From assembly GCA_000708835.1 (NCBI GenBank), contig DF236997.1:217608-281607 (forward strand): a DNA stretch of 64,000 nucleotides, read 5' to 3'. Source of the stretch: Klebsormidium nitens (taxonomy: Eukaryota; Plantae; Klebsormidiophyceae). Under the pieces are notes generated by a model that worked only from the letters and a program-made list of their open reading frames with translations, made no database searches and was not told the origin of the DNA. The position numbers and the translations under genes are program-made. Positions 1 through 64,000 of this stretch are shown piece by piece; the stretch's first letter is position 1; every line of letters begins with the position of its first letter.

Positions 1-2381
1 ACTCAGCTCTCCAATCGTCAACTTCAGCAAATGCGAACAAAGCCCAAAGCAATGAAGACTACAGGGTGGGAGTTGCATCCCATTGCAGGCATGTGGAATG
101 TGTTTGCGGGTCGTGCGGTGCCTATTCAAGTTTATGTCATCTGATTCAAGCTTTCGCCCTTTTCATGTTGTAAACACAACTTTTATAAAGTCAGTACATG
201 AATCTTTTGAATGGGAGCGTGTGATGATTATAGAACGTCATCACTTGTAACTCAGAATGGTACGGCTCTGACTTGGCTTGGCTTGATCAAACATTATGAG
301 TCTTTGACGGTACCGTTGGTGTTCTTGAGCATTCTTGAAACGAGATTTACTGCCTTTAACGAAGTGTACAGACCCATCCTTAGACACACAGGCTCACCGG
401 CTCTACTTCATTTCACGTGACTACAAGCTGTAGCCTGCAGCCTCGTAGCCCATGCCTTTTGCAATACATTGGAGTTTGAAACGTGTGTTTTCGTATGGTT
501 CTCCGGGAGCTAAAGTACGTCGAAGATGGTAATAACTTCTAAACCTCGTTTTTCATTGTCCTTAGCTAGCTAAAATGTTGATATACTGGTAGGTTGGCAT
601 GTTCTCTTGTTCCCTTTTTTCAAAACGCAATAGCCACTGGCATGTCCACACGGGCCATAGATGTATGATTATCATGGATATGGAGCTTTCGGAGGACTTA
701 TATATCTGGATATGCACTCCCTTCAACAACAAACCTTTAATACAAGCACACAATAATATCAGCGACTCCTCAAGCTGGCTTAGCATTAATGAGTCATTGG
801 AATGGGACTTCTTATAAATTGACCAGATTAAAGATCCTTTGGCGAAGTGGGTCACCCGCTGGTGTAGAGGTATATGGTTTAATGAGTTTTATATGAGTAG
901 ATACGCTAAGTTCTAGTACCGCTTCAATCTACGATCAAACGGGAAGCCAACGGAATTGCGGGCGCCCCGCCGGCGGCCCTTCTTGCAATAGAGTTACGTC
1001 GGAGACGGGTTATCCTTTTAACTTTCCAGTTGCTGCAGCGTAGTCCGAATTCGTCATTGAATGATGTATTATTAGTAGAGAAGAGGTCAACATTGCACTT
1101 GGCGCCACTGAGCTAGACAAATTGGAAATTTGATTCATCCAGCATGTAAGCATGCTTGCAATGATAGGTAATGTTTGGATGCTTGATTGGATGCTGTAGG
1201 TAGTATGATCTAGGACTTAAGGGAAGACTTGTGGCCGTAGCAAGCTGTGGAGTCAACTCACTATTGTACCCCGGACTCACCGAGCTTTCAATGCTCACAG
1301 TGGGTTAACAATAGTAAGCGACCTTCAGTGAATCCGGCTCTGCCATTCGTATTGTATGCCGTGGAGCCCTTTCAAGGCCTATAGTGTACACTTCACACGG
1401 CTATGGCGCAATGAACAAAACTTGTACCGAATGAACAGTTGACAAAAGACGTCTAGACGTGCAAAGAACATAGTTTTTTTTATGCGAGTGAATTTTGCGA
1501 ATGGTCAAGTCCAGGAAGCCAGGATGACAGGAGACCTGAGGATAGTACGGTTGAATACCTAGGAGGTGAGCACTGAGGACTCGAGTGTAAGAAGTGTCAC
1601 TTGACTCACTTTCGTTATTTCTTTCGAATCATCAGTGGTACTGTAGTACGGCGTGTGAAAAGAGACCATCATACCTAGGTACATTTCGAAAACCGTCTTT
1701 CGATTCACCATCGATCCTTGATGATTCTGGAAGCGGCAGCGTCCAGCAAATGCAGGAAGTTACAAGTTGGACGGCCAGGATCTGCCTACATTGGCGGTCA
1801 ACGGGTCCAAATCCGTCTTGCAAACACCGGTTCCCAGACTGTCTTTCCTCTGGTAATCCCTGTACATGATATCCGACGCAACGAAGGTTTGTATTCTCGA
1901 CCACACTGCTCGACAGAGCCGCGTCGATGTGCCGGCTGACGTGCGTTACGTGCGTCCTCAGACTGCAACATTCACCGCCCGCAACAAGGGCGACACGTCA
2001 TCGCGTCCCTCCGATTCAAATGTGGCGAGAAGGCTGCCCAGTGCAGTCCACGCGTTGACTAGCCTTGGCTTCGAGTTTCAACATGCCCAGATCTGCAGAC
2101 CAGGTTCGGAATCGGGGTTACGAGTGAGCTAGGAAAGTGCTCTGCCAGGACAAAGCCTAACCAACGGTTTTGACGACTAACCTGCTCCGGCCCGGATCAC
2201 CCGATCTCGTGCGCCTCTTTCGAAAAGGACTCGCACTCGCAGCATGCACTGTGGAACAGGAAAGGATGCAGACAGGAGCCTGAGAGTAGGTACGGTAAGC
2301 CAAGGCGGCCAGCTTCTGGCAACTGCGTTAGAGCTACAGCAAGTTGTAAGATCTGGTTGAGCAAGGCGAGCAGCTGAGATC

Positions 2382-5300
2382 ATGGCCGCACCAACTTGCG
2401 GCCTGAGGGCAGCGCTCTGTTTAGCGGTGGCATTGCTTCTTTCCTCCAATGCTGTGGCGACCAACATTTTGTTGTTTACAAGGCAGGCAGGGGAAAAGCA
2501 CGAGGCAGTGGTTGAGGCCATTACAGCTTTGACTGTTGAGGGTCTCAAGAGGGGGTGGACAGTGGTGGATTCAAACGATAGCTCGATATTCACGCCAGAC
2601 AAACTGCGAGGATATGATAGTGTTGTCTTCCTGCTCACAAGTGGGAATGTCCTTGAGCAAGCCGAACAGCGAGAGGCGCTGAAGGCGTACGTCAATGAGG
2701 GGGGTAGTTTCGTTGGTGTTCACTCCGCAGCGGACACTCTCGCAGACTGGGACTGGTTTGGGGAATTGCTGGGGGCACGGTATCTCAATAGCCCCTCTGA
2801 CAAGGATCAGCAGGCCACAGTCATCGTCAGTGACAGGTATTGCGCGCCTGCTGGTTGTCCAGATCTATATCAGCGCTTCATGTTGCATACTGGTTTGTAG
2901 TCCCTTTCTTGTGAGGTCCACGAGGTAGAGTCGTGCTTTTCGAGAGTACTTTCAAGCAGTCTGGCCAATCTACATGTTCAAGCTCAAGCTCTGTGGGGTC
3001 CCAGAGTGGTTCGCCATCATCGTTTCCCTGATTGAAACACTGAAGCTTTCTCTCTTTGCAAGTTTGCACCACCAGAGCTTCTTTAGAAAGCAATCAGTGA
3101 TCGCCTTTCTCTGAAATTGTCTGGCTAAGGCTGGTTCCGCTTCATGCTGGTTCAACTAGTTTTTACATGGTGCTTGAGCTGTCCTTAGACTCTGCCCGGT
3201 TATTTTTCTGGCCAATGACTGACGTCATACTACTGAAGGAGTGGTGTCACAATCACTGGTCTTGCTTTGGCATGTTACAGCAAAGGGGTGGTTCAGTCAC
3301 TTAACATACTTGACCAGTAATCTTAAGGTACCCCGTTGGAAAGGCACCAGCTTTGACGTTAAACACGTTCCTTGTGAGCCACGGCACTTTAAACAAGGCG
3401 CCAACTATGAAATGTTACTCTGAAATCTCTCTCAAGGTGAGCGCAATCTGCGCTTTTGCAGACAACATGTCGCAATCTATTACTATAGGGAAGGGCTATG
3501 AAGATAATTAATTGATCCTTCTACAACCAGTATTGAAACCACTGTCGCTCGTGTCTCAATCATTTTGAAGGTGAAAGCTGACTCCCATGACTCAACACCC
3601 TGCACATTTCAGGTCCGAAGTTGACCTATTCTTTCGAGCCAGCATTCACGACAAGCCGCCAAGAACTGAGGCTTGGTTTCCCGTGCAGATTTCACCCTGC
3701 GTCCGCAATTCTCCCGGAGCGGTGGTCTGTAGCAGATGAGTGGCTTACATTCGACCACAACCCGGTGGGGAAGGTCCACGTGCTCGCACATGTTGATGAG
3801 AAGACGTACTTCCGGGATCAGCCGGACGGCAGCATGCACTTTGATCACCCCATCGCCTGGACGCACCGGTGAGCAACTGTTTATCAAGTTTCCTTGAAAG
3901 CAGGATGTTGCAATTCTTTGGCCAATGGTGAAGAACCCATGGGGGATTGAGAGCAGTGTCCTGAAAGGCCAACAGTACTCATATCAGTCAATTACATCAT
4001 ACCAGTCAGTCAATGCCAGTGTCGCTTGCGCTGGTCTGTCACACACGTATGTATACTATTGACTTCATCAACGCCCACATGCATGCATGATAGGCAATTA
4101 TTTTCTGACTTGATTGATTGCAGAATCTGATATGTGTCTGCCTGATGATGAGTGATTGAATGTCAGGCCACTGGTTTGTTCTTGGGGCAGTGCCCCCCTG
4201 TCATCCTGGACATTTAGCCTGCAGCTCCACAAAATCAGCCAGTTGGGCCCAGTTGGGGTCCTTCTCCAGACGTTGAGATGCCATCCGAGTGCAACTGCCG
4301 TTACTTGAGTGCAATTTAGCACTGGGACAGGTGGTGCAGTGAAGAAGTTTACCGTGCGTGCCCCACAGGATGCAGGAGATGTACCCTGTTAATCAGAGGT
4401 TCAACTTTTGAAAGTTGTAGGTTGCCTTACCCTCAACAGGATGTTCCACATTACCTCCCTTCTCTCCATTTTTGTCTCCATTAAGATATGTTTGAAAGAT
4501 TGTGAAGAATTGAAGTCAGGAAGCTGATCTCCCCCTATTCACCTCTCTCGATACTCCCAACTCTACATCCTCTCGCTTGCTTGAATCTGAACTGTCAAAC
4601 CTTTCCTCTTGCAGGCCGCTCGCCTCTCGCGCTTTCTACACCGCCCTTGGCCATAGCTCGGTGGCCTGGGCAGACCCCTTGCTGGTGGATCATGTCATTG
4701 GGGGGATTGCCTGGGCTGCTCAAGCAGAGATGGCCCACCCCCCCAGTGCTGTGCGCGACACCCGTGCGCGCATATTGTGCGAGAAGCATGAGCAGGAAAT
4801 GCAAGCGCAGAAAAAGCAGAGGGAGAGCCGGTTCCTTGCCGAGGACGACGGCGCTGCGGGGCTTGACACCAGTTTCCAGAAGGACGCGCTCTACAGCTTC
4901 AATCAGGGCGAGCAGGTTGGTGCTGAGGGGCTTCAATTTTCAACTGTGCGCTCATGTTGGAAACTTCTACCAGCTTCATGTAGAGGATTGAAATTCATGT
5001 GTGTTCATTTACTTCCAGAGGTTGTTGCCTCCTCTGATTTTTGTGGTGCCTTGCGGTGCGCACCTTTTGTGATCTTTGATTGACAGCTAAGAATGTGGTG
5101 TTCTTTTGGGTGAACCAGGCAGTGGAATAAAGTAATCAGACTCAGTCAAAGGCAGAGTCAAGGAGACGAAGACTGGTTTATGTTGGACGTACGCCCCCAT
5201 CCTGTCAAGTAGGCACAGTACATTTGTTGTTCCGGTTTCGGTCCTCTGCTGGCCAAGAGCACCTTTTGATCGCAACATAGATGCCAACCTTGGCATCAGA

Positions 5301-8300
5301 TGACTGAACCTTGTGTCCTATCTGCAGCCCATGAATCTGGCTGTCCTCCCTGATGGACGCGTCCTCTTGGTTGTCCGCAACGGGGCCCTCCTGCTCTACA
5401 AACCGGATGTGAACACGGTCGTGCTGTGTAAGTCGTCTCTTCCTTGATAATCTGGTTTGATATACAAGCCCGACTCGGCCTTGAAGTCCTGCCAGAAGTC
5501 CTGCCAAGATGCTCAATTGGTTCTTTATTTTTCTCTTCTCCCGTTGGAATTCTGACATCCCTCTGCTTGTGTCCGGATGTTCAACGTTGTTCCGGTTTCC
5601 TTTGAGATCCGAGCTTGACATGAAAACACAGTGTGTAAAAGTCCGTGTGTAAGATTTCAAATGAATAACCTGGCCCTTTGCTATACGTTGTGATGTTTAG
5701 ATGTATGGTGAAAAGCGGCTCGCAGCCAGACGAGTCACTCAGAGAACTATCTGGACATCCGCCTTTTCGTAAGCAATCAGGAAAACGGGAGCCGGGAACC
5801 TCACCAACGAGGATGGGCGTCTTTAAGACGTTTGAACAAGCTTCGACGCACGTGGCTCCTTGTCCTGCGAAAATGTATCCGACTTTTCACCCTGGGAATG
5901 CTCCAGTGTAAGTGGCAGCTTTGTATGGCGAAGGATCTCCGACCATTTATTTTATGCCCTTCTCCCACAGGTGGTCGCTGGAACGTGACCAACAGCAACG
6001 AGGATGGGCTGCTGGGCGTGGCGGTGGACCCCAACTTCGCCAGCAACGGCTTCCTGTACGTCTATTACTCACCGATTGCGCTCGTCAATCCGACGCAAAA
6101 CGTGCTCTCGCGGTACACGATGCGTGGGGACGAGGTGGACCTTACGACTGAAGTACGCATGATCTCAATCAGGACCCAGGTGAGGACTGCTGGCCGGTTC
6201 CTCGGTGTCGTGTTCAAAAGCTGATTCGTTGGCTCGATTGGAGATGGTTGCACTGGCGGCCTTTGAAGGTCTTTACTTGGATCCCGGAACATTTTTTCTT
6301 TGCTTATGTAGCTTGTGTGATTGGGCTGGATAAGCGAATGGCTCGTTTATCCATTGCCCCTCAGTAAAACTCGTACCACCTTTCTCTGGTGGATTTTCCC
6401 GAGTGATCTGTGTAGTTTTCCACGCATGCGTGGTCAAGTCCAGTAGAGTGCGCGCCTGTGATTCGCCTGTCGGTTGGACAAACAACACCGAAAAGCGACA
6501 ATAGTCCGTTCCGCTCGGAGTACTGGGAGTACGTACGGACACCCTAGGAACAGCGGCTTCTGAATGAGGGCTCATGTTCGCTGCTTGTAGGGTTGATGTC
6601 GGTCGGCGTGATTAGCCGCGCTTCGGTTTAGTTGTCACTGTGTGAGTGGGGTCTCTTTCTGCGCACTGGAGGCGAAGCCTACCATCGGTTTGCAGTTCCT
6701 TGCACTTAGAAATTTGTCTCTTGTGCAGCGCCTGGCCTGCTGCCACAGCGGAGGCAATGTCAAGTTTGATACGGCCGGAAACCTCATCCTCAGCGTGGGG
6801 GACAATACCTACCAAATGTGAGCCGCTCCTAGCTGTCAGAAACTTCGTGCCTGTTGTTATTTTTGTTTGATTGTTGATGCCTGATCTTCGAATCTGAATC
6901 GGCGGTGCAAGCAGGCAGTGCATCTGCGTTCTGCATGGTGACTTGTTTGTATGGACGCGTCTCCAGGGTTTTCAGCCAACTCAGACACATACACTGCGGA
7001 AACAAAGCCTGTCGAAGTTCTGTAAAGTCAGCTCAGGGCCCCATAAGAGATAAAGTTCAAAATTACTTGTACTTTTGCGACTGGCTGGGGTAAGGATGCA
7101 CGGCTGCTAATCAGGAAGGAGGCGGCCCCTGTGCACGAAGAAGCCGAACTTGCGCGCCAGCCGCTCGTAGCTCGTTCTGAACCCAGGGTTGTATCCGTTC
7201 TGCTCGACAGAGGTTGGGCGCCCACGGATGTCCGCCCCGGCTTCTCAGTGATGGACTCCCAGAAGAGTGCGGCCAATACGAACGACCTGCGGGGGAAGCT
7301 GCTGCGCATCACGCCGAACGGCACCAACTATACCATCCCAGCAAACAACTTGTTCCAGGCAGATGCAACCCACAAGTAAGTCTCTGCTTTTGCTTCTACT
7401 TTTTGGTATTCAAATGACGGGCAAGTGGTTGATGGTGCTTCCTGCTGCTGGCTCAAAGTCGATCTTTACGCCTTCAAGGCAAAGTGACCCAGAGCAAAGT
7501 GACCTCAGACTTCTGCCCAGTTCTTGCCGGTGGGACTTGGACGGACTTCTGTGATGACGCATTTCTCCGTGCTGCCGTCCGTTTACAAACTCCTGAATAC
7601 GCGCCTCCTCTCTTGCTGCTTCTGCACAGTGGAAGCCTGTGCCGTCAGAAGATGAAGGACGAGTCTTGTTCCGCTGTTCGCACTGTCATTCACATTCCTG
7701 GACACGCCTTGTAATTGAAGGTTCTTGGTTCATCTACGTCCCACCAACAAAATAATGATACTTGCAAGTAGGAAGTTTGGAACTTAACTTGCCTTCTTCT
7801 CACCCGCAGGGGCGAGATCTACGCAATGGGCCTGCGCAATCCGTTCCGCTTTGCGGTGGACCCGCTAACCAACGACGTTTGGTGGGGGGAGATCGGGCCC
7901 GACGAGCTTGCCACCGACCCAACGAGGGGACCCATTGGCATGGACGAGATCAACAAGGTCAAGTACAACGACCCCGGGAATTACGGCTGGCCCTACTGCC
8001 TAGGGCCCAACATGCCGTACGTAAAGTTCGACTACGTCAAGCAAGCCACTCTGAATGTTCCGTACGATTGCGCAAACCCGGAGAACGACTCGCCCAATAA
8101 CACGGGGCAGAAGACAGGTGAGGCGAGCTGGGGTGGTCCAGAGGACGAGAATCGTTTACCTGCTAGTGCACTGCGCTAATAATGGATTCTAAATCTTGAG
8201 CAGCAGGCTATATACCAATGACAGCGTTCAAAACCCCTGCAGAATTGTAGGCGCCTCGTTTCCTGCAGTTAAAGCATTTTTTACGAAAGCTTCTAGATAC

Positions 8301-11300
8301 AGTCGTTTTTGCTGGGAGTGTATGCACCGCTTCTTGAGGCCTCAACATACCAAGCGCTTTCCTTCTCTCCCCATCTCTTGTCCCTGTCACTGTCTTCTTA
8401 TCCGCCCACCTTCTTCTGTGCCCCAGGGCTGCCCCCCTCGCGCGCGGCCATTGCGTACTACACCTACAACAACAGCACGGACTTCCCCCAGTTCAACCCG
8501 GACGACACGTCTAAAGTGCTGGGCCGCGCCGCCATCGCGCCCTTCTTCTACCGCTACGGCGTGAGCGTCAACGCGAGCGCGCCCTACGCCCTGCCGCAAT
8601 ACTATGACAACTCGCTCTTCTTCTTTGACTGGTTCCGGTGAGTCAAACAAAACCTGCTTTTGATTCAGAGTGGCTGATTGGTTTGGAAGTTTGGTCTCCC
8701 CAGTCTTTGTTCAATTTCATGCGGTAGCAATCATGGTGATCATGATCGTTTTTCAAATGTTCAGACTGCCTCAGACTTCCTCGCTGCATTACAAGTCTAG
8801 TGTAGATCTTGGTTTGTCACCTGTCTGAAAGCTTGTACTCAAGTAACTCTGTGTGAACACGACTGTTGTCTTCTTTCGGCCCTGTTACAAACGCAGCGTT
8901 CTGCTCCCTCTGCAGGGACTATGCGCGGCTGCTCAAGATGGACAGCAACGGCACGCTGCTGAGCATCACCAAGCTGTGGCCGACCTTCTCCTGGAAGTCC
9001 GTCATGGACATGGCGATCGCACCCGACGGCTCACTCTACATCATTGAGTTCGGGGACGGCTTCAACCTGATCGGCGCGCAGCTAAGCCGCATGCGCTACC
9101 TGGGCGCGCCAAACCCCATCAGTTGCCAGGTGGCAGCGACATCTACCTCGGGGCAGGCGCCGCTCACGGTCAAGTTCTCCACAGACGGCACCACGTCCAG
9201 GTGAGCGGCAAAGCGGGGGAACGAATGAATTTCTCGGTGAATGTTCGAGTGAATGTTCGAGTGAAGAGTTCGTGGTCGTTTGGGGCGCCTAGTCGGAGAA
9301 CCGGTGCTTCTGATGCTTCTGATGCAGTGGAATGTGCTTTGCGCCTATTTGTAACAGGGGGCTTGGGTCAATAACAAAAACCCAAAAACAAAAAGGGTCG
9401 CGAAAGTATAGATTATAGGGAGGACGACACGTCACGCATTTGCGAAGGCTGTTTTCAGAAGCGAACCGCAAAGATGCGGTTGAGCTGCTTCGAGTCATTA
9501 AACCTTTTCCCTAGCCCTTCAGGTCCCTGATAGTAGGTCTTGGCTTCTAAGCCTGACAATTCTCATTTGCAGCGACGGGCTTCCGCTGACGTACTTCTGG
9601 GACTTCACCTCCAACGGGACCGTCGGCGCCACCAGCGCGAACCCGACGCACACGTACATGCGAGAGGGCGTCGCGGTCGCGACGCTAACGCTCAAGTCGT
9701 CGAAAGCGACAAAGTCGTGCACGGTGCCCATCGACGTGGCGTCCAGCCTCAACAGCCCGCCGCAGGTCACAGTGGATTATCCGTTCGAGGGGGGCATCTA
9801 CACCTGGGGCGACGTGATCGACTTCTCGGTGAGCCTCCATTGACTTCGGTTCCGACCTTAGCTCCGTATCAAGACTCAGGATTGCATGTGAGAAGCGCTT
9901 TGATTTTTTACCGCTTCAGGGAATGCCGTGAAAATCGTATACATCTAGTCGGAAGCTTCGCTAGTGCCGTTGCTGAGGAGCAAACGCGACGTGCATCTTT
10001 ATCAACCTTCTTTCCTGCTTCGTCGAGGAGCGGATACAGATAGGCAGTCTTTAGCGGCCTCCTCCTGTACCCTGATGCGATTCTGGATGGGCGCAGATCC
10101 AAACGGTGGAACCTCTCAAAATCCTAGTGGTAAAATCCTGTTCATCTCACCCTTTCCTACTCCTGTTCATCTCACCCTTTCCTCCCCCCCCCTCCCCAGG
10201 TGTCGGTGATTGACAAGGAGGACGGCAGCACAGCGGACGGCGGCATCCCGTGCTCCAATCTGCAGGTGACACCTGGCCTGGGCCACTGCCCCGGCCGTCT
10301 GGCGCCCTGCCACGTGCACAACAGCATTGCCAACTACGCGTGCAACGGCACCTTCGGGCCAGTCGAGGACGAGCACTCGTGGGAGAAGTTCTACTACTTC
10401 GTGCAGGCGCTCTACCCCGACCGGTAAGCACCCACCGGAGGCGGTTTCTAGATTGCGGCCTTCGCGTCCATGAGCAGGTCCTCAGTTGGGAGACTTCCAT
10501 TGCGTTTCCACTTTCTGCCAGTGGTTTTCCGCGCGTTCAACGCTGTCTGGGCTTTGTATGTTACGCGCTCTTGTGTCCAATCTGAGGTCTCTTCTTCTTG
10601 TTCCCGCTTCGTGTCTGGCGCAAGCGGATGCCATGATTGTCTCGTGGTATCGTTCTGTATCGAGTCTTATTTGTCGACGGGGCTCCGTTTGTGGCCTGGG
10701 TTCTCTCAGCGGCAGAAGGAGCAACTACATGCGCTTGCAGTACTCAATAAAGTAAATCTTGAGAGGACCAGGTTTCTTGCCATTCGGTTTTGCCCTCGAA
10801 GCTGGGAACTTGCAACGTGTCAATCTCCGCATCCCCTTCGTCGACAATCTGACCGCAGTGTTTGCGTTTCTCTGGTGCAGCGGTGGTGCCAACGGCTCCG
10901 CCCCCATGATCGGGCTTACGTTTGCCCAGCTGAAGCCGTCCGTCTGGCAGTTGGAGTTCTTCGATGGCTCGGTAAGCACTGCTGCCATTTGCAACCCTGT
11001 CATCTGACATCATTCAGGAAAAGGGTGCACACCGTCTAAGCATGGTCTTCTTCACTGAAATCTGTGTCTACGCCGCGTTTTGTGGCGTGGCCAGAACAAA
11101 ATGCAAATGCATCGGGCCTTTCCAACTTGCAGTGGGCGGAGGTAAAAGGAGCCTTTGACATTGCCCTTGCATACCATATTCTCCTGGCTGTCTGTTTAGC
11201 CCATCTGCTAATGTGTCCCCTTCTACCCAATCTGCAGGTTGAAAGCCCCGTCTGCTGACGTGCCCTCTTGACTTCAAAGTTAGAGCGTAGGATGGACCCA

Positions 11301-13540
11301 ATTCCGGAGGAGTTCAAAGCCCCGTCTGCTGATGTGTCCTCTTGACTTGTTTCTAATCTGGACCCCATCTTGCAGAGTTCCAACGCCACGGGGGCTACCC
11401 AGACGACCAAGGACACGATCGGGGGTGGCCTGGACGTGTACGGGTTGAACGACGGCGACTGGCTGCGGTACGACAACTTCAACATGCTCAACATCGACAG
11501 CATCACCTTCCGGGGTTACAGGTATGGCCCCTTCTCTGCGATCGGCCAACGTCTGCTCTAATAACTTTGTCGTTGGAGGATGAGTTTGAAGCTGCACGGG
11601 GTTAGAGACGATCGCTGAAAGGCAGGAATCAAAATAGGTCGGTGGAGCGATCCTTTGAGCCCGAAAGAGACCGTGAAGAGCTTTGGTTTCGCTGACTCCA
11701 AAAGGCACTGCCTGCCCGGATCCGTGGAGATTCCGTCCCTAATACGTAGCTGAAGCTAGCGCCGAAGATTTATTCCCTCTTGACCATAGCTGCTCAGGCA
11801 TATTATATCAAGGCAGTGTCCCCTATGAGACACAACACGTGTTCCTGCTTCGATCCCCCTGTTACGGTCCCGCCGATTCCCTAGAGCCTCTGCTTACCTT
11901 TCTGCAGCGCCTCTGGCGGTGCGTTCATCGACGTGCGGATTGGGTCGCCAACCGGGCGCATCATCGCCACTGTGCCCATTGCTGCAACCGGGGCGGGAAC
12001 ATACACTGACTTCCAAGTGCCTATCCAGGACACCAACCAGTGGTTCATGGTAAGGCCGGACGGGCTTTAATCTGGGCTCTCGCATTGGCGTTGAAAGTGG
12101 CACAGGGTTTTGACCCATGTGCATCTTGTCGTAACGTATCCGCTTCGGCACGACTTATTTCGAGTCGCTGTTGCATTTGACCAATGAACCAACGGGCAGC
12201 TATGCAAGAACTGCTCGTCAATAAATCCTGACATTGTTTTCCGCTGTTTAGCAGCCATTCTTCGCGAAGCACCGAAATCAGCGGGCTTCCACCTCAGCAT
12301 CGGCAGCCTCCTTCCCGGAGATCCGCTTGCTTCTCGCAAATTGCTTCCCGTAAAGTTTAGAGACTCAACTCTGACTCCAAAGTTCCGTGCCCACGTGTAG
12401 GTGGACATGCAGTCCGCGTGGACCATCTCCTGGTTGCAGCTAGACCCCGGGCAGTGGGCGACCGACTACCTGCGGGGCTACGCCGTCTTTGCGTCGCTCG
12501 ACAACTCCACCTGGGGCACACCCATCATGCCTCTGGCCACGGTACGAACCACGCGTCCGAGCAAGAGTTTCGTCTCCTTGCTGGGGCTTTACAGGACGTT
12601 AGATGGTTCAAGAGGAAGAAAATCTTTTCGAAGGCATGCGGGGCATAAGAAGCCCTTGTTGAGCGTCTTCTTTCAGTGTTCTCATTCTTTGGACTGTGTC
12701 TTTCTATACAGTCTGGGACGCAATGGCAGTGTGGCTAGCAGAATTCAGTGACGTCTTGCATGGTCGTTGTTGTGGCAAGCACGCCGAGCAAGCACTGCTG
12801 AAGTGTGCCTTCTGGTTGTTCTGTGAAGTACTTCGAAGTGACAAGATGTCGAGGGGTGCCAAAAGCTTGAGCGCCTCATTGACTACGCCTCTTGGTCAAC
12901 TTCTTGTCGGTTGCTGCCTATGCTGACAGATCCAGTCAGGTTTTGTTTGACGTCAGGTGTCGATCCAGCAAACCGTCTCAATCGTGACAGTCATGTGGAT
13001 GATGGAAGATACGGCGTACAGGCGTTTCTGAAAGCAACGATCACTTGGACGCGTCCACAAGTTAATAGATTGCTTCGCTTCTGACAGGGTAACCCTCCGC
13101 CATACACTCTCACCAACGGGACTGTGGCGAAAAATTTCACGGGTGTCATCAACATCACGCTCAATCCCCCCGTCAGCGCCCGGTTCATCAAAATCATCAA
13201 CATCGGGCCCGCAGCCAATACGTCGTGGTGGTCAGTCGCCGAGTTGCGCGCATTTGATGACAAGAATGTGAGCCTAGGAACCGCAAAGTGGGTCGCAACA
13301 GCGTCGTCGCAAGCGTCGGACACGCCACCTCAGCAGGCTTTGGATGGCAACATAACGAGCCGGTGGGCCACCGGGGAGTCCCAACGGCCGGGGAATGTGA
13401 CCTTGTATACCACATTTAGATCGGCGGTTGCGGGCGCCAAGAATCTGTTCGTCCTAAATTATATGACCTTCAACGGTCAAGGAATAAGCACGACGCCCCA
13501 TGAGAAGGGAGTTCCGCCACCAGTCAGCACACAGTATTAG
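2382..13540 (+). CDS. Secreted multidomain protein: signal peptide + ThuA-like + PQQ-dependent glucose/sorbosone dehydrogenase (GSDH beta-propeller) + PKD + CBM6 with inserted permuted F5/8C (CBM32-like) module; 17 exons, ~1251 aa
   Basis: Exons 2382-2836, 3689-3868, 4615-4915, 5328-5427, 5971-6179, 6729-6817, 7211-7375, 7810-8117, 8427-8637, 8916-9200, 9573-9828, 10200-10423, 10881-10971, 11376-11521, 11908-12049, 12401-12541, 13088-13540. All are GT-AG and phase-consistent, totalling 3756 nt. Motifs: hydrophobic N-terminus; Thu[14 protein letters not shown]...[23 protein letters not shown]; [70 protein letters not shown]; PKD LTYFWDF...NPTHTY; CBM6 [10 protein letters not shown]...[10 protein letters not shown]. 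Confidence 0.92.
11226..11390 (+). repeat. Tandem ~70-bp duplication in intron 13 echoing the acceptor/exon-14 start
   Basis: aaagccccgtctgctga(c/t)gtg(c/t)cctcttgactt at 11242-11274 and 11316-11348. Each copy is preceded by a variant of the true acceptor context (acccaatctgcag.., gacccaattccggaggagttc.., true gaccccatcttgcag|agttcc). Confidence 0.7.
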
Positions 13541-14544
13541 AGTTCAAGACGTTGTATGAGGTCGTAATCTAGTCGTCGGTATATTCATTCAATTGACTTT
13601 GAAGTCCAGTGTTACCTTTGTTAGTACCTTTTGCCCCTGTAAAAGTAGGAGATAGAAACAGTTCGGAGTAGGTTTTGTAGGATTGTGAACTGAAAGAGTG
13701 TTGATCTTGTCAAATCTGATGGATTTTGCCCGACGCCAGCGCATTGCTTGGGATTTGCAAAAGGTCTGGTGGAGCTTGCAGGAAAAGCATAATACAGTCC
13801 GAGTCAGATCGAAGTACCCATTGTATCGCATGTTGCAAAGCCCTTCCGAACACTGAGGCTTCACAATCAATGCAGTGAAGATCAGGATTAGAAAGTAAAG
13901 TTTTGGCAAATCATCGACTTTGATTGTGCTGGCCCTCAAGCTTAGCTTGTGGCAGACGTACCAGCTTGGCTGATGCGCGCATCATCGACGCGCAAGCGGA
14001 AAATGCGGAAGACTGCGCGCTGCATGATGGCCTGTCATTCGCGCGCCGGCAGCTCTATACGCTGAAGCATCGACAGACTTACATGCAAGGGATGCACTTT
14101 ATTTCGCCGTTCATAGGCCGGCTGCACCTGGTGAGGGAGCTTATTCAATATGGAGCCTTACAACAAATCGCGCCGGCCAGAGCTTTGATAATTGTCCAAG
14201 CGGCATGCGCGCTGCTGTGCAGCTAGTTAGTGTACAACAAGTCGACAAGTCGGAAAGGGCCCGCGCACATACTGAAGCAGGGGCCGCGTGTTGCATAATC
14301 ATTTGTTGTATACAACGATTCGTAAAACGCGCAGACTTTTTATCGACGGCATACAGCCCTCCATGTCACGGTTGCAGGCCATCCGGCGCTTGCATGCACA
14401 GCAGCGATTGGCTGGATGAGTCGCGAGGCGATCCGAGCACCGCACAGTCTCGAGTGCTTTCATCAGTCTTTCCAGTGCCGTGAAACTGGTCGACGTCAGT
14501 GTCAGGTTGATATGCATTTGATCAACAGCAGTGTCCTGGCAAAT

Positions 14545-14801
14545 TACCGTACTGCCATTCGAATTCGCACCCCTAGGCCACGAATAATTAATTTCAAACT
14601 TTTTACGATTTCGCATCGACCAAACTGATTTATTTTTAAATTCGTTTTGTCCCATTTTCCCTGCTAAAAGACCTGTTTTTGGCCTTGAAAAGTTTGTATC
14701 TGCATTTCAACTATTCGACCAGGCAGGAAATAATTTCTTAAATTTTTCGACCTGGCCTTGAGTAATTATTTTTTATGCGAATTCACAATGGCAGTACGGT
14801 A
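14545..14801. mobile_element. MITE, Tc1/mariner (pogo/Tigger-like) type, 253 bp with TA target duplication
   Basis: Left end TA-ccgtactgccattcgaattcgca; the right end reverse-complements to TA-ccgtactgccattgtgaattcgca. AT-rich interior with a weaker inner inverted repeat (aggcca..cgaa at 14575, ttcgacctggcct ending 14758). No ORF. Confidence 0.75.
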
Positions 14802-14946
14802 AGAGTCGCTGCATAATAGGTACTGCTGTCTTCGGAAGGCCTCCCAGCTGGAGTAGAGATTGTAGTCACTGTTGCACCACCCTTTCTTCTGCGTTAACTT
14901 CACTAAGGTTCCTTCTTGCGAAAAGCTTTCCTGGTCAACTTGAGCA

Positions 14947-17633
14947 ATGGCAGCCCAGAAGGGAGAACGGCAGCACACCGCCGCAGATCACCCAGTGGCG
15001 CCAGACTCCTCTGAGCAATATGAGATTGTTCTGTATGGAGCTCAGACTTGTCCCTTCAGTCAGCGCGCTAGAATAGCGGTCGATTCCAAGGGGCTCAAGT
15101 ACGAGTACAGAGAGACGGACCCATATGCTAAGCCGGAGGATCTGCTGGCGCACAACCCCAGGGGGGCGGTGCCGACGCTAGTGCACAATGGTGAGGGACA
15201 ATCAAACTCAGATCGACAGTGGTGTCAACGGAGTCCAACTTCTAGTTTGGTGCATGCATGAGATACAGCAGCTTTTATGACAATGTGCTACATGCGGTGG
15301 TCACAGCTTTGTGCAGTAGTTCGTGGATCGGTCTGGGTTCTTGTTTCTCAAATCAACGTAACCTTGAGTTTTGGGCGCTGCAGCTCGCTGGCTAAAATCT
15401 GCTTTTAATGCGCTGATATGAATTCCCCATTGATCTAAGTCATCTTTGTGGGGTAGCTGCTGCGATTGGTTTCAGTGGTGAAAGAGCTCTGGCGATCAGT
15501 ACCACAATCAAGAACAGCATTGCACCTTTCTGATGCTTAACTTCTGAAATGGTGGTCATATGTGGCCAGGCTGACTTTGAGTTGTAGCAATAGATTTGAG
15601 CTACTATAGTTTGTGGGTTGCCAAAACGAGACACATTCAGCGTAGAATTATAGAAACATAACAAAAAGTGGGGCGCCCGCGTGGATTTTGTCAATTTCGA
15701 GTCAGCTTAAATCTCCTGGAACATCAACAAGTCCGATTCTTTCTCGTGTATTGTTCAGCTTTGGTTTTCTTTCCACCACGTCAATGACCACCGTGTCCCT
15801 GCAAGCGTTGAAGTCTTGGATGCTTGAAAGCTGTATCAACTATTATCTGATCTCAAGCATTGAAGAGACATTCCAGGTCGCATTCGAGTCCAATGTCACG
15901 TATTACGAAAAGGCTATAGAGAGAAGCAGAAAATCAGCCTCTCCTTGTTTGGGCTCTCCTATTAAACTTCACATCTTTAATGTTCCTCAGGTAAGAGCGT
16001 GTACGAGTCGCTGGTGGTGGTGGAGTATGTGGACGAGGCTTGGCCAGGGGACGTGCACGGGCCGACTCTTCACTTCCTTCCGAAAAGGGACGTGCACCTA
16101 CGGGCCCTGGCCAGGATCTGGACGACATTCGTCCAGGTCAGCACCGGCGGTCCGAGCAGAGAGCTAGAATATGGCTCGGATTTAAATGAACTGTTTCAGG
16201 GCAAGGTTCAGAGAACCGTTTTAGGAATGGCTACCAGTCTCTGGTGGAAGGTCAATTGGTTTGTTCTCTTTCGAAGGTCTTCTGCGTTGTGAAGAGGTCA
16301 ATTCGGCCGGACGTGGTTTAAGGCGTCCCAGAGCACGGACTCATCGTTCAATTCTAATGGGCTTTGTTGGAAAGCACTAATTTCGGCTTGTCACATCGGT
16401 AAGCAGATACTCAGCTGTGCTCCTTTGAGGAGTGCACTTACAATCGAGACTCCAGCCCACCTTCTTGGAAATGGAAACCAAAATATGTGGAAGCCACTAA
16501 AAGCCCAGGACCAGAATGCTGAAAGCCCAGGAAAAGCACGGGACCTAAGTTTAAGGAAACTGTCGTCGCTGCCTCTCCTTCTGCCCTGAAGGCCAAGTTT
16601 GCATCATCGTCAACCAGTCATAGTGGCAACATGTTTCTCTCCTTTGTAACGAAGGACGAATATAGTTATAGTTCGTCGTCATGTGCCGCAAACTCCATTC
16701 CGGCCGACCGCTTACCTCAGGTCAATTGGGGGGCACTTGATTCGGAACAACTTCGAAGTCACTTAACCAGCGACACTGAACGCGAACTTCAGAAAGGTTT
16801 TTGGCTCCGCCTTTTGGCTTTTCCTGTGTTACCAGCTCACGGAGATCTCCGCCTCCTTGTTGCAGGATAAGCTGGTGCGCGGTTTCTTCGACTTGTTAGC
16901 AGCTCAAGACGAGTCGGAGCAGGAAGCTCTGAAGACGAAGCTGCTCGACAGTCTGAGAGAGTGGACGAAAGCGGCCGCTGAGATCCAGTCGAGCCCAGCA
17001 TCGGGGCCGTTTTTCATGGGCGAGCACTTTGGGATTGTAGACATCGCCTTCCTGCCCTTCGCTGTGAGGTACGAAGTGGGCTTGGCGAACTGCCGTTACT
17101 TGATTTTGAACTGAGGGACGAAAATGCGAGAGACTCTACGGGGGGAAAGAGAGCGGGGAAATGGCAATGCTTTGGTAAGCCGCTGTGGGATTTTGGTTGA
17201 AGGTTAGGGCTGTCGGATTGACTGCTGATGTGATGGTGATGTCGGGAGGCGGCATGTCTCTGAGAGCTCTCGTCAGCACCCGCCCGGACAATCGGTTCTC
17301 ATTCTCACGGCTCAGCAACTGTCATTCCTGGCTCACTTGATGGCATTACGAATCCACAGATTTTTCGCTTTAGCCTAAAGGTGGCTCCACTGAAGGAGCC
17401 GCTCTTCGACCTTGTTTGACAATCTGCGTGACCGCACACTCTGCAGATTCCCGGCCCTCGAACACTACCGAGGGTTCACAGTGCCGGACACCGACGAGTT
17501 TGCAGTCTACCACACATGGTTGAAAGCAGCGAGCGCGTTGCCCAGTGTTCAGTCAGCTATGCCCTCCGAAAAGGAAGTGATCGACTTCTATTCGAAGTAC
17601 GCCAAACGTGACGCCACGTGGAGAGAGCCATAG
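14947..17633 (+). CDS. Glutathione S-transferase, Cys-active-site (omega/lambda-like CPFS motif), 4 exons, 259 aa
   Basis: Exons 14947-15190, 15991-16136, 16866-17068, 17447-17633 (780 nt). Motifs [59 protein letters not shown]. Confidence 0.92.
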
Positions 17634-20292
17634 ACTTGGGGCCCTGGAAGTTTTCGCGTCTAGTCATTGCACATTGAATTTGAATTGACCCCTGTGCTAA
17701 AGACTGTCCGGGTCACCAACAGATTGATTCTTTTGTGCCGTGCTGGTAAGCTCAGTACAACGTTATTTGAGGGGTCAACGGGAGCTAGATTTGGCTGAGT
17801 CACATCCTTGTTCGCCGGCTTTGCAACCGGCCCCTCTTGACTGTTTGAAGTCAACCAATTTTCAGAGGGGAGTCGGACAGTTTGAGCTAGCGCACTTGAT
17901 ACATAAAAAAGATTTGGAAAAGTAGCGGTTGAGGACTGACGAAGCAACGCTGCCCTCAGTCGCTCACATTTATTCGTCCTGTCGGCCAGATGATGGCGCC
18001 TGGCACGAACTTCATGCACTTCAATGATCCGCATGGATGGCTCATCCAGATTAAGTGGGCCGTTGTCACCAGAAAATGCGAAGCTTGATGCTCAATATGG
18101 CAGTCGGGGGCAATCTGAAATCTCCTGATTATACCCCTCATGATTGTTCGAAATCCTGCAGCATGCATGCACGTATATCTCAGAGCCCATATGTGATGGT
18201 ATATTCCTTCTTGACGGAAGTGTTGTAAACGGTAACGGCCATCCATCTGATGTAGTATATACACGCCATGGATTATAAGCAGCATGAAAAGGCCATTGAG
18301 TTTCAAATCTATATAAGCGCTCGAGCTCTTGATCTGTCGATTCTCTCAGACAACCGGCCCATTTTGAAATTGTGCATATGCGTCCAGTGACGTCTGATGA
18401 TCAGCGTCAAGTACTATAATAAACGCGTTTGACTCAGCCAACCAACTGTGTGGACGTCCTTTGTGCTACTTGTAACCACTGCAAAACACCAGGCCCTGCA
18501 CAAAGATAGCTTGAGCTTTGAGTTGTGCTCATATTCTCGCATTCCTAGTGCTCAGTGCGACACCCCATTGAGGCCGTGTATCAGGACGAACGGATACGCT
18601 TCCCAACAACCCAGCTCGCTAAGGAAGTACGGTTTAGACGTGTCTTAGTAGATAGGCTTGAACCGCATTTGATAGTTCGATGCATTTGAGCATTAAGCTT
18701 ATTAAACTGTGGCACTGCTGCTTCTGGGGGGCTTCTGGCTGAAGACGTTTTCAGGATGTGCAAGAAGGCACTGCTCCTGTTTACATATTAACGTTTGGTT
18801 TTAGAGAACGGAAGCTAGCGAGTGCAGGGCGAGTGCAAGACGCGCAAGGTGGATCTGGGCGGACGATCTCCAACTTCATCGACTTTGTGTGCGTCCCGAG
18901 CAGGACAGGAACGAATAGTCCAGCCAGCTGGCAAGCTCATCATTCTTCATCCGTAGAGTACTTCCAGCTGTCGGCAGCCACGCTTGGCCATGTGATTGAT
19001 CAGTCACGTAGATTTTGGATTCCTTTGCCTTTGGCCCACTCGACGATCGGCACTCAGGGGTGGCAGCTGGCGGGGCGCAACGGTCTGGTTGACGTCCCGG
19101 GTGCTTTCAGCGGAAGCCGCGCGGCCAGCGTTATGTGCCACTCACAAGTTGCGCGAGACACAGCCATCGCATCCGCGCATTCAAACTGGCCACGAGTCTG
19201 ACGAGTGCCAACAGCGCAATACTGCAATACATCAATGATCTTGGCGCAGTCAGCTGGGTGAATCTTAATCACCAGAATGCGCACTGCGCTTCTGCAAGTA
19301 AGACAATAGGCAGAGCGCCCTGCTGCCAGCAAGCGTAACCATCGAATGATGACCTCGCCAACGGCGTCCCGGTGTTAGGTCTCTTCTTCGACTGGCTCCC
19401 ACCACACCGCGCCATGGTTGCCACCACATGGTGTGCAACCGCCTGTATGACCAAACCGCTGCTGGCCAGCTGGCATTTCTTTTTTGCCGAGCGTCGCGTG
19501 CTGGCCTGTGATGCGGCCGGTTGACTACAAAAGGGACCGGGATACTCTCCAAGGTTGGGTGTCAAATTCTGGCCTGCACAAAGCAACCTACCTAAATCTA
19601 GAGCCTCCGGTGCTTGAACCTGCTTGAACCGACCACTTTAGTACAGGATCCAAGGCCCGGGGCATTTGTATCCGGCCTCCGCCAAGGCCACCGGGGACAT
19701 TTTCCTAATACCTGGGAAGTTCTACCGGCGAATCAGCCAGCAGCGCCTAACACGCTGCTTGATTCGCTGATAGCAACACGTGGTTCACATGGAGCTGAGA
19801 CCTCAGTTGCATGCTAGCTGTGCACTGTGCAATCATACTGGGTATAGTTCTAGCAGGCAGCTGTTCAAACCCTAATTTTGAAGCGCAGCACACACGGCTT
19901 CGCAACTCATCCTTGCAAACGGGCCTTGGCGAAGGATGCAAGAACCATAATACCGACGTAGGGTGCCGCGCCTTCCTCTTCGAATGTGTTGGAAAGAATC
20001 TAGCTGAGAGGCGATCAGGCAGGGTCCAGCAGATTGTTGCAGTACGTTAGCCTATGCAGGTCAAGAGTAGGAGCCCTGATGCTTGAGCAATCGTGGACCA
20101 GTCCTTGTGCAATAAAGAGAGCGAACTTCCTAGGCTGGCAGCCTTGCTTGTTCGTTGGTGGCTTCCTGCCCAAGCCAAATTTGTTGGAAGGAACGTTTGA
20201 AGAAACACGGTGTGGGATCTGCTTCGCTTTGTGACATTTGCCTCCAGCTTCTGTGATTGTCCAGAGTCTCTGGTGAGGTAGAGAGACGCACC

Positions 20293-23200
20293 ATGGTCAA
20301 GAATAAAATGGGAGTACTCGAGCTGGTGCATTCATCTCGTCAAGTCCCAGATAAGTCCTCATCAGAGGATGAGGGCCTTTGCTCACAATGGCAAGAGCAG
20401 GTGAGAGGAGAACCTCTTCCCACTGCTGAGGAGGTTGGGACTTACAGTTTGCACATTTTTGTTACTTTGTGGCCATCACGCTTCCTTCCGGGCCAGGACT
20501 TTTGAGAACCATGTGCTGCCATGAAAATGGAGCTTAGAGTGAGAGCCTGAAGCAGTTCTCATAAAGCAAGCCACAATTAGGTCCTGGTATGAGCCAGAGT
20601 AAACTCGACTTGCAGTTGTTGTGGCTTGTTGGCTATCTCTTTACGAGAGCGACTCTGGTTTATCCAAGTCCAGAACATGCCTTGGGCCTCCCAAATCCAG
20701 AAATTGAGCAAGCAACAATCATGAGGAATGACTGCGCCAAGCCATCACTTCAGGAGTCAGCTTGATGCCCGCCGCTTGATTTGTAACACGAACACTTTGT
20801 GTGCTGCAGGAAGATGAAATCCTGAAGGAGCTGGTGAAGAGGCATGGAAGTAAAAAGTGAGCGACATGCCTAGCTAGCCGTCTACTATTCACGTCAAACA
20901 CGGACTGCAACTTGGAACAGCCGTGAGAGCAGCGGCTAGAACTTGTGTAATAAGCAGGCAAAACAAGACTCTGCAATGCAATGACATGGAGACAAGTTCT
21001 AAAGAGTACACATGGTTTGGCGGAGCAACCAAGCAGATGTCAAACAACAAAGGTCTGTGTGGCCCGAACAGTTGGGGTCTCATGGCACAACACCAGCCTT
21101 GACTCGGGAGCAGGAGGACTGCATAACCCTGAATGCAAGGACGCTGATAGATGTCACCCGGTAGCTGAAAGCGCCATCCCTACTGCTCAGTGCTTGGCCT
21201 TCTAGTCGAGAAACACCCGCTGCTGCTTGGTGCCAATGCTGGAAAGACTTCTCTCAACCTCCCTTCTTGTTATTGACTCGCTACCTTGTACAAGTGTACT
21301 CTTCATCCGCACTGCAAGTTGTTGGCAGTGTATCAGAGTGTTAGCCGCTGACACCAGCACATGTCTTGCCCCAGGTGGGACCTAGTTGCGGCACGCCTCC
21401 CGGGCCGCTCTGCTCCAGACTGCAAAGAGCGGTGGCATGCGCAGCTGCACGCGTCCATGAACAAGAGCAGCTGGACAGAGGAGGAGGACAAGAAGCTGCT
21501 GGAGGCGAGGAAGGAGTGCGGCAACAAGTGGATGGAGATTGCGCAACGAGTACCAGGAAGGTGAGGGATAAGGGCCGGGCCCCAGGTGCAACATGTACGG
21601 AAATACCACTCTGGCAAAGGGATCGCTTGGCTGCTTGATTCTTTCTAGCTCGAAGTAGGGGCCTGAGGGTTGCTTGAGTAGACCAAATGGAGGGCATGGG
21701 TTAATGTAAGGAACCAAGGAAACGGGAAGGAATTTCAGTAGCGCAACCAGTCGGCACTAGTACTTCTATGGTGCGTCACAATTTTCAGCTCTTGCCTGTC
21801 CAGCTGAAAATGTAATGGATAAAAGTGGGGCTGTCAAGGGCCTTTCAACACTGAGCATTTACCAGGATTGAAAGGACAAACAGCTACCTATGATCGAAGG
21901 GATCAACTAGCACAGCCTTCATGTAAGATAGTTAGCTTTGCAAGGTTTTTGCTGACTCTCATATTGCCCCTGCGCTCGTGCAGAACTGACAACGCCGTTA
22001 AGAACCGGTACCAAGCACTGAAACGGCGGCAGGCCGAAGAGGCTTCCGCAGCGGCAGGTCCAGTGCCAACCACCACAGCTGCTGCGCCCGGCTTTTTGAT
22101 GGGGCCGCCGGAGCCCCAGCAACCCAGGCAGAAGAGGAAGTACACAAAACGGGCGGTGGTAAACAAGGAGCCTCTCGGCGTCATCGCTGAGGAAGACCTT
22201 CCCATAGGGTGAGTTCAACGCTCGATTTGGTCAATCATGAGAGTAGGTCTGAGGGCCAGCCGTGGACTCAAAACGGGTGCGTTTCAAGCAGACGATAGGG
22301 TCCATGCCCGGTTCCTTCTTGGTATCTTTTGCAGAGCAAGAGTGCTTAAATTGCAGAGCCTCTATTTCGAATTTTTGACAGGGACCTAAGTCGCTGTATT
22401 GAGAGATCTAAGTTGGTGTCGACTTGTCCTTTTGCAGGCCCTCCACTTCAGGGAGCGGCTTCAGCCATGCCGACAAGAAGCCGTGCATTCGGCCAGACTT
22501 GTCCATCCAGATCCCTTCCACCAGCTCCGCGGCTCCAGTCCTCCCTCTTGGTAAGGACTCTACTGCAAACGCAAAGCTTGGTTAGAGCAGTGCTAAGGGA
22601 GCCAACACACTTAATAGTGCATACCGATGAGGCTTCCAAAAGTCCAGAATGATCTCGAAATCAATACGGCCGTTGAAATATTGTCACGTCGCTTTCTGCA
22701 GCTGTGGGCCCCCCTGTCATCCCGGAACCACTAGCGTACTCCTTCCCTGGGAGAATGACTCCCAACATGATGTCCAGCGAAGCGGTGAGGTTGCTTTTCG
22801 AACTCGCAAATCTTGCCTCTCCTCCTCCGTTGAAGCAGCTCGGGCCAATTGTTGGGTGATCCATGGCGATGAAAGGTAACGCGAATCCGCATCCAGGACT
22901 TTGCAAGACCGCTCTCGCATTCTCGCCTGCTGGCACCGAGTTCGATTGGAAGCCCACGAGTGAGAGAGTCGACTGCTCAATCCGTCGCATATCGCTGACA
23001 GGCATGCTTCGCCGTCTGCAGATCCAGCAGCTCTTCTGCAGCTCCATGACGGACACACCCAGGGAGTCGATCGACATGGAGGAGGTAAACCCAAGCCTCT
23101 AACGATTGTCCCAGATCCAAGCTCGACAGAGCCCCCGAGCTGCCACGTGCATCATCGGTGCCCGCAAGTCTTACGGCATGGCTTCGCAGCATGCAAGCTT

Positions 23201-24425
23201 CGGGGCTTTGGCCCGGGGAAGCACACAAAAGGTTTGGAGCTGGCTTTTCTGCGCGCTTTCAGCCGTCAAGTCGTAAGCTTTCTGCCGATTTTCCTGATCA
23301 GGTCATGGGGTGGCTCACGGCACAGACGCCGACCCCCAGCACGCACTATCCCGGCACCGCCAGCGGCACCGCCAACAGCTCCCTCGCCTCTAGTTCCTTC
23401 CCCTCTGCCAGCAACACCCCCGCCAGGCTCACCCCCTCTCCCGGAAACATGGCCGGGTTCAAGTTCACCGGTCCCTCCCCGCGCCAGCTGATGTCGTCGG
23501 TACATGCAGCGGCTGACGATCGCAGGGGGTTTGCGTTAGGTGAGCACTTTGCGGGCTTGTCACTATTTCGTACGCGGCTGTTAACGGAAGTAGGTTAAGA
23601 ATATATTGTCAGTGTTACGGAGGGTAATGAGTCGTGTTGCGAGGATTCAAGGCATGGTCCCCATCGGTAGTCGGCTTCTAACATTTCAAGTGCAGTTAGC
23701 AGAGTTGGCCACCGTTTCTCACCTCCGAAGTCACAGACAAAGCGATGGTTACAAAGTCATCATGCTGACGTGCGCTTCTCCTGTGGCCGTCTTTGAAGCA
23801 CTTCGCAGCGCGTACGGCCACGGGGAGGCTGTACACATTTCGAAATACTTGAGTACTGCCCTCGCTGACTCGTCTAAGAGTGAATACAATTTTGCCAGCT
23901 GATGATTGTGTCGAAAGCATTTATAGCTCCAGAAGTGACGCTTTGAAAAGAGCATGTCGTGACCTGTAATGTGCGTAACTGTGCAGGGCACAGCCCGGCC
24001 AACCTGATGGGCCCGTCGCTGAACGTGAGCGAACTCGAGGATCTGGTGCGCCTTCTCTCGGGTTCGGAAGGAGCCGAGCCGCCGGCTTTTGGCGGATACG
24101 CGGATCTGCCGCGGAGAGGCGATGGTAAGTTGGGACACCTCGGTTTGCGCTTTACGGATTGTGCAGCGCCGTGGATGTGGTGCATGTTCGATGGATTTCT
24201 GCGGAGTAAGGCTCTAGGGACAGAAGACTAGTGGACACAGAAGAGAGGCGAAACGGTTTCAGAGCAGGCACTTGGCTCGATGGGTGAAGGCTCTCTGTTG
24301 CGGCTAAGCCCTTCAATCTGCTGGTCTGCTGACGGCAAAAGGCAACCAGTGTGATAGGACTGAAGCATTAGTCAACGGTTGCTGCAGGGACTCCTCGTGC
24401 ACTCATGCGTAGAGCAAACCTGTAG
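20293..24425 (+). CDS. R2R3-type MYB transcription factor, divergent, 10 exons
   Basis: Exons 20293-20400, 20810-20856, 21375-21560, 21984-22208, 22438-22550, 22702-22784, 23022-23084, 23302-23539, 23987-24124, 24388-24425. R2 WQEQEDEIL...KKWDLVA...CKERW; R3 WTEEED...GNKWMEIA...PGRTDNAVKNRY. The MYB exons are secure; the low-complexity C-terminal exons are phase-consistent but less certain. Confidence 0.85.
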
Positions 24426-26003
24426 CGGGAAAGGAAGCGATATTCCTTTCAAGTGCTTACGAGCCTCCGCTGCTTTCCTCATGCTGCAGGTCTCGATTCC
24501 TTCCAGACGATGGGAAGCACCCACAATTTCTCTTTCATGGGCATGGAGAGTACCCGGGGGCCGAGTTTTGACCACCTCAGCCACGGTTCTCTGTTCACAC
24601 GGCCCTCTTTTGATGATAAGATCAGGTGATTGACTGCGGTAGAGCAAGCATCTGTCCATTTGTTAATTGCCCCGGCTCTCCGGGTGAGTCACCTGAAGGT
24701 GACTGATTCTGGCCGGTGCAGAGCTGCAGAGTAGAGACCAGGTTTGAAAGTGAAACGATGATGATAGCTAGACGGGGTAGTATTTATTGCGCTGCAATCG
24801 TGCTTTGGAATGCAATACCGGGTTAGGTTAAGTTTGAATACGGAAGACCTCCAGGTGTAGGTTTTCCAAATCTCCAGGTAATTCTTCAAAAGTGAATCAG
24901 GTTTGGTCATTGAATCCAAAGGTGAGCCTCACGAAGAAGGCGGCCGGCTGAAACATTGAACTCTGGCACAGTAGAGAAACAACCAGGTGCACCATCACTG
25001 TAAGCAAGCAAGCCGCTTGCAACGAAAAAGCTATGCTTCACTGCAAGCACCCATTTCTGCACTTTTGAGTCTTGTTGCACGTTGCAGAGCATTGTCGTCG
25101 TAAAACATAACGCAACGCGGACCTAGGGAAGTAGATGGTGCCCTCAACCGAATTCGATCAATCACAAACATATTGATGTACTCATGGTCGATCTCAGGCA
25201 CGAGTCACCTCCATTTTTCTTCAAAAACGAACTCGGTGTACCTTGTGATAGTGGCAGATCCCTAGGCGCGGCGGGGCCTTAGCATATATCAGCATGTTTT
25301 GACGGGGTGTTGACATGGATGCTCGAGTTTTACCTTTTAAGTTTGAAGATCTTGATGGTATTGACGTGGTACGGACATGGATACTCGATCATATAATATT
25401 TCAAGTTTGAAATCCAATGATATCTGCTGGGTCACGTGATGAACATGTTGCAGCGCACTGTGTACAATGTTGACCTAGACAAACTTTCCAGATCGTAGCT
25501 TGATTCTTAGAGCTAAAACATTGATCACGTCAAGATGATGGTCACGACGTTGATTAGAACCGCGCAGATATGCGCGAGATATACGGGCAGAGGCATAGGC
25601 GGCTGCAGTGGAGGCCATCGGCCCGGGAATTGAGAAATCATTGAATGAGCTCGAAGATCGAACGTCATAAAATCTATCGTTCTATGTCTTTCTTACACAT
25701 GCTTTCAGTTGAGCAAAGATTGGAAAGAGCACCGTACATCGCAACCACTTGAATGACTCGGTGAAGGTCAGCTTCATGTTTCGATTTCATTGTAAATTGA
25801 CTCTGTTCTTTGTTGCTAGGAAGTGAAAGCCAATGGATCGGATCGTGAGGTAAGAATCCGGCTAGTTTAATCTTCCATCACAATATCATGTCAAAATGTA
25901 ACACTTTTCCTCTGCCACCTTTCCTTTTCACTTTGTCATCTGGTAGGTCCAAAGAACAGGAGAAACCGACCGACCATCTCGCTTTCCAGCTCTCAATCTC
26001 AGA

Positions 26004-26168
26004 NNNNNNNNNNNNNNNNNNNNNNNNNNNNNNNNNNNNNNNNNNNNNNNNNNNNNNNNNNNNNNNNNNNNNNNNNNNNNNNNNNNNNNNNNNNNNNNNN
26101 NNNNNNNNNNNNNNNNNNNNNNNNNNNNNNNNNNNNNNNNNNNNNNNNNNNNNNNNNNNNNNNNNNNN
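26004..26168. other. Assembly gap (N run)
   Basis: 165 consecutive N just upstream of SecA1. Confidence 0.99.
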
Positions 26169-26533
26169 CATGGGCTCGCCTGAGTTGTGAAGGACTCCAG
26201 GTTCCGCCATTCGACGGCTGAGAATTTAACTTCAACACACGATGCTTTGGAGGTTGCTGTTCTTTGTGTAACGCGTGGCATCTGCAGAGGGAGCCGCGTC
26301 TCTCCCAATCACAGTCGAGCAAACTGCTGACCTGTCACATTGTGGATGCGAGCTAGTTGCCCAGGCCTTCTTCCTTTGCTGCTCGCAGGGAAACGCTGCG
26401 CAGCATTGCCGTTGGCGTTGCCGGCGTTGGCTGTTGCGCACCAAGTAGCGCTACCTACATAATACTAACAGTAGGGGGGTGCGTATTGCTCTTTTGTGTC
26501 TCCTAAACCTGCACTTAGAGTAAACCTAGCAAA

Positions 26534-29500
26534 ATGTCGATCGCAGGTGGAGCGACGGCGCTCGGCGCTAAGGCCACGTTTGTGAATCCCGCGTCCCTTG
26601 TAAACAGCGCTGCTTCCAACCACTTGGCCCACACACCTGCTGCGGCGGCCCTGCCCCATGCCCTTACACGCACAAACAGTCTCGGGTCCGGTTCTTTGTT
26701 TGCAAGCCTGTCTCTGGATGGCTCTCCGAGCAGCTCGTACTCCGGCCAGAAGCTCAGCGGAGCGACTCAAAAAGAAATAAAGCAAAGTCGGAAGAGGCAG
26801 GGTGGCGCGCTGAATACGACCGCAGCATTCGGCAACGTCTTGGGAGGCTTGTTTGGGGGTTCAAAGGGCGACGATGGGTCAGCGACAGCGAAAAAGTATG
26901 CGTCAAATGTTGAGAAAATCAACGGGCTTGAGGCGAGAATGCAGGCGCTGAGCGACGAGGAGTTGCGGCAATGGACAACGGAACTGCAGCGGAGGGTCCG
27001 GGGCGGGGAAAGTTTAGATATTGTGCTGCCCGTGGCATTCGCAGTGGTTAGGGAAGCGTCTAAGCGGGTGCTGGGGCTCCGGCCTTTTGACGTGCAACTG
27101 ATTGGTGAGTCGGCGCATCTGCTCTTTCAAATGGGCTGCCCACCTTAATTCGAGAATTGAAGCAGCCCTAAAAGCCCTAAAAGTGGCCCTTGCTGAATGA
27201 CATTGGGTTCCTTAGAATAAGGGCGGAGCGGTTTCAGAAAGTTCTTCCTGAGTCCTGTATATGGACGTTTTTAGACATTGGTCACATTGTTCTTTGCCTC
27301 TGCAAAATCTGTGGCAAGGTAGTGTTGTTTCCGAAGTGGGTAGGTCAGCCGTCATTAGGTGGCCATATTGTGGTGGCATACTTTCGAACTTTCTTAAAAG
27401 TCCACGTTCAGGTTCAGCGGATAGGATTGATAAAACTTTTGCAAGACTAGTGTCGGTCGAAAATGTCGTCCACCAAGTCAAGCACTTCGGCTAGCACCAT
27501 GCATAATCCTCTCTGCGTGAATGGGGAAATGATTTTGTCTGATGTCGGGCCGATTTCAGAGGGCGGTTTGGTACGCGCCATCTGCTCGCACATAAATGTC
27601 TCGCAAACAGTCATCAATGTTCCTATGCCAGGTGGTATGGTGTTGCACAAGGGCGAGATTGCGGAGATGCGGACGGGGGAGGGCAAGACGTTGGTGGCCG
27701 TGCTGCCCGCGTTTCTGAACGCACTGTCTGGAAAGAGCGTGCACGTTGTCACGGTCAATGATTATCTGGCACGGCGTGATTGCGAGTGGGTGGGCCAGGT
27801 GCACCGCTTCCTGGGCCTCAAGGTGCGTGCCCGCTGTAGAGGATATCCTTCTTTGTTCGTTCGCTGTGTTTTGTTGGCGCCTGACTGCAGTTTGAAGCAG
27901 CGGTGAGGACGCTTTGCTGTTGTTGAGATCCAGGCAATTACGGCATTCGACTGTCAAACTTTGTGTTTAGTAGGAGTGCGTTCGGTCGCAAGCAGCCGGG
28001 CGGAATTCCCTATGGTCTGGGCTACGTTTCTTCACTCAGCAAGGGGCAGGTCTCTTGAATCTTATGGGTCAGGAGAGATCAAGGAAGTAACAGAGCACTC
28101 CATGCTCTTAGATACAACTTGAAAGAGCATATAAAAGTACAAGCATTGGACTCGTGCTAAGGGTATAGTTCTGTTGGATATTGTGAAAGGCTGGTGAAGG
28201 CTGGTGTGATGCTTGTTTCCCTGGGCAGCTTGTTGCCCAAGTCCGACTACTGCTTTGAGGGCTATTTCGTGCCTCACCCGAAACTGTCAATTCCTTCACC
28301 GAATACTGCCATATTTGCCATATCAGAAAACCCGTTTTTAAAGCATGCTTTGCAAGCGTTTTGACCGCAATAGTACCACAAGGCCATCCTCCAACTTGTG
28401 CATCTTTTGTGTGCTGAATTTCAAAGGTCTATATTACAGCTTTCTTTTCACCCCTGGCGTATCCCTGCTCCAGTAATGACTTTGTCACAACTTTGGGGAG
28501 TCAAGAGTTCCGTCAGCGGTTGGTTCGGCATCATTATATTTTTAAAGGTTCTCTGTTACAACAGGCAGAGACCAAGATGGTTAGAAGAAAGGCAAAGCGA
28601 AAGGAGGGCTCAATGGGAGGGCATGTTCCGACGCTTTCTCATTTCTTTCTGCAGGTGGGCCTCATCCAAGCTGGCATGACCTCCGAGCAGCGGCGGGAGA
28701 GCTACGCCGCTGACATCACATATGTGACCAATAGCGAGCTTGGGTTTGACTATCTTAGGGACAACATTGCAGGGGTGAGCATCTCGTTGAGTGGTTGGGA
28801 TTGAGTGTTTTGACATACTCGGAAAAGGTCTGACAGAAAGCTGTTATTGGATAGACGGAAATGTTCTGTGCACGCTTTGGAATATTGAAGACGCTTTTGC
28901 CAGACTGGAAGTAGAGCTATCTGTTGGTGCATCTGCTTTTCCGCCAGTTCATGTCTTGGCTTGTAATGGTACAGTGCGGCTCTGCTGCCCAAACGTCTGA
29001 CCTTGGCTTACGTCTCTCTTAACCAACACCTTTCCAGCTTACACAACGGATTCTCCTCATAACACCTTTCTTGACTGTCTGTCGACCTCGGCCTTCGTTC
29101 TACTATCCTGAAAGTCCCCTCTGCACGGACTTGCGTCCTCATGTTCTTCCTCCCTGAATCACACTCTTCTTGCCTAATTTCCCCCACCTCGCTCGTTGCT
29201 TCAGGCGAGAGAGGACCTAGTGCTGCAGCGCGAGTTCAGCTACTGTATCATTGACGAGGTCGACTCCATTCTCATCGACGAGGCGCGCACGCCGCTCATC
29301 ATCTCCGGGGAGAGCGACAAGCCGGGGAAGAAGTACGAGATGGCCGCAAAGATTGCATCCATTTTCGAGCGGGACTTCCATTACACCGTCGACGAGAAGG
29401 CCAAGTCGGTCGTGCTCCAGGAGAAGGGCTACGAAGACGCGGAGGCAGCGCTTGCGGTGAGTATCTGTTTGCTTATCAAGACAGGGACAGTCCGACAAGA

Positions 29501-32500
29501 GGTTTGCAGAAATTTGGATGACACATGGGATTGGTTGCGGTAGCCTTCCGCTTCAGTGGATTGTTAGGGAGTTGGAGAGGCGGTAGCAAATCGGCGTTTA
29601 AATGCTGGGTTTTCTTGATCAACACCTGGGCTGTAGGAAACGCCGAATCTCCTCGGGTGATTGGGGTTCCTGACGTCTTCCACAAACGAGCTCCTGTCGG
29701 GAAGACGACAACAGTTGTCAGGTTTGCCCCAATCAACGACACAGCATCCAGACATGACGCGGAGAGTGTTTGAGAAAACAGACGTCATCTAATCTCACTC
29801 TTTGTGCTTCATGCGGCAAAATGGGCACAACAAAATTCCTGCAAGCGTCTGCACGCAGTCCGGACAAGAGCCTTCTCATTCCTCTTTCTCAGGTCAAGGA
29901 CCTTTACGACCCGCGCGAGCAGTGGGCGTCGTACATTCTGAATGCGATCAAGGCCAAGGAGCTGTTCCTGCGGGACGTCAACTACATCGTGAAGAACGGC
30001 GAGATCTACATTGTAGACGAGTTCACCGGCAGAGTCATGGAGGTACGTGGCAAGTCTGCGTCGCTCAGCGAAGACAAGACATCAGATGTTTTCTTGAAGA
30101 AGAAGAATGCCTTGATACGACAGTATTTTCCCCGTCGAAGAATGACGGGGTTCAGGAGACTGAGTGGAAAGCCGGTACATGTGTCGAGTTCAAAGCGGGG
30201 CAATCAAGGAATTCAAGGGCAGAGTTTTTAGCAATGTAGCATACCAAGGCACCGCCGAAGTAACCTGAGCCCGGAATGTGCCTGAGTTTTCAATTAAGAC
30301 ACTTATAGGAATTATATAGAGATGAACATGAAAAATAGACTGACCGAATTAGTATACACGATATCGTTAGTATTCTCTGCTCTCCGCCTGTCAAACGATG
30401 CGGACCTGTGTCGGAGGGCTATGATTGCATTTCTAAGCATCGGTCACTGATGCTTGTGACTGCAGGGACGGGTCAAAGCTTCCGCCAGTGGGCTTGGTTG
30501 CTTCATCAGACAACTGCACCTCAGCTTCCTTCACACCCTGCACAGGCAGCCTACATCACAAGTCTTAGCTGCGGATTAGCTTCGAGAAGGCTCAGTTCTA
30601 ATCCGTCTCCCGTCTGTACAGGGTCGGCGGTGGAGCGAGGGGCTGCACCAGGCGGTGGAGGCGAAGGAGGGGCTGGAGGTGCGCAACGAGACGGTGACGC
30701 TGGCGAGCATCAGCTACCAGAACTTCTTCCTGCAGTACCCCAAGATCTGCGGCATGACCGGCACCGCCGCCACTGAGGCCAACGAGTTCAAGAACATCTA
30801 CAAGCTCGACGTCACGTGCATCCCCACCAATCGGCCCATGGTCAGAAAGGTGAGGCGCGGCGCGGGAGACGCTCCGGGGGGAGTGGAAAAGTGGCCCCAC
30901 AAACGCTTTATCGCCGCTTTCTCTTTGACTGCTCTCCTCACGGCCAAGTTTGTTTTTCCCCTTGATGTGAATTTTCCATGCAGGTTCCTTTCAGTAATGC
31001 ACGTCAGCTGATCGTGGCAATCGGTTTTGCTTGTCATCCTGGAAGGATACTCAACAGGATTTTCCGCAGAGTAGGATACCCATCTAGTCAACTACTTAAC
31101 GCCCCCCGCTCCGTAACTTTCACCTCAACGTCTCATGAACCTCCTTTGAAGATTGCTACTACACCCGCGGTCACTGACAGCAAGTCAGACATGGGCGTCG
31201 TTAACCCCTTCACTAAACCTCTCCCTTATCCCTCTCGAAACCTGTTTTCAGGACGAGAGCGACGTGGTGTTCCGTAGCGTGGACGGCAAGTGGCGCGCTG
31301 CGGTGGTGGAGGTTGTGCGCATCCACAAGCAGGGCCGCCCCGTGCTGGTCGGCACCACCTCCGTCGAACAGTCGGAGCTCATCTCGGAGAAGCTCACAGA
31401 GGCCGGCATTAAGCACTCGGTACGTTTCCTTGCGGCATCTTCCCTTGAATTGAGCCTTTGGGGCAGTTTTCTTGCTTCAGTGTAAGTTTTGAGATAACAT
31501 GCTGATCGAGCAATCGGAGCTCATCTTCGAGAAGCTCACAGAGGCCGGCATCAAGCACTCGGTGCGCTTACCGTCGGCTCTCTACCTGACTTCGATGTTC
31601 TTCTTTGGCAGCTCGTTTTTTAATCAACAAGTTGACCTACTCCCTTCGTGAATGAGAACCTTGTCCGGTTATTATGTTGACGGTAGGTCTAGAGACGCGC
31701 ACTCTCGACGGCAAAGCAGCCATAACCTGATGTGACGCCCAAGCGCTAGATCTCCTCCACTCAGAACGTTACTCAATTATGCAGAAACTATCCTTATGCA
31801 CAGATATCAGTCAAAAGCAAATGTGACGAAGCCCGGAGCAAGGTCGAAATGCTGCAGCTGTATCGGGTCTCTAATCAAATGCCCGCTGAAACATGCTCTT
31901 CTTTCCTGCCAGCTCTTGAACGCCAAGCCCGAGAACGTGGAGCGCGAGGCCGAAATTGTGGCGCAAAGTGGTCGGCGAGGCGCGGTCACGATTGCGACCA
32001 ACATGGCAGGGCGAGGGACGGATATCATTCTGGGGGGGAACGCAGAGTACATGGCCAAGCTGAAGCTGAGGGAGGTCCTCATGCCCAAGTGAGCAAACCG
32101 AACAACATGCGATTATTGGCGGTTGAATCGAGGCGAAAGGCAGTTTATGTGGCTGCTTTCTGAGGCCTCGTTTTGGCTCGAAATGAGCTGTTGGACCGCC
32201 TTCAACAGGTCCATGTACTTCTGAGAAATTTGTCGGAAAGATGTAAGACAGTTGATTTCGATTCTTAGAAAGAGACGCTCTTTCTGGATTGTTTAAGTAA
32301 GACTAGAAGAGACGTGCGGAACTGATCGTGTTGACGCGTGCAGGGTGGTGCGGATAAACGACGAGGAGCTGCCCAATCTGCGGGGCAAGAGGATGATCAT
32401 CCGGTCGTGGCGGGTGAGCAGGCCGAGTTCACAATTTCAAACACGAGAGTTCTGTTTGAAAATTCATTGGGTTTTAAAAATCCAATGGTTTGCTCAGTCA

Positions 32501-35500
32501 TGGCAGAAGATGAGGGATTGGGTCCAAGCACTGAAGCAATGGCAGTTCGCAAGCAGTGTCCGGTTGGATGAAGACTCTCCTGTGCTTGTGGAACTTATCT
32601 CGCGGCTTGGACAATGTCAAGTGGACAAGCGAACTGGTACTGGAGTGGAAACAGCGTTTTCGGTCTGTTCAGAAAGAAAGCTTTCACGATCGTGCTGCCA
32701 GGGAGTCGTCCTTTTGGTGTCTCCAAACAGCAATCCGCTCCTTCGTATTCTGTCCCAGACATCGAGGAGCGAGACTTCGGTTCACCTTTGCAGCACAGAA
32801 AACTCTCTTCCGTAGACCCGTTCCAAGGGCAAATTATTACAACTGGAGGGTTTGTCCAGTGTAGCTGTCAGATGACAATTTCGCCCCTGTCTGGAAGGTT
32901 TTGCCCTTAACCACAACTGGTTTGAGAGCATCGTGCAGATGTGGATTACGCTTTCCTTGGTAGAAGGGCACTAACGCAACCAGAAACCGAAGTGGGTTAA
33001 CGCTGATCTCTTACCTGTGTTTCGCAGACGTCCCCCGACCTGTACCCCGCTAAGCTGAAACCCGAAACGTTGGCCCTCGCCGAAGAGGCGGCCAAAGCTG
33101 CGGAAGAGGCGTGGGGCACAAAAGCAGTGCCGGAACTAGAGGCGGAGGAACGCCTCTCGATTGCGGCGGAAAGGGTGAGGCCGCCTTGCCTGTATTTGCG
33201 CTGTACGTCTAGTCCACAAACAAAGATCGTGCGGAAGGAGAGTCTTGTTTTAAGGTCAGAATTGTGCGCCTGAGATTAGAGATGGACAGTGGAGCGTTGC
33301 TCGGGCGACTGTTGAAGGAAGAGCTCGCAAAGTCAAAAAGGCATGGAGGAAAGGAGGTACTGATCCGAGCTGACAGGGCTGTCTCGTGCACCATCTGCTT
33401 TGTGCTTTTTTACCTTGTCACCCAAGGCCGTTATTTCCCCTTCACGAGTACGCTACGAATGTCTAGGTTACTCGGATACCCCTCGCTTCTCAACAGGACG
33501 AATAGAACGCCCTACAAGATGTTCGTCCTTGTGCCCTCGTTCTTTCGCAAATTCCACTCTCTCGTTATGCCGCAGGCGCCGACGTCGGACCCAGTGATTG
33601 CGAAGCTGCGCGAGGCGTTCAATGCGATGGAGGCCGAGTTCAAGACGTATACGGACAAAGAGAAAGAGGAGGTCATCAAGCTGGGGGGATTGCACGTTGT
33701 AGGAACGGAGCGCCACGAGTCGCGGCGTATTGACAACCAGGTACGAAGCGGTCGGGGCACTTCTACTTCTGGGCTATCTCGCGGCCTTGTTGGGTGACTA
33801 CTTTCAATCCGTTTGTGCATCGTTTGGGTTAGAGGTTTTCCTCGGAGTGCATGCTCTGGTCGGAAAGTAGGTTGAGAAGAAGTGCATGTTGACGGATGAC
33901 CTTCTTCTGCTGAGGTGAGTTGAGCCGGTTGGCGCCGACCTGCTTGACCCTGTTCGCCCCCCCATCACTACAATCAACTCAGTGGACAAGTCGCTGTGCG
34001 CCTCATATTGCATCCTTGGCTGAAGTCCATCTGTAGGGTAACGCGTTCTCCAAAACCGCACGCATTCCTCAAGTTAACATCGAGCTCCCTGGATATCCAT
34101 GCTCGGCTTCCCCGCTCTCGTTGCAGCTGCGGGGCCGTTGCGGGCGGCAGGCGATTCTGGCAGCACTTGTTACTCCCCATTTGCTGGTGTTAAAATGCTT
34201 TTGCTGCAGAGTGGTTTAGTTCAGAACGGAACGAGCGGCGGATCCTCTGTGCTAACTTTCTCCTCACTCTCGTTGCAGCTGCGGGGCCGCAGCGGGCGGC
34301 AGGGCGACCCCGGGAGCACGCGCTACTTCTTGTCGTTGGAGGACAACTTGTTCCGCGTGTTTGGCGGCGACCGCATGAAGAACCTCATGACCGCGTTCCG
34401 CATCGACGACCTGCCGCTCGAGTCGCGCATGCTCACCTCCAGCCTGGACGAGGCGCAGAAGAAGGTCGAGCAGTACTACTACGAGCTCAGGTGCGGGCTG
34501 GGTTCGGGTTTTAGCTTGCGTTTGAGTTTCGGATCTTGGTCTTGGGCTTTTGTGTCATGATTTTGGGTTTTTAGGTTGGAAGTGTTCGCAGAAGAAGGTT
34601 GAGCAGTACTCCGACAAGCTCAGGTGCGGGCTCGGTTCTGGTCTGGGTCGCCTTTTGAGAGGTAATCTTGGCATTTGAAAGAGTTTGAGCTTGCGAAGAT
34701 GGGCTTGGGGCGCAGAAGAAGGTCGAGCAGTATCGTTACGAGCTGAGGTGCTTCAGCATTGAGGTCTAGGGGCTTATGTTTCAGTGGTTGGTGCCAAGGA
34801 GACGATGCAAGATGATGAGGTATTTTTGTCGATAGGAGCCGTTTGCACTGGTCCAACTTAAGCTGCGGGGCCTTTCTCCGGTTTGATTTGCGTAGGCGAC
34901 TGGGCATTTTGCACGAGAAGCGAAGTTCGAGGCGGAAACAGGAGGCCCTTCCTGTTGATTCGCGAGCTGTTGAGATTCGTAACCCAATATGAATCTGACA
35001 ACCGTTCCTCGGACAGTTGAGACACTGTCTTGACGGAGCTGCCCCGCTGTCCAAGCCCGTCTTTGTCACCTTCTTGATTCGTAATTCAGCCTTACTAAGT
35101 GATTGACCATCCACCGTGATTTTAATCCGCTACAGGAAGCAGCTGTTCGAGTACGACGAGGTGCTCAACAGCCAGCGCGAAAAGGTGTACGCGGACCGCC
35201 GCCAAGCGCTTGTCGCGGAGAGCCTGGAGGGCCAGATGATTGGCTACGCGGAGCGGACCATGGACGACATTCTGGAGGCCAATATTGACCCCACGCTGCC
35301 GCGCGACCAGTGGCCCATGGAACCGCTCGTCGGGAAACTGATCCAGTGAGTGGGCATCGAGATTCTGTCCGTGGTTACAGGCGGCAAGCTCACCCACTCG
35401 ATGACTTAGCGTTCTCTCTTCTCGTCGCTCTCGCACGAGGTCGAAGATGAATGAGCTTCTTACGAGGTTGTGTGCCGAGCGCCACTGCAAGTCGAAACCA

Positions 35501-37162
35501 GAATCCACTTGAACGTAAACCAGATGAGCTTTGGAAACACACGTGTTGTGAATCCTGAGTGTCGTGGCATGCCTTAAGCTGCACACTGCGGATTTAAATG
35601 TGGGCGGCCCTCTCTGAGCATATAGACTTTGCCCAAGCAAGGACGGGAAGAAATTCTGCTTTCATTGATCAGCTCTGCCTCTACGAGTTGCCTGAACAGA
35701 ACAAGCTCGATTGAAACACCACCGTCTCAGAAACTGTAAATTCCTCGCCCCAGGTATTGCTGGATGCTGGAGGATCTTACTCCCGAGCTGCTCAACGAGT
35801 ACTGCCCGACTTACGATAGCCTGCGCGACTACTTGCGCGAGCTGAGCCGCAACGCGTACCTAGAGAAGCGGCGCGCGGTGGAGGAGCTGAAGCCGGGGCT
35901 CATGGACCAGGCGGAGCGTTTCTTCGTGCTGAGCCAGACGGACAACCTGTGGAAGGAGCACCTGCAAGCCATCAAGTTCGTGCAGCAGGTGAGCGCCACG
36001 TGGCAGGGCAGGAGAAGGTAGAAGAGGAAAAGTCACACTAGGAGGAAGGGCCGGGGGGAACGGGCGGCAAAGAAAAGTAGGCAGTGTTGGAAGTGGGTAC
36101 GAAGAGATTGCGGAAGCGGGCCTTAAAGAATAAGCTCAGTAGAGAGGAGATATCGTGGGACTCGAAGGACAGCTCTGGTGAAAGTTGGGTTGATCGGTCT
36201 GAAGTGCCGTCATTGCAGTGCACGACCTCGTTGATCTTTTGAGGAGACAGATTTTTTGAGTGTTTGATTCTTACTGCCAGTCTGCAAATTGCATTTCTGC
36301 TGCTACGTCGAAACTCCCCGCGTCAGGTCGGTTCGTTTCGGCTCGGCGACTGTCCATTTTCATCGTGGCCTTTCTGCGGGTTAGTGACACATGGGCGATT
36401 TCTTACAGGCGGTCGGCTTGCGCGGGTACGGCCAGAAGGACCCGTTGATCGAGTACAAGCTGGAGGGGTATAACCTCTTCCTCGAAATGATGGCGCAAAT
36501 TAGACGGAACGTCATCTACTCGGTCTATCAGGTAAGCGCTTTGAGAAGCTGCCGTCCTTCTGGGGTCTTCGAACGAGTAGTTGATCCTTGATGTGATTGT
36601 GATGGCTGCGATGAGCTTATCTTGACCCGCTTCTCCAAGCGGTTGCTTCACCAATGCCAGCTCAGCCGCGAACAAACGCCAAAAATCGGAGCTGTGCAAA
36701 GCTTGTCTGGTCGATTGATCAAATTTTCAAGGGCTACCGTCAAAGCATTCCTGCATTCGCTGCATTTTCTCTTTGGTTGTTTCCTTTTTTTGAGATGCCT
36801 CGGGACTGCTATGAAGAGCGTCTTGGTAGGTGGCATGCCTTCGCGACTGCTTTTTGAAGGAAAACTTCAACGCAGACGACAATAGGCAGGGACTGATTCT
36901 TCACAACGACCACTTTGTATTGCAGTTCCAGCCGGTCATTCAAAAGAACGAGGACGGCTCTACGGAGCTTGCATCCAAGCCGTCCACAGAGGGGTCGGAA
37001 GAGGAAACAGCCATCGAGCAACCTGTAGCTGCCACAAATGGAGCCGCCGCCAATGGCGTAAGTGAAAAGGTGGCAGTAGTGGCCGCTGCATCCGGGGCTC
37101 GGCAAGGCGCCCCTGTGGGGGGCCGGCAACCAAAGGGGAAGGGCAGGTCAAAAAGGCGGTAG
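26534..37162 (+). CDS. SECA1: Chloroplast (thylakoid) preprotein translocase SecA1 with plastid transit peptide, 16 exons, ~1084 aa
   Basis: Exons 26534-27104, 27632-27822, 28655-28774, 29205-29456, 29893-30042, 30622-30849, 31252-31419, 31913-32088, 32344-32413, 33028-33174, 33576-33740, 34279-34490, 35136-35345, 35754-35988, 36409-36531, 36926-37162 (3255 nt). Motifs [79 protein letters not shown]; Ser/Ala-rich N-terminal extension. Confidence 0.97.
31366..31566 (+). repeat. Tandem duplication of the SecA1 exon-7 3' end plus donor into intron 7
   Basis: 31508-31566 gagcaatcggagctcatcttcgagaagctcacagaggccggcatcaagcactcggtgcgc vs exon/donor gaacagtcggagctcatctcggagaagctcacagaggccggcattaagcactcggtacgt. 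Confidence 0.9.
34115..34305 (+). repeat. Duplicated acceptor plus SecA1 exon-12 start in intron 11
   Basis: ctctcgttgcagctgcggggccg(tt/ca)gcgggcggcagg at 34115 and 34267, 152 bp apart. Confidence 0.9.
34453..34752 (+). repeat. Triplicated SecA1 exon-12 3' end plus donor
   Basis: cgcagaagaagg(t/c)cgagcagta...gagct(c/g)aggtgc at ~34454 (true), 34587 and 34711; unit 124-134 bp. Confidence 0.9.
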
Positions 37163-39086
37163 CTTTTCCAATTTGTCGATTATTGCCGATCATTCGGACT
37201 TTTTGATTGGTTTGAGTTGAGATGAGATATGAGGGTGTCGAATTTAAGGTTGTTTCATGCTCAAGATTTGGAAGGTCGTGTTATATAGCCGACAATTCCG
37301 AAACGCTTCCGATCAGTCGCATTCAATATTGGCATGCGTGCTTCGAGAGATCGGATCAGGCACGGTGTTGATACATCAAAGTTATTTGATGTCCGGTTGA
37401 GGAAGTATGCCTTCGACGAGGCTTTCCCAATCGAGCATGAACTTGATACGATCAACCGCAAGGAAACCATTCCTGAGCCTGAGGGTAGTGGATCGTGGGT
37501 CATGGGGCATTAGGATCAGCTACGACATGTGGACGTGACGGTCGCCCTAACGATTTTGCATCGAACTAAGCCTCATAAATTCCATCAGAATGGTGGTGCT
37601 GGATGATGCCAATTGTCTTGATTCATTCTTGTATACCATTTCCGGGAAGATAATGAGAGGCGTCATTACGTGGTCGAGATCATCTCATGTAGACTTCACC
37701 AATCAGATAGCTAGGTACCCAAAGATCCGCACTCGGCTGCATATATTAGCATTCTGGACGCACCAGTTTGTACTAGTTGCAAGTTGCCATCCGACGCGCC
37801 GCTTTCGATCTTTACTAGCGAAACATGCCAGATTCTTCGTGTGCACGCGTTAACGAATTCTTGGATGAATGTGAGAGCTAGTCGTATCGCAGGCATGGTC
37901 TGCACGGTGCTGGCTACCTCATACGTAGCACGTAGCAATTCTGCGGTTAAACTCTGGGGTTACGTAAGTCAGGATACTGTTGTGGAGTACGTCTACATCG
38001 TCTACATAGGTACGGTAGTCCAGACCTGTTGCTGGTCAGGACTCAGCAGTGATTTTAACACGCCTTCCCTGGCTGTACGGACATTCCGCTCTTGGCGGTG
38101 GACAATGACAGACATGTGCTCGGAGCAAACGTGATTGGTCGACGGGATTTTTCAGCAACGACCTCATATCATTGTTGACCACCTACCCGGTGCTCATCCA
38201 AGTCCAGCCCGGCCACCTACCGGGAGCTTCTCCTTGACACTCGAAATTCGGACATAACCTCGACGCCTCTGAAACCGCAGAAGCACTCGCCCCGGCCGGG
38301 CTGCCCGGAAATGTTTGGGTACAAGTTCTCAGGTTTTCAGATAAGTACGACACGTAAGCATCCGATGTGGCAGTAAATATCATGCCCATCGCAATGATTG
38401 TGAAGGTCCGAGACTACGGCACCTGTGTCTAGCAGAGCGGGGACAAGGAGAATCGGTACCGGACGGAAGCTAAGGCTGCGGCCTGTTGGATTTGGGGTTA
38501 TGTCAAACCCAAAGTTGGACTCTCTGGTTCTGAAGCGTCAGATCTTCTGGGATTGATTATCCGACGGCTGCGGTGCACATCGCCTACATCTCAGAGTTAG
38601 GTTTCCAAACGCATCTCAAGCCGTCGGATTGTGTGTAGCGGACATCTGAACGCCCAATCGTCGACAAGAAGACACAGGAAAGTAAGCTGACGTCACTGTT
38701 GAGAGTTCCAACAGCCCCCAGCCTTAGCTTCCGTCCGGTACCGATTCTCCTTGTCCCCGCTCTAGCAGTTCGTGAATCGTGACTGCCCTGACTCAGGGCC
38801 TGAGCCTCAGACTCAAGAGTCATGGTGGCGCTGTGCTGCACCATGCTAGGTAGCTAGGAATGCTTTCGGTGAGGAGACACCACACCTCAAGTGCAGTGGT
38901 TCGCAGCTCAACATTCTCTGCTCAAATTCTCTGCTCCCTCCCATTCTATTCCAAGCTGCAACTCTGGATACAATCGAATTAGCTGCCAAGCTGCATACCT
39001 ACCAGCGCTCAATAAGTAGCGTCGCACAGTTCTGTTAGGACTTTTACTCACCCTTCACTGATTTTTGAAGGTTGCTTCGCACAGAC

Positions 39087-40588
39087 ATGGGTCTCCTTGA
39101 CAGTTTCAAGAAGTACAGCCACGGGCACTGGGACCATGGCAATGAAAGTCCCGGCCTGAGCTCGGAGCAGAGGCAACAAATGGGGGCTCCTCAACAGGCT
39201 GATGGTAAGGTGCATTTGGTTTGGCTGTCGCTATGTTTGGGAGCTCGCAGTCTTGTGAAAGCACGACGTTCCGTGATTGGGCCATGATTTTAAGTCCAAC
39301 GCTTTCATGTTAGTATGCTATTGCGGGAGGAGCAAGTATTGCAGCTACAGTGCTATCTTTGATGCAATGCGCGGCAGTTGAGCCAGTCTTTCACCCAACA
39401 ATCTTACAGCGTCACTGTTATTTGGCAGGCATCTATGTAGTCAACTTATCTCATGCACGTGGCGTTTGTACCCTGACTCAAAAAGCAGAAATATGCGTTC
39501 ACATTGGAAGCTGGTGCCCAATGCACTTGTCAGAGTCTTCGCTTCTGTCCTTGACTTATGGAGTGTCAGCTAGACATTCAACAGTCCCGCCAATGTGTTT
39601 TCATCTTCGTGCATTCTGCACTTCACTGTTCTGACCTCCCCCCAAGTGACCCTACTTGGCCAGCACCTTTTCACTTTGAAATGTAGCTCAACCAGAGACA
39701 GTTAAGCTGGGGGGACACATTGCCTGATTCCCGTTGAACCCCAAAGGCATCTTGATGAGACAGGGGAGTTTCATGTGTCATTGATCCTTTGCTCTTGAAG
39801 TTGGAAGCTATATTTAGCTTGTTTAAGCTCCTTCTTAAGGTACGACCGTCCCTTCACATCTACAACTCCTCTTTGAAACCCTCAAGAAAACACGTCATCT
39901 CCATTTTGCAGCCCAAAACGACGAGGCGGAGCGCCAGCTGCAGCGGCGCAACAGCCACGAGGGCGCAACGCAGGAGCGGGAGGCGCGCCAGGTGGTCCAG
40001 GCGGCTGCGCTGGACATCCCCAAGCAGAAGACGTTCCAGAAGACCCTCAGCATGCCCGCCTCGTACGGAGGGCCGTTTGGGTCGCCCTCGTCCCCCACAA
40101 GCCCCAATGCATCAGGCAGCCCTTCGTCAGGTCAGTGCTTTGGAGGACCAGGTTTGCCATGATCATGCTGGTTTGAGTCGCGGGGCGGTTCTGGGTCAGC
40201 TTTATGAGGTATACTGGCATTGCTTTTGTTTCCAGAGTGTCTCAGCTATTCTCAGGCTGATTTGACAAACGCTTGAGCTGCTCTCCAGCTGTCTCAGCTG
40301 GAGCTGGGTACCTTTCTTGGAGTGGTTGTGAGGAAGCTGGACGCTTGCCAAATAAGGTGACCGTTTTCTCAGGGGCTTCTCACCAGTTTCAAGTAGCGAG
40401 GGCTCCAGTGAAGCCAACAACAGGAGCGTGTCTGATCCATTTGCTTACTTCTGCCCCGCAGTGTCCCCACGTGTTCGTGACAATGTGTGGCACAGCGTTT
40501 TCCACCCTGGGCGCAACCCATCCATGAAGAAGGAAGGGGCGACCAAGTTCGACAACGCACATAGCAGCGCAAAAGGCATATATGACTG
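39087..40588 (+). CDS. Dormancy/auxin-repressed (DRM1/ARP) family protein; last exon not resolved
   Basis: Exons 39087-39204, 39912-40130, 40462-40588 are phase-consistent. The C-terminal signature RDNVWHSVFHPGRN...KFD...IYDW matches the DRM1/ARP pattern NVWRSVFxPGxN...FD...VYDW. The donor at 40589 has several candidate acceptors. Confidence 0.8.
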
Positions 40589-42498
40589 GTGAGTTTTACT
40601 GTTGCAAAGATCGATTCGTGTTTGCCTTACTTCCTTTGCATTTTTGACTTTGAGATCGAGCCATCTGGTTGGATCAGAGGCAGAGCCTTTCACCCTGGTC
40701 TTTAATTGCGCTACGAAGGAGTCTCGAACCAAGTTAAAGCAAGAGTTTGTGCGAAAGGCTTGTCATTGCCAAGGAACTGATGAGAGTGTTCTCATAGGAA
40801 AGGCTTTTTTCAGAAGTCGCTCTTGTGAGTACTTGGCTCAGGCTAGCATCTGGAAGATTTGAAAGTCGTTCGATCACTGGCACCTCACAAGCATGCCCTT
40901 GTGGTGGTTGTAGGTGGGAAGCATCTCCCTGAATCCCGGCTCAGAACTTTGTGGCAGATGTTTTTCGAGTATAGGAATCAGGTTATAGTGGCGCAGTGTT
41001 TGAAACTAAGAGAGGCTGCATGACATGTTGTATAGGCAAGGTACCCTTGCACTGCTCTTATAATGACAGAACTCTGCACAGAAGTGGCAAGGAAAGGCCC
41101 ACTCTTGAAGTAGGAGTGCAGTCAGTCTGAGGGTTTATGGCTCAGGGTTATAGCAAGAATCGCGTCAAACTTCTTCAATGGGTAGCATCTTTAGAAGGCT
41201 GGCTTTAGCTAACAACACTCTGACTTGTCACTGAACCTAGAAACAAACTTGTACAACGGAATAGAGCTCTGTGTCTGATGTCCAAAGGCAGTGTAGAAGT
41301 CAAACACCTCTGGTCCTGCTACATTGCAGGATGTACATGGAGGATGGTTCAACAAGGTCCAAGCACCAGTAGAGCTTGGCTACTTGTCTAACCTAAGCTT
41401 GTACAGCGCTTCTTTCTGTACAAAGGTCGAAGCAAGAAGCTTCTTGTAATCTATGAAGGACCTCAGCACTAACCTAGGGGGTTTCCTGTGTTTGTCCTAA
41501 CTGTAATCTGTGACAACTTTGAAAAGCTTGTTTTAGCTTCGAGGGATGCCAGTGAGTTTTGAAGACTCAATGGTTTCAAGTTTGGTATCCTAGTTGACTG
41601 TCAGGAACCCTTTAGACAAAGTGAGTAGTGAGATCGTTGCGGAAGAAGCTTATACATAACATGGTGTGTGTCTGCACTTTTGTAGCAAGGGACCTTCTAG
41701 TCAATTTGTGTAGGAGGTTAGCTGGGCGTAGCTAGCTTTGCGGAAAGTCCTGGGCAGCTAGACGTACCGTCGGGTTAGACCCCAGAAACCCGATCAAGGT
41801 CTTGGTTTCCAATCGGCCCAGTCAGCCTGCTTGCAGCTCAACAGGTAGCTGTGAAGCAATAATGACCGAGTGCAAACTCGGGAGAGTCCACAACGCTGCC
41901 TCATTTCATTCATGGTCGAAATCCTCAGCAGAATCTTGCATGCATGGCCATGCATGGCCGAATATGCAGTAGACTTCCAACTCTCGATGTGCGCGCTGAT
42001 CGAAGTACCCTCCACATGCCGCCAATGCTTCAACTTACACAAGTACAAAGCAAGCTTGCGTTACTATTCAGATTCGATATGCATGGCTTTTGAAATAAAT
42101 GCAGAATATGGTTGAAACTGAGAAGTGGTTTTGCATGGCCGGTAATAGCTGAGCTCTCCATTGAATGCCATGCCATGATACAGCCCGGGGGGTTGGCTCA
42201 TGCATAACACGTAGTTGCTGCATACATTACTAATACGTGGCTACGCATTCTGCACTTGACAGCTTCAAAATTGCACATGGCGATCACGATCGACGCGGCC
42301 GCCCAAACGCGCGATGTGTTCAAGTTGATCGGATTGTGATGTTCTCTTTTCAAACGTCGTAGCCACATGGGCCATAGGCTTCAGGACTAGTTTGGTAGTG
42401 TTGATTCGGTGTACTACGGACCTCTGCCAGGTAGGTAGGCATAGGCTATAGTAAGCAGCAAAGGAAAACACACACTCTCATACATGTATGCCTTGAGA

Positions 42499-42590
42499 AG
42501 CCTGTGGCCTATTTAGCTATAGCGAGAACGAAAAGAGACCATCAATGATGGTCTCTTTTCGTAACGCCATAGCCAGTGCGGCCATAAGCT
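42499..42590. repeat. 92-bp palindrome/foldback with a perfect 17-bp central stem
   Basis: acgaaaagagaccatca-a-tgatggtctcttttcgt (42528-42562), extended by imperfect arms (agcctgtggcc.. / ..ggccataagct). Confidence 0.9.
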
Positions 42591-43687
42591 ACTGATATTA
42601 AGCACAATCAACGTCGGTCTTAGACGCCAACAGCCTAGTTATCGAAATATAAGACACGTCGGTATAAAATGTGTGCCCCAATGAACGGGCCAGTGGTAGT
42701 TGTCACACTCTCCTTGCTGCTTTGTAGAGATTCAATGCTCACATACGATTTTGCGGTAAATTTCGTATGCATATGCCATTGCTATAACCATGCAGATAAA
42801 CATACGTGAGCAAAAGTCACGAGCCGTCAGAAACCTAAGGATTGACTTTGAACACGATCCCGGCCTTCTTAAAGAGGGCGTCGGGGGACCGGTCCCACCT
42901 CCGGCGACCAGATAGCGCGCTACACACTTGGTCGCTGAGGGCGATTTCCAGAATTGAATCTGGGCCGTCAGATGACAATTTCCCTCAGGATTCAGATGCA
43001 CAAGTGTACCTTGAAATCTGACGCCCTCTTTAAGACCCGGGCCAACTGTGGATTTCTGCACGATTAAACAATTGGCGCTGGACATCTGACAGCGAGCGTG
43101 CGGTTAGTAAGCAATAGCAATGACGATTACAGGCGCAACTGTACAATTTCGCAATGAGCCATCCTCCGCTTGCTCCCAAGAAGCTCCTGTAACATGCATA
43201 CAGAGGATTGTCAGAACCACACCCGCGACCCAATTCTGTGAGCGACTACGGCAAACGTCCAGCTTACATTCGAGTCGCAGAGATCTTTCCATCACTTGCT
43301 TCAAGGACTTCACGCGTTGCGCAACAATTCTGCCTGCATCCGCCATATCAAATCACGCTGCTCAGCTTCAAGCAGACACAAAGTCGCCAAACAGTTGACC
43401 GTTGACAGAGTAAACAGAATTCTGGTGGCCCTCGACTTTACCTTTACCTTGAGGCGTCGTCGTCGAAAAGCGTCGAAGCTACTCTCTCAAGTTCCGTAGT
43501 ATCCGAATGTTCCACATCCGGCATTCTCAATTCCGTCTACATTCCTTCGGGCCTTGTCACCGCCAGCCACAAACCTTAGGCGTTGCTTCTTACAAGTTGG
43601 ACAGAATACTTACTGGGCCTGCTCGCTTATGACTACATAATGGGAGTCCAGGAGACAGAACCCTCGAGGATGTGACGTCACGCTCAC

Positions 43688-46600
43688 CCGAAAGAAGGTC
43701 GAGTGGCCGATGACCACAAGCGTCCTCTCCGGCCGCTGCAGGAGATACGCCCGGAACCGCTGCACCCTCTCTCGAAGATGAACTGCCCAATATGAAGGGC
43801 AAAACAAATTCAGATGAACTTCTTGGACTTTCTCCATGAAGCACGTGCGGGATCAACAACGTTCTAGCGGTTTGTCCTTTCCAGCCCGGCAACCTGCCTT
43901 GTCTAGATGCAGTCATTCCTTTCCAAGAAAGCTGTTGAGATGCCTACTCTCCATTGAACGATTTTGCCGGAACATGTTCCTGAGCCGCTTATCGTAGTTA
44001 CAAATTCGTCATCTATGCGATGATGCCAAATGTGACGGTGCATGGTGGTATTGCAAAAAATGACGGTGCAGATGCCCTTCCAGCCCTACAGTACCATTGA
44101 CTTCCCAGAGAAGCGTCTTTCAGAGCAGCACGCCTCCAAACGAGAAAGACCGCGTCCCTCACCCATGCTTTCCCTGCTTAGGAAGGTCCCCGAGAGCGCG
44201 TGGTTGGGCGCGCCAGCAGGAGAGTACCACCAGACGGACTGCACCCGAGAGAGGTCGAACGCCAGAAACTCCGCAGCGAGGACCTGGGCCGGGAGAAGGG
44301 CCAGTCAGCAACTATAACGGGTCGACAATGGAGAGGAAGCTGGGGCTCGATGTACAAAGTAACTGCTGGAACGTCCCTTTTCGAAGTGTAGATTTGCTCA
44401 ACTGTCTCTACCCGTCGAAGAAAGAGAAAGTGACAAGTAGCTTCAATGCTGCTCCAGTCAAGGCGGTCACAAGAGGTGACCTCAGCCCTGCGTCTTAAGA
44501 GCTGCCATACCTGATAAGAAGCCCGAAGATTTATGTAGGAACTTTTAGGCGACAATCTTCAGAATTGCTGCTGTCATCAAACCTTCCAACGCAGTAAAAG
44601 GGCTTTGGGTAGTGATCAGATAACGTCGTCGAAAGTAGGCGATGCCTGTGATCCGCAACAGAAACGGCGCAAAGTCTAGACGACAATCGGATCCAAACGT
44701 TGCTTTGGTTTGGGTGAAACAAGTCATAAGCAGTCTCCGTCAGTGAGCTGCATCAACCTTCTTCGCATTAGTCGCGTCATTCTCGTTGCTCAGGAACGAA
44801 TGGTTCAGCAGAGTGCGACGTGCGGCTCCATCAGAGAACAACGGCGGCACTCACGCTGGGTGGCCTTCCGACATCTCCACAGCAGGCCACGTGTTCGGCG
44901 TGCCTCGACGTCACCTCGACCGGCACCTGCTATGTTTGGCGAGTAGGATTCAGTCTACGTGGTACCAGAAACGCGACGCAGGAAGAAACATTGAAACCAA
45001 GGGGTTCGACCGCATTTTGGCCTCAAAAGAACGACATTCAAAGCGACTTGTCAATTACAAACAGAGGTAGATGGACAACTGCAAGCATCAGCACTGACGC
45101 ATTTGTGACACGTCAATCCTTATTCCTGCTCGTTCGCACGAGCCTTCAAACTTTCCTCCCTTTGTTATACATTCAAGACCTCGAGTTGTCTTAATTTACT
45201 CACCTGCAAGCTGCCAAGCGCTTCTTGACACGTTTGCAGTGCCCTTGTCAGAGGTGACACTAGAATCTGCACCAAAATGTACACGTAAGCAGCGACTTCC
45301 TTATTCCGAGAAAAAGAGCCGATGATACAGAAGGACAACTTTTCGAACCCCCCAGTCTTTGTGAATCAGGGGGCAAAAGCTTGTCACCCGCAGTCACAGA
45401 GACGGTCTAATGCGACACCATGAGGCGTCTCGACCAGCCTTTTCGAGTCCTTAAAATAACTGATTCAGATTGTCAAGTTTGCGATTCCAGGACGACGTAG
45501 GCCAGTACCTCACCCAACAACAAGCGCAAAGAATATGATCGGCAACACTCAGCCTTCGATCACTCGCAAAAGACCACAGCAAATAGACAGGATCCACATT
45601 CTCAAAGAATTCCACAAGACCACAGTAAACCAACAGGGCTTAAACTCGATTTCAAGGATGTCGTCAAATTGTCGACTAGGTGATGATCGAGCAGACCATG
45701 TCAATAAGAATTCTTATACTCACAACTTCAGCTTTCAACCCTGGCAGCTTCTTCTGCAAGGCCGCCGCTTGCTTGAATCCAAGAGTCGAGAGGGGCACAT
45801 CAAAGATGCGCCCTGAACTGTCTGTTCGCGCCGCAACCCCGCTGGCCGTCGCTTCAGAACCAATCTCGTCTTGAATATTGAAGGGCCGGAAAGCAGCCCC
45901 TGAGTTCGTCATCGTGTTGCCATGCCGGATAAGGTAGACGACCTGTCAAGGCAGCGGAATTGCGAGCGTTGGCTCAACTAGCATATGGCGCACAATCTCA
46001 ACAACCTCAGATGTCAGCGTTGCGTTTCAACTGATTAAGTAGGAGGACGCAGTAACATGTTGAAGGATGGCCGTCAGTCAACAAACAAAGAAGGACCAAG
46101 CTCAAAACGATGGCTTCTGGCCAAGGTCCTTTATGCTTTCAAGCTCCATAGAGGTTTGTTTAGAGCACCTTGTCAAAGTCAAAAAAAATCAGAAGAGAGG
46201 TGCTGTACAGCCATGTTCTTGATGTATTAGCAAGTAACAATCTTGGCTTCTAAGCTTGAACCTTGAAAGAGTTGGATTGGAGCTCTTACCTTGTTTGGCT
46301 TCTTAAAGATGGGGGCAATAACCTTTGTTGTGCCTTTCTCAACCGCTTTTGGATTCTCTTCTAGCATCTCTGTGCTGTCTACGCCAACGAGAATGTCCTG
46401 GTTCTCAGAAACGCTACCTAGACCTGACTCTGTCGGCAGGTTTAGGGAAACCATGGACGAAGGGCTTTGTTGCAAGTGACCAGTGCCCTCCCTGGCTTCC
46501 GCCAAACCAGTTGTCTCTGGCCGTTGGAGATTGCTTTCTGACACCCCATTTTGATGTTGGGGGCCTGCTTTTGAGCTGAAGATTGCACTGTCATAGAGGT

Positions 46601-47156
46601 TGCAATCAGATGCTTCCTTCCGCTCTACAATCAGACCAGACTGCCCCTCCCCTGTATTTCCTGATCTAGATTCCAGTGTTGTTTTTGCGCCCATGCCTGG
46701 TTCTTCTCCAGTGGAACTTGCGGCTCCATTTTCTATCCGCTGAAGATGAGAGCACTCAACAACTCCCCCTCCCGACGCCTCCCCCAGCTCCCCATCTGGA
46801 CTTTGTACCTGCCCTCCTTTGAGCAAACTTATTACCACCTTCTGCTTCTTTGAACTTGGCTTCCCATTCAACAGGTCTGCAGCATTGTGTTTTGTGTTCA
46901 CCTCTGTCGCCCCTCTTTTCTTGATTCTATCCTCTCCACAAGTGCCCTGATTGCTTTCTCCCCGTGCTGTTGCCACTACGGTGGCGTCTTTCTCTGGTGT
47001 TGTCAGGCAAGTGTTCAAGTGCTCATGTACTAAAGCAACAGCCACGTTTCTGCCGCACACAGGACAGGGAGCAAAGCGGCTGCCGCCGCTGTTTGCTACT
47101 TTACCACCATTTGCCGCTTGCTTAGACTTTTTGCTGCTGCCCATCTTCGCATGCAT
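43688..47156 (-). CDS. UBZ4/Rad18-type zinc finger + disordered linker + histidine phosphatase (phosphoglycerate-mutase-like) domain; 3' exon unresolved
   Basis: Exons 47156-46290, 45942-45724, 45266-45204, 44926-44855, 44283-44163, 43782-43688, all phase-consistent. Motifs CPVCGRNVAVALVHEHLNTCL; KVVYLIRHGNT; VSPLTRALQT; GDVGRPPSVLAAEF...WWY; ERVQRFRAYLLQRPERTLVVIGHS. The start could be ATG 47156 or 47144. Confidence 0.82.
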
Positions 47157-47385
47157 GATCCTTTCAATTTGCAATGACGCCTTGCTCTCCCAGCTACTAC
47201 CTACCGCACTTCACGAGTTCTCTCTCCATCCCAAGCTGCCCCTTGATGGGGACACTTTTATGACAAGGATACGCCGGGTACATGCTGACCTCTCAAGTTG
47301 AGTCCACCGGTCATATGGACAAATAAAAGCTGTAAGAATGGTGTCTATCGATTTGATGTGGGCTCTCAAAGGCTGAACCGGAGAA

Positions 47386-47405
47386 NNNNNNNNNNNNNNN
47401 NNNNN
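47386..47405. other. Assembly gap (20 N)
   Basis: 20 N directly abutting the left arm of the long inverted repeat. Confidence 0.99.
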
Positions 47406-47850
47406 CTTTCACTCTATGAAATATTGTCGCACCGTAGACTGCCGACCTGCTGCCCGCACTTAGCGAAATTCCATCGGGAGCTCGCAAATTCCAGTCTGCA
47501 TTTCAGACCTGTAAGGAGTACCCCAGTCCCCGGGCAAACCAGGCAGACCATAGCATGACTGTTTTTGGCGACATGAGTCTGCCCGGTTGACTGCGCAGGC
47601 ACGGCAGTCAACCGGGCACTCGTATACTACGGTTTAGCCTTGGTAGGTCCCCGGCGGACACTTGAACTGCCGGGCGTGATCATGTCGCTAAAAACAGTCA
47701 TGCTATGGTCTGCCTGGCTTGCCCGGGGACTGGGGTACTCCTTACAGGTCTGAAATGCAGACTGGAATTTGCGAGCTCCCGATGGAATTTCGCTAAGTGC
47801 GGGCAGCAGGTCGGCAGTCTACGGTGCGACAATATTTCATAGAGTGAAAG
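47406..47850. repeat. Long inverted repeat: 171-bp arms (2 mismatches), 103-bp spacer containing an inner 15-bp hairpin
   Basis: 47406-47576 is the reverse complement of 47680-47850. Inner stem tgcccggttgactgc / gcagtcaaccgggca at 47580-47618. Confidence 0.9.
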
Positions 47851-48719
47851 TTCGCGCGACCGCGGGGACCGCGTCCGGATCAATTTTGAAGTTCGTGCTC
47901 TTGTAGGGTCTACCACCGGAGAACGACGACGGTCGATGGAAGACCAGGGAATATTATACGACGTGCGGCAAAAATTCTGTCGACTTGAGGGACCATCCTG
48001 ATGGCCTGTCTGGCAGCTGACGACGTAACGTAGCCTTGCTAGGTAGTCCAGTGCACAATCTCTGAACGTAGCTGACAGTGAGAGAGATGCAGGAACCTCA
48101 GGCTTGCACAGGATTTCTTCTGACATTACCTCACGTATTCGCGCTTCGAATTCGTGCAAGTGCAAAGTATGGTGCACATGGCGCATGATATGCATGCAAT
48201 TCAAGCTCCAGCGCCGAATCATGGCGTGTACCAATAGTGGCCACACAGCCCACATCGTGCAACTTGGAGGCTTTGCATAGGGCACAAAGATGGTGAGATA
48301 GACCTGATGTCCCGGCACCATCACGGACAGAATACCAGTACACCGCTTGGATATATGTGAGATGTAGCAGTGATAGCTTCTTAGATTGTCTTTCATGTCA
48401 ACTTGACAACAACAATGTACACTCAAACTGAACAAAACGCTGAGATGTTGAAGGTCGGAAGATTGAAGCTCAACCAAGTGCCCGCTCCGTTGAGATCCGC
48501 ACACAAGTCGGCTCTCGTGTCTTTCATGAGAAGCTTACTCGTGATCACAGGACTGAAGACTGGGTCCTCAAAAGGGGAGCATATACATGGTGAGACGACC
48601 ACAACTGTAGCTTGCGAAAGAGCGGCTCTGATTGTAGCTGAAGCTGAGAAGCCAGCTCCACGTTCAATGGGTCATCTGTGTACGGTCGACGAATCTGCCT
48701 TTGGTGGCCTGGAGACGTA

Positions 48720-51700
48720 CTAATACCTGAGCCAATATGTCCTTCTCCTGAACCAGACATAGTCGGCAAGGTTCTGAGTGGGTCCCATGGAAGCGATTGC
48801 GAGGTCCTGCAACAAAGTGGAGCAAGCATAGTGAGGCGTGGGCTGAAAAGGGGTTTTCCTCCGCTTGCATTAGTAACAGGCTTACACCAAAAAACCATTC
48901 ACGCTCTATAGTGTCTTCTTAATAGCGGCAATACTGTAAAGAACGAACTTCTGGGGAGATCGCAAAGCTGTCACGAAGAAACAGAGAAAGATACGAATGC
49001 AACCGTGAATTGACTTCCGAGGCTCAAGCGACATTGAAAGACGAACAGACTCCAAACGAAAGACAAATCCTAACGACGGCACAAGCTCAATGACCAGCAC
49101 TTGCTAGATTTCACACAAGCACGCTCACCTTGTCATAGATGAACCTGTCGGCCACACGCTTGATGGTGTTCGCATCCACTGCGTCAATGCGCGCGATGAG
49201 CTCCGCCGGGGGAATGCGGCGGCCGTATACCAGGAGCTGCAAGGGGCATATTTTTGAGTGGGTTTCCCTGAGCACCTCAACGGGGTGCAAGTACCGCCCC
49301 GTACCAGGTTAAATTCCAACCAGATGACAACGACGCGACTTTATCTAGTAATCCAAGATTCGGCTAGCTCGGCCCACTGTCAAAGTCCGACAAGATAGAG
49401 CCAAGCAGCTGCTCTCCGTTGAGGCCTGCTGCAATGCAAAACTCTTCGATTTCTGATCCCCTTGAGATGAGTCAAACCCAACGCCGTCTTCAAACTGCCG
49501 GCAAACAAGTGGCTTGACGGGCATCGTCCAAAGGAGACGTCGGCTTGAAAGCCGTTCTCACACTTGCCACACGGGCAGACCTAACCCATACGTCAACATG
49601 TGCAATGCCAAAAGACAAGAGTTCTTGCCCCATTTCTAAAACGGACCACTGGAGCAACTCTTCGTTGAGGGCGAGTGACGATCTGAACGAAAGGCTGCAA
49701 CTTATACAGAAGGGGCTGGGCTTGCCACGAACAGAAGGTCAGTGTGCTGCACTAACCTGCCTCCCAATGTCCTCCGCCTTCGGTCCAGTGCCATCTTGTA
49801 GCATCAGGTAATTGGCCTTCAACTGAGGATACAAGAAACGTACCGGCTTTCAGCAAGTAACAAGATTTCGGCGAACATAAGCGAATTCTGCAAAACCACT
49901 CGAGGACAGTGTCAAAAATCTGGGCCTTGGAGGCGACTGTTGCAGAAAAGCTTCCGAGAAAGTCCTCTAGAGTCCTCGGTTCTCACTCCAAGACGAGCAG
50001 ACGACGTTCTTTACAAGTTGCCTGTGAACTGACCTGATTCTTTGCGCGGGTGACATCCATCTCGGACACTCGGTACACTAGCTTGGTGAACTCGTGCATG
50101 ACTGCCCAGCAGAGGTCGTCAGCGACCTTCCCCTGCAAACGAATCGAAAAGACGTCTCAGGTTCCTAGCACAGAACGCTTGGACACCTCATTGTCACGTC
50201 AAGAAGCAAGGTAGAAAGCGAACTGGTCCCAACGATGCATTTCGGAATGCACCGTATTCTTGACGCCTGTGAAAACCTTCAGATTACTCTCTGGTTCTCG
50301 CGATACCTTCCGCATACACCTTAGAGCTGCGGCTCTCGATATCGGACAAATAGACAATGCACGGAATGGGCCACGCTCAAGGCTTCCTTACACAACAGAT
50401 TGCGAGGTACACAGCTTGGTACATATGGTACTCACATCACAGGTAGCGTATATCCCGAACAGGCCTGCGTCACGGTAGTTTGTGTTGAATGCCATGTAGC
50501 TGTCTGCCAAATTGTCTGCTGCTACCCGCTGCGCAAGCTCCGACCTAAGACAGGAAGAAGGAATCCAGTCGTGAGCAGGACCGCTTTCGCCGCCAACGAT
50601 CAGACTCGATTCCTGAAATATATGCGTTAAAGGACGCTATTACAAGGAAGATAGCCAGAAAAGATGGGTCACTTTGCAAGATCTATAACGTGCCTCCGCA
50701 ATCTGGCTTTTCTATATCAATCGTTAAACTAAAGCAAGCGCTCGGATTCCTGAACAAGGACAAGCAGACGGTTTTTACATCAGCATGCACTGTGAACTGG
50801 CTTGTGCCTCACCCCATGTGCTTCCCAGCTCCGGCTGCCTTGGACCAGGACCCAAGCATGGTCTGCATGACCTGAAGAGCCATGGTGTCGGGATCCGTCC
50901 AGGAGGCGCCCTGCACCGCGACCGCAAAGCTGACCTTCTCCATGTCGTCGTCGCGCAGGCGGACCTGCACAAAAACGCTTTCACCAACTTAGACACGGCG
51001 ACATTTCTCTGGCAAAGATGCACAAACGGAAGAAGTCGATCCGTCAGCGTCCGCTCAATCGAGCGGCAAAAGTCCATCTGATCATGCAAGGCTTTATAGG
51101 CAAAGGAAGCGGTTCGAGTCAGCACACAACCGTCCACCTGGTCCCCATCATCAAACGCTTATGTGAAGCTACTCCAAGTGAGCCTCTGGACAATTAAAGG
51201 GACCCGGAAAGTACCTCAGACCCAGTGAAGATGGCCGGGTTCTTGGCCACGAGCTGCGCTGCGGTAGTAGGGTCACTGGACAGGCTGGAGAACTCCTTCT
51301 CAGCGAGCTTGACAAGCTCGTCATGGTCAACAGCCCCCGCGCCAGCAAGCACCTGCACGTAAGCACGATGCTCTCACGATGCTCTGTGCTGACCCAGCTT
51401 CCAAATCGAGCTACTCTGCTGTATGCAACTCCAACAGCTGTCAAGATCCAAATCCCACGAGAGGTGAGCCCATGCAGCCTGCAAACTGAAGGGGTCACTG
51501 CAATTGGTTTTAAAGACTCCGGACGCAGTCTTCAAGAAACCTGCTGCTAAAACAAGCAAAGCCTGCAAACGGTTTGGCCCAGAGGAAGTAGATGTAGATG
51601 ACAAAGGACTCATCAGCAGCGTTACAATGGGGAAGCAGGGATCGAATCTTACCATCCGAGGAGCGGTGTAGTGCGTGGAGATGTAGTCCTCAATATCCTC

Positions 51701-53386
51701 CTTGGTGATGGACTGGATGTTCTCCATTGGCCCGAGGATAGTCTGACCAAGGGGGCTGTGCTGGAACGCTGTCGCGTGCAGGTGATCAAACAGGACCTCA
51801 TCGGACAGGCCCTCGATCTGCACGTACGATTAAAATTCAGCCGCCGATCATGTGTGAAGGAGTAGCTCTAGTTAAACTGGCTTGCAAGAAGCAGCACCTG
51901 GGCGACTCTCCCCCCTGGCAGGCTGTGCACGTGATCAGCATGCTACAGGTACAAAGTATCTGCTCTACGGATAAGCGCAGCACCAACATTTCATCAGAAT
52001 TGTCCTGGACAACAGTGCCACTTTCTGGCATTGTTTTGAAGAAGCATGGAATATCAAGAGGGGCCAGTACTGGAAAGAGATCTTGCTCAAATTGGATGCT
52101 TTTCTGACGGGTTCTATGCAAAGATACAAATTCTAGTGAAATCTTCGACAAAAAGGCTTGCAAATCAAACTACCATAATTACTAGGTACAAACACAATGC
52201 AGGCATCAGACAATCAGTTAATGTGACTGCTTATCCAGCGCAAGATGTTAAATTCAATCTGATATACGGCGCGCAAGATGCAAGATTCAATCTGACCATT
52301 ACCAAGTGCCCTTTCCCTAATACCTGGTACAATGACAGTGTTTCGCAGAGAGGATTCAGAAGTTGAAGCCGGCTCCGTGAATACGGAAGCGTACAAAAAG
52401 CATGCACCCAATCAATGCAGCAAGAATGCGACTGATAATTAAGGTAAGTGTCTGAGAAGGTGGCCAATTCACAGCATGCAAGGTTTTCGCATGGCATGTA
52501 ATTTTTTAGATGCATGGCTTGCAAAACGCACGTTTTGCAAAACAGGCCAGGAATCTGTTCTTCAGAATTTAAGCTATGGTGAACAAGATAACCTCGCAGG
52601 GAATTAGAAACCTGACCCACTCCGCTGGAGATCCACGGCTGCTTATCGAGAATGACCGCAAAAGTAATGCACGGCAACATTTAGAAGCCAATTTTTGAGG
52701 TAGAAACCACCAATCTGCATCATATCAAATTCTTCCTTTTCACAGCATGTTGCTCGATCCAAAAGCTGCACAGAAAACAGATCCCTTAAGGAGTGCTATT
52801 CTTCCTCACTCACCTCCCTCATCTCCTGGAGGATCACGCTCCGTTCCCTGTCGACGTCCTCCTGCTTGATCGACGAGTTTTGCAAAATGTCCCCAAGGAT
52901 GTTCATTGCTTTTGGCACGTCATTCTTCACAACTTTCGCATAGTAGGTCGTCTGTTCCCGGGACGTGTACGCATTCAGATGGCCCCCCATGTTCTCAACC
53001 TCTTCCTCCAGCGCCCTAGTGCTCCTCTTCTTTGTCCCCTTGAAAGCCATGTGCTCCAGAAAGTGCGCGGTGCCATTGTTGGCTGCCGACTCAAACCTGC
53101 TGCCTGCATCAATCCAGACCCCTACTGTTGCAGTCTCAGCGTGAGGAGTTGTTTCTGTAGCTACTCGGAGACCATTTGCCAGGGTTGTGATCTTGGTCTC
53201 AGGCCTGCCGAGTATGCTAGTCAGATCATGGTTGACTGCTACGGGGGAATTGTACTTCACAAACCGCTCATCTTGGACCGTGAGAGCCTCTGCAGCATAT
53301 GCCCTGGTGGCAGAAAGCTGGGCGCCCCCAAGCTGTGTCACCTTTCTTCCCTGCCGTGCAACGGCCGCCAAGATCTTTGAGGCCAT
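48720..53386 (-). CDS. MPPB: Mitochondrial processing peptidase beta subunit (M16), 9 exons, 498 aa
   Basis: Exons 53386-52814, 51817-51653, 51352-51215, 50964-50813, 50544-50436, 50132-50034, 49822-49757, 49236-49129, 48806-48720 (1497 nt). Motifs [24 protein letters not shown] (HxxEH), [14 protein letters not shown]-terminal RRRTYWLRY; Arg-rich presequence. Confidence 0.97.
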
Positions 53387-54272
53387 GGCCGGGCCCCCGG
53401 ACTTGACCTCAGAATTTCCAAGTGCACCTCGGGTGTTTTGTCAACCGAGACGGGCGCCCCTCTCAAACCATGCGGCTGTCGCTTCCAGCCCGCAGCAGCG
53501 GTGCGCCCTTCTTCAGCTCGCGAACACACCTAGCAGCTCGAGAACACACCTAACATCAGCCTCTCCTCTATAACTATAAACTTTAATAGTAATAAGGATC
53601 TAATAGTAATAACGAAGAGGAATCTCCAGGTTAACCAACACTAAAACCCTAAGCACTAATTTACTCGCTCCGCACCCAAGCCCACCCTAACCACCATACT
53701 AACCCCACCCGTCCTCATCGAGTCCTTATTACTATTAGACCTTGTTACAATCAAAATTTACTTTTATCTCTCCTCTTGCCATTGGAACGAATTTGACCCG
53801 CTTGGTTAAGACTTTGTTTTCAAGATGTAAGCGACGTTGAAGTCTCGCTAAAGTCGGCTACCTGATTATTTGGGAGCTACGATATGAGTACGTGTCTGTC
53901 CCAGAATCGGGCTTTCGAGGTCGCCCCCGTAGCTGGGTTTGCATATAGGTACCGGAACTCGGTTTCGAGCACTGCAGCCTTGCTGTTGCTCGAAAAGTTC
54001 CATGTACTTATTGAACCTGGGAAGCTCAACGTCCTAAGGCTACGGCCCACACTTGAACTTGAAGGCCACTAGAAGATCCACAGGCACAGCAGACTGGGCA
54101 TTGCATCAGCATTGCAGTTTGCAGCAAGCTACATTGCCTCAGCTGTTGTCAAAGACGTCCCCCTTCCTTTATGTTGAAAGATCGGCAAAGGGAGCAGGAC
54201 TTTTGTTGAGTTGTCTCATCAACCGATAAGTACTCTCCTCGGCGCGCTCACTTGTCACATTTGGCCAGCAGA
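53387..54272. promoter_or_regulatory. Divergent intergenic region between MPPB and PP2C with a single telo-box-like and a single site-II-like motif
   Basis: Head-to-head genes. aaaccctaa at 53644-53652 and agccca (TGGGCT on minus) at 53679-53684 lie in a TAA-rich tract. Single copies could be chance. Confidence 0.3.
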
Positions 54273-57200
54273 ATGGCCAATGCAGCGACTGCAGGTCGTC
54301 TCCTAATCAACCAGCAAGCGGCGCTTCAAAGAGGTGGTGCGGACAGGGAATGCCAACCTGGGGGAGCTAAGGTGAGCCATGCCCCGATTCAAACGATGTG
54401 CATGCAGAGGCTTTGAGGAACTTACCATTACGAAAACTTGTACAAGTTTTCAATTTGATAGTTTGCTGCCCAAAACAAGAATACCTCATGCAGGCGAAAT
54501 TGATGTCCTTCATCAATATACCGGTAGTGAATACACTACAGCCACAAACAAGTGCAGATCTAGACACAGCCACTCTTGATTGACAGCGAGACAAGGCCAG
54601 TTGAAATGCTAGGCCCCATTTTGATGCTAGAATAAGACAGACAAGGCCCTGCATCCAGCATTGCTTACTAGGTAGGATTCAATAATTGACCCCAACTTGA
54701 ACAGCGATGCTTACTGTACTCTCGAATTGCGGCAGGCCTTCTACACCCCGTCTACTGGAAAGAGGCGGTCGGGCTCTAGGCGTTCATCCGCTGGACTCCA
54801 TTCGCAGCCTCTGTCAAGCATTCCAGCAGGGTTCCAGAGGAGCAGGCTAGATGAAGGTTAGTACATCTCCTCTTGCGGATCAAAGGATGACAGTAATAGC
54901 TTGTGAATCTGAGTTTGTGATATGGACTTTTCAAAGTTGCTCTTTAAAATCTTGTAGTCCAATGGCTGTGCTTCCATTCATGTCAAAAGTGTGGGTGTTT
55001 CTCCCCCTGCGCACCCCTCTCTTCAGTCCATAAAGGGGAGGGTGCCCTTCATGTATCATCATTTGCCTCACCTATGACGATGATCGTCTCTTGTTGAGCT
55101 GCAAAGGTTTCCATTGATGTCTCTTGTAATGGTGAATTTCTGGTCACTCTTGGCCTCACTTTTTACGTGTGGCTTCTCCCCTCATTCAGGTTACGCCTCC
55201 TTGGACAGCCCGGGAGCCTGCGCAAGTCGTGTGTCCATGGCTGCGGCAGGTGCCGCAGTTGCTGCAGAAGCAAGGTAGGGAAACGTTCTCTTGAAATGAG
55301 AGAGGCAAGCCCGTGAATGTGGTGCAATCATCACAGTCTGAACAGGTCAAGTAAGAAGCCAGGCAGCTGTTGGGCTAGATCACTGATCCCACTTGCCTCG
55401 AAAGTATTTTTCTTTGAACCAACTATGCAGTTTCTAACTAAGTTGAGAGCCGTGATCTCTGGACCGTCAGAACTTCAGCTGGTGCGCACGCCATTGGACT
55501 GGCTAGTGGTCCTCGGGGCGGCCCCGGACTCGGCCTGACTCACGTCTCACCACAGCGTCCCCGCGAGAAGGGGCTGCCAGCCAACTTCCGTTTCTGACAA
55601 ACGGCGTTCTTGCGCTGCAGTGTGGGGGTGGCTGGTGTCCAGGGCTCAGGGCGTGTCCAAATGGAAGACACGTGAGCTCCCAGGTTCCTCCAAGTTTTCA
55701 AGTGTTTCTCTTTTTGACATTCTCTGTGCCAGTGGAGTATAAGATGCTGCCGTCTGGGTTCAGATGCTGCCATCATGATTCTGGTTGGAGATGGAAGAAC
55801 GGGCTGGTGTGGCAACAAATGGAGCACAGGGGCATGGAAACTTTCGAACTACGAAAGGATTCAGCCTGATGCATGAGGAAGCGCCTTTCCTCCTTAAGAA
55901 CGTCCTCTGATGCTGTTGCCGCCTGTGCTTGCAGACACTATGTTGGAACTGAGGGCGATGTCTTCTCGGCGGGAGTGTTTGATGGGCATGGAGGCAACGC
56001 TGTTGCAAAGTAAGAAGGACGTCGCAAGCTTCCTCGAATGCTGGCAAGTACGCTTCAAATACAGGGCTTACTACACTTCCTTGTTCACCAGTGAGTAGAG
56101 TGTTTTGGTGCCACGAGGCTTACCACGTGGCTACTGAGGAGTTGGAAAGCATATTGCTGATGGAGATCTAGTTGCTTGTAGAGTAGGCCTTCCGCAGTGC
56201 CCCTATCATCAGACTTCTATTGAGCTCTCTGGCGAAGATAGCCGTCAAGAGGACCTGTTCGTCTCATTCTTTGGGTGTCTAGAGACTGATTTAGGCGACC
56301 CTGGCCACTCCCTGCAGTTTCTTGGAGAAGAGTTTTTGGCCCGCATACAAAGGAGCGTTGAAAGGTAAGCGGCGAATTCAATGGCCAGTACGGCACCGTA
56401 CCTTTTCGCCTTCACACTGGGCTTTCGACTCCGTTTGCTCGTCCCTTCTTGAGACCCGCCATCAGGCCGTTTTGGAGACTGCGCTCGGTGTACAATCAAC
56501 GGCGAGAACTTTTAAGTAGCTGAGCCCATCATGATGCTATGCGAGTATCTTTTGCCAGGCAAGTTCGGGGAGAAGTTCGCCCTCATCCGAGCGACGAAGA
56601 AGACGTACCTGCAACTCGACGAGGAGCTCACAGTAAGTACCTCGTTTCTTTGACGGACCTGCAAATATTTGCGGGAAACCTGGGGTCCTTCGGTTGAAAA
56701 CTTTGGGATTATTCTCCTTGAACAAGATTGATTCCAAGGGTGCAACGATGTGCACTCTGGGACTCCTTCGAAGACTTGGCTCGAAGCAGATTGTGGAAGC
56801 GTACTAATGCTGCTGCGACGTAAACCTCACTTCGAATGCCACGAAGCATGCGGAACCTGTCGATGAAAAGTTGCTGCCTGCTTGGATTTGACACGGTGTA
56901 AGCACGAGGCTGACCTTCTGCTTGCCTCAGCAGTTGTCCGCTTTGGCTTTGACTGTCGAACCCCCTAGAAGTCTGCGGTTCGATCTCGAGCCTAAGCAGC
57001 GAGCACAGGCAGATGCCTCCAGATATCAAGTGTCATTAGTCGCATCCTAAGCCGACAGTATTTTGAGACAGCGGTCTAGTAAGTCTTGTCGGGTATCGTG
57101 TCCGTCTAGAAGTAGCGACGTACAGATCACCACCTCGAAAAGGCCTCACTCAGTCTGCCTCTCTTCTGATGGCAGGCAGCACCGAAAGGCTTGTTCGGGG

Positions 57201-59966
57201 GCATGCGCGAGCGTGGTCTGGGAGGGTCCAAGTGCGGAGCAACAGCTGCGACCGTAGCAGTCGGGACAAACGCAGGTTCGGGCTTTCGATGATCTCGATT
57301 CGACTTTCTGAGCTTGTGTCGGTCTTCGAAGTGCTTGTGAATATATAAAGGCCTTCGGCGTGAATCTCGTGCTTCGGAGTCCTTTCTCCTTCTTCCGACG
57401 AAGTCCTCCAAGCCTTCCCAAATGCCGCTTGCTATAGAGTCTTCCATAATGATATAGAGTCTTCCATGCTGAAGTCTTGAACGGTTTGGACGGTCCATTT
57501 TTGGGTTTTCTTCAATGCTAATCGACACTGTTTTATGTTGACAATCGTACTTAATGTCCTCGTAATGAAGCGCTGATTGAGTTGTGTTGAGCGCCATGTT
57601 CAAGTGGGCCTGCTTAGCAGTCTTCGAGGATCTTGCTGACCTTGGCTTTTGAAAACAATATGCGGTGCTGTTACTTTCGCAAGAGCACCGTCGAAACGAA
57701 GCGCTTACTGTTGCCCGGGCTTGTAGCGACTATAAGGAGGCCAGAACAGCCAGCTTACTTGCCAACCGGTCTTGTGAATCAAAATTTCCTCTCTTCTCCG
57801 GGAGCCTGTCCGCTTCGCTCGAAGACCATTTTTGAATCTCAGTTACTAGAATACTCTCACCAGAGAGGATAGTACTCCGGAAGCCCGCGTACAATTTGAG
57901 ACGTTTCCCTTGGAACGTAAAACTTTGAACCGACCCTTACAATCGCACCATTTGCTTGCATAGGGTGCGAGAAAGTGCTCGTGGCTGCCAACGTGGGCGA
58001 CTCGCGGGTGCTGCTGGTGCGCAATGGGGAGCCGCTGCAGCTAACGGTGGATCACACGGTGAGTTCGCATTCCCGCTAACGGCGTGTTCGAAGTTGCTTG
58101 TTGTAGGCCTTTGATTCTCGTTTTTAAAGGTACCTAAAATGGAAACGCGCAACACTTGTGATAGAGGAGTGTGGAAGCGTCGGAAATTCTGGCGTCTTAG
58201 TGGATAGGCTGAAAGCGGCAGAGATCCTCCGCTGCTTCCGTAAGGACTTCGGCGGCTTCTGCTGGTAGGAAATTTTGCAAGTTGCTCGAATTCTGGTCAG
58301 ACCTTGCACAGCTGTGCGGAAATGCACTGGGATTTGACTTGTGCTGCTGTTACAATCGATGGGCGAACCCCACTGGGATTTGACCTTGTGCTGCTGTTAC
58401 AATCGATGGGCGAACCCCGAGGTTTGTATTTCGCTGATTCAGCGTCAGTTCTCGTGAGCTGCTCTCAGCACCATCCATATCTCTGGCTGCGGCAACCATA
58501 TAATACAATATCTCAGTATTCCACTGTCTTTCTATCTCAGTATTCCACTGCCTTTCCCTACAATGGATTGACCTCAAAGGAAGATAGCCCCCACTTGGCT
58601 CGTCAACCGTCTGACTGAGCTGAATGATTGAGATCTTCCGCCCCGCAGCCTGACCGAGAGGAGGAGCGGATACGCATTGAGTTGAAGAACCCGAACTTGA
58701 AGAAGCCGCTGGTCGTCAACGTCGGGGGCACGTGGCGAGTCGGAGGACTGCTCGCGCTCTCGAGGGCGTTCGGAGATGTGTACTTGAAAGAGTGAGACTG
58801 ACCTGCTTCCTTCTTTGCAATTTCTACTATGGGCCCGTGTAATGATCTGCGTTTGTTGTGTGCCAAGGATAAGATGCATGATAGGCGACTGATCTACTCA
58901 ATGAACGCCTCCAGGAGTCGCTTTCGAACTCCGAATTGCCAAGTGGGTCGTATTGCGGGAACGGAATTTCCCCACAACAATCCTTGTGATGCTTTCAACA
59001 GGATCCTTCTACGAACAGGAGGTGTGAGAATTGTAAGAAGCCTGTTTCTGGAGAAGGTCGATTGATGGTGGCACAAACGTCCTTCGTCAAGTCTCGCGCC
59101 TTGTAGAACGTTTAGTCTTGATCTGGTAATTAATACGGGAACCCCTCACGAAGCCGCTGGATTTTTACTGTGGTCATTATGATTGCTTATCCTCATTCAC
59201 TGAGTCCTTCTGACACTCTTTCAATGCCGTTTGCTGAGCACAATTCGCGACAACGTCCGTTGCCTATATGCTCGGTCTCTGTTTGTACAGTTACAAGAAC
59301 AAGGACGGGGGGGCGGGCGGTTTCGGTTTGATTGCCGAGCCAGACGTTGTGGTGGAGACGGTGACGTCAGATGACGACATGGTCGTGCTGGCAACGGACG
59401 GCATTTTTGAGGTTCTGTCCAATGAGGAGGTCGTGGACTTCGTCAAGGCGGCTGGGTGAGGGACCGGACAGATTGTTCAAGTCCTTTGTTGCTTTTCCGA
59501 AAAAGGTTTCGCCGCTGTGGGGTTGCTCACATGATGTCCGGCTGCAGGGACATGCTTCGAGAGCTTCGATCTGGCACGTTTTCGAAATACGATCCCGTGG
59601 AGGCACTGGTATTAGCGCCCGACCACTTTATCGTGGGCTGTCTCAGGTCCTGCAGATTCTCTGGCGTTTCTTTTAGATTGTGTATGTACGAACGGGCCGA
59701 TCAAACCCATTGGTACCGAATGAGTAAGTGAGCAAATCGTTGAGGGTGAACATTTTCATGGTACAAAAGAGTTCCAATAGCCACTTGCGCTTGCAATTGC
59801 CCTTATGCCGGAACTCATGATCAGTCCCGTCCCGAGGCTAAAGCGGCTTGATTATCTGGATTGCAGGCCTGAGGCATCACTGCAACGAGTCGCAAAGGAC
59901 CTCGTGGCCCTTGCTCAACAAAAGGGGACTCAAGACGATATCACGGTGATTCTTGCGAGATTGTAA
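54273..59966 (+). CDS. Protein phosphatase 2C (PPM family) with N-terminal extension, 12 exons, ~384 aa
   Basis: Exons 54273-54371, 54736-54856, 55190-55274, 55621-55671, 55935-56009, 56318-56364, 56559-56632, 57176-57275, 57964-58058, 58649-58791, 59291-59455, 59867-59966. Motifs GRVQMED, GVFDGHGG, CGATA, ANVGDSR, LTVDH, LALSRAFGD, LATDGIFEV, QDDITV. The first three exons are tentative. Confidence 0.9.
58325..58417 (+). repeat. Near-perfect 46/47-bp tandem duplication in PP2C intron 9
   Basis: cactgggatttgac(c)ttgtgctgctgttacaatcgatgggcgaaccc x2. A second pair tctcagtattccactg follows at 58510 and 58535. Confidence 0.92.
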
Positions 59967-61032
59967 TTATGTATTGATAGGCCGCTGTGTTGTATTGTTT
60001 TGTCTTGAGATTGAATGTGCGTTGTATGTTTGTCAAACCTTTTTTAAGGAAGTGCAATGTGGTGTACAAGCCTTCAAATATTTAACCGCACTTCTTAAAG
60101 TGTACTGCATAATGGCCGGCAGAGGCATTGCAGTGTGATTTGCCGCAACAATGCAGCTCGCAATTTCAGAGATGATTGCTTTTTGGGTACTGTACAGTAC
60201 ATTATGACACACGCCAGCAGCTTCGCCTTGTGCGAAGGACCACGTGTACTTGGAGTCGAGGTTTTATCGAGTACGCACACGTCCTATGTATAAAGTTGCA
60301 TTGATTCAAGATCAGGGCTCAATTGTATACCGGGCCCTAGTGTAGCTACATGGCAGGGATTGGTGCATCGTTTTACATGTGAAAAAAATATGCGCCATGA
60401 GGTTCAGGCCCTCATTCATGTGCACAATGTTTTCCGGGTAATTCGATATCATGGACTGAGCGTTACTAAGCAATAGACAACAAACCTAATATGACTGTGT
60501 TCTAAGAAAAAAGTTATGGATGTCAGATCTATCCAGGTTTCAACATATAATCGAAAGAATTGTCAGTGACATTCAGCATTTGGCTCGAATCAATATAGAT
60601 AAACTCCTAAGATTTCCGGCTGCCATGGAAAGTATCTCCCTCTATCAATCTTCTCGGAGATTGTTCCAACAGGTTGTGATCGAGACTGCTCGAATTCGGG
60701 TTTGGCTAGAGTTATCAATTAAGCTTTCCATCTTCAAACTACCCATTAGCTGCCCCTTCGCCTGGCAACTATAGCAGCGAACATCGTCGATGGCAACAAC
60801 ACCGATTTATGAGTGGCTCGGCATTCTTTGCCCAACTGGACTCCTTCTATTCTGCTTGTCCAAATGATTGAACGAGTGGCGCGGCCTTGATCCCAGGCTG
60901 CTCGAGTAGAACTCAGCGCTATCGCGCTAGTGGTGGTGGTGGCACTAAGTCAGATCCGAGCATTTGACCAACCACAGAATCACTAGCTACTCAGAACTTT
61001 GATTAAAGAACCCGTTAAAGAAGGACCTGCCG

Positions 61033-61052
61033 ATACATACATACATACATAC
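61033..61052 (+). repeat. (ATAC)5 microsatellite
   Basis: Directly visible. Confidence 0.85.
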
Positions 61053-62204
61053 TTCTTTTATAAGGCCGTAGCGGTTAAGCCATGGACCTGAAACACTGAA
61101 CAAACGGTTCGATGAGTTTGGGCGTTAGATTCGACGAGCTACCTACATACTACTCTACACTCCTACTGCTGTATTGCTACATATGCACTGCTATCGAATT
61201 CTGCCAGCAGGTTATGCGACCGTTATGAGTTATCGACGTCTTGCAGTTAGCGAGAACCGTGGTCTGGTAACGGCGTCTCTTAGTCGACGGACGTCTTCGG
61301 CTTGTTGTACCCAGGGAACATCTCTTGTTGGCATGCAGTGGCAGTCGTTGTAGCACAGACAGGGGAGGTGGTTGTAGAGCTCGTCTTCGGCCCAATTTTG
61401 AACACTCATCATACCGATTGCTCAGCCAAGCCGGATTGGAGCACTTGAGCCATGATACGTTCTTCCCTCTGAGGGCCATGGGCCAACAACTTTCAAGGAA
61501 GGTTGCAGATGAGGGACAAACTCATGTATTCATGGTACGCGGCTACCAATCGGGCGAAAGGGTTTTCGGAAACATCTCCGACTACCGCAATGATCATGCA
61601 CAATGTAGCTTCGACATGCTCAGTGGTGCTATGCAGAGGGCCATTAAAAACCCTTTCCCAATACGCCCTGTTTTATTGCGATCGGTTTTTAGGGAAAGGG
61701 AAAAGGTACCTCAGGATGAACTCCTGTGCATGTGATGTTCCACCAAGAAACCATGCGGGTCTTGAAGCTGCAGTGATTTATGCAGTACGGGGAGTCCGTT
61801 TAGCAACATGATTGAAAGTTGCTTAGAGCCTCTTTGACCATGCGGCCGAATACAATCGCATAAATTGTATAAGGCTATCCGATCTAAAAACAAAGGCCGA
61901 AATGACACGTATGGAATTTAGACTTGGGTCTGCCACAATGGCGTGAAGTTTGAACGGAGGAGCGGAGTGTTGTATATAGCGAAAATAGGACGTGTCAAGC
62001 TATGAAAGCATAACCTGAACTAGTTTGCCGTGCGCCACTCGGCTATTGCTGACCTCATAGGGTCAAGCTAGACGCCTGCCGTCCTAGCCCTTGACACGTT
62101 CAATCTAGGTTAACTGGCTAGGTCCAGAAGTACCTCAACTCGTCTAAGAAGCAACACGCGTTAATACCGAATTCCCGGCGGTCCCTACCTAGGGCGCTGG
62201 ATGT

Positions 62205-64000
62205 TTACTTTTTCTTGCCCCCCCATGTCCAGTCCGTGACCTCAAGCCCTGCCGCCCTCAGTGGAATTTCGTACAGGAAGGCGTTGCGCATAAAGTGCGT
62301 CTTTTGTACCGGGTTGACCATCACCAGACGCCAGGTCCTGCACTTTGTTCCAGGACCATTGACGGCAATGCACTCACGGATATGGCTGCCGCCAAGCTGG
62401 CACAAGGTCTTGTCGATGCCCGAATCAACCAACGCCACTAGAAGAGCCGACTGAGTGGGGATGAAGTCGTCTTTGTCTGCTCCGGACACGCACACCAGAA
62501 GCTTCTCGTCGGTGACGGGCTGGCGGCCTGTAAGATGGCAAAGATTTGACTGAGAGGCCAGAACATGATTGTGTTGGGCAGGTTTCGGTTTGCAGCAAAG
62601 CCTGGATGAGCAGTAGCAATGGGGCCTCCTTCAAATAGGCGGGTCTATTAACCGGCAAGAGACCCACACCTAACCCGCAGACCTAACCCCCGTCAATTTA
62701 AGCATGTCCCTGCTATCAAGCGAACAAGAGCTAACCCGTTTTCAGAATGGCTGCTAACCCCGGTAGAACGACAGCTACCCTGGCGCAGAATAGCGGCTAA
62801 CTGTATGCGGTTTGGCGCTTAACCCGCTGCAGAACGACATGCAGACCAGCGGCTAACCCGCTGCAGTACGCGCTTAACCCGCTGCAGAACGGCACTTAAA
62901 CCAACGGCTGACCCGCTGCGGTACGCGCTTACTAACCCGGTGCAGAACGGCATCTAAACCAGCTGCTAACCCGCTGTAGTTTGGCGCGTAACCCGCTGCA
63001 GAACGGCAGCTAACCTAGCTGCAGTCCCACACTTTATGCACCGCCAAACGGCGGCAGACTCCTCATTGAGTGGCCCCTAACGCAGCGGCAAACCAGCGGC
63101 AGACCCGCTGGTGCTTAACTTGATTGCAGATCGGCAACTGACTGCCCGCTAACCCGCGACACTTTAGCGTTAACCCATTGTTGTGTTGCCGTAGGTTCAA
63201 GTGGCAAAGTTGCGTAAGTCGAGCAAGAATAGGATGGTTGCGTTACCTGGGTCGATTGGAGCGCTCACAGCCACTGGCCCGGGTGCCAGCAAATTCGTGG
63301 GGCGCGGTACTTTTGCCGGTCGGGGCGCATGAGGAGCCGCGGGCGGTGCATCAAAAGCGCGCTTGCCCGCAGTCTGGCCGTTGAGGCCCGCATGCATGAG
63401 GCGTGCAAGAGCGCCGCCGGGAGCTGTTGTCTCCTTGTGAACGACCTTTTGCGCCGGAGCGGGCTGAGGCTTGCGCGCAACTTGCGGCGGCACCGAGAAG
63501 CGCTCCTCCAACCTGGGGAGACAACACGAACTCATGATGAGAATAGACTTTGGATGATCTTATGAGACTCTCAGTAGCGTTCATCAGCTCTTTGCATAAC
63601 TGTGGTCGATTGAGCACTTGGTATCAAGTACTATAATTTCATCGATCATTGTGCCACATATTTGGATCCGATCACAGGCTTGCAAGTGCTTAGCCACGAT
63701 AGAAGACATGTTTTTAGAAGTGCTTGTCCAGAAGGAAAGTATCTAGCGCAAAGATAGAACAGAATTTACCATTAAGCATTGTTGACCAGGACCTGATTCT
63801 CGTGAGACATTGGCAAAGTTGCATTACCGTCTGGACAGGGAGCCTCACCTCTCATATGAGGATGCGCTGCCCCGAGAGGATCTCCTGCTGTGTTGCCAAC
63901 ACCAGGCCGAGCTGCTCCTCAATGCGGGTAAGGCGATCTGGCATGCCAGTCAACTGAGCCTCAATAAAGGCAGCTAGTCTCTCTAAACCAGCTGGCGTCG
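62205..64000 (-). pseudogene. 5'-truncated spliced gene or pseudogene: coiled coil + Pro/Ala linker + C-terminal domain resembling a LINE ORF1p RRM; apparent 1-bp frameshift at ~63854
   Basis: Exons >=64000-63849, 63512-63247, 62527-62205. The last two join in phase (DPG|RQPV). The upstream heptad-like frame ..RLTRIEEQLGLVLATQQEILSGQRILI joins only if one base near 63854 is removed. The family resemblance is from memory only. Confidence 0.5.
62670..63177 (+). repeat. Intronic minisatellite of TAACCCGCTGCAG-like motifs with a ~56-bp higher-order unit
   Basis: More than 10 variants of ctaacccgctgcag. The unit gcgcttaacccgctgcagaacggca...ggctaacccgctgcagtac recurs about 4 times between 62813 and 63020. 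Confidence 0.85.

What the first reader, a model, noticed from the sequence alone, without database searches (positions are those of the whole stretch)
2382..13540. Bacterial-type ThuA-GSDH-PKD-CBM6 secreted enzyme naturalised in an algal/plant genome with 16 spliceosomal introns
Seen: one phase-consistent 17-exon ORF with a signal peptide and four domains, on a scaffold shared with bona fide plant genes, so it is not bacterial contamination. Established: ThuA + PQQ sugar dehydrogenase + PKD + CBM6 combinations with the motifs CCHxGG, [12 protein letters not shown] and EIYAMGxRNPFR are typical of Actinobacteria/Bacteroidetes, and differ from the plant HIPL1/HHIP GSDH proteins. Inference: horizontal acquisition followed by massive intron gain, giving an extracellular carbohydrate-binding oxidoreductase acting at the cell wall or mucilage.
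Basis: partly seen in the sequence, partly recalled or inferred. Interest (0 to 1): 0.82.

Follow-up and report, generated by a model that had tools for sequence, protein, structure and literature searches.

The report
Bacterial-type secreted sugar enzyme gene in alga
A green alga carries and expresses a 17-exon gene for a large secreted, sugar-chain-binding enzyme of a kind otherwise found in intron-less bacterial-type genomes, so it is a well-supported old gene transfer that later gained 16 introns; what the enzyme does is still untested.

Summary
Window 2382-13540 (+) is one gene of 17 exons and 16 GT..AG introns, giving one open 1251-codon frame. Ten of the 16 junctions appear in spliced contigs of four runs from four studies. 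The other six rest on splice consensus, phase, tiling on bacterial homologues and conservation in a second alga.

The protein has a signal peptide, ThuA, a GSDH-type six-bladed propeller, PKD, a conserved linker and CBM6.

All close full-length relatives are intron-less and sit in compact contigs. At least 598 bacterial genome stretches of seven or more phyla encode relatives. Intron-bearing copies turned up only in two other algal contig sets.

In an ML tree the algal pair is sister (100/99) to P0042. P0042 alone shares the nested discoidin-in-CBM6, so the odd module was inherited, not invented by the alga. P0042's contig looks more like a giant virus than a bacterium, so the route is open.

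Transfer plus intron gain is supported. Catalysis, PQQ use and substrate are inferred only.

The scan found this before on other DNA: finding s1-299407 describes a paralogue elsewhere in this genome. Earlier notes call the genome Klebsormidium nitens; I did not verify that.

The parts
2382..13540 (+). Whole coding gene: 17 exons, 16 GT..AG introns, 1251 codons plus stop. The transcript reaches at least 13749 (3' UTR) and starts about 138 nt upstream of the ATG.
2382..2459 (+). Predicted signal peptide of 26 residues: a basic start, a hydrophobic core, and A-V-A before the cut.
   Evidence: Read from the sequence. No predictor was run. Bacterial homologues also begin with signal peptides.
2460..4717 (+). 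ThuA-like domain spread over exons 1-3 (Pfam profile positions 1-121, 114-174, 179-209).
   Evidence: PDB relative 4jqs
4718..4915 (+). Charged linker at the end of exon 3, longer than in the bacterial homologues.
5328..9105 (+). GSDH-type six-bladed propeller over exons 4-10. It holds CCHSGG (6738-6755), [12 protein letters not shown] (7275-7310), [12 protein letters not shown] (7814-7849), and the DEIN and GNYGWP motifs in exon 8.
9106..9732 (+). PKD domain (end of exon 10 plus exon 11).
   Evidence: PKD_4 at 29.4 bits, PKD at 22.9 bits
9733..10423 (+). Conserved Cys/His-rich spacer domain without a Pfam family (end of exon 11 plus exon 12). It aligns to bacterial HMM positions 776-868.
10881..12049 (+). 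CBM6, first part (exons 13-15; Pfam CBM_6 profile positions 9-91).
12401..13396 (+). Circularly permuted discoidin (F5/8 type C, CBM32-like) module nested inside the CBM6. Exon 16 matches profile positions 40-79. Exon 17 holds the C-terminal part, followed by the N-terminal part (profile 2-34).
   Evidence: The same order occurs in P0042. The P0042 model has pLDDT 83-97 over this module and gives CBM32/discoidin fold hits.
13397..13489 (+). Last strands of the CBM6, resuming after the insert. They align to the CBM6 ends of bacterial homologues (HMM 990-1022).
13490..13540 (+). Short Pro-rich C-terminal tail and stop codon. No hydrophobic anchor is present.

Best explanation
This is a real, expressed nuclear gene of a green (streptophyte) alga. 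Its ancestor was an intron-less gene of the bacterial ThuA-GSDH-PKD-CBM6 family. It entered the algal lineage once, before the split of at least two algal copies that now share 59% protein identity. It then acquired 16 spliceosomal introns, host-like codon composition and many N-glycosylation sequons.

Shown: the exon structure, the splicing, the domain order, the nearest relatives, and the sharing of intron positions with a second alga.

Inferred mechanism: the signal peptide sends the protein into the secretory pathway and out of the cell. The CBM6 with its nested discoidin module holds it on a glycan of the wall, mucilage or neighbouring organisms. The propeller oxidises a sugar or sugar-chain end with a quinone cofactor, using the conserved histidine as base. 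The cofactor is probably PQQ, which the alga would have to obtain from bacteria. The ThuA domain assists in an unknown way, by analogy with ThuAB, which forms 3-keto-disaccharides. The algal protein has no cytochrome domain, so the electron acceptor is unknown.
For: Gene reality and splicing. Eukaryotic setting. Each exon, aligned on its own, tiles a bacterial HMM from 24 to 1022 without overlap.

Nearest relatives: exon 8 against 1.84 billion representatives gave one 64% cluster of algal exon fragments. Below it were proteins of up to 60% identity, and those I inspected are intron-less. The 120 best profile hits are bacterial wherever they are named. At least 598 stretches in GTDB genomes encode relatives.

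Tree (IQ-TREE, LG+C20): window plus L001 100/100; plus P0042 100/99; plus P0002 96/93. FastTree on 118 rows gives the same placement. P0042 shares the nested discoidin-in-CBM6, a character that was not among the tree's columns.

Introns: 14 of 15 donors and 12 acceptors sit at the same codon and phase in L001. Coding GC3 is 78% against 49% GC in introns. There are 1.77 sequons per 100 aa against 0.2-0.8 in intron-less relatives.

Catalytic motifs: the His of CCHSGG aligns to sGDH His144, and the RN of RNPFR to Arg228/Asn229. DEIN and GNYGWP are kept. Bacteroidota relatives carry a cytochrome c domain, which fits a redox role for the family. On ThuAB: PMC8121099. A eukaryotic enzyme that uses PQQ made by prokaryotes has a precedent in fungal AA12: PMC4332668, PMC6881810.
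Against: No outgroup was available, so 'nested in bacteria' rests on distribution rather than on a rooted tree. I could not survey annotated eukaryotic proteomes with the full-length protein, so wider occurrence in other streptophyte algae is not excluded. No annotated protein of this alga appeared in any search. The nearest relative, P0042, may be viral rather than bacterial. The Arg in the last propeller blade, present in most bacterial homologues (RP[IM]D), is Lys-Ser here and Leu-Ser in L001. The His of the Asd-type EHGP motif is absent from the whole family. PQQ binding is therefore unproven. No activity, localisation or protein-level data exist. Six junctions were not seen in RNA.
Confidence: 0.8

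Rival explanations
1. A giant virus carried the gene. Either a Nucleocytoviricota virus took it from a bacterium and passed it to the algal lineage, or the virus captured a spliced algal copy. P0042 would then be a viral gene, not the bacterial donor.
For: P0042's contig L087 has compact genes on both strands, A-rich stretches before each ATG and no Shine-Dalgarno sequence. Six of its eight neighbouring genes are ORFans in Pfam and NCBIfam. Its PARG-like neighbour has Catovirus as its only organism-named relative, at 41%. Closer or similar relatives lie on contigs with TTL, collagen-like, ankyrin, RCC1, papain-like and Erv1/Alr genes. Others lie in GVMAG giant-virus bins of IMG/VR.
Against: No hallmark virus gene lies on L087 itself. 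The ThuA-GSDH family was not found in IMG/VR. Bacteroidota also lack Shine-Dalgarno sequences, which I state from general knowledge. GC of 44% is high for most Imitervirales. No other L087 gene matches the virus-like contigs. The next sister, P0002, sits in a 69% GC bacterial contig beside gloB.
Confidence: 0.25
2. The protein is secreted and binds glycans but is not an enzyme. The propeller would serve as a binding or scaffold domain, as in HHIP-type proteins, with no PQQ.
For: Eukaryotes do not make PQQ (PMC6881810). One Arg of the last blade is lost in both algal copies. HHIP is a non-catalytic relative of the fold.
Against: The catalytic His and the RN, DEIN and GNYGWP motifs are all retained in both algal copies despite only 59% overall identity. 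Fungal AA12 shows that eukaryotes can use scavenged PQQ.
Confidence: 0.25
3. The gene is an old, vertically inherited eukaryotic gene, and bacteria obtained it from eukaryotes or share it by common descent.
For: With a single eukaryotic clade, an unrooted tree cannot exclude a root on the algal stem.
Against: Hundreds of bacterial species in seven or more phyla carry it in many domain variants. Eukaryotic copies were seen only as three closely allied algal contig sets. The algal pair is sister to one tip, not to the whole family.
Confidence: 0.04
4. Bacterial contamination or an assembly chimera.
For: None beyond the bacterial look of the protein.
Against: Sixteen spliceosomal introns are removed in RNA contigs from four studies. 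Intron-split GST lies 1.4 kb downstream, and SecA and MPP lie on the same window. Coding composition resembles that of the neighbouring genes.
Confidence: 0.01

Closest known systems
P0042, an unnamed 1432-aa protein on Logan contig ERR12814418_63314
   Same: ThuA, GSDH, PKD, spacer and CBM6 in the same order, with the same permuted discoidin nested in the CBM6. It is 42% identical over 897 aligned columns and is sister to the algal clade in the tree.
   Different: It has no introns and carries an extra Malectin domain plus a second CBM6-like C-terminal end. It lacks the CCH motif. Its contig is of uncertain (possibly giant-virus) origin.
Bacterial 'ThuA domain-containing / carbohydrate-binding' proteins, e.g. 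Jiangella WP_092623322.1 (P0007), Rhodothermales MAG HEX7071587.1 (P0011), P0005 and P0003
   Same: The same colinear ThuA-GSDH-PKD-spacer-CBM6 core at 39-42% identity, with the NTNDLRGK and EIYAMGxRNPFR motifs. P0005 and P0011 also have CCHSGG.
   Different: They have no introns and no nested discoidin. Many add Por_Secre_tail, PA14, a cytochrome c domain or extra PKD/CBM copies. None has been characterised in the papers I searched.
Soluble quinoprotein (PQQ) glucose or aldose dehydrogenases: sGDH 1c9u, Asd/YliI 2g8s, 2ism, 3a9g
   Same: Six-bladed propeller family. The His144, Arg228/Asn229 and DEIN/GNYGWP equivalents are conserved.
   Different: Identity is only about 25-30%. The C-terminal PQQ-binding residues are not confirmed, and these are single-domain proteins. 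The roles of the residues are stated from general knowledge of sGDH.
Fungal AA12 PQQ-dependent pyranose dehydrogenase (CcPDH, TrAA12)
   Same: A secreted eukaryotic propeller enzyme that uses PQQ made by prokaryotes and is often joined to a carbohydrate-binding module (PMC4332668, PMC6881810).
   Different: A different branch of the fold. It has a cytochrome b (AA8) partner, no ThuA domain, and a CBM1 rather than CBM6. No sequence match was seen here.
ThuAB of Sinorhizobium and Agrobacterium
   Same: It contains a ThuA domain that works with an oxidoreductase on sugars, forming 3-keto-disaccharides (PMC8121099).
   Different: There the partner is a separate Gfo/Idh/MocA protein, ThuB. Here the ThuA domain is fused to a GSDH propeller.
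Paralogous 17-exon gene on another piece of the same genome (scan finding s1-299407)
   Same: By that note, it has the same architecture, the same exon number and the same transfer reading.
   Different: It lies at a different locus. I did not see its sequence.

Membership tests
ThuA (PF06283) | A match to the Pfam profile over its whole length, above the gathering score. | tested here: met
   Exon 1 scores 91.7 bits (profile 1-121), exon 2 scores 44.2 bits (114-174) and exon 3 scores 28.5 bits (179-209). The cut-off is 33.4 bits. Only separate exons were scored.
GSDH / soluble PQQ sugar dehydrogenase (PF07995) | Homology to the six-bladed propeller family. | tested here: met
   Exon 5 scores 30.8 bits against a cut-off of 25, and exon 8 scores 24.2 bits. 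Exons 4-10 tile the propeller of homologues that score 104-128 bits. PDB relatives are 2ism, 3a9g and 1c9u.
GSDH / soluble PQQ sugar dehydrogenase (PF07995) | The catalytic histidine (sGDH His144). | tested here: met
   The His of CCHSGG (6744-6746) is the column that aligns to His144 of 1c9u, via P0005, which has the same motif.
GSDH / soluble PQQ sugar dehydrogenase (PF07995) | PQQ and Ca contacts in blades 3-4 (Arg228, Asn229, Glu253/Tyr263 region). | tested here: met
   The RN of GLRNPFR, plus DEIN and GNYGWP, are conserved.
GSDH / soluble PQQ sugar dehydrogenase (PF07995) | C-terminal PQQ-binding Arg/Lys residues, and actual PQQ binding. | tested here: inconclusive
   The Arg of RP[IM]D in most bacterial homologues is Lys-Ser here and Leu-Ser in L001. 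Its equivalence to the sGDH residues was not established. Cofactor binding cannot be tested with these tools.
PKD domain (PF18911 / PF00801) | A Pfam match above the cut-off. | tested here: met
   Exon 11 gives PKD_4 at 29.4 bits (cut-off 27) and PKD at 22.9 bits (cut-off 23.5). The first third of the domain lies in exon 10.
CBM6 (PF03422) | A complete beta-sandwich matching the profile from end to end. | tested here: inconclusive
   Exons 14 and 15 match profile positions 9-49 and 58-91, at 22.0 and 20.9 bits (cut-off 28.9). The last strands follow about 150 residues later and align to bacterial CBM6 ends. The CBM6 parts of the P0042 model have low confidence, pLDDT 45-76.
F5/8 type C, discoidin, CBM32 (PF00754) | The Pfam match and fold in the standard strand order. 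| tested here: not met
   The order is permuted. Profile positions 40-127 come first and 2-34 come after. The fold itself is supported by the P0042 model (pLDDT 83-97) and by CBM32 hits that cover only about 80 columns.
Gene acquired by horizontal transfer from an intron-less donor | Nearest relatives lie outside eukaryotes, distribution in eukaryotes is narrow, and the gene is integrated in host DNA. | tested here: met
   The eukaryote survey was limited to what the protein libraries returned.
Gene acquired by horizontal transfer from an intron-less donor | A rooted tree that places the eukaryotic clade inside the donor group. | not tested
   No outgroup was available. The tree is unrooted.

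The most novel reading that the evidence does not exclude
The closest relative of the algal gene is encoded by a giant virus, and it is the only other protein found with the discoidin-in-CBM6 version of this enzyme. If so, a bacterial secreted glycan oxidoreductase moved between bacteria, a Nucleocytoviricota virus and the Klebsormidium lineage. The alga then keeps a PQQ-type enzyme that depends on a cofactor supplied by its bacterial neighbours.
Probability: 0.2. Interest if true: 0.75.

Novelty: new member of a known kind. Interest (0 to 1): 0.5.

Why it matters
Bacterial genes in streptophyte algae are a known theme in the story of how plants took to land. This is an unusually clean and large example: five domain types in 1251 residues, with all 16 introns necessarily gained after arrival. 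At least 14 of them were already in place before two algal copies diverged to 59% identity, so it is a useful case for studying intron gain.

If the propeller is active, it would be a quinoprotein-type sugar oxidoreductase in the plant lineage that relies on a cofactor made only by prokaryotes, as fungal AA12 enzymes do. The bacterial family is very common, with thousands of members, and none was characterised in the papers I searched. The nested, permuted discoidin-in-CBM6 works as a rare shared marker that ties the algal genes to one particular relative. The possibly viral home of that relative gives a testable route for the transfer.

Tried and rejected
- **Annotated protein of the alga.** An exact look-up of the exon 1 ORF found nothing on record.
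- **Profile search.** Five bacterial rows plus exon rows (A1) returned only bacterial proteins in its 120 best hits.
- **Region search.** P0042:960-1190 returned generic discoidin proteins, with no algal protein and no second ThuA-GSDH carrying the nested module.
- **Alga-weighted profiles.** Alignments A2, A4 and A5 were badly misaligned by MAFFT and were not used.
- **Metagenome scan with exon 8.** It found only two distant, intron-less relatives.
- **Viral-contig scans.** P0042, P0336 and A3 all found nothing.
- **Single-sequence AlphaFold model of P0042:895-1195.** It was useless, with pLDDT 37.
- **tRNA and Rfam scans of the window.** Both were empty.
- **Mimivirus-type AAAATTGA motif in L087.** It is not enriched: 31 matches against 22 expected.
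- **Paper searches.** Searches for ThuA with algae, Klebsormidium, PQQ or CBM6 found nothing on this protein type.
- **ESM Atlas.** It only confirmed GSDH-like features for exon 8.
- **Earlier findings by sequence.** The look-up was blank.


Full report
**1. What is there**

The + strand from 2382 to 13540 holds stop-free segments whose translations look like pieces of one bacterial-type protein. Splice-site and phase analysis gives a single chain of 17 exons; the coordinates are listed under the observation check. All 16 introns are GT..AG and measure 278-852 nt. The joined coding sequence is 3756 nt with one stop, at its end, which makes 1251 codons. I joined the exons only inside scripts, to test the frame and to build an alignment row. 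The joined protein went to no search or folding tool.

**2. Expression and splicing**

Twenty public runs from seven studies hold 40-50% of the sampled words of 7100-9300. That is roughly the exon share of that stretch. I laid four runs from four studies on 7750-13749. Single contigs of 3.3-4.1 kb skip nine intervals whose ends are GT..AG, and these are exactly the predicted introns 8 to 16. That set includes the 91-nt exon 13, which has no Pfam hit.

The loose end before 7802 equals 7338-7367. The contig then continues with the last eight bases of exon 7, which the aligner had placed on the look-alike last eight bases of intron 7 (7802-7809). So the E7/E8 junction is also seen.

The X7 contig has 1629 nt upstream of that point. 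That fits exons 1-7 (1499 nt) plus about 138 nt of leader. Low-depth unspliced contigs also occur, at depth 5-29 against 700.

The six 5' junctions were not seen directly, because only one 6-kb lay was available. They rest on four lines of indirect evidence:
- canonical splice sites and phase;
- colinear tblastn with homologues;
- gap-free tiling of a bacterial HMM;
- conserved splice signals in a second alga.

**3. Setting**

The window also carries intron-split genes for a GST (about 14944-17630 +), SecA (about 26500-35000 +) and an M16 processing peptidase (52796-53386 -). Coding GC3 of the gene is 78%, against 49% GC in its introns. Neighbouring exons have GC3 of 64-73%. This is host DNA, not contamination. 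Earlier scan notes name the genome Klebsormidium nitens. I did not verify the name, because run organisms were coded.

**4. Anatomy**

Exon-wise Pfam scans and separate hmmalign of each exon to an HMM of nine bacterial full-length proteins give this order:

| Part | Exons | Note |
|---|---|---|
| Signal peptide | 1 | judged by eye |
| ThuA | 1-3 | |
| Charged linker | 3 | |
| GSDH propeller | 4-10 | |
| PKD | 10-11 | |
| Conserved spacer domain | 11-12 | no Pfam family |
| CBM6 | 13-15 | first part |

Exon 16 and the first 103 residues of exon 17 do not match the bacterial HMM at all. The last strands of the CBM6 resume at 13397, aligning to HMM 990-1022.

The inserted piece matches F5_F8_type_C in permuted order. 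Profile positions 40-79 lie in exon 16. The rest of the C-terminal part comes next, and profile positions 2-34 come last.

**5. Relatives**

An exhaustive HMMER scan of 1.84 billion cluster representatives with exon 8 gave 1225 hits. The best was a 64% cluster of 99-162-residue fragments. One member lies on a 77-kb metagenome contig (L001) that carries the whole gene split by introns. A second member lies on Logan contigs L154-156, which are 81-83% identical in DNA to L001.

Every other relative whose contig I inspected is an uninterrupted ORF in a compact contig. These are P0002, P0003, P0005, P0006, P0007, P0008 and P0011. Their settings include Jiangella, a Rhodothermales MAG, ESX/T7SS neighbours and Por_Secre_tail.

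A profile search returned 7372 hits, and the 120 best are bacterial wherever named. The 80 kept belong to Actinomycetota, Bacteroidota, Rhodothermota, Balneolota, Gemmatimonadota, Planctomycetota and Bacillota.

No annotated protein of the alga itself surfaced in any search.

**6. Tree**

I made a composite alignment row from the separately aligned exons, for the window and for L001. I analysed it with 116 intron-less proteins in FastTree, and with a diverse set of 42 in IQ-TREE (LG+C20 PMSF, 1004 columns).
- The two algal rows are 59% identical to each other and 39-42% identical to the best others.
- They form a clade at 100/100.
- That clade is sister to P0042 at 100/99.
- P0002 joins next at 96/93.

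The tree is unrooted. The direction of transfer follows from distribution, not from topology.

**7. A shared rare character**

P0042 is 1432 aa and sits on contig L087. Its Pfam hits are CBM_6 profile 1-98 at residues 910-1008 and F5_F8_type_C profile 23-126 at 991-1102. The N-terminal discoidin piece follows, and then a segment that aligns to the algal CBM6 tail.

So P0042 has the same nested, permuted module, at 43% identity to exon 17. None of the 120 best family members has a discoidin domain. These columns were not part of the tree, so this is independent support for the sister relation. It also shows that the odd module was inherited rather than made in the alga.

A 57-row AlphaFold model of P0042:889-1195 gives pLDDT 83-97 across the whole inserted module. 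Foldseek finds CBM32/discoidin structures that align over only about 80 columns, as expected for a permutant. The CBM6 parts are poorly modelled.

Units in the same register tile tandem discoidin arrays of bacterial GH5 proteins. That fits an origin of the permutant from such an array.

**8. Introns**

I projected the window's exon ends onto L001. This finds AG|...|GT at the same codon and phase for 14 of 15 donors and 12 acceptors. Two further acceptors are shifted by one codon. Most introns were therefore in place before the two copies diverged. The donor type has none, so all 16 are gains.

**9. Where the nearest relative lives**

L087 is not clearly bacterial:
- Its genes are compact and lie on both strands.
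- Each ATG is preceded by an A-rich run without a Shine-Dalgarno sequence.
- Six of its eight neighbouring genes have no family.
- Its PARG-like gene has Catovirus as its only organism-named relative.
- The closest relatives of that gene lie on contigs with TTL, collagen-like, ankyrin, RCC1, papain-like protease and Erv1/Alr genes, and in GVMAG bins.

Against a viral origin:
- No hallmark virus gene is on L087.
- The enzyme family is absent from IMG/VR.
- No other L087 gene matches those contigs.

I rate a giant-virus origin of L087 at roughly even odds. I rate a virus-linked route for the algal gene at about one in four to five.

**10. Function**

Alignment through P0005 puts the His of CCHSGG on sGDH His144, and the RN of RNPFR on Arg228/Asn229. 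DEIN and GNYGWP are kept. The roles of these residues are from general knowledge of sGDH.

An Arg of the last blade that most bacterial homologues keep is lost in both algae.

Some Bacteroidota relatives end in a cytochrome c domain. This fits a redox role. The algal protein has none.

ThuAB forms 3-keto-disaccharides (PMC8121099). Fungal AA12 enzymes show that a secreted eukaryotic enzyme can run on prokaryote-made PQQ (PMC4332668, PMC6881810).

The gene has 22 N-glycosylation sequons, 2-9 times the density of its intron-less relatives. This fits passage through the secretory pathway.

The working model is a secreted, glycan-anchored sugar oxidoreductase. It is inference throughout.

**11. 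Verdict**

The scan already holds a followed-up finding of a paralogue (s1-299407) with the same reading, so this is a second locus of a known case.

New here:
- the splice-level confirmation for this locus;
- the shared intron positions with a second alga;
- the identification of P0042 as sister carrying the same nested module;
- the possibility that P0042 is viral.

Noticed in passing
L087:1-10534 (Logan ERR12814418_63314): The contig that carries P0042, the nearest relative of the algal gene, looks more like a giant virus than a bacterium. Most of its genes are ORFans, an A-rich run precedes each ATG, and its PARG-like gene has its closest kin on giant-virus-like contigs and in GVMAG bins.
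   Followed up: partly
L001:9642-9893 and L001:11153-11801: The introns of the second alga's copy hold degenerate partial duplicates of exon 8 (two) and exon 9 (three). The exon 11 equivalent needs a -1 frame change at L001:15218. This copy may be decaying, or the metagenome assembly may be imperfect.
   Followed up: no
window 2382-13540, coding part: There are 22 N-x-S/T sequons, or 1.77 per 100 residues, against 0.2-0.8 in six intron-less relatives. This may be an adaptation to the eukaryotic secretory pathway, or a side effect of composition.
   Followed up: partly
P0277:21-247, P0291:1408-1589, P0302:537-718 and similar: Bacterial GH5/discoidin-array proteins contain a CBM6-like start followed by discoidin units in the same permuted register as the algal insert. 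Some, such as P0281:871-1016, also have part of the CBM6-like tail. The nested design may therefore be a recurring bacterial module.
   Followed up: partly
window 10535-10909, 10942-11404, 12022-12429, 12513-13116: Low-depth contigs (5-29 against about 700) in run X1 run from exons into introns. They are unspliced precursor RNA or traces of DNA in the libraries.
   Followed up: no
window 14944-17630 (+): An intron-split glutathione S-transferase gene starts about 1.4 kb downstream of the stop codon. Its N and C domains lie on separate exons.
   Followed up: partly
window 26004-26168 and 47386-47405: Two runs of N (165 and 20 bases) are assembly gaps. The first lies just upstream of the SecA gene.
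   Followed up: no

Follow-up and report, generated by a model that had tools for sequence, protein, structure and literature searches.

A probable circularly permuted F5/8C domain nested within a CBM6 module in Klebsormidium nitens and other eukaryotes

The window analysed here, a stretch of 64,000 nucleotides of the Klebsormidium nitens contig DF236997.1, contains on its + strand an intron-rich gene of bacterial ancestry, of the ThuA / PQQ-sugar-dehydrogenase (GSDH) / PKD type, whose 3' part, the last five exons, encodes a composite module. It is highly probable that this module is a CBM6 domain that holds, in the hairpin loop before its last two strands, a complete rotated F5/8-type-C (F5/8C, discoidin) domain, running from about position 40 to 130 and then from 1 to 40, and that the inserted domain is a slice of a tandem array. 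The order of the segments is real at the level of both DNA and RNA; in bacterial relatives, where CBM6 is uninterrupted, alignments identified orthologous counterparts of both CBM6 pieces, and in predicted models of a homolog a complete CBM6 forms, as most probably does the discoidin fold. Pfam searches detected GSDH and PKD on the K. nitens exons, and ThuA only on the homologs P0024 and P0267; the upstream part of the gene is common to the ortholog P0390 of Klebsormidium subtile, whose GSDH region was aligned. The features of the module, in coordinates of the window, are as follows.

10881–10971, + strand: exon with the start of CBM6 (VWQLEFFDG from 10942), with RNA joints 10423/10881 and 10971/11376
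11376–11521, + strand: exon with the CBM6 N-part (up to ITFRGY), ending in phase 2, with RNA joints; Pfam CBM_6 profile 8–50
11908–12037, + strand: continuation of the CBM6 N-part up to VPIQDTN, the receiving loop; Pfam CBM_6 profile 56–91
12038–12049, + strand: insert codons 1–4 (QWFM) at the end of exon 11908–12049; HMM break at position 37–40
12401–12541, + strand: exon with the F5/8C C-part (VDMQ to PLAT), with RNA joints; Pfam F5_F8_type_C profile 40–79
13088–13258, + strand: F5/8C C-part up to the normal C-terminus; HMM positions 37–130 correspond to spliced residues 374–486 (E 1.4e-21)
13259–13288, + strand: 10-residue linker between the former C- and N-termini; its homolog in tandem arrays is the linker between repeats
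13289–13393, + strand: F5/8C N-part (from WVATAS); Pfam profile 2–34, HMM positions 3–41 (E 4.7e-11)
13394–13477, + strand: last two strands of CBM6 (from NVTLYTTF); as a post-insert query, matches only bacterial CBM6 C-terminal ends
13478–13540, + strand: C-terminal tail of 20 residues and stop codon; its G-x-G-I/V-S motif is also present in bacterial relatives
13088–13540, + strand: the whole last exon, comprising F5/8C C-part, linker, F5/8C N-part, CBM6 end and tail

All introns of the module are of the GT-AG type with consistent phases, and the spliced frame is open until the stop codon at 13538–13540. Four runs, belonging to four studies, yielded Logan RNA contigs of about 4 kb that join the exons with zero mismatches and keep the genomic order; the same contigs also join exon 10881–10971 and three further exons. 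The spliced order is therefore CBM6 N-part, F5/8C C-part, F5/8C N-part and CBM6 last strands, and the insert extends from 12038 (the Q of QWFM, the F5/8C strand that in normal order comes after PG) to 13393 (the G of QRPG). The original prediction, made from the letters of the window alone, had proposed a permuted F5/8C domain inside CBM6, with these four segments in this order and the domain opened at PG/QW; the + strand exons, the swapped HMM matches with a break at about 40, the orthology of the post-insert piece to bacterial CBM6 ends, the structure models and at least six carriers, all presented below, bear this out. It had also placed the permutation junction inside one exon, and the junction (13258/13289) indeed lies within the last exon, while of the insert span that it gave, 12032–13393, the end is retained and the start is corrected to 12038.

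The rotation of the inserted domain is clearly indicated by HMM searches. A normal-order F5/8C HMM, built from 125 repeats of bacterial tandem arrays, matched the K. nitens protein twice, with positions 37–130 at residues 374–486 and positions 3–41 following at residues 493–531, so that the strand order along the chain is not the normal one; the control proteins gave one match each, covering positions 1–130. Since the E-values of the two swapped matches are 1.4e-21 and 4.7e-11, a chance arrangement can be excluded. The same swap with a break at about position 40 was found in P0024, in K. subtile P0390 and in Pyxidicula P0267. The two pieces are complementary and sum to one domain with no part missing or doubled; the region does not comprise two independent complete domains. 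Pfam searches on single exons gave CBM_6 and F5_F8_type_C matches that agree with this assignment; on the last exon two F5_F8_type_C stretches were found, the best of them at profile 2–34 (35.3 bits, cut-off 28.2). The discoidin part of K. nitens contains all eight residues that are conserved at 90% or more in the tandem-array subfamily.

The host domain is interrupted correspondingly: its chain is not continuous and is broken by the insert at 12037/13394. When 57 uninterrupted bacterial CBM6s were aligned with the nested proteins, all the bacterial rows together had one residue within the insert columns; their alignment stops at the insert start and picks up again past the insert, and their loop T-x-P-x-G corresponds to DTN...G of the nested proteins. 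Post-insert queries of 33–35 residues, compared with 381 non-nested proteins, matched only the C-terminal CBM6 strands of bacterial ThuA-GSDH-PKD-CBM6 proteins, and the match takes in the tail motif F-x-G-x-G-x-S. The spliced K. nitens protein matched the HMM of the 57 CBM6 sequences with E 1.6e-16, and homolog P0024 scored 85.4 bits against PF03422. Shorter queries scored lower: the K. nitens CBM6 exons taken singly reached 21 bits each (PF03422 cut-off 28.9), single-exon Pfam scores lay under the gathering cut-offs for three of the four pieces, and a generic CBM6 HMM gave a marginal match to the CBM6 C-part alone (E 0.03–0.1). The generic HMM also tends to extend into the first discoidin strands, and as a result Pfam ends CBM_6 at profile position 98 beside an overlapping F5_F8_type_C match; in P0024 CBM_6 is reported for profile 1–98 only, and F5_F8_type_C for 23–126.

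The last exon served as a query in an exhaustive HMMER search against 1.84 billion representative proteins. The matches listed were mostly bacterial tandem arrays, where the aligned stretch starts in the C-part of a repeat and continues into the N-part of its successor; among the matches listed, continuation into a CBM6 end was found only in a few proteins. The carriers of the nested order include K. subtile P0390, known from transcripts and 69% identical to the K. nitens protein; L002 from a metagenomic eukaryote, 53% identical, with intron positions as in K. nitens; P0024, an intronless gene with a single open reading frame; L018 from a metagenomic eukaryote, an intron-split sister of P0024; P0267 from transcripts of the testate (arcellinid) amoeba Pyxidicula operculata, in which thrombospondin repeats and a membrane anchor come after the unit; and the short fragment P0063. 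P0024 lies on a compact contig of an intron-poor organism, and its neighbours there carry no Pfam family and are similar to hypothetical proteins of eukaryotes. At least six carriers, with identities of only 27–69%, retain both junctions and the order of the segments, and the junctions common to the eukaryotic carriers read DTN, then Q-W/F ... Q-R/Q-P/N-G, then a strand. A tree built from the dehydrogenase region, with 126 rows, unites the nested carriers in a single clade (SH-aLRT 97) within the ThuA-GSDH family, among 122 other members from databases and metagenomes that are bacterial wherever the source names them; the CBM6 of the nearest bacterial relatives is uninterrupted.

Among the matches listed by the HMMER, word-index, metagenome and Atlas searches and the genome scans, no bacterial protein with the nested order was found, and neither was an intermediate in which CBM6 holds an insert in normal order or two tandem copies. 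Searches with the last exon in bacterial and archaeal genomes, and with the P0024 module in viral contigs, revealed no relative. A metagenome scan with a three-sequence alignment gave 15 loci, all of them normal-order arrays or CBM6 followed by arrays and none nested, and a shape search of the ESM Atlas revealed no large cluster spanning both domains (top TM by query 0.40). Two candidate bacterial carriers, P0191 and P0373, were rejected, because their two domains stand side by side or are not nested; P0056 and P0064, with alignments reaching past the second junction, proved to be ordinary tandem arrays.

The insert itself points to a tandem array as its source. It comprises 143 residues in P0024 and 153 in K. 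nitens, and the period of the arrays is 131–139 residues. It is colinear, end to end, with segments of bacterial tandem arrays that reach from the middle of one domain to the middle of the next (40–48% identity). In the arrays, a linker with the motif L-x-R-x-G-W precedes the next repeat, and at the internal junction of the nested domain the corresponding sequences are ALPRKGW (L002), ELNRAGW (Pyxidicula), ALPRTAW (P0024) and SLGTAKW (K. nitens); this retained motif is the reason to read the insert as one array period taken out of register. The original prediction had offered a tandem F5/8C repeat or a circular DNA intermediate as the origin of the permutation; the colinearity and the linker support the former, and the latter is not needed. 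According to the proposed mechanism, a segment as long as one repeat would have been cut, out of register, from a tandem F5/8C array of bacterial type, and the former inter-repeat linker would now bridge the old C-terminus and the old N-terminus. Both ends of the insert come from the same cut loop, PG/QW, and hence would be adjacent and suited to insertion into the CBM6 hairpin. A single step of this kind would at once place a folded circular permutant inside another domain. Exon shuffling is not indicated, as the insert has no algal introns at its borders (one intron sits within it, four codons from its start) and P0024 is encoded by an intronless gene.

It is possible, although we propose it only tentatively, that one recombination pasted a one-period slice of a bacterial array into the CBM6 hairpin, and that whole-gene transfer subsequently spread the composite among unrelated eukaryotes; such a spread would have involved soil and freshwater organisms, including streptophyte algae, arcellinid amoebae and other protists. 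In keeping with the searches, which found neither an intermediate nor a bacterial carrier, route and place of origin are put forward as inferences only, and the composite may have arisen in a bacterium before the transfer or in a eukaryote. A different route, in which a normal-order F5/8C domain was inserted in the CBM6 loop, duplicated in tandem in place and then lost its outer halves, seems to us unlikely, if still worth weighing. The N- and C-termini of discoidin domains are adjacent in the fold, which makes a normal-order insertion sterically easy, and the retained linker motif fits either route. At the same time, duplication and trimming would need three events instead of one, the matches listed by the exhaustive, word-index, metagenome and Atlas searches contain no normal-order or doubled insert, and the insert is exactly one period long with no leftover fragments.

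Whether cut from an array in one step or not, the rotated domain and its host were examined in structure predictions. The modelled module was that of the intronless homolog P0024, which shares 42% identity with the K. nitens module and has no indels at the junctions; it was folded because the K. nitens protein is without a single reference sequence across its introns. A joint alignment of CBM6 and F5/8C rows failed: with more than six F5/8C rows MAFFT moved the CBM6 rows into the columns of the discoidin domain, even when these rows were split. Two AlphaFold predictions were therefore made, each from an alignment rich in one family, model 1 from the CBM6-rich alignment A3 and model 2 from the F5/8C-rich alignment A4.

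In model 1, the CBM6 parts have pLDDT values of 81–98, with about 95 for residues 250–276. A Foldseek search with this model gave a TM-score of 0.87 (by target) to 2v4v and 1gmm over 273–276 alignment columns, and matches to the CBM6 N-part only reached just 0.67; the VIA-align comparison gave Z 22.0 and rmsd 1.3 Å to 2v4v, with 126 of 129 residues aligned over the model range 1..276, and also Z 22.0 to 1w9s (129 of 134 residues). In the models of P0024, a complete CBM6 is thus rebuilt from two separated segments. In model 2, CBM6 matches still span residues 2..277, though alignment A4 was nearly free of CBM6 rows. Its discoidin part has pLDDT values of 73–98, at least 83 in all ten-residue blocks but one. 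With a sequential aligner, residues 104–205 matched the discoidin domains of CBM32 proteins, galactose oxidase and sialidase from target position 39 or 51 to the C-terminus; the C-terminal two thirds of the discoidin fold superpose on 4zz5, 1gof and 2j1e, and the match to the CBM32 structure 4zz5 has Z 8.7 and rmsd 2.0 Å over 92 residues. The N-terminal third is missing from these matches, as it must be when a sequential aligner meets a permutant. The placement of the F5/8C N-part (residues 210–250) in the predicted fold is suggested by its pLDDT of 88–98, by the complementarity of the sequence pieces and by this absence of the N-terminal third from the sequential alignments. In the predicted models the CBM6 fold reassembles, and most probably the discoidin fold as well, as the original prediction had expected.

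The models also bear on a reading in which the domains are sequential with exchanged strands, so that the first F5/8C strands (QWFMVDM..., ISWLQLD) finish CBM6 and the last two strands finish the discoidin domain. HMMER and BLAST alignments do extend CBM6 into the first F5/8C strands and F5/8C into the final strands, and because they cross the domain ends in this way the strand patterns appear loosely interchangeable. However, both AlphaFold models, although made from different alignments, put residues 250–276 in CBM6 and residues 104–124 in the discoidin domain, the final strands have their specific orthologs in the CBM6 ends of bacterial proteins, down to the F-x-G-x-G-x-S tail, and the first strands of the insert match the tandem-array consensus QWFQVDMG; such an exchange is therefore very improbable. 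Slightly less credible still is the view that the region is a scrambled, non-functional remnant of three partial domains that forms a disordered tail of the enzyme. It would agree with the scores of three of the four pieces, which as single exons remain under the Pfam gathering cut-offs, and with the loss of the CBM6 aromatic pair in the alga, but it does not agree with the conservation of order and junctions across carriers of such low identity, with the retention of all eight near-invariant discoidin residues in K. nitens, or with the confident models of P0024 and the transcription and in-frame splicing of the K. nitens region. An artefact of assembly or gene modelling can practically be dismissed, since the exons are joined free of mismatches by RNA contigs from four independent studies, the single open reading frame of the intronless P0024 has the same order, and the K. 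subtile and Pyxidicula transcripts agree.

Judging by the family context, the nested unit would anchor the enzyme to a glycan; the enzyme would be of a secreted or surface sugar-oxidising type, with the unit as its glycan-anchoring end. BhCBM6 stacks its bound sugar between a pair of tryptophans (PMC6272582). Among the nested proteins, the tryptophans of both the NIGW and the TGGW motif are kept in P0024 and lost in K. nitens, K. subtile, L002 and Pyxidicula; K. nitens has DVYGL and ATGA-GTY at these positions, with no tryptophan. We take these motifs to be the ones that provide the stacking tryptophans of BhCBM6, as in the alignment with 1w9s. Because of this loss the algal unit may bind via the discoidin part alone; this part, with its eight near-invariant residues all retained, is the likelier predicted binding site in the alga, where CBM6 would serve mainly as a scaffold, or frame, that holds it. 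One predicted working site is accordingly to be expected in K. nitens, and P0024 may have two. The nested two-site unit of the original prediction stands with respect to the nesting, and its second site is doubtful in the alga.

The K. nitens module is an unusually legible case of the origin of a permutant, as the type of donor, the retained linker and the length of one period can be read from its sequence, and the permuted product is conserved and, as the RNA contigs indicate, expressed. Automatic annotation hides such cases: Pfam presents a truncated CBM6 beside a truncated F5/8C, and both the end of CBM6 and the N-terminal third of the discoidin domain escape it. For research on carbohydrate-binding modules (CBMs), the module offers a rigid predicted two-domain binding unit, and for protein engineering a natural precedent of a permuted binding domain placed in a β-hairpin. 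The nested order is also a rare shared character that marks a eukaryotic clade of a bacterial enzyme family and could help to follow gene transfer between algae and amoebae. If the insertion of a single slice is the true route, it would represent a way to circular permutation without duplication in place or trimming of termini.

Both kinds of rearrangement, natural circular permutation and the insertion of one domain into another, are already known. Literature searches on permuted discoidin, CBM32 or CBM6 domains gave nothing relevant, and those on a discoidin domain nested in a CBM gave no report. The host has the same β-sandwich as CBM6 (PF03422; 1w9s, 2v4v, 1gmm), with Z 22 and 126 of 129 residues superposed in the P0024 model. 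Its closest counterparts are bacterial ThuA-GSDH-PKD-CBM6 proteins (P0207, P0219, P0312, P0347), which belong to the same enzyme family and likewise have CBM6 after PKD; the N-part is 41–49% identical to theirs, and the end motif L-F-N-x-N-W...F-x-G-x-G-x-S is shared. Unlike in bacterial CBM6, the chain of the nested proteins is broken by a domain of 143–153 residues, and the alga is devoid of the NIGW/TGGW tryptophans. The guest resembles the D-Y-P-R-G-Y subfamily of F5/8C / CBM32 (PF00754), whose tandem arrays occur in GH5 and other enzymes of bacteria (P0105, P0001, P0151, P0166), but it is rotated, has no free termini and uses the inter-repeat linker as an internal connection.

Natural circular permutation by tandem duplication is exemplified by the 1,3-1,4-β-glucanase of Fibrobacter succinogenes compared with the Bacillus lichenases, by swaposin and by the relationship of CBM20 to CBM21. 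An engineered permutant of CBM21 has been described as well (PMC3511584). As in the natural permutants, a β-sandwich or jelly-roll tolerates new termini in a loop and a tandem repeat is the likely source; unlike them, the nested domain is embedded in another domain, and the linker of the donor array is still recognisable. Nested domain insertion is known in carbohydrate-active enzymes from PA14 inside GH3. There, as in the module described here, a guest domain sits in a surface loop of the host and both fold (here, most probably, to judge by the predicted models), whereas in the K. nitens module and its relatives a small binding module acts as the host, and its guest is a circular permutant.

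The Pfam matches of P0024, the intronless homologue of the algal enzyme, overlap, CBM_6 covering residues 910-1008 and F5_F8_type_C residues 991-1102 (shared residues 991-1008), and the N-terminal part of the discoidin domain and the end of CBM6 go unreported. For P0024 and the exons of the window, standard annotation therefore presents two truncated adjacent domains, and the nesting is hidden. The Klebsormidium subtile ortholog P0390 contains an additional Ala/Ser/Pro-rich stretch of ~20 residues (about 1268-1292), located in the loop joining the last two CBM6 strands; this loop is a second site of CBM6 tolerating insertion.

Two features concern the gene sister to P0024 and the sequence following the algal gene:

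L018:3742-7774 (JGI 3300010052), sister gene of P0024, interrupted by short introns
window:14947-15261, + strand, next downstream ORF, with a thioredoxin-like / glutathione-S-transferase N-terminal pattern at its start (YGAQTCPFSQRARI...VPTLV)

This downstream ORF probably represents exon 1 of an adjacent GST-like gene. One intron of the metagenomic L018 gene lies between the PKD region and CBM6, and another within the W-W-S strand of the discoidin domain, the ORF ending after ...EDTW. These sites differ from those of the alga, and intron gain therefore seems to have been independent in these lineages.

The amoeba Pyxidicula operculata has the same enzyme with the nested unit (P0267, residues 1030-1336), and behind them come several thrombospondin type 1 repeats and then a membrane anchor; this enzyme is presumably displayed at the cell surface. 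In P0024 the additions are different: a malectin domain and another CBM6, this one ordinary.

The intronless P0024 gene adjoins eight compact genes on both strands (L001:1-5600, Logan ERR12814418), seven of which lack a Pfam family; by language-model features, one neighbour resembles a GT11 family as well as hypothetical proteins of eukaryotes (parabasalids). A bacterial host for L001 would mean that bacteria possess the nested module. Bacterial genes of three metagenome contigs (L006, L007 and L012) encode an ordinary CBM6 with a tandem F5/8C array immediately after it; thus, the two partners are already adjacent in bacteria, in normal order.
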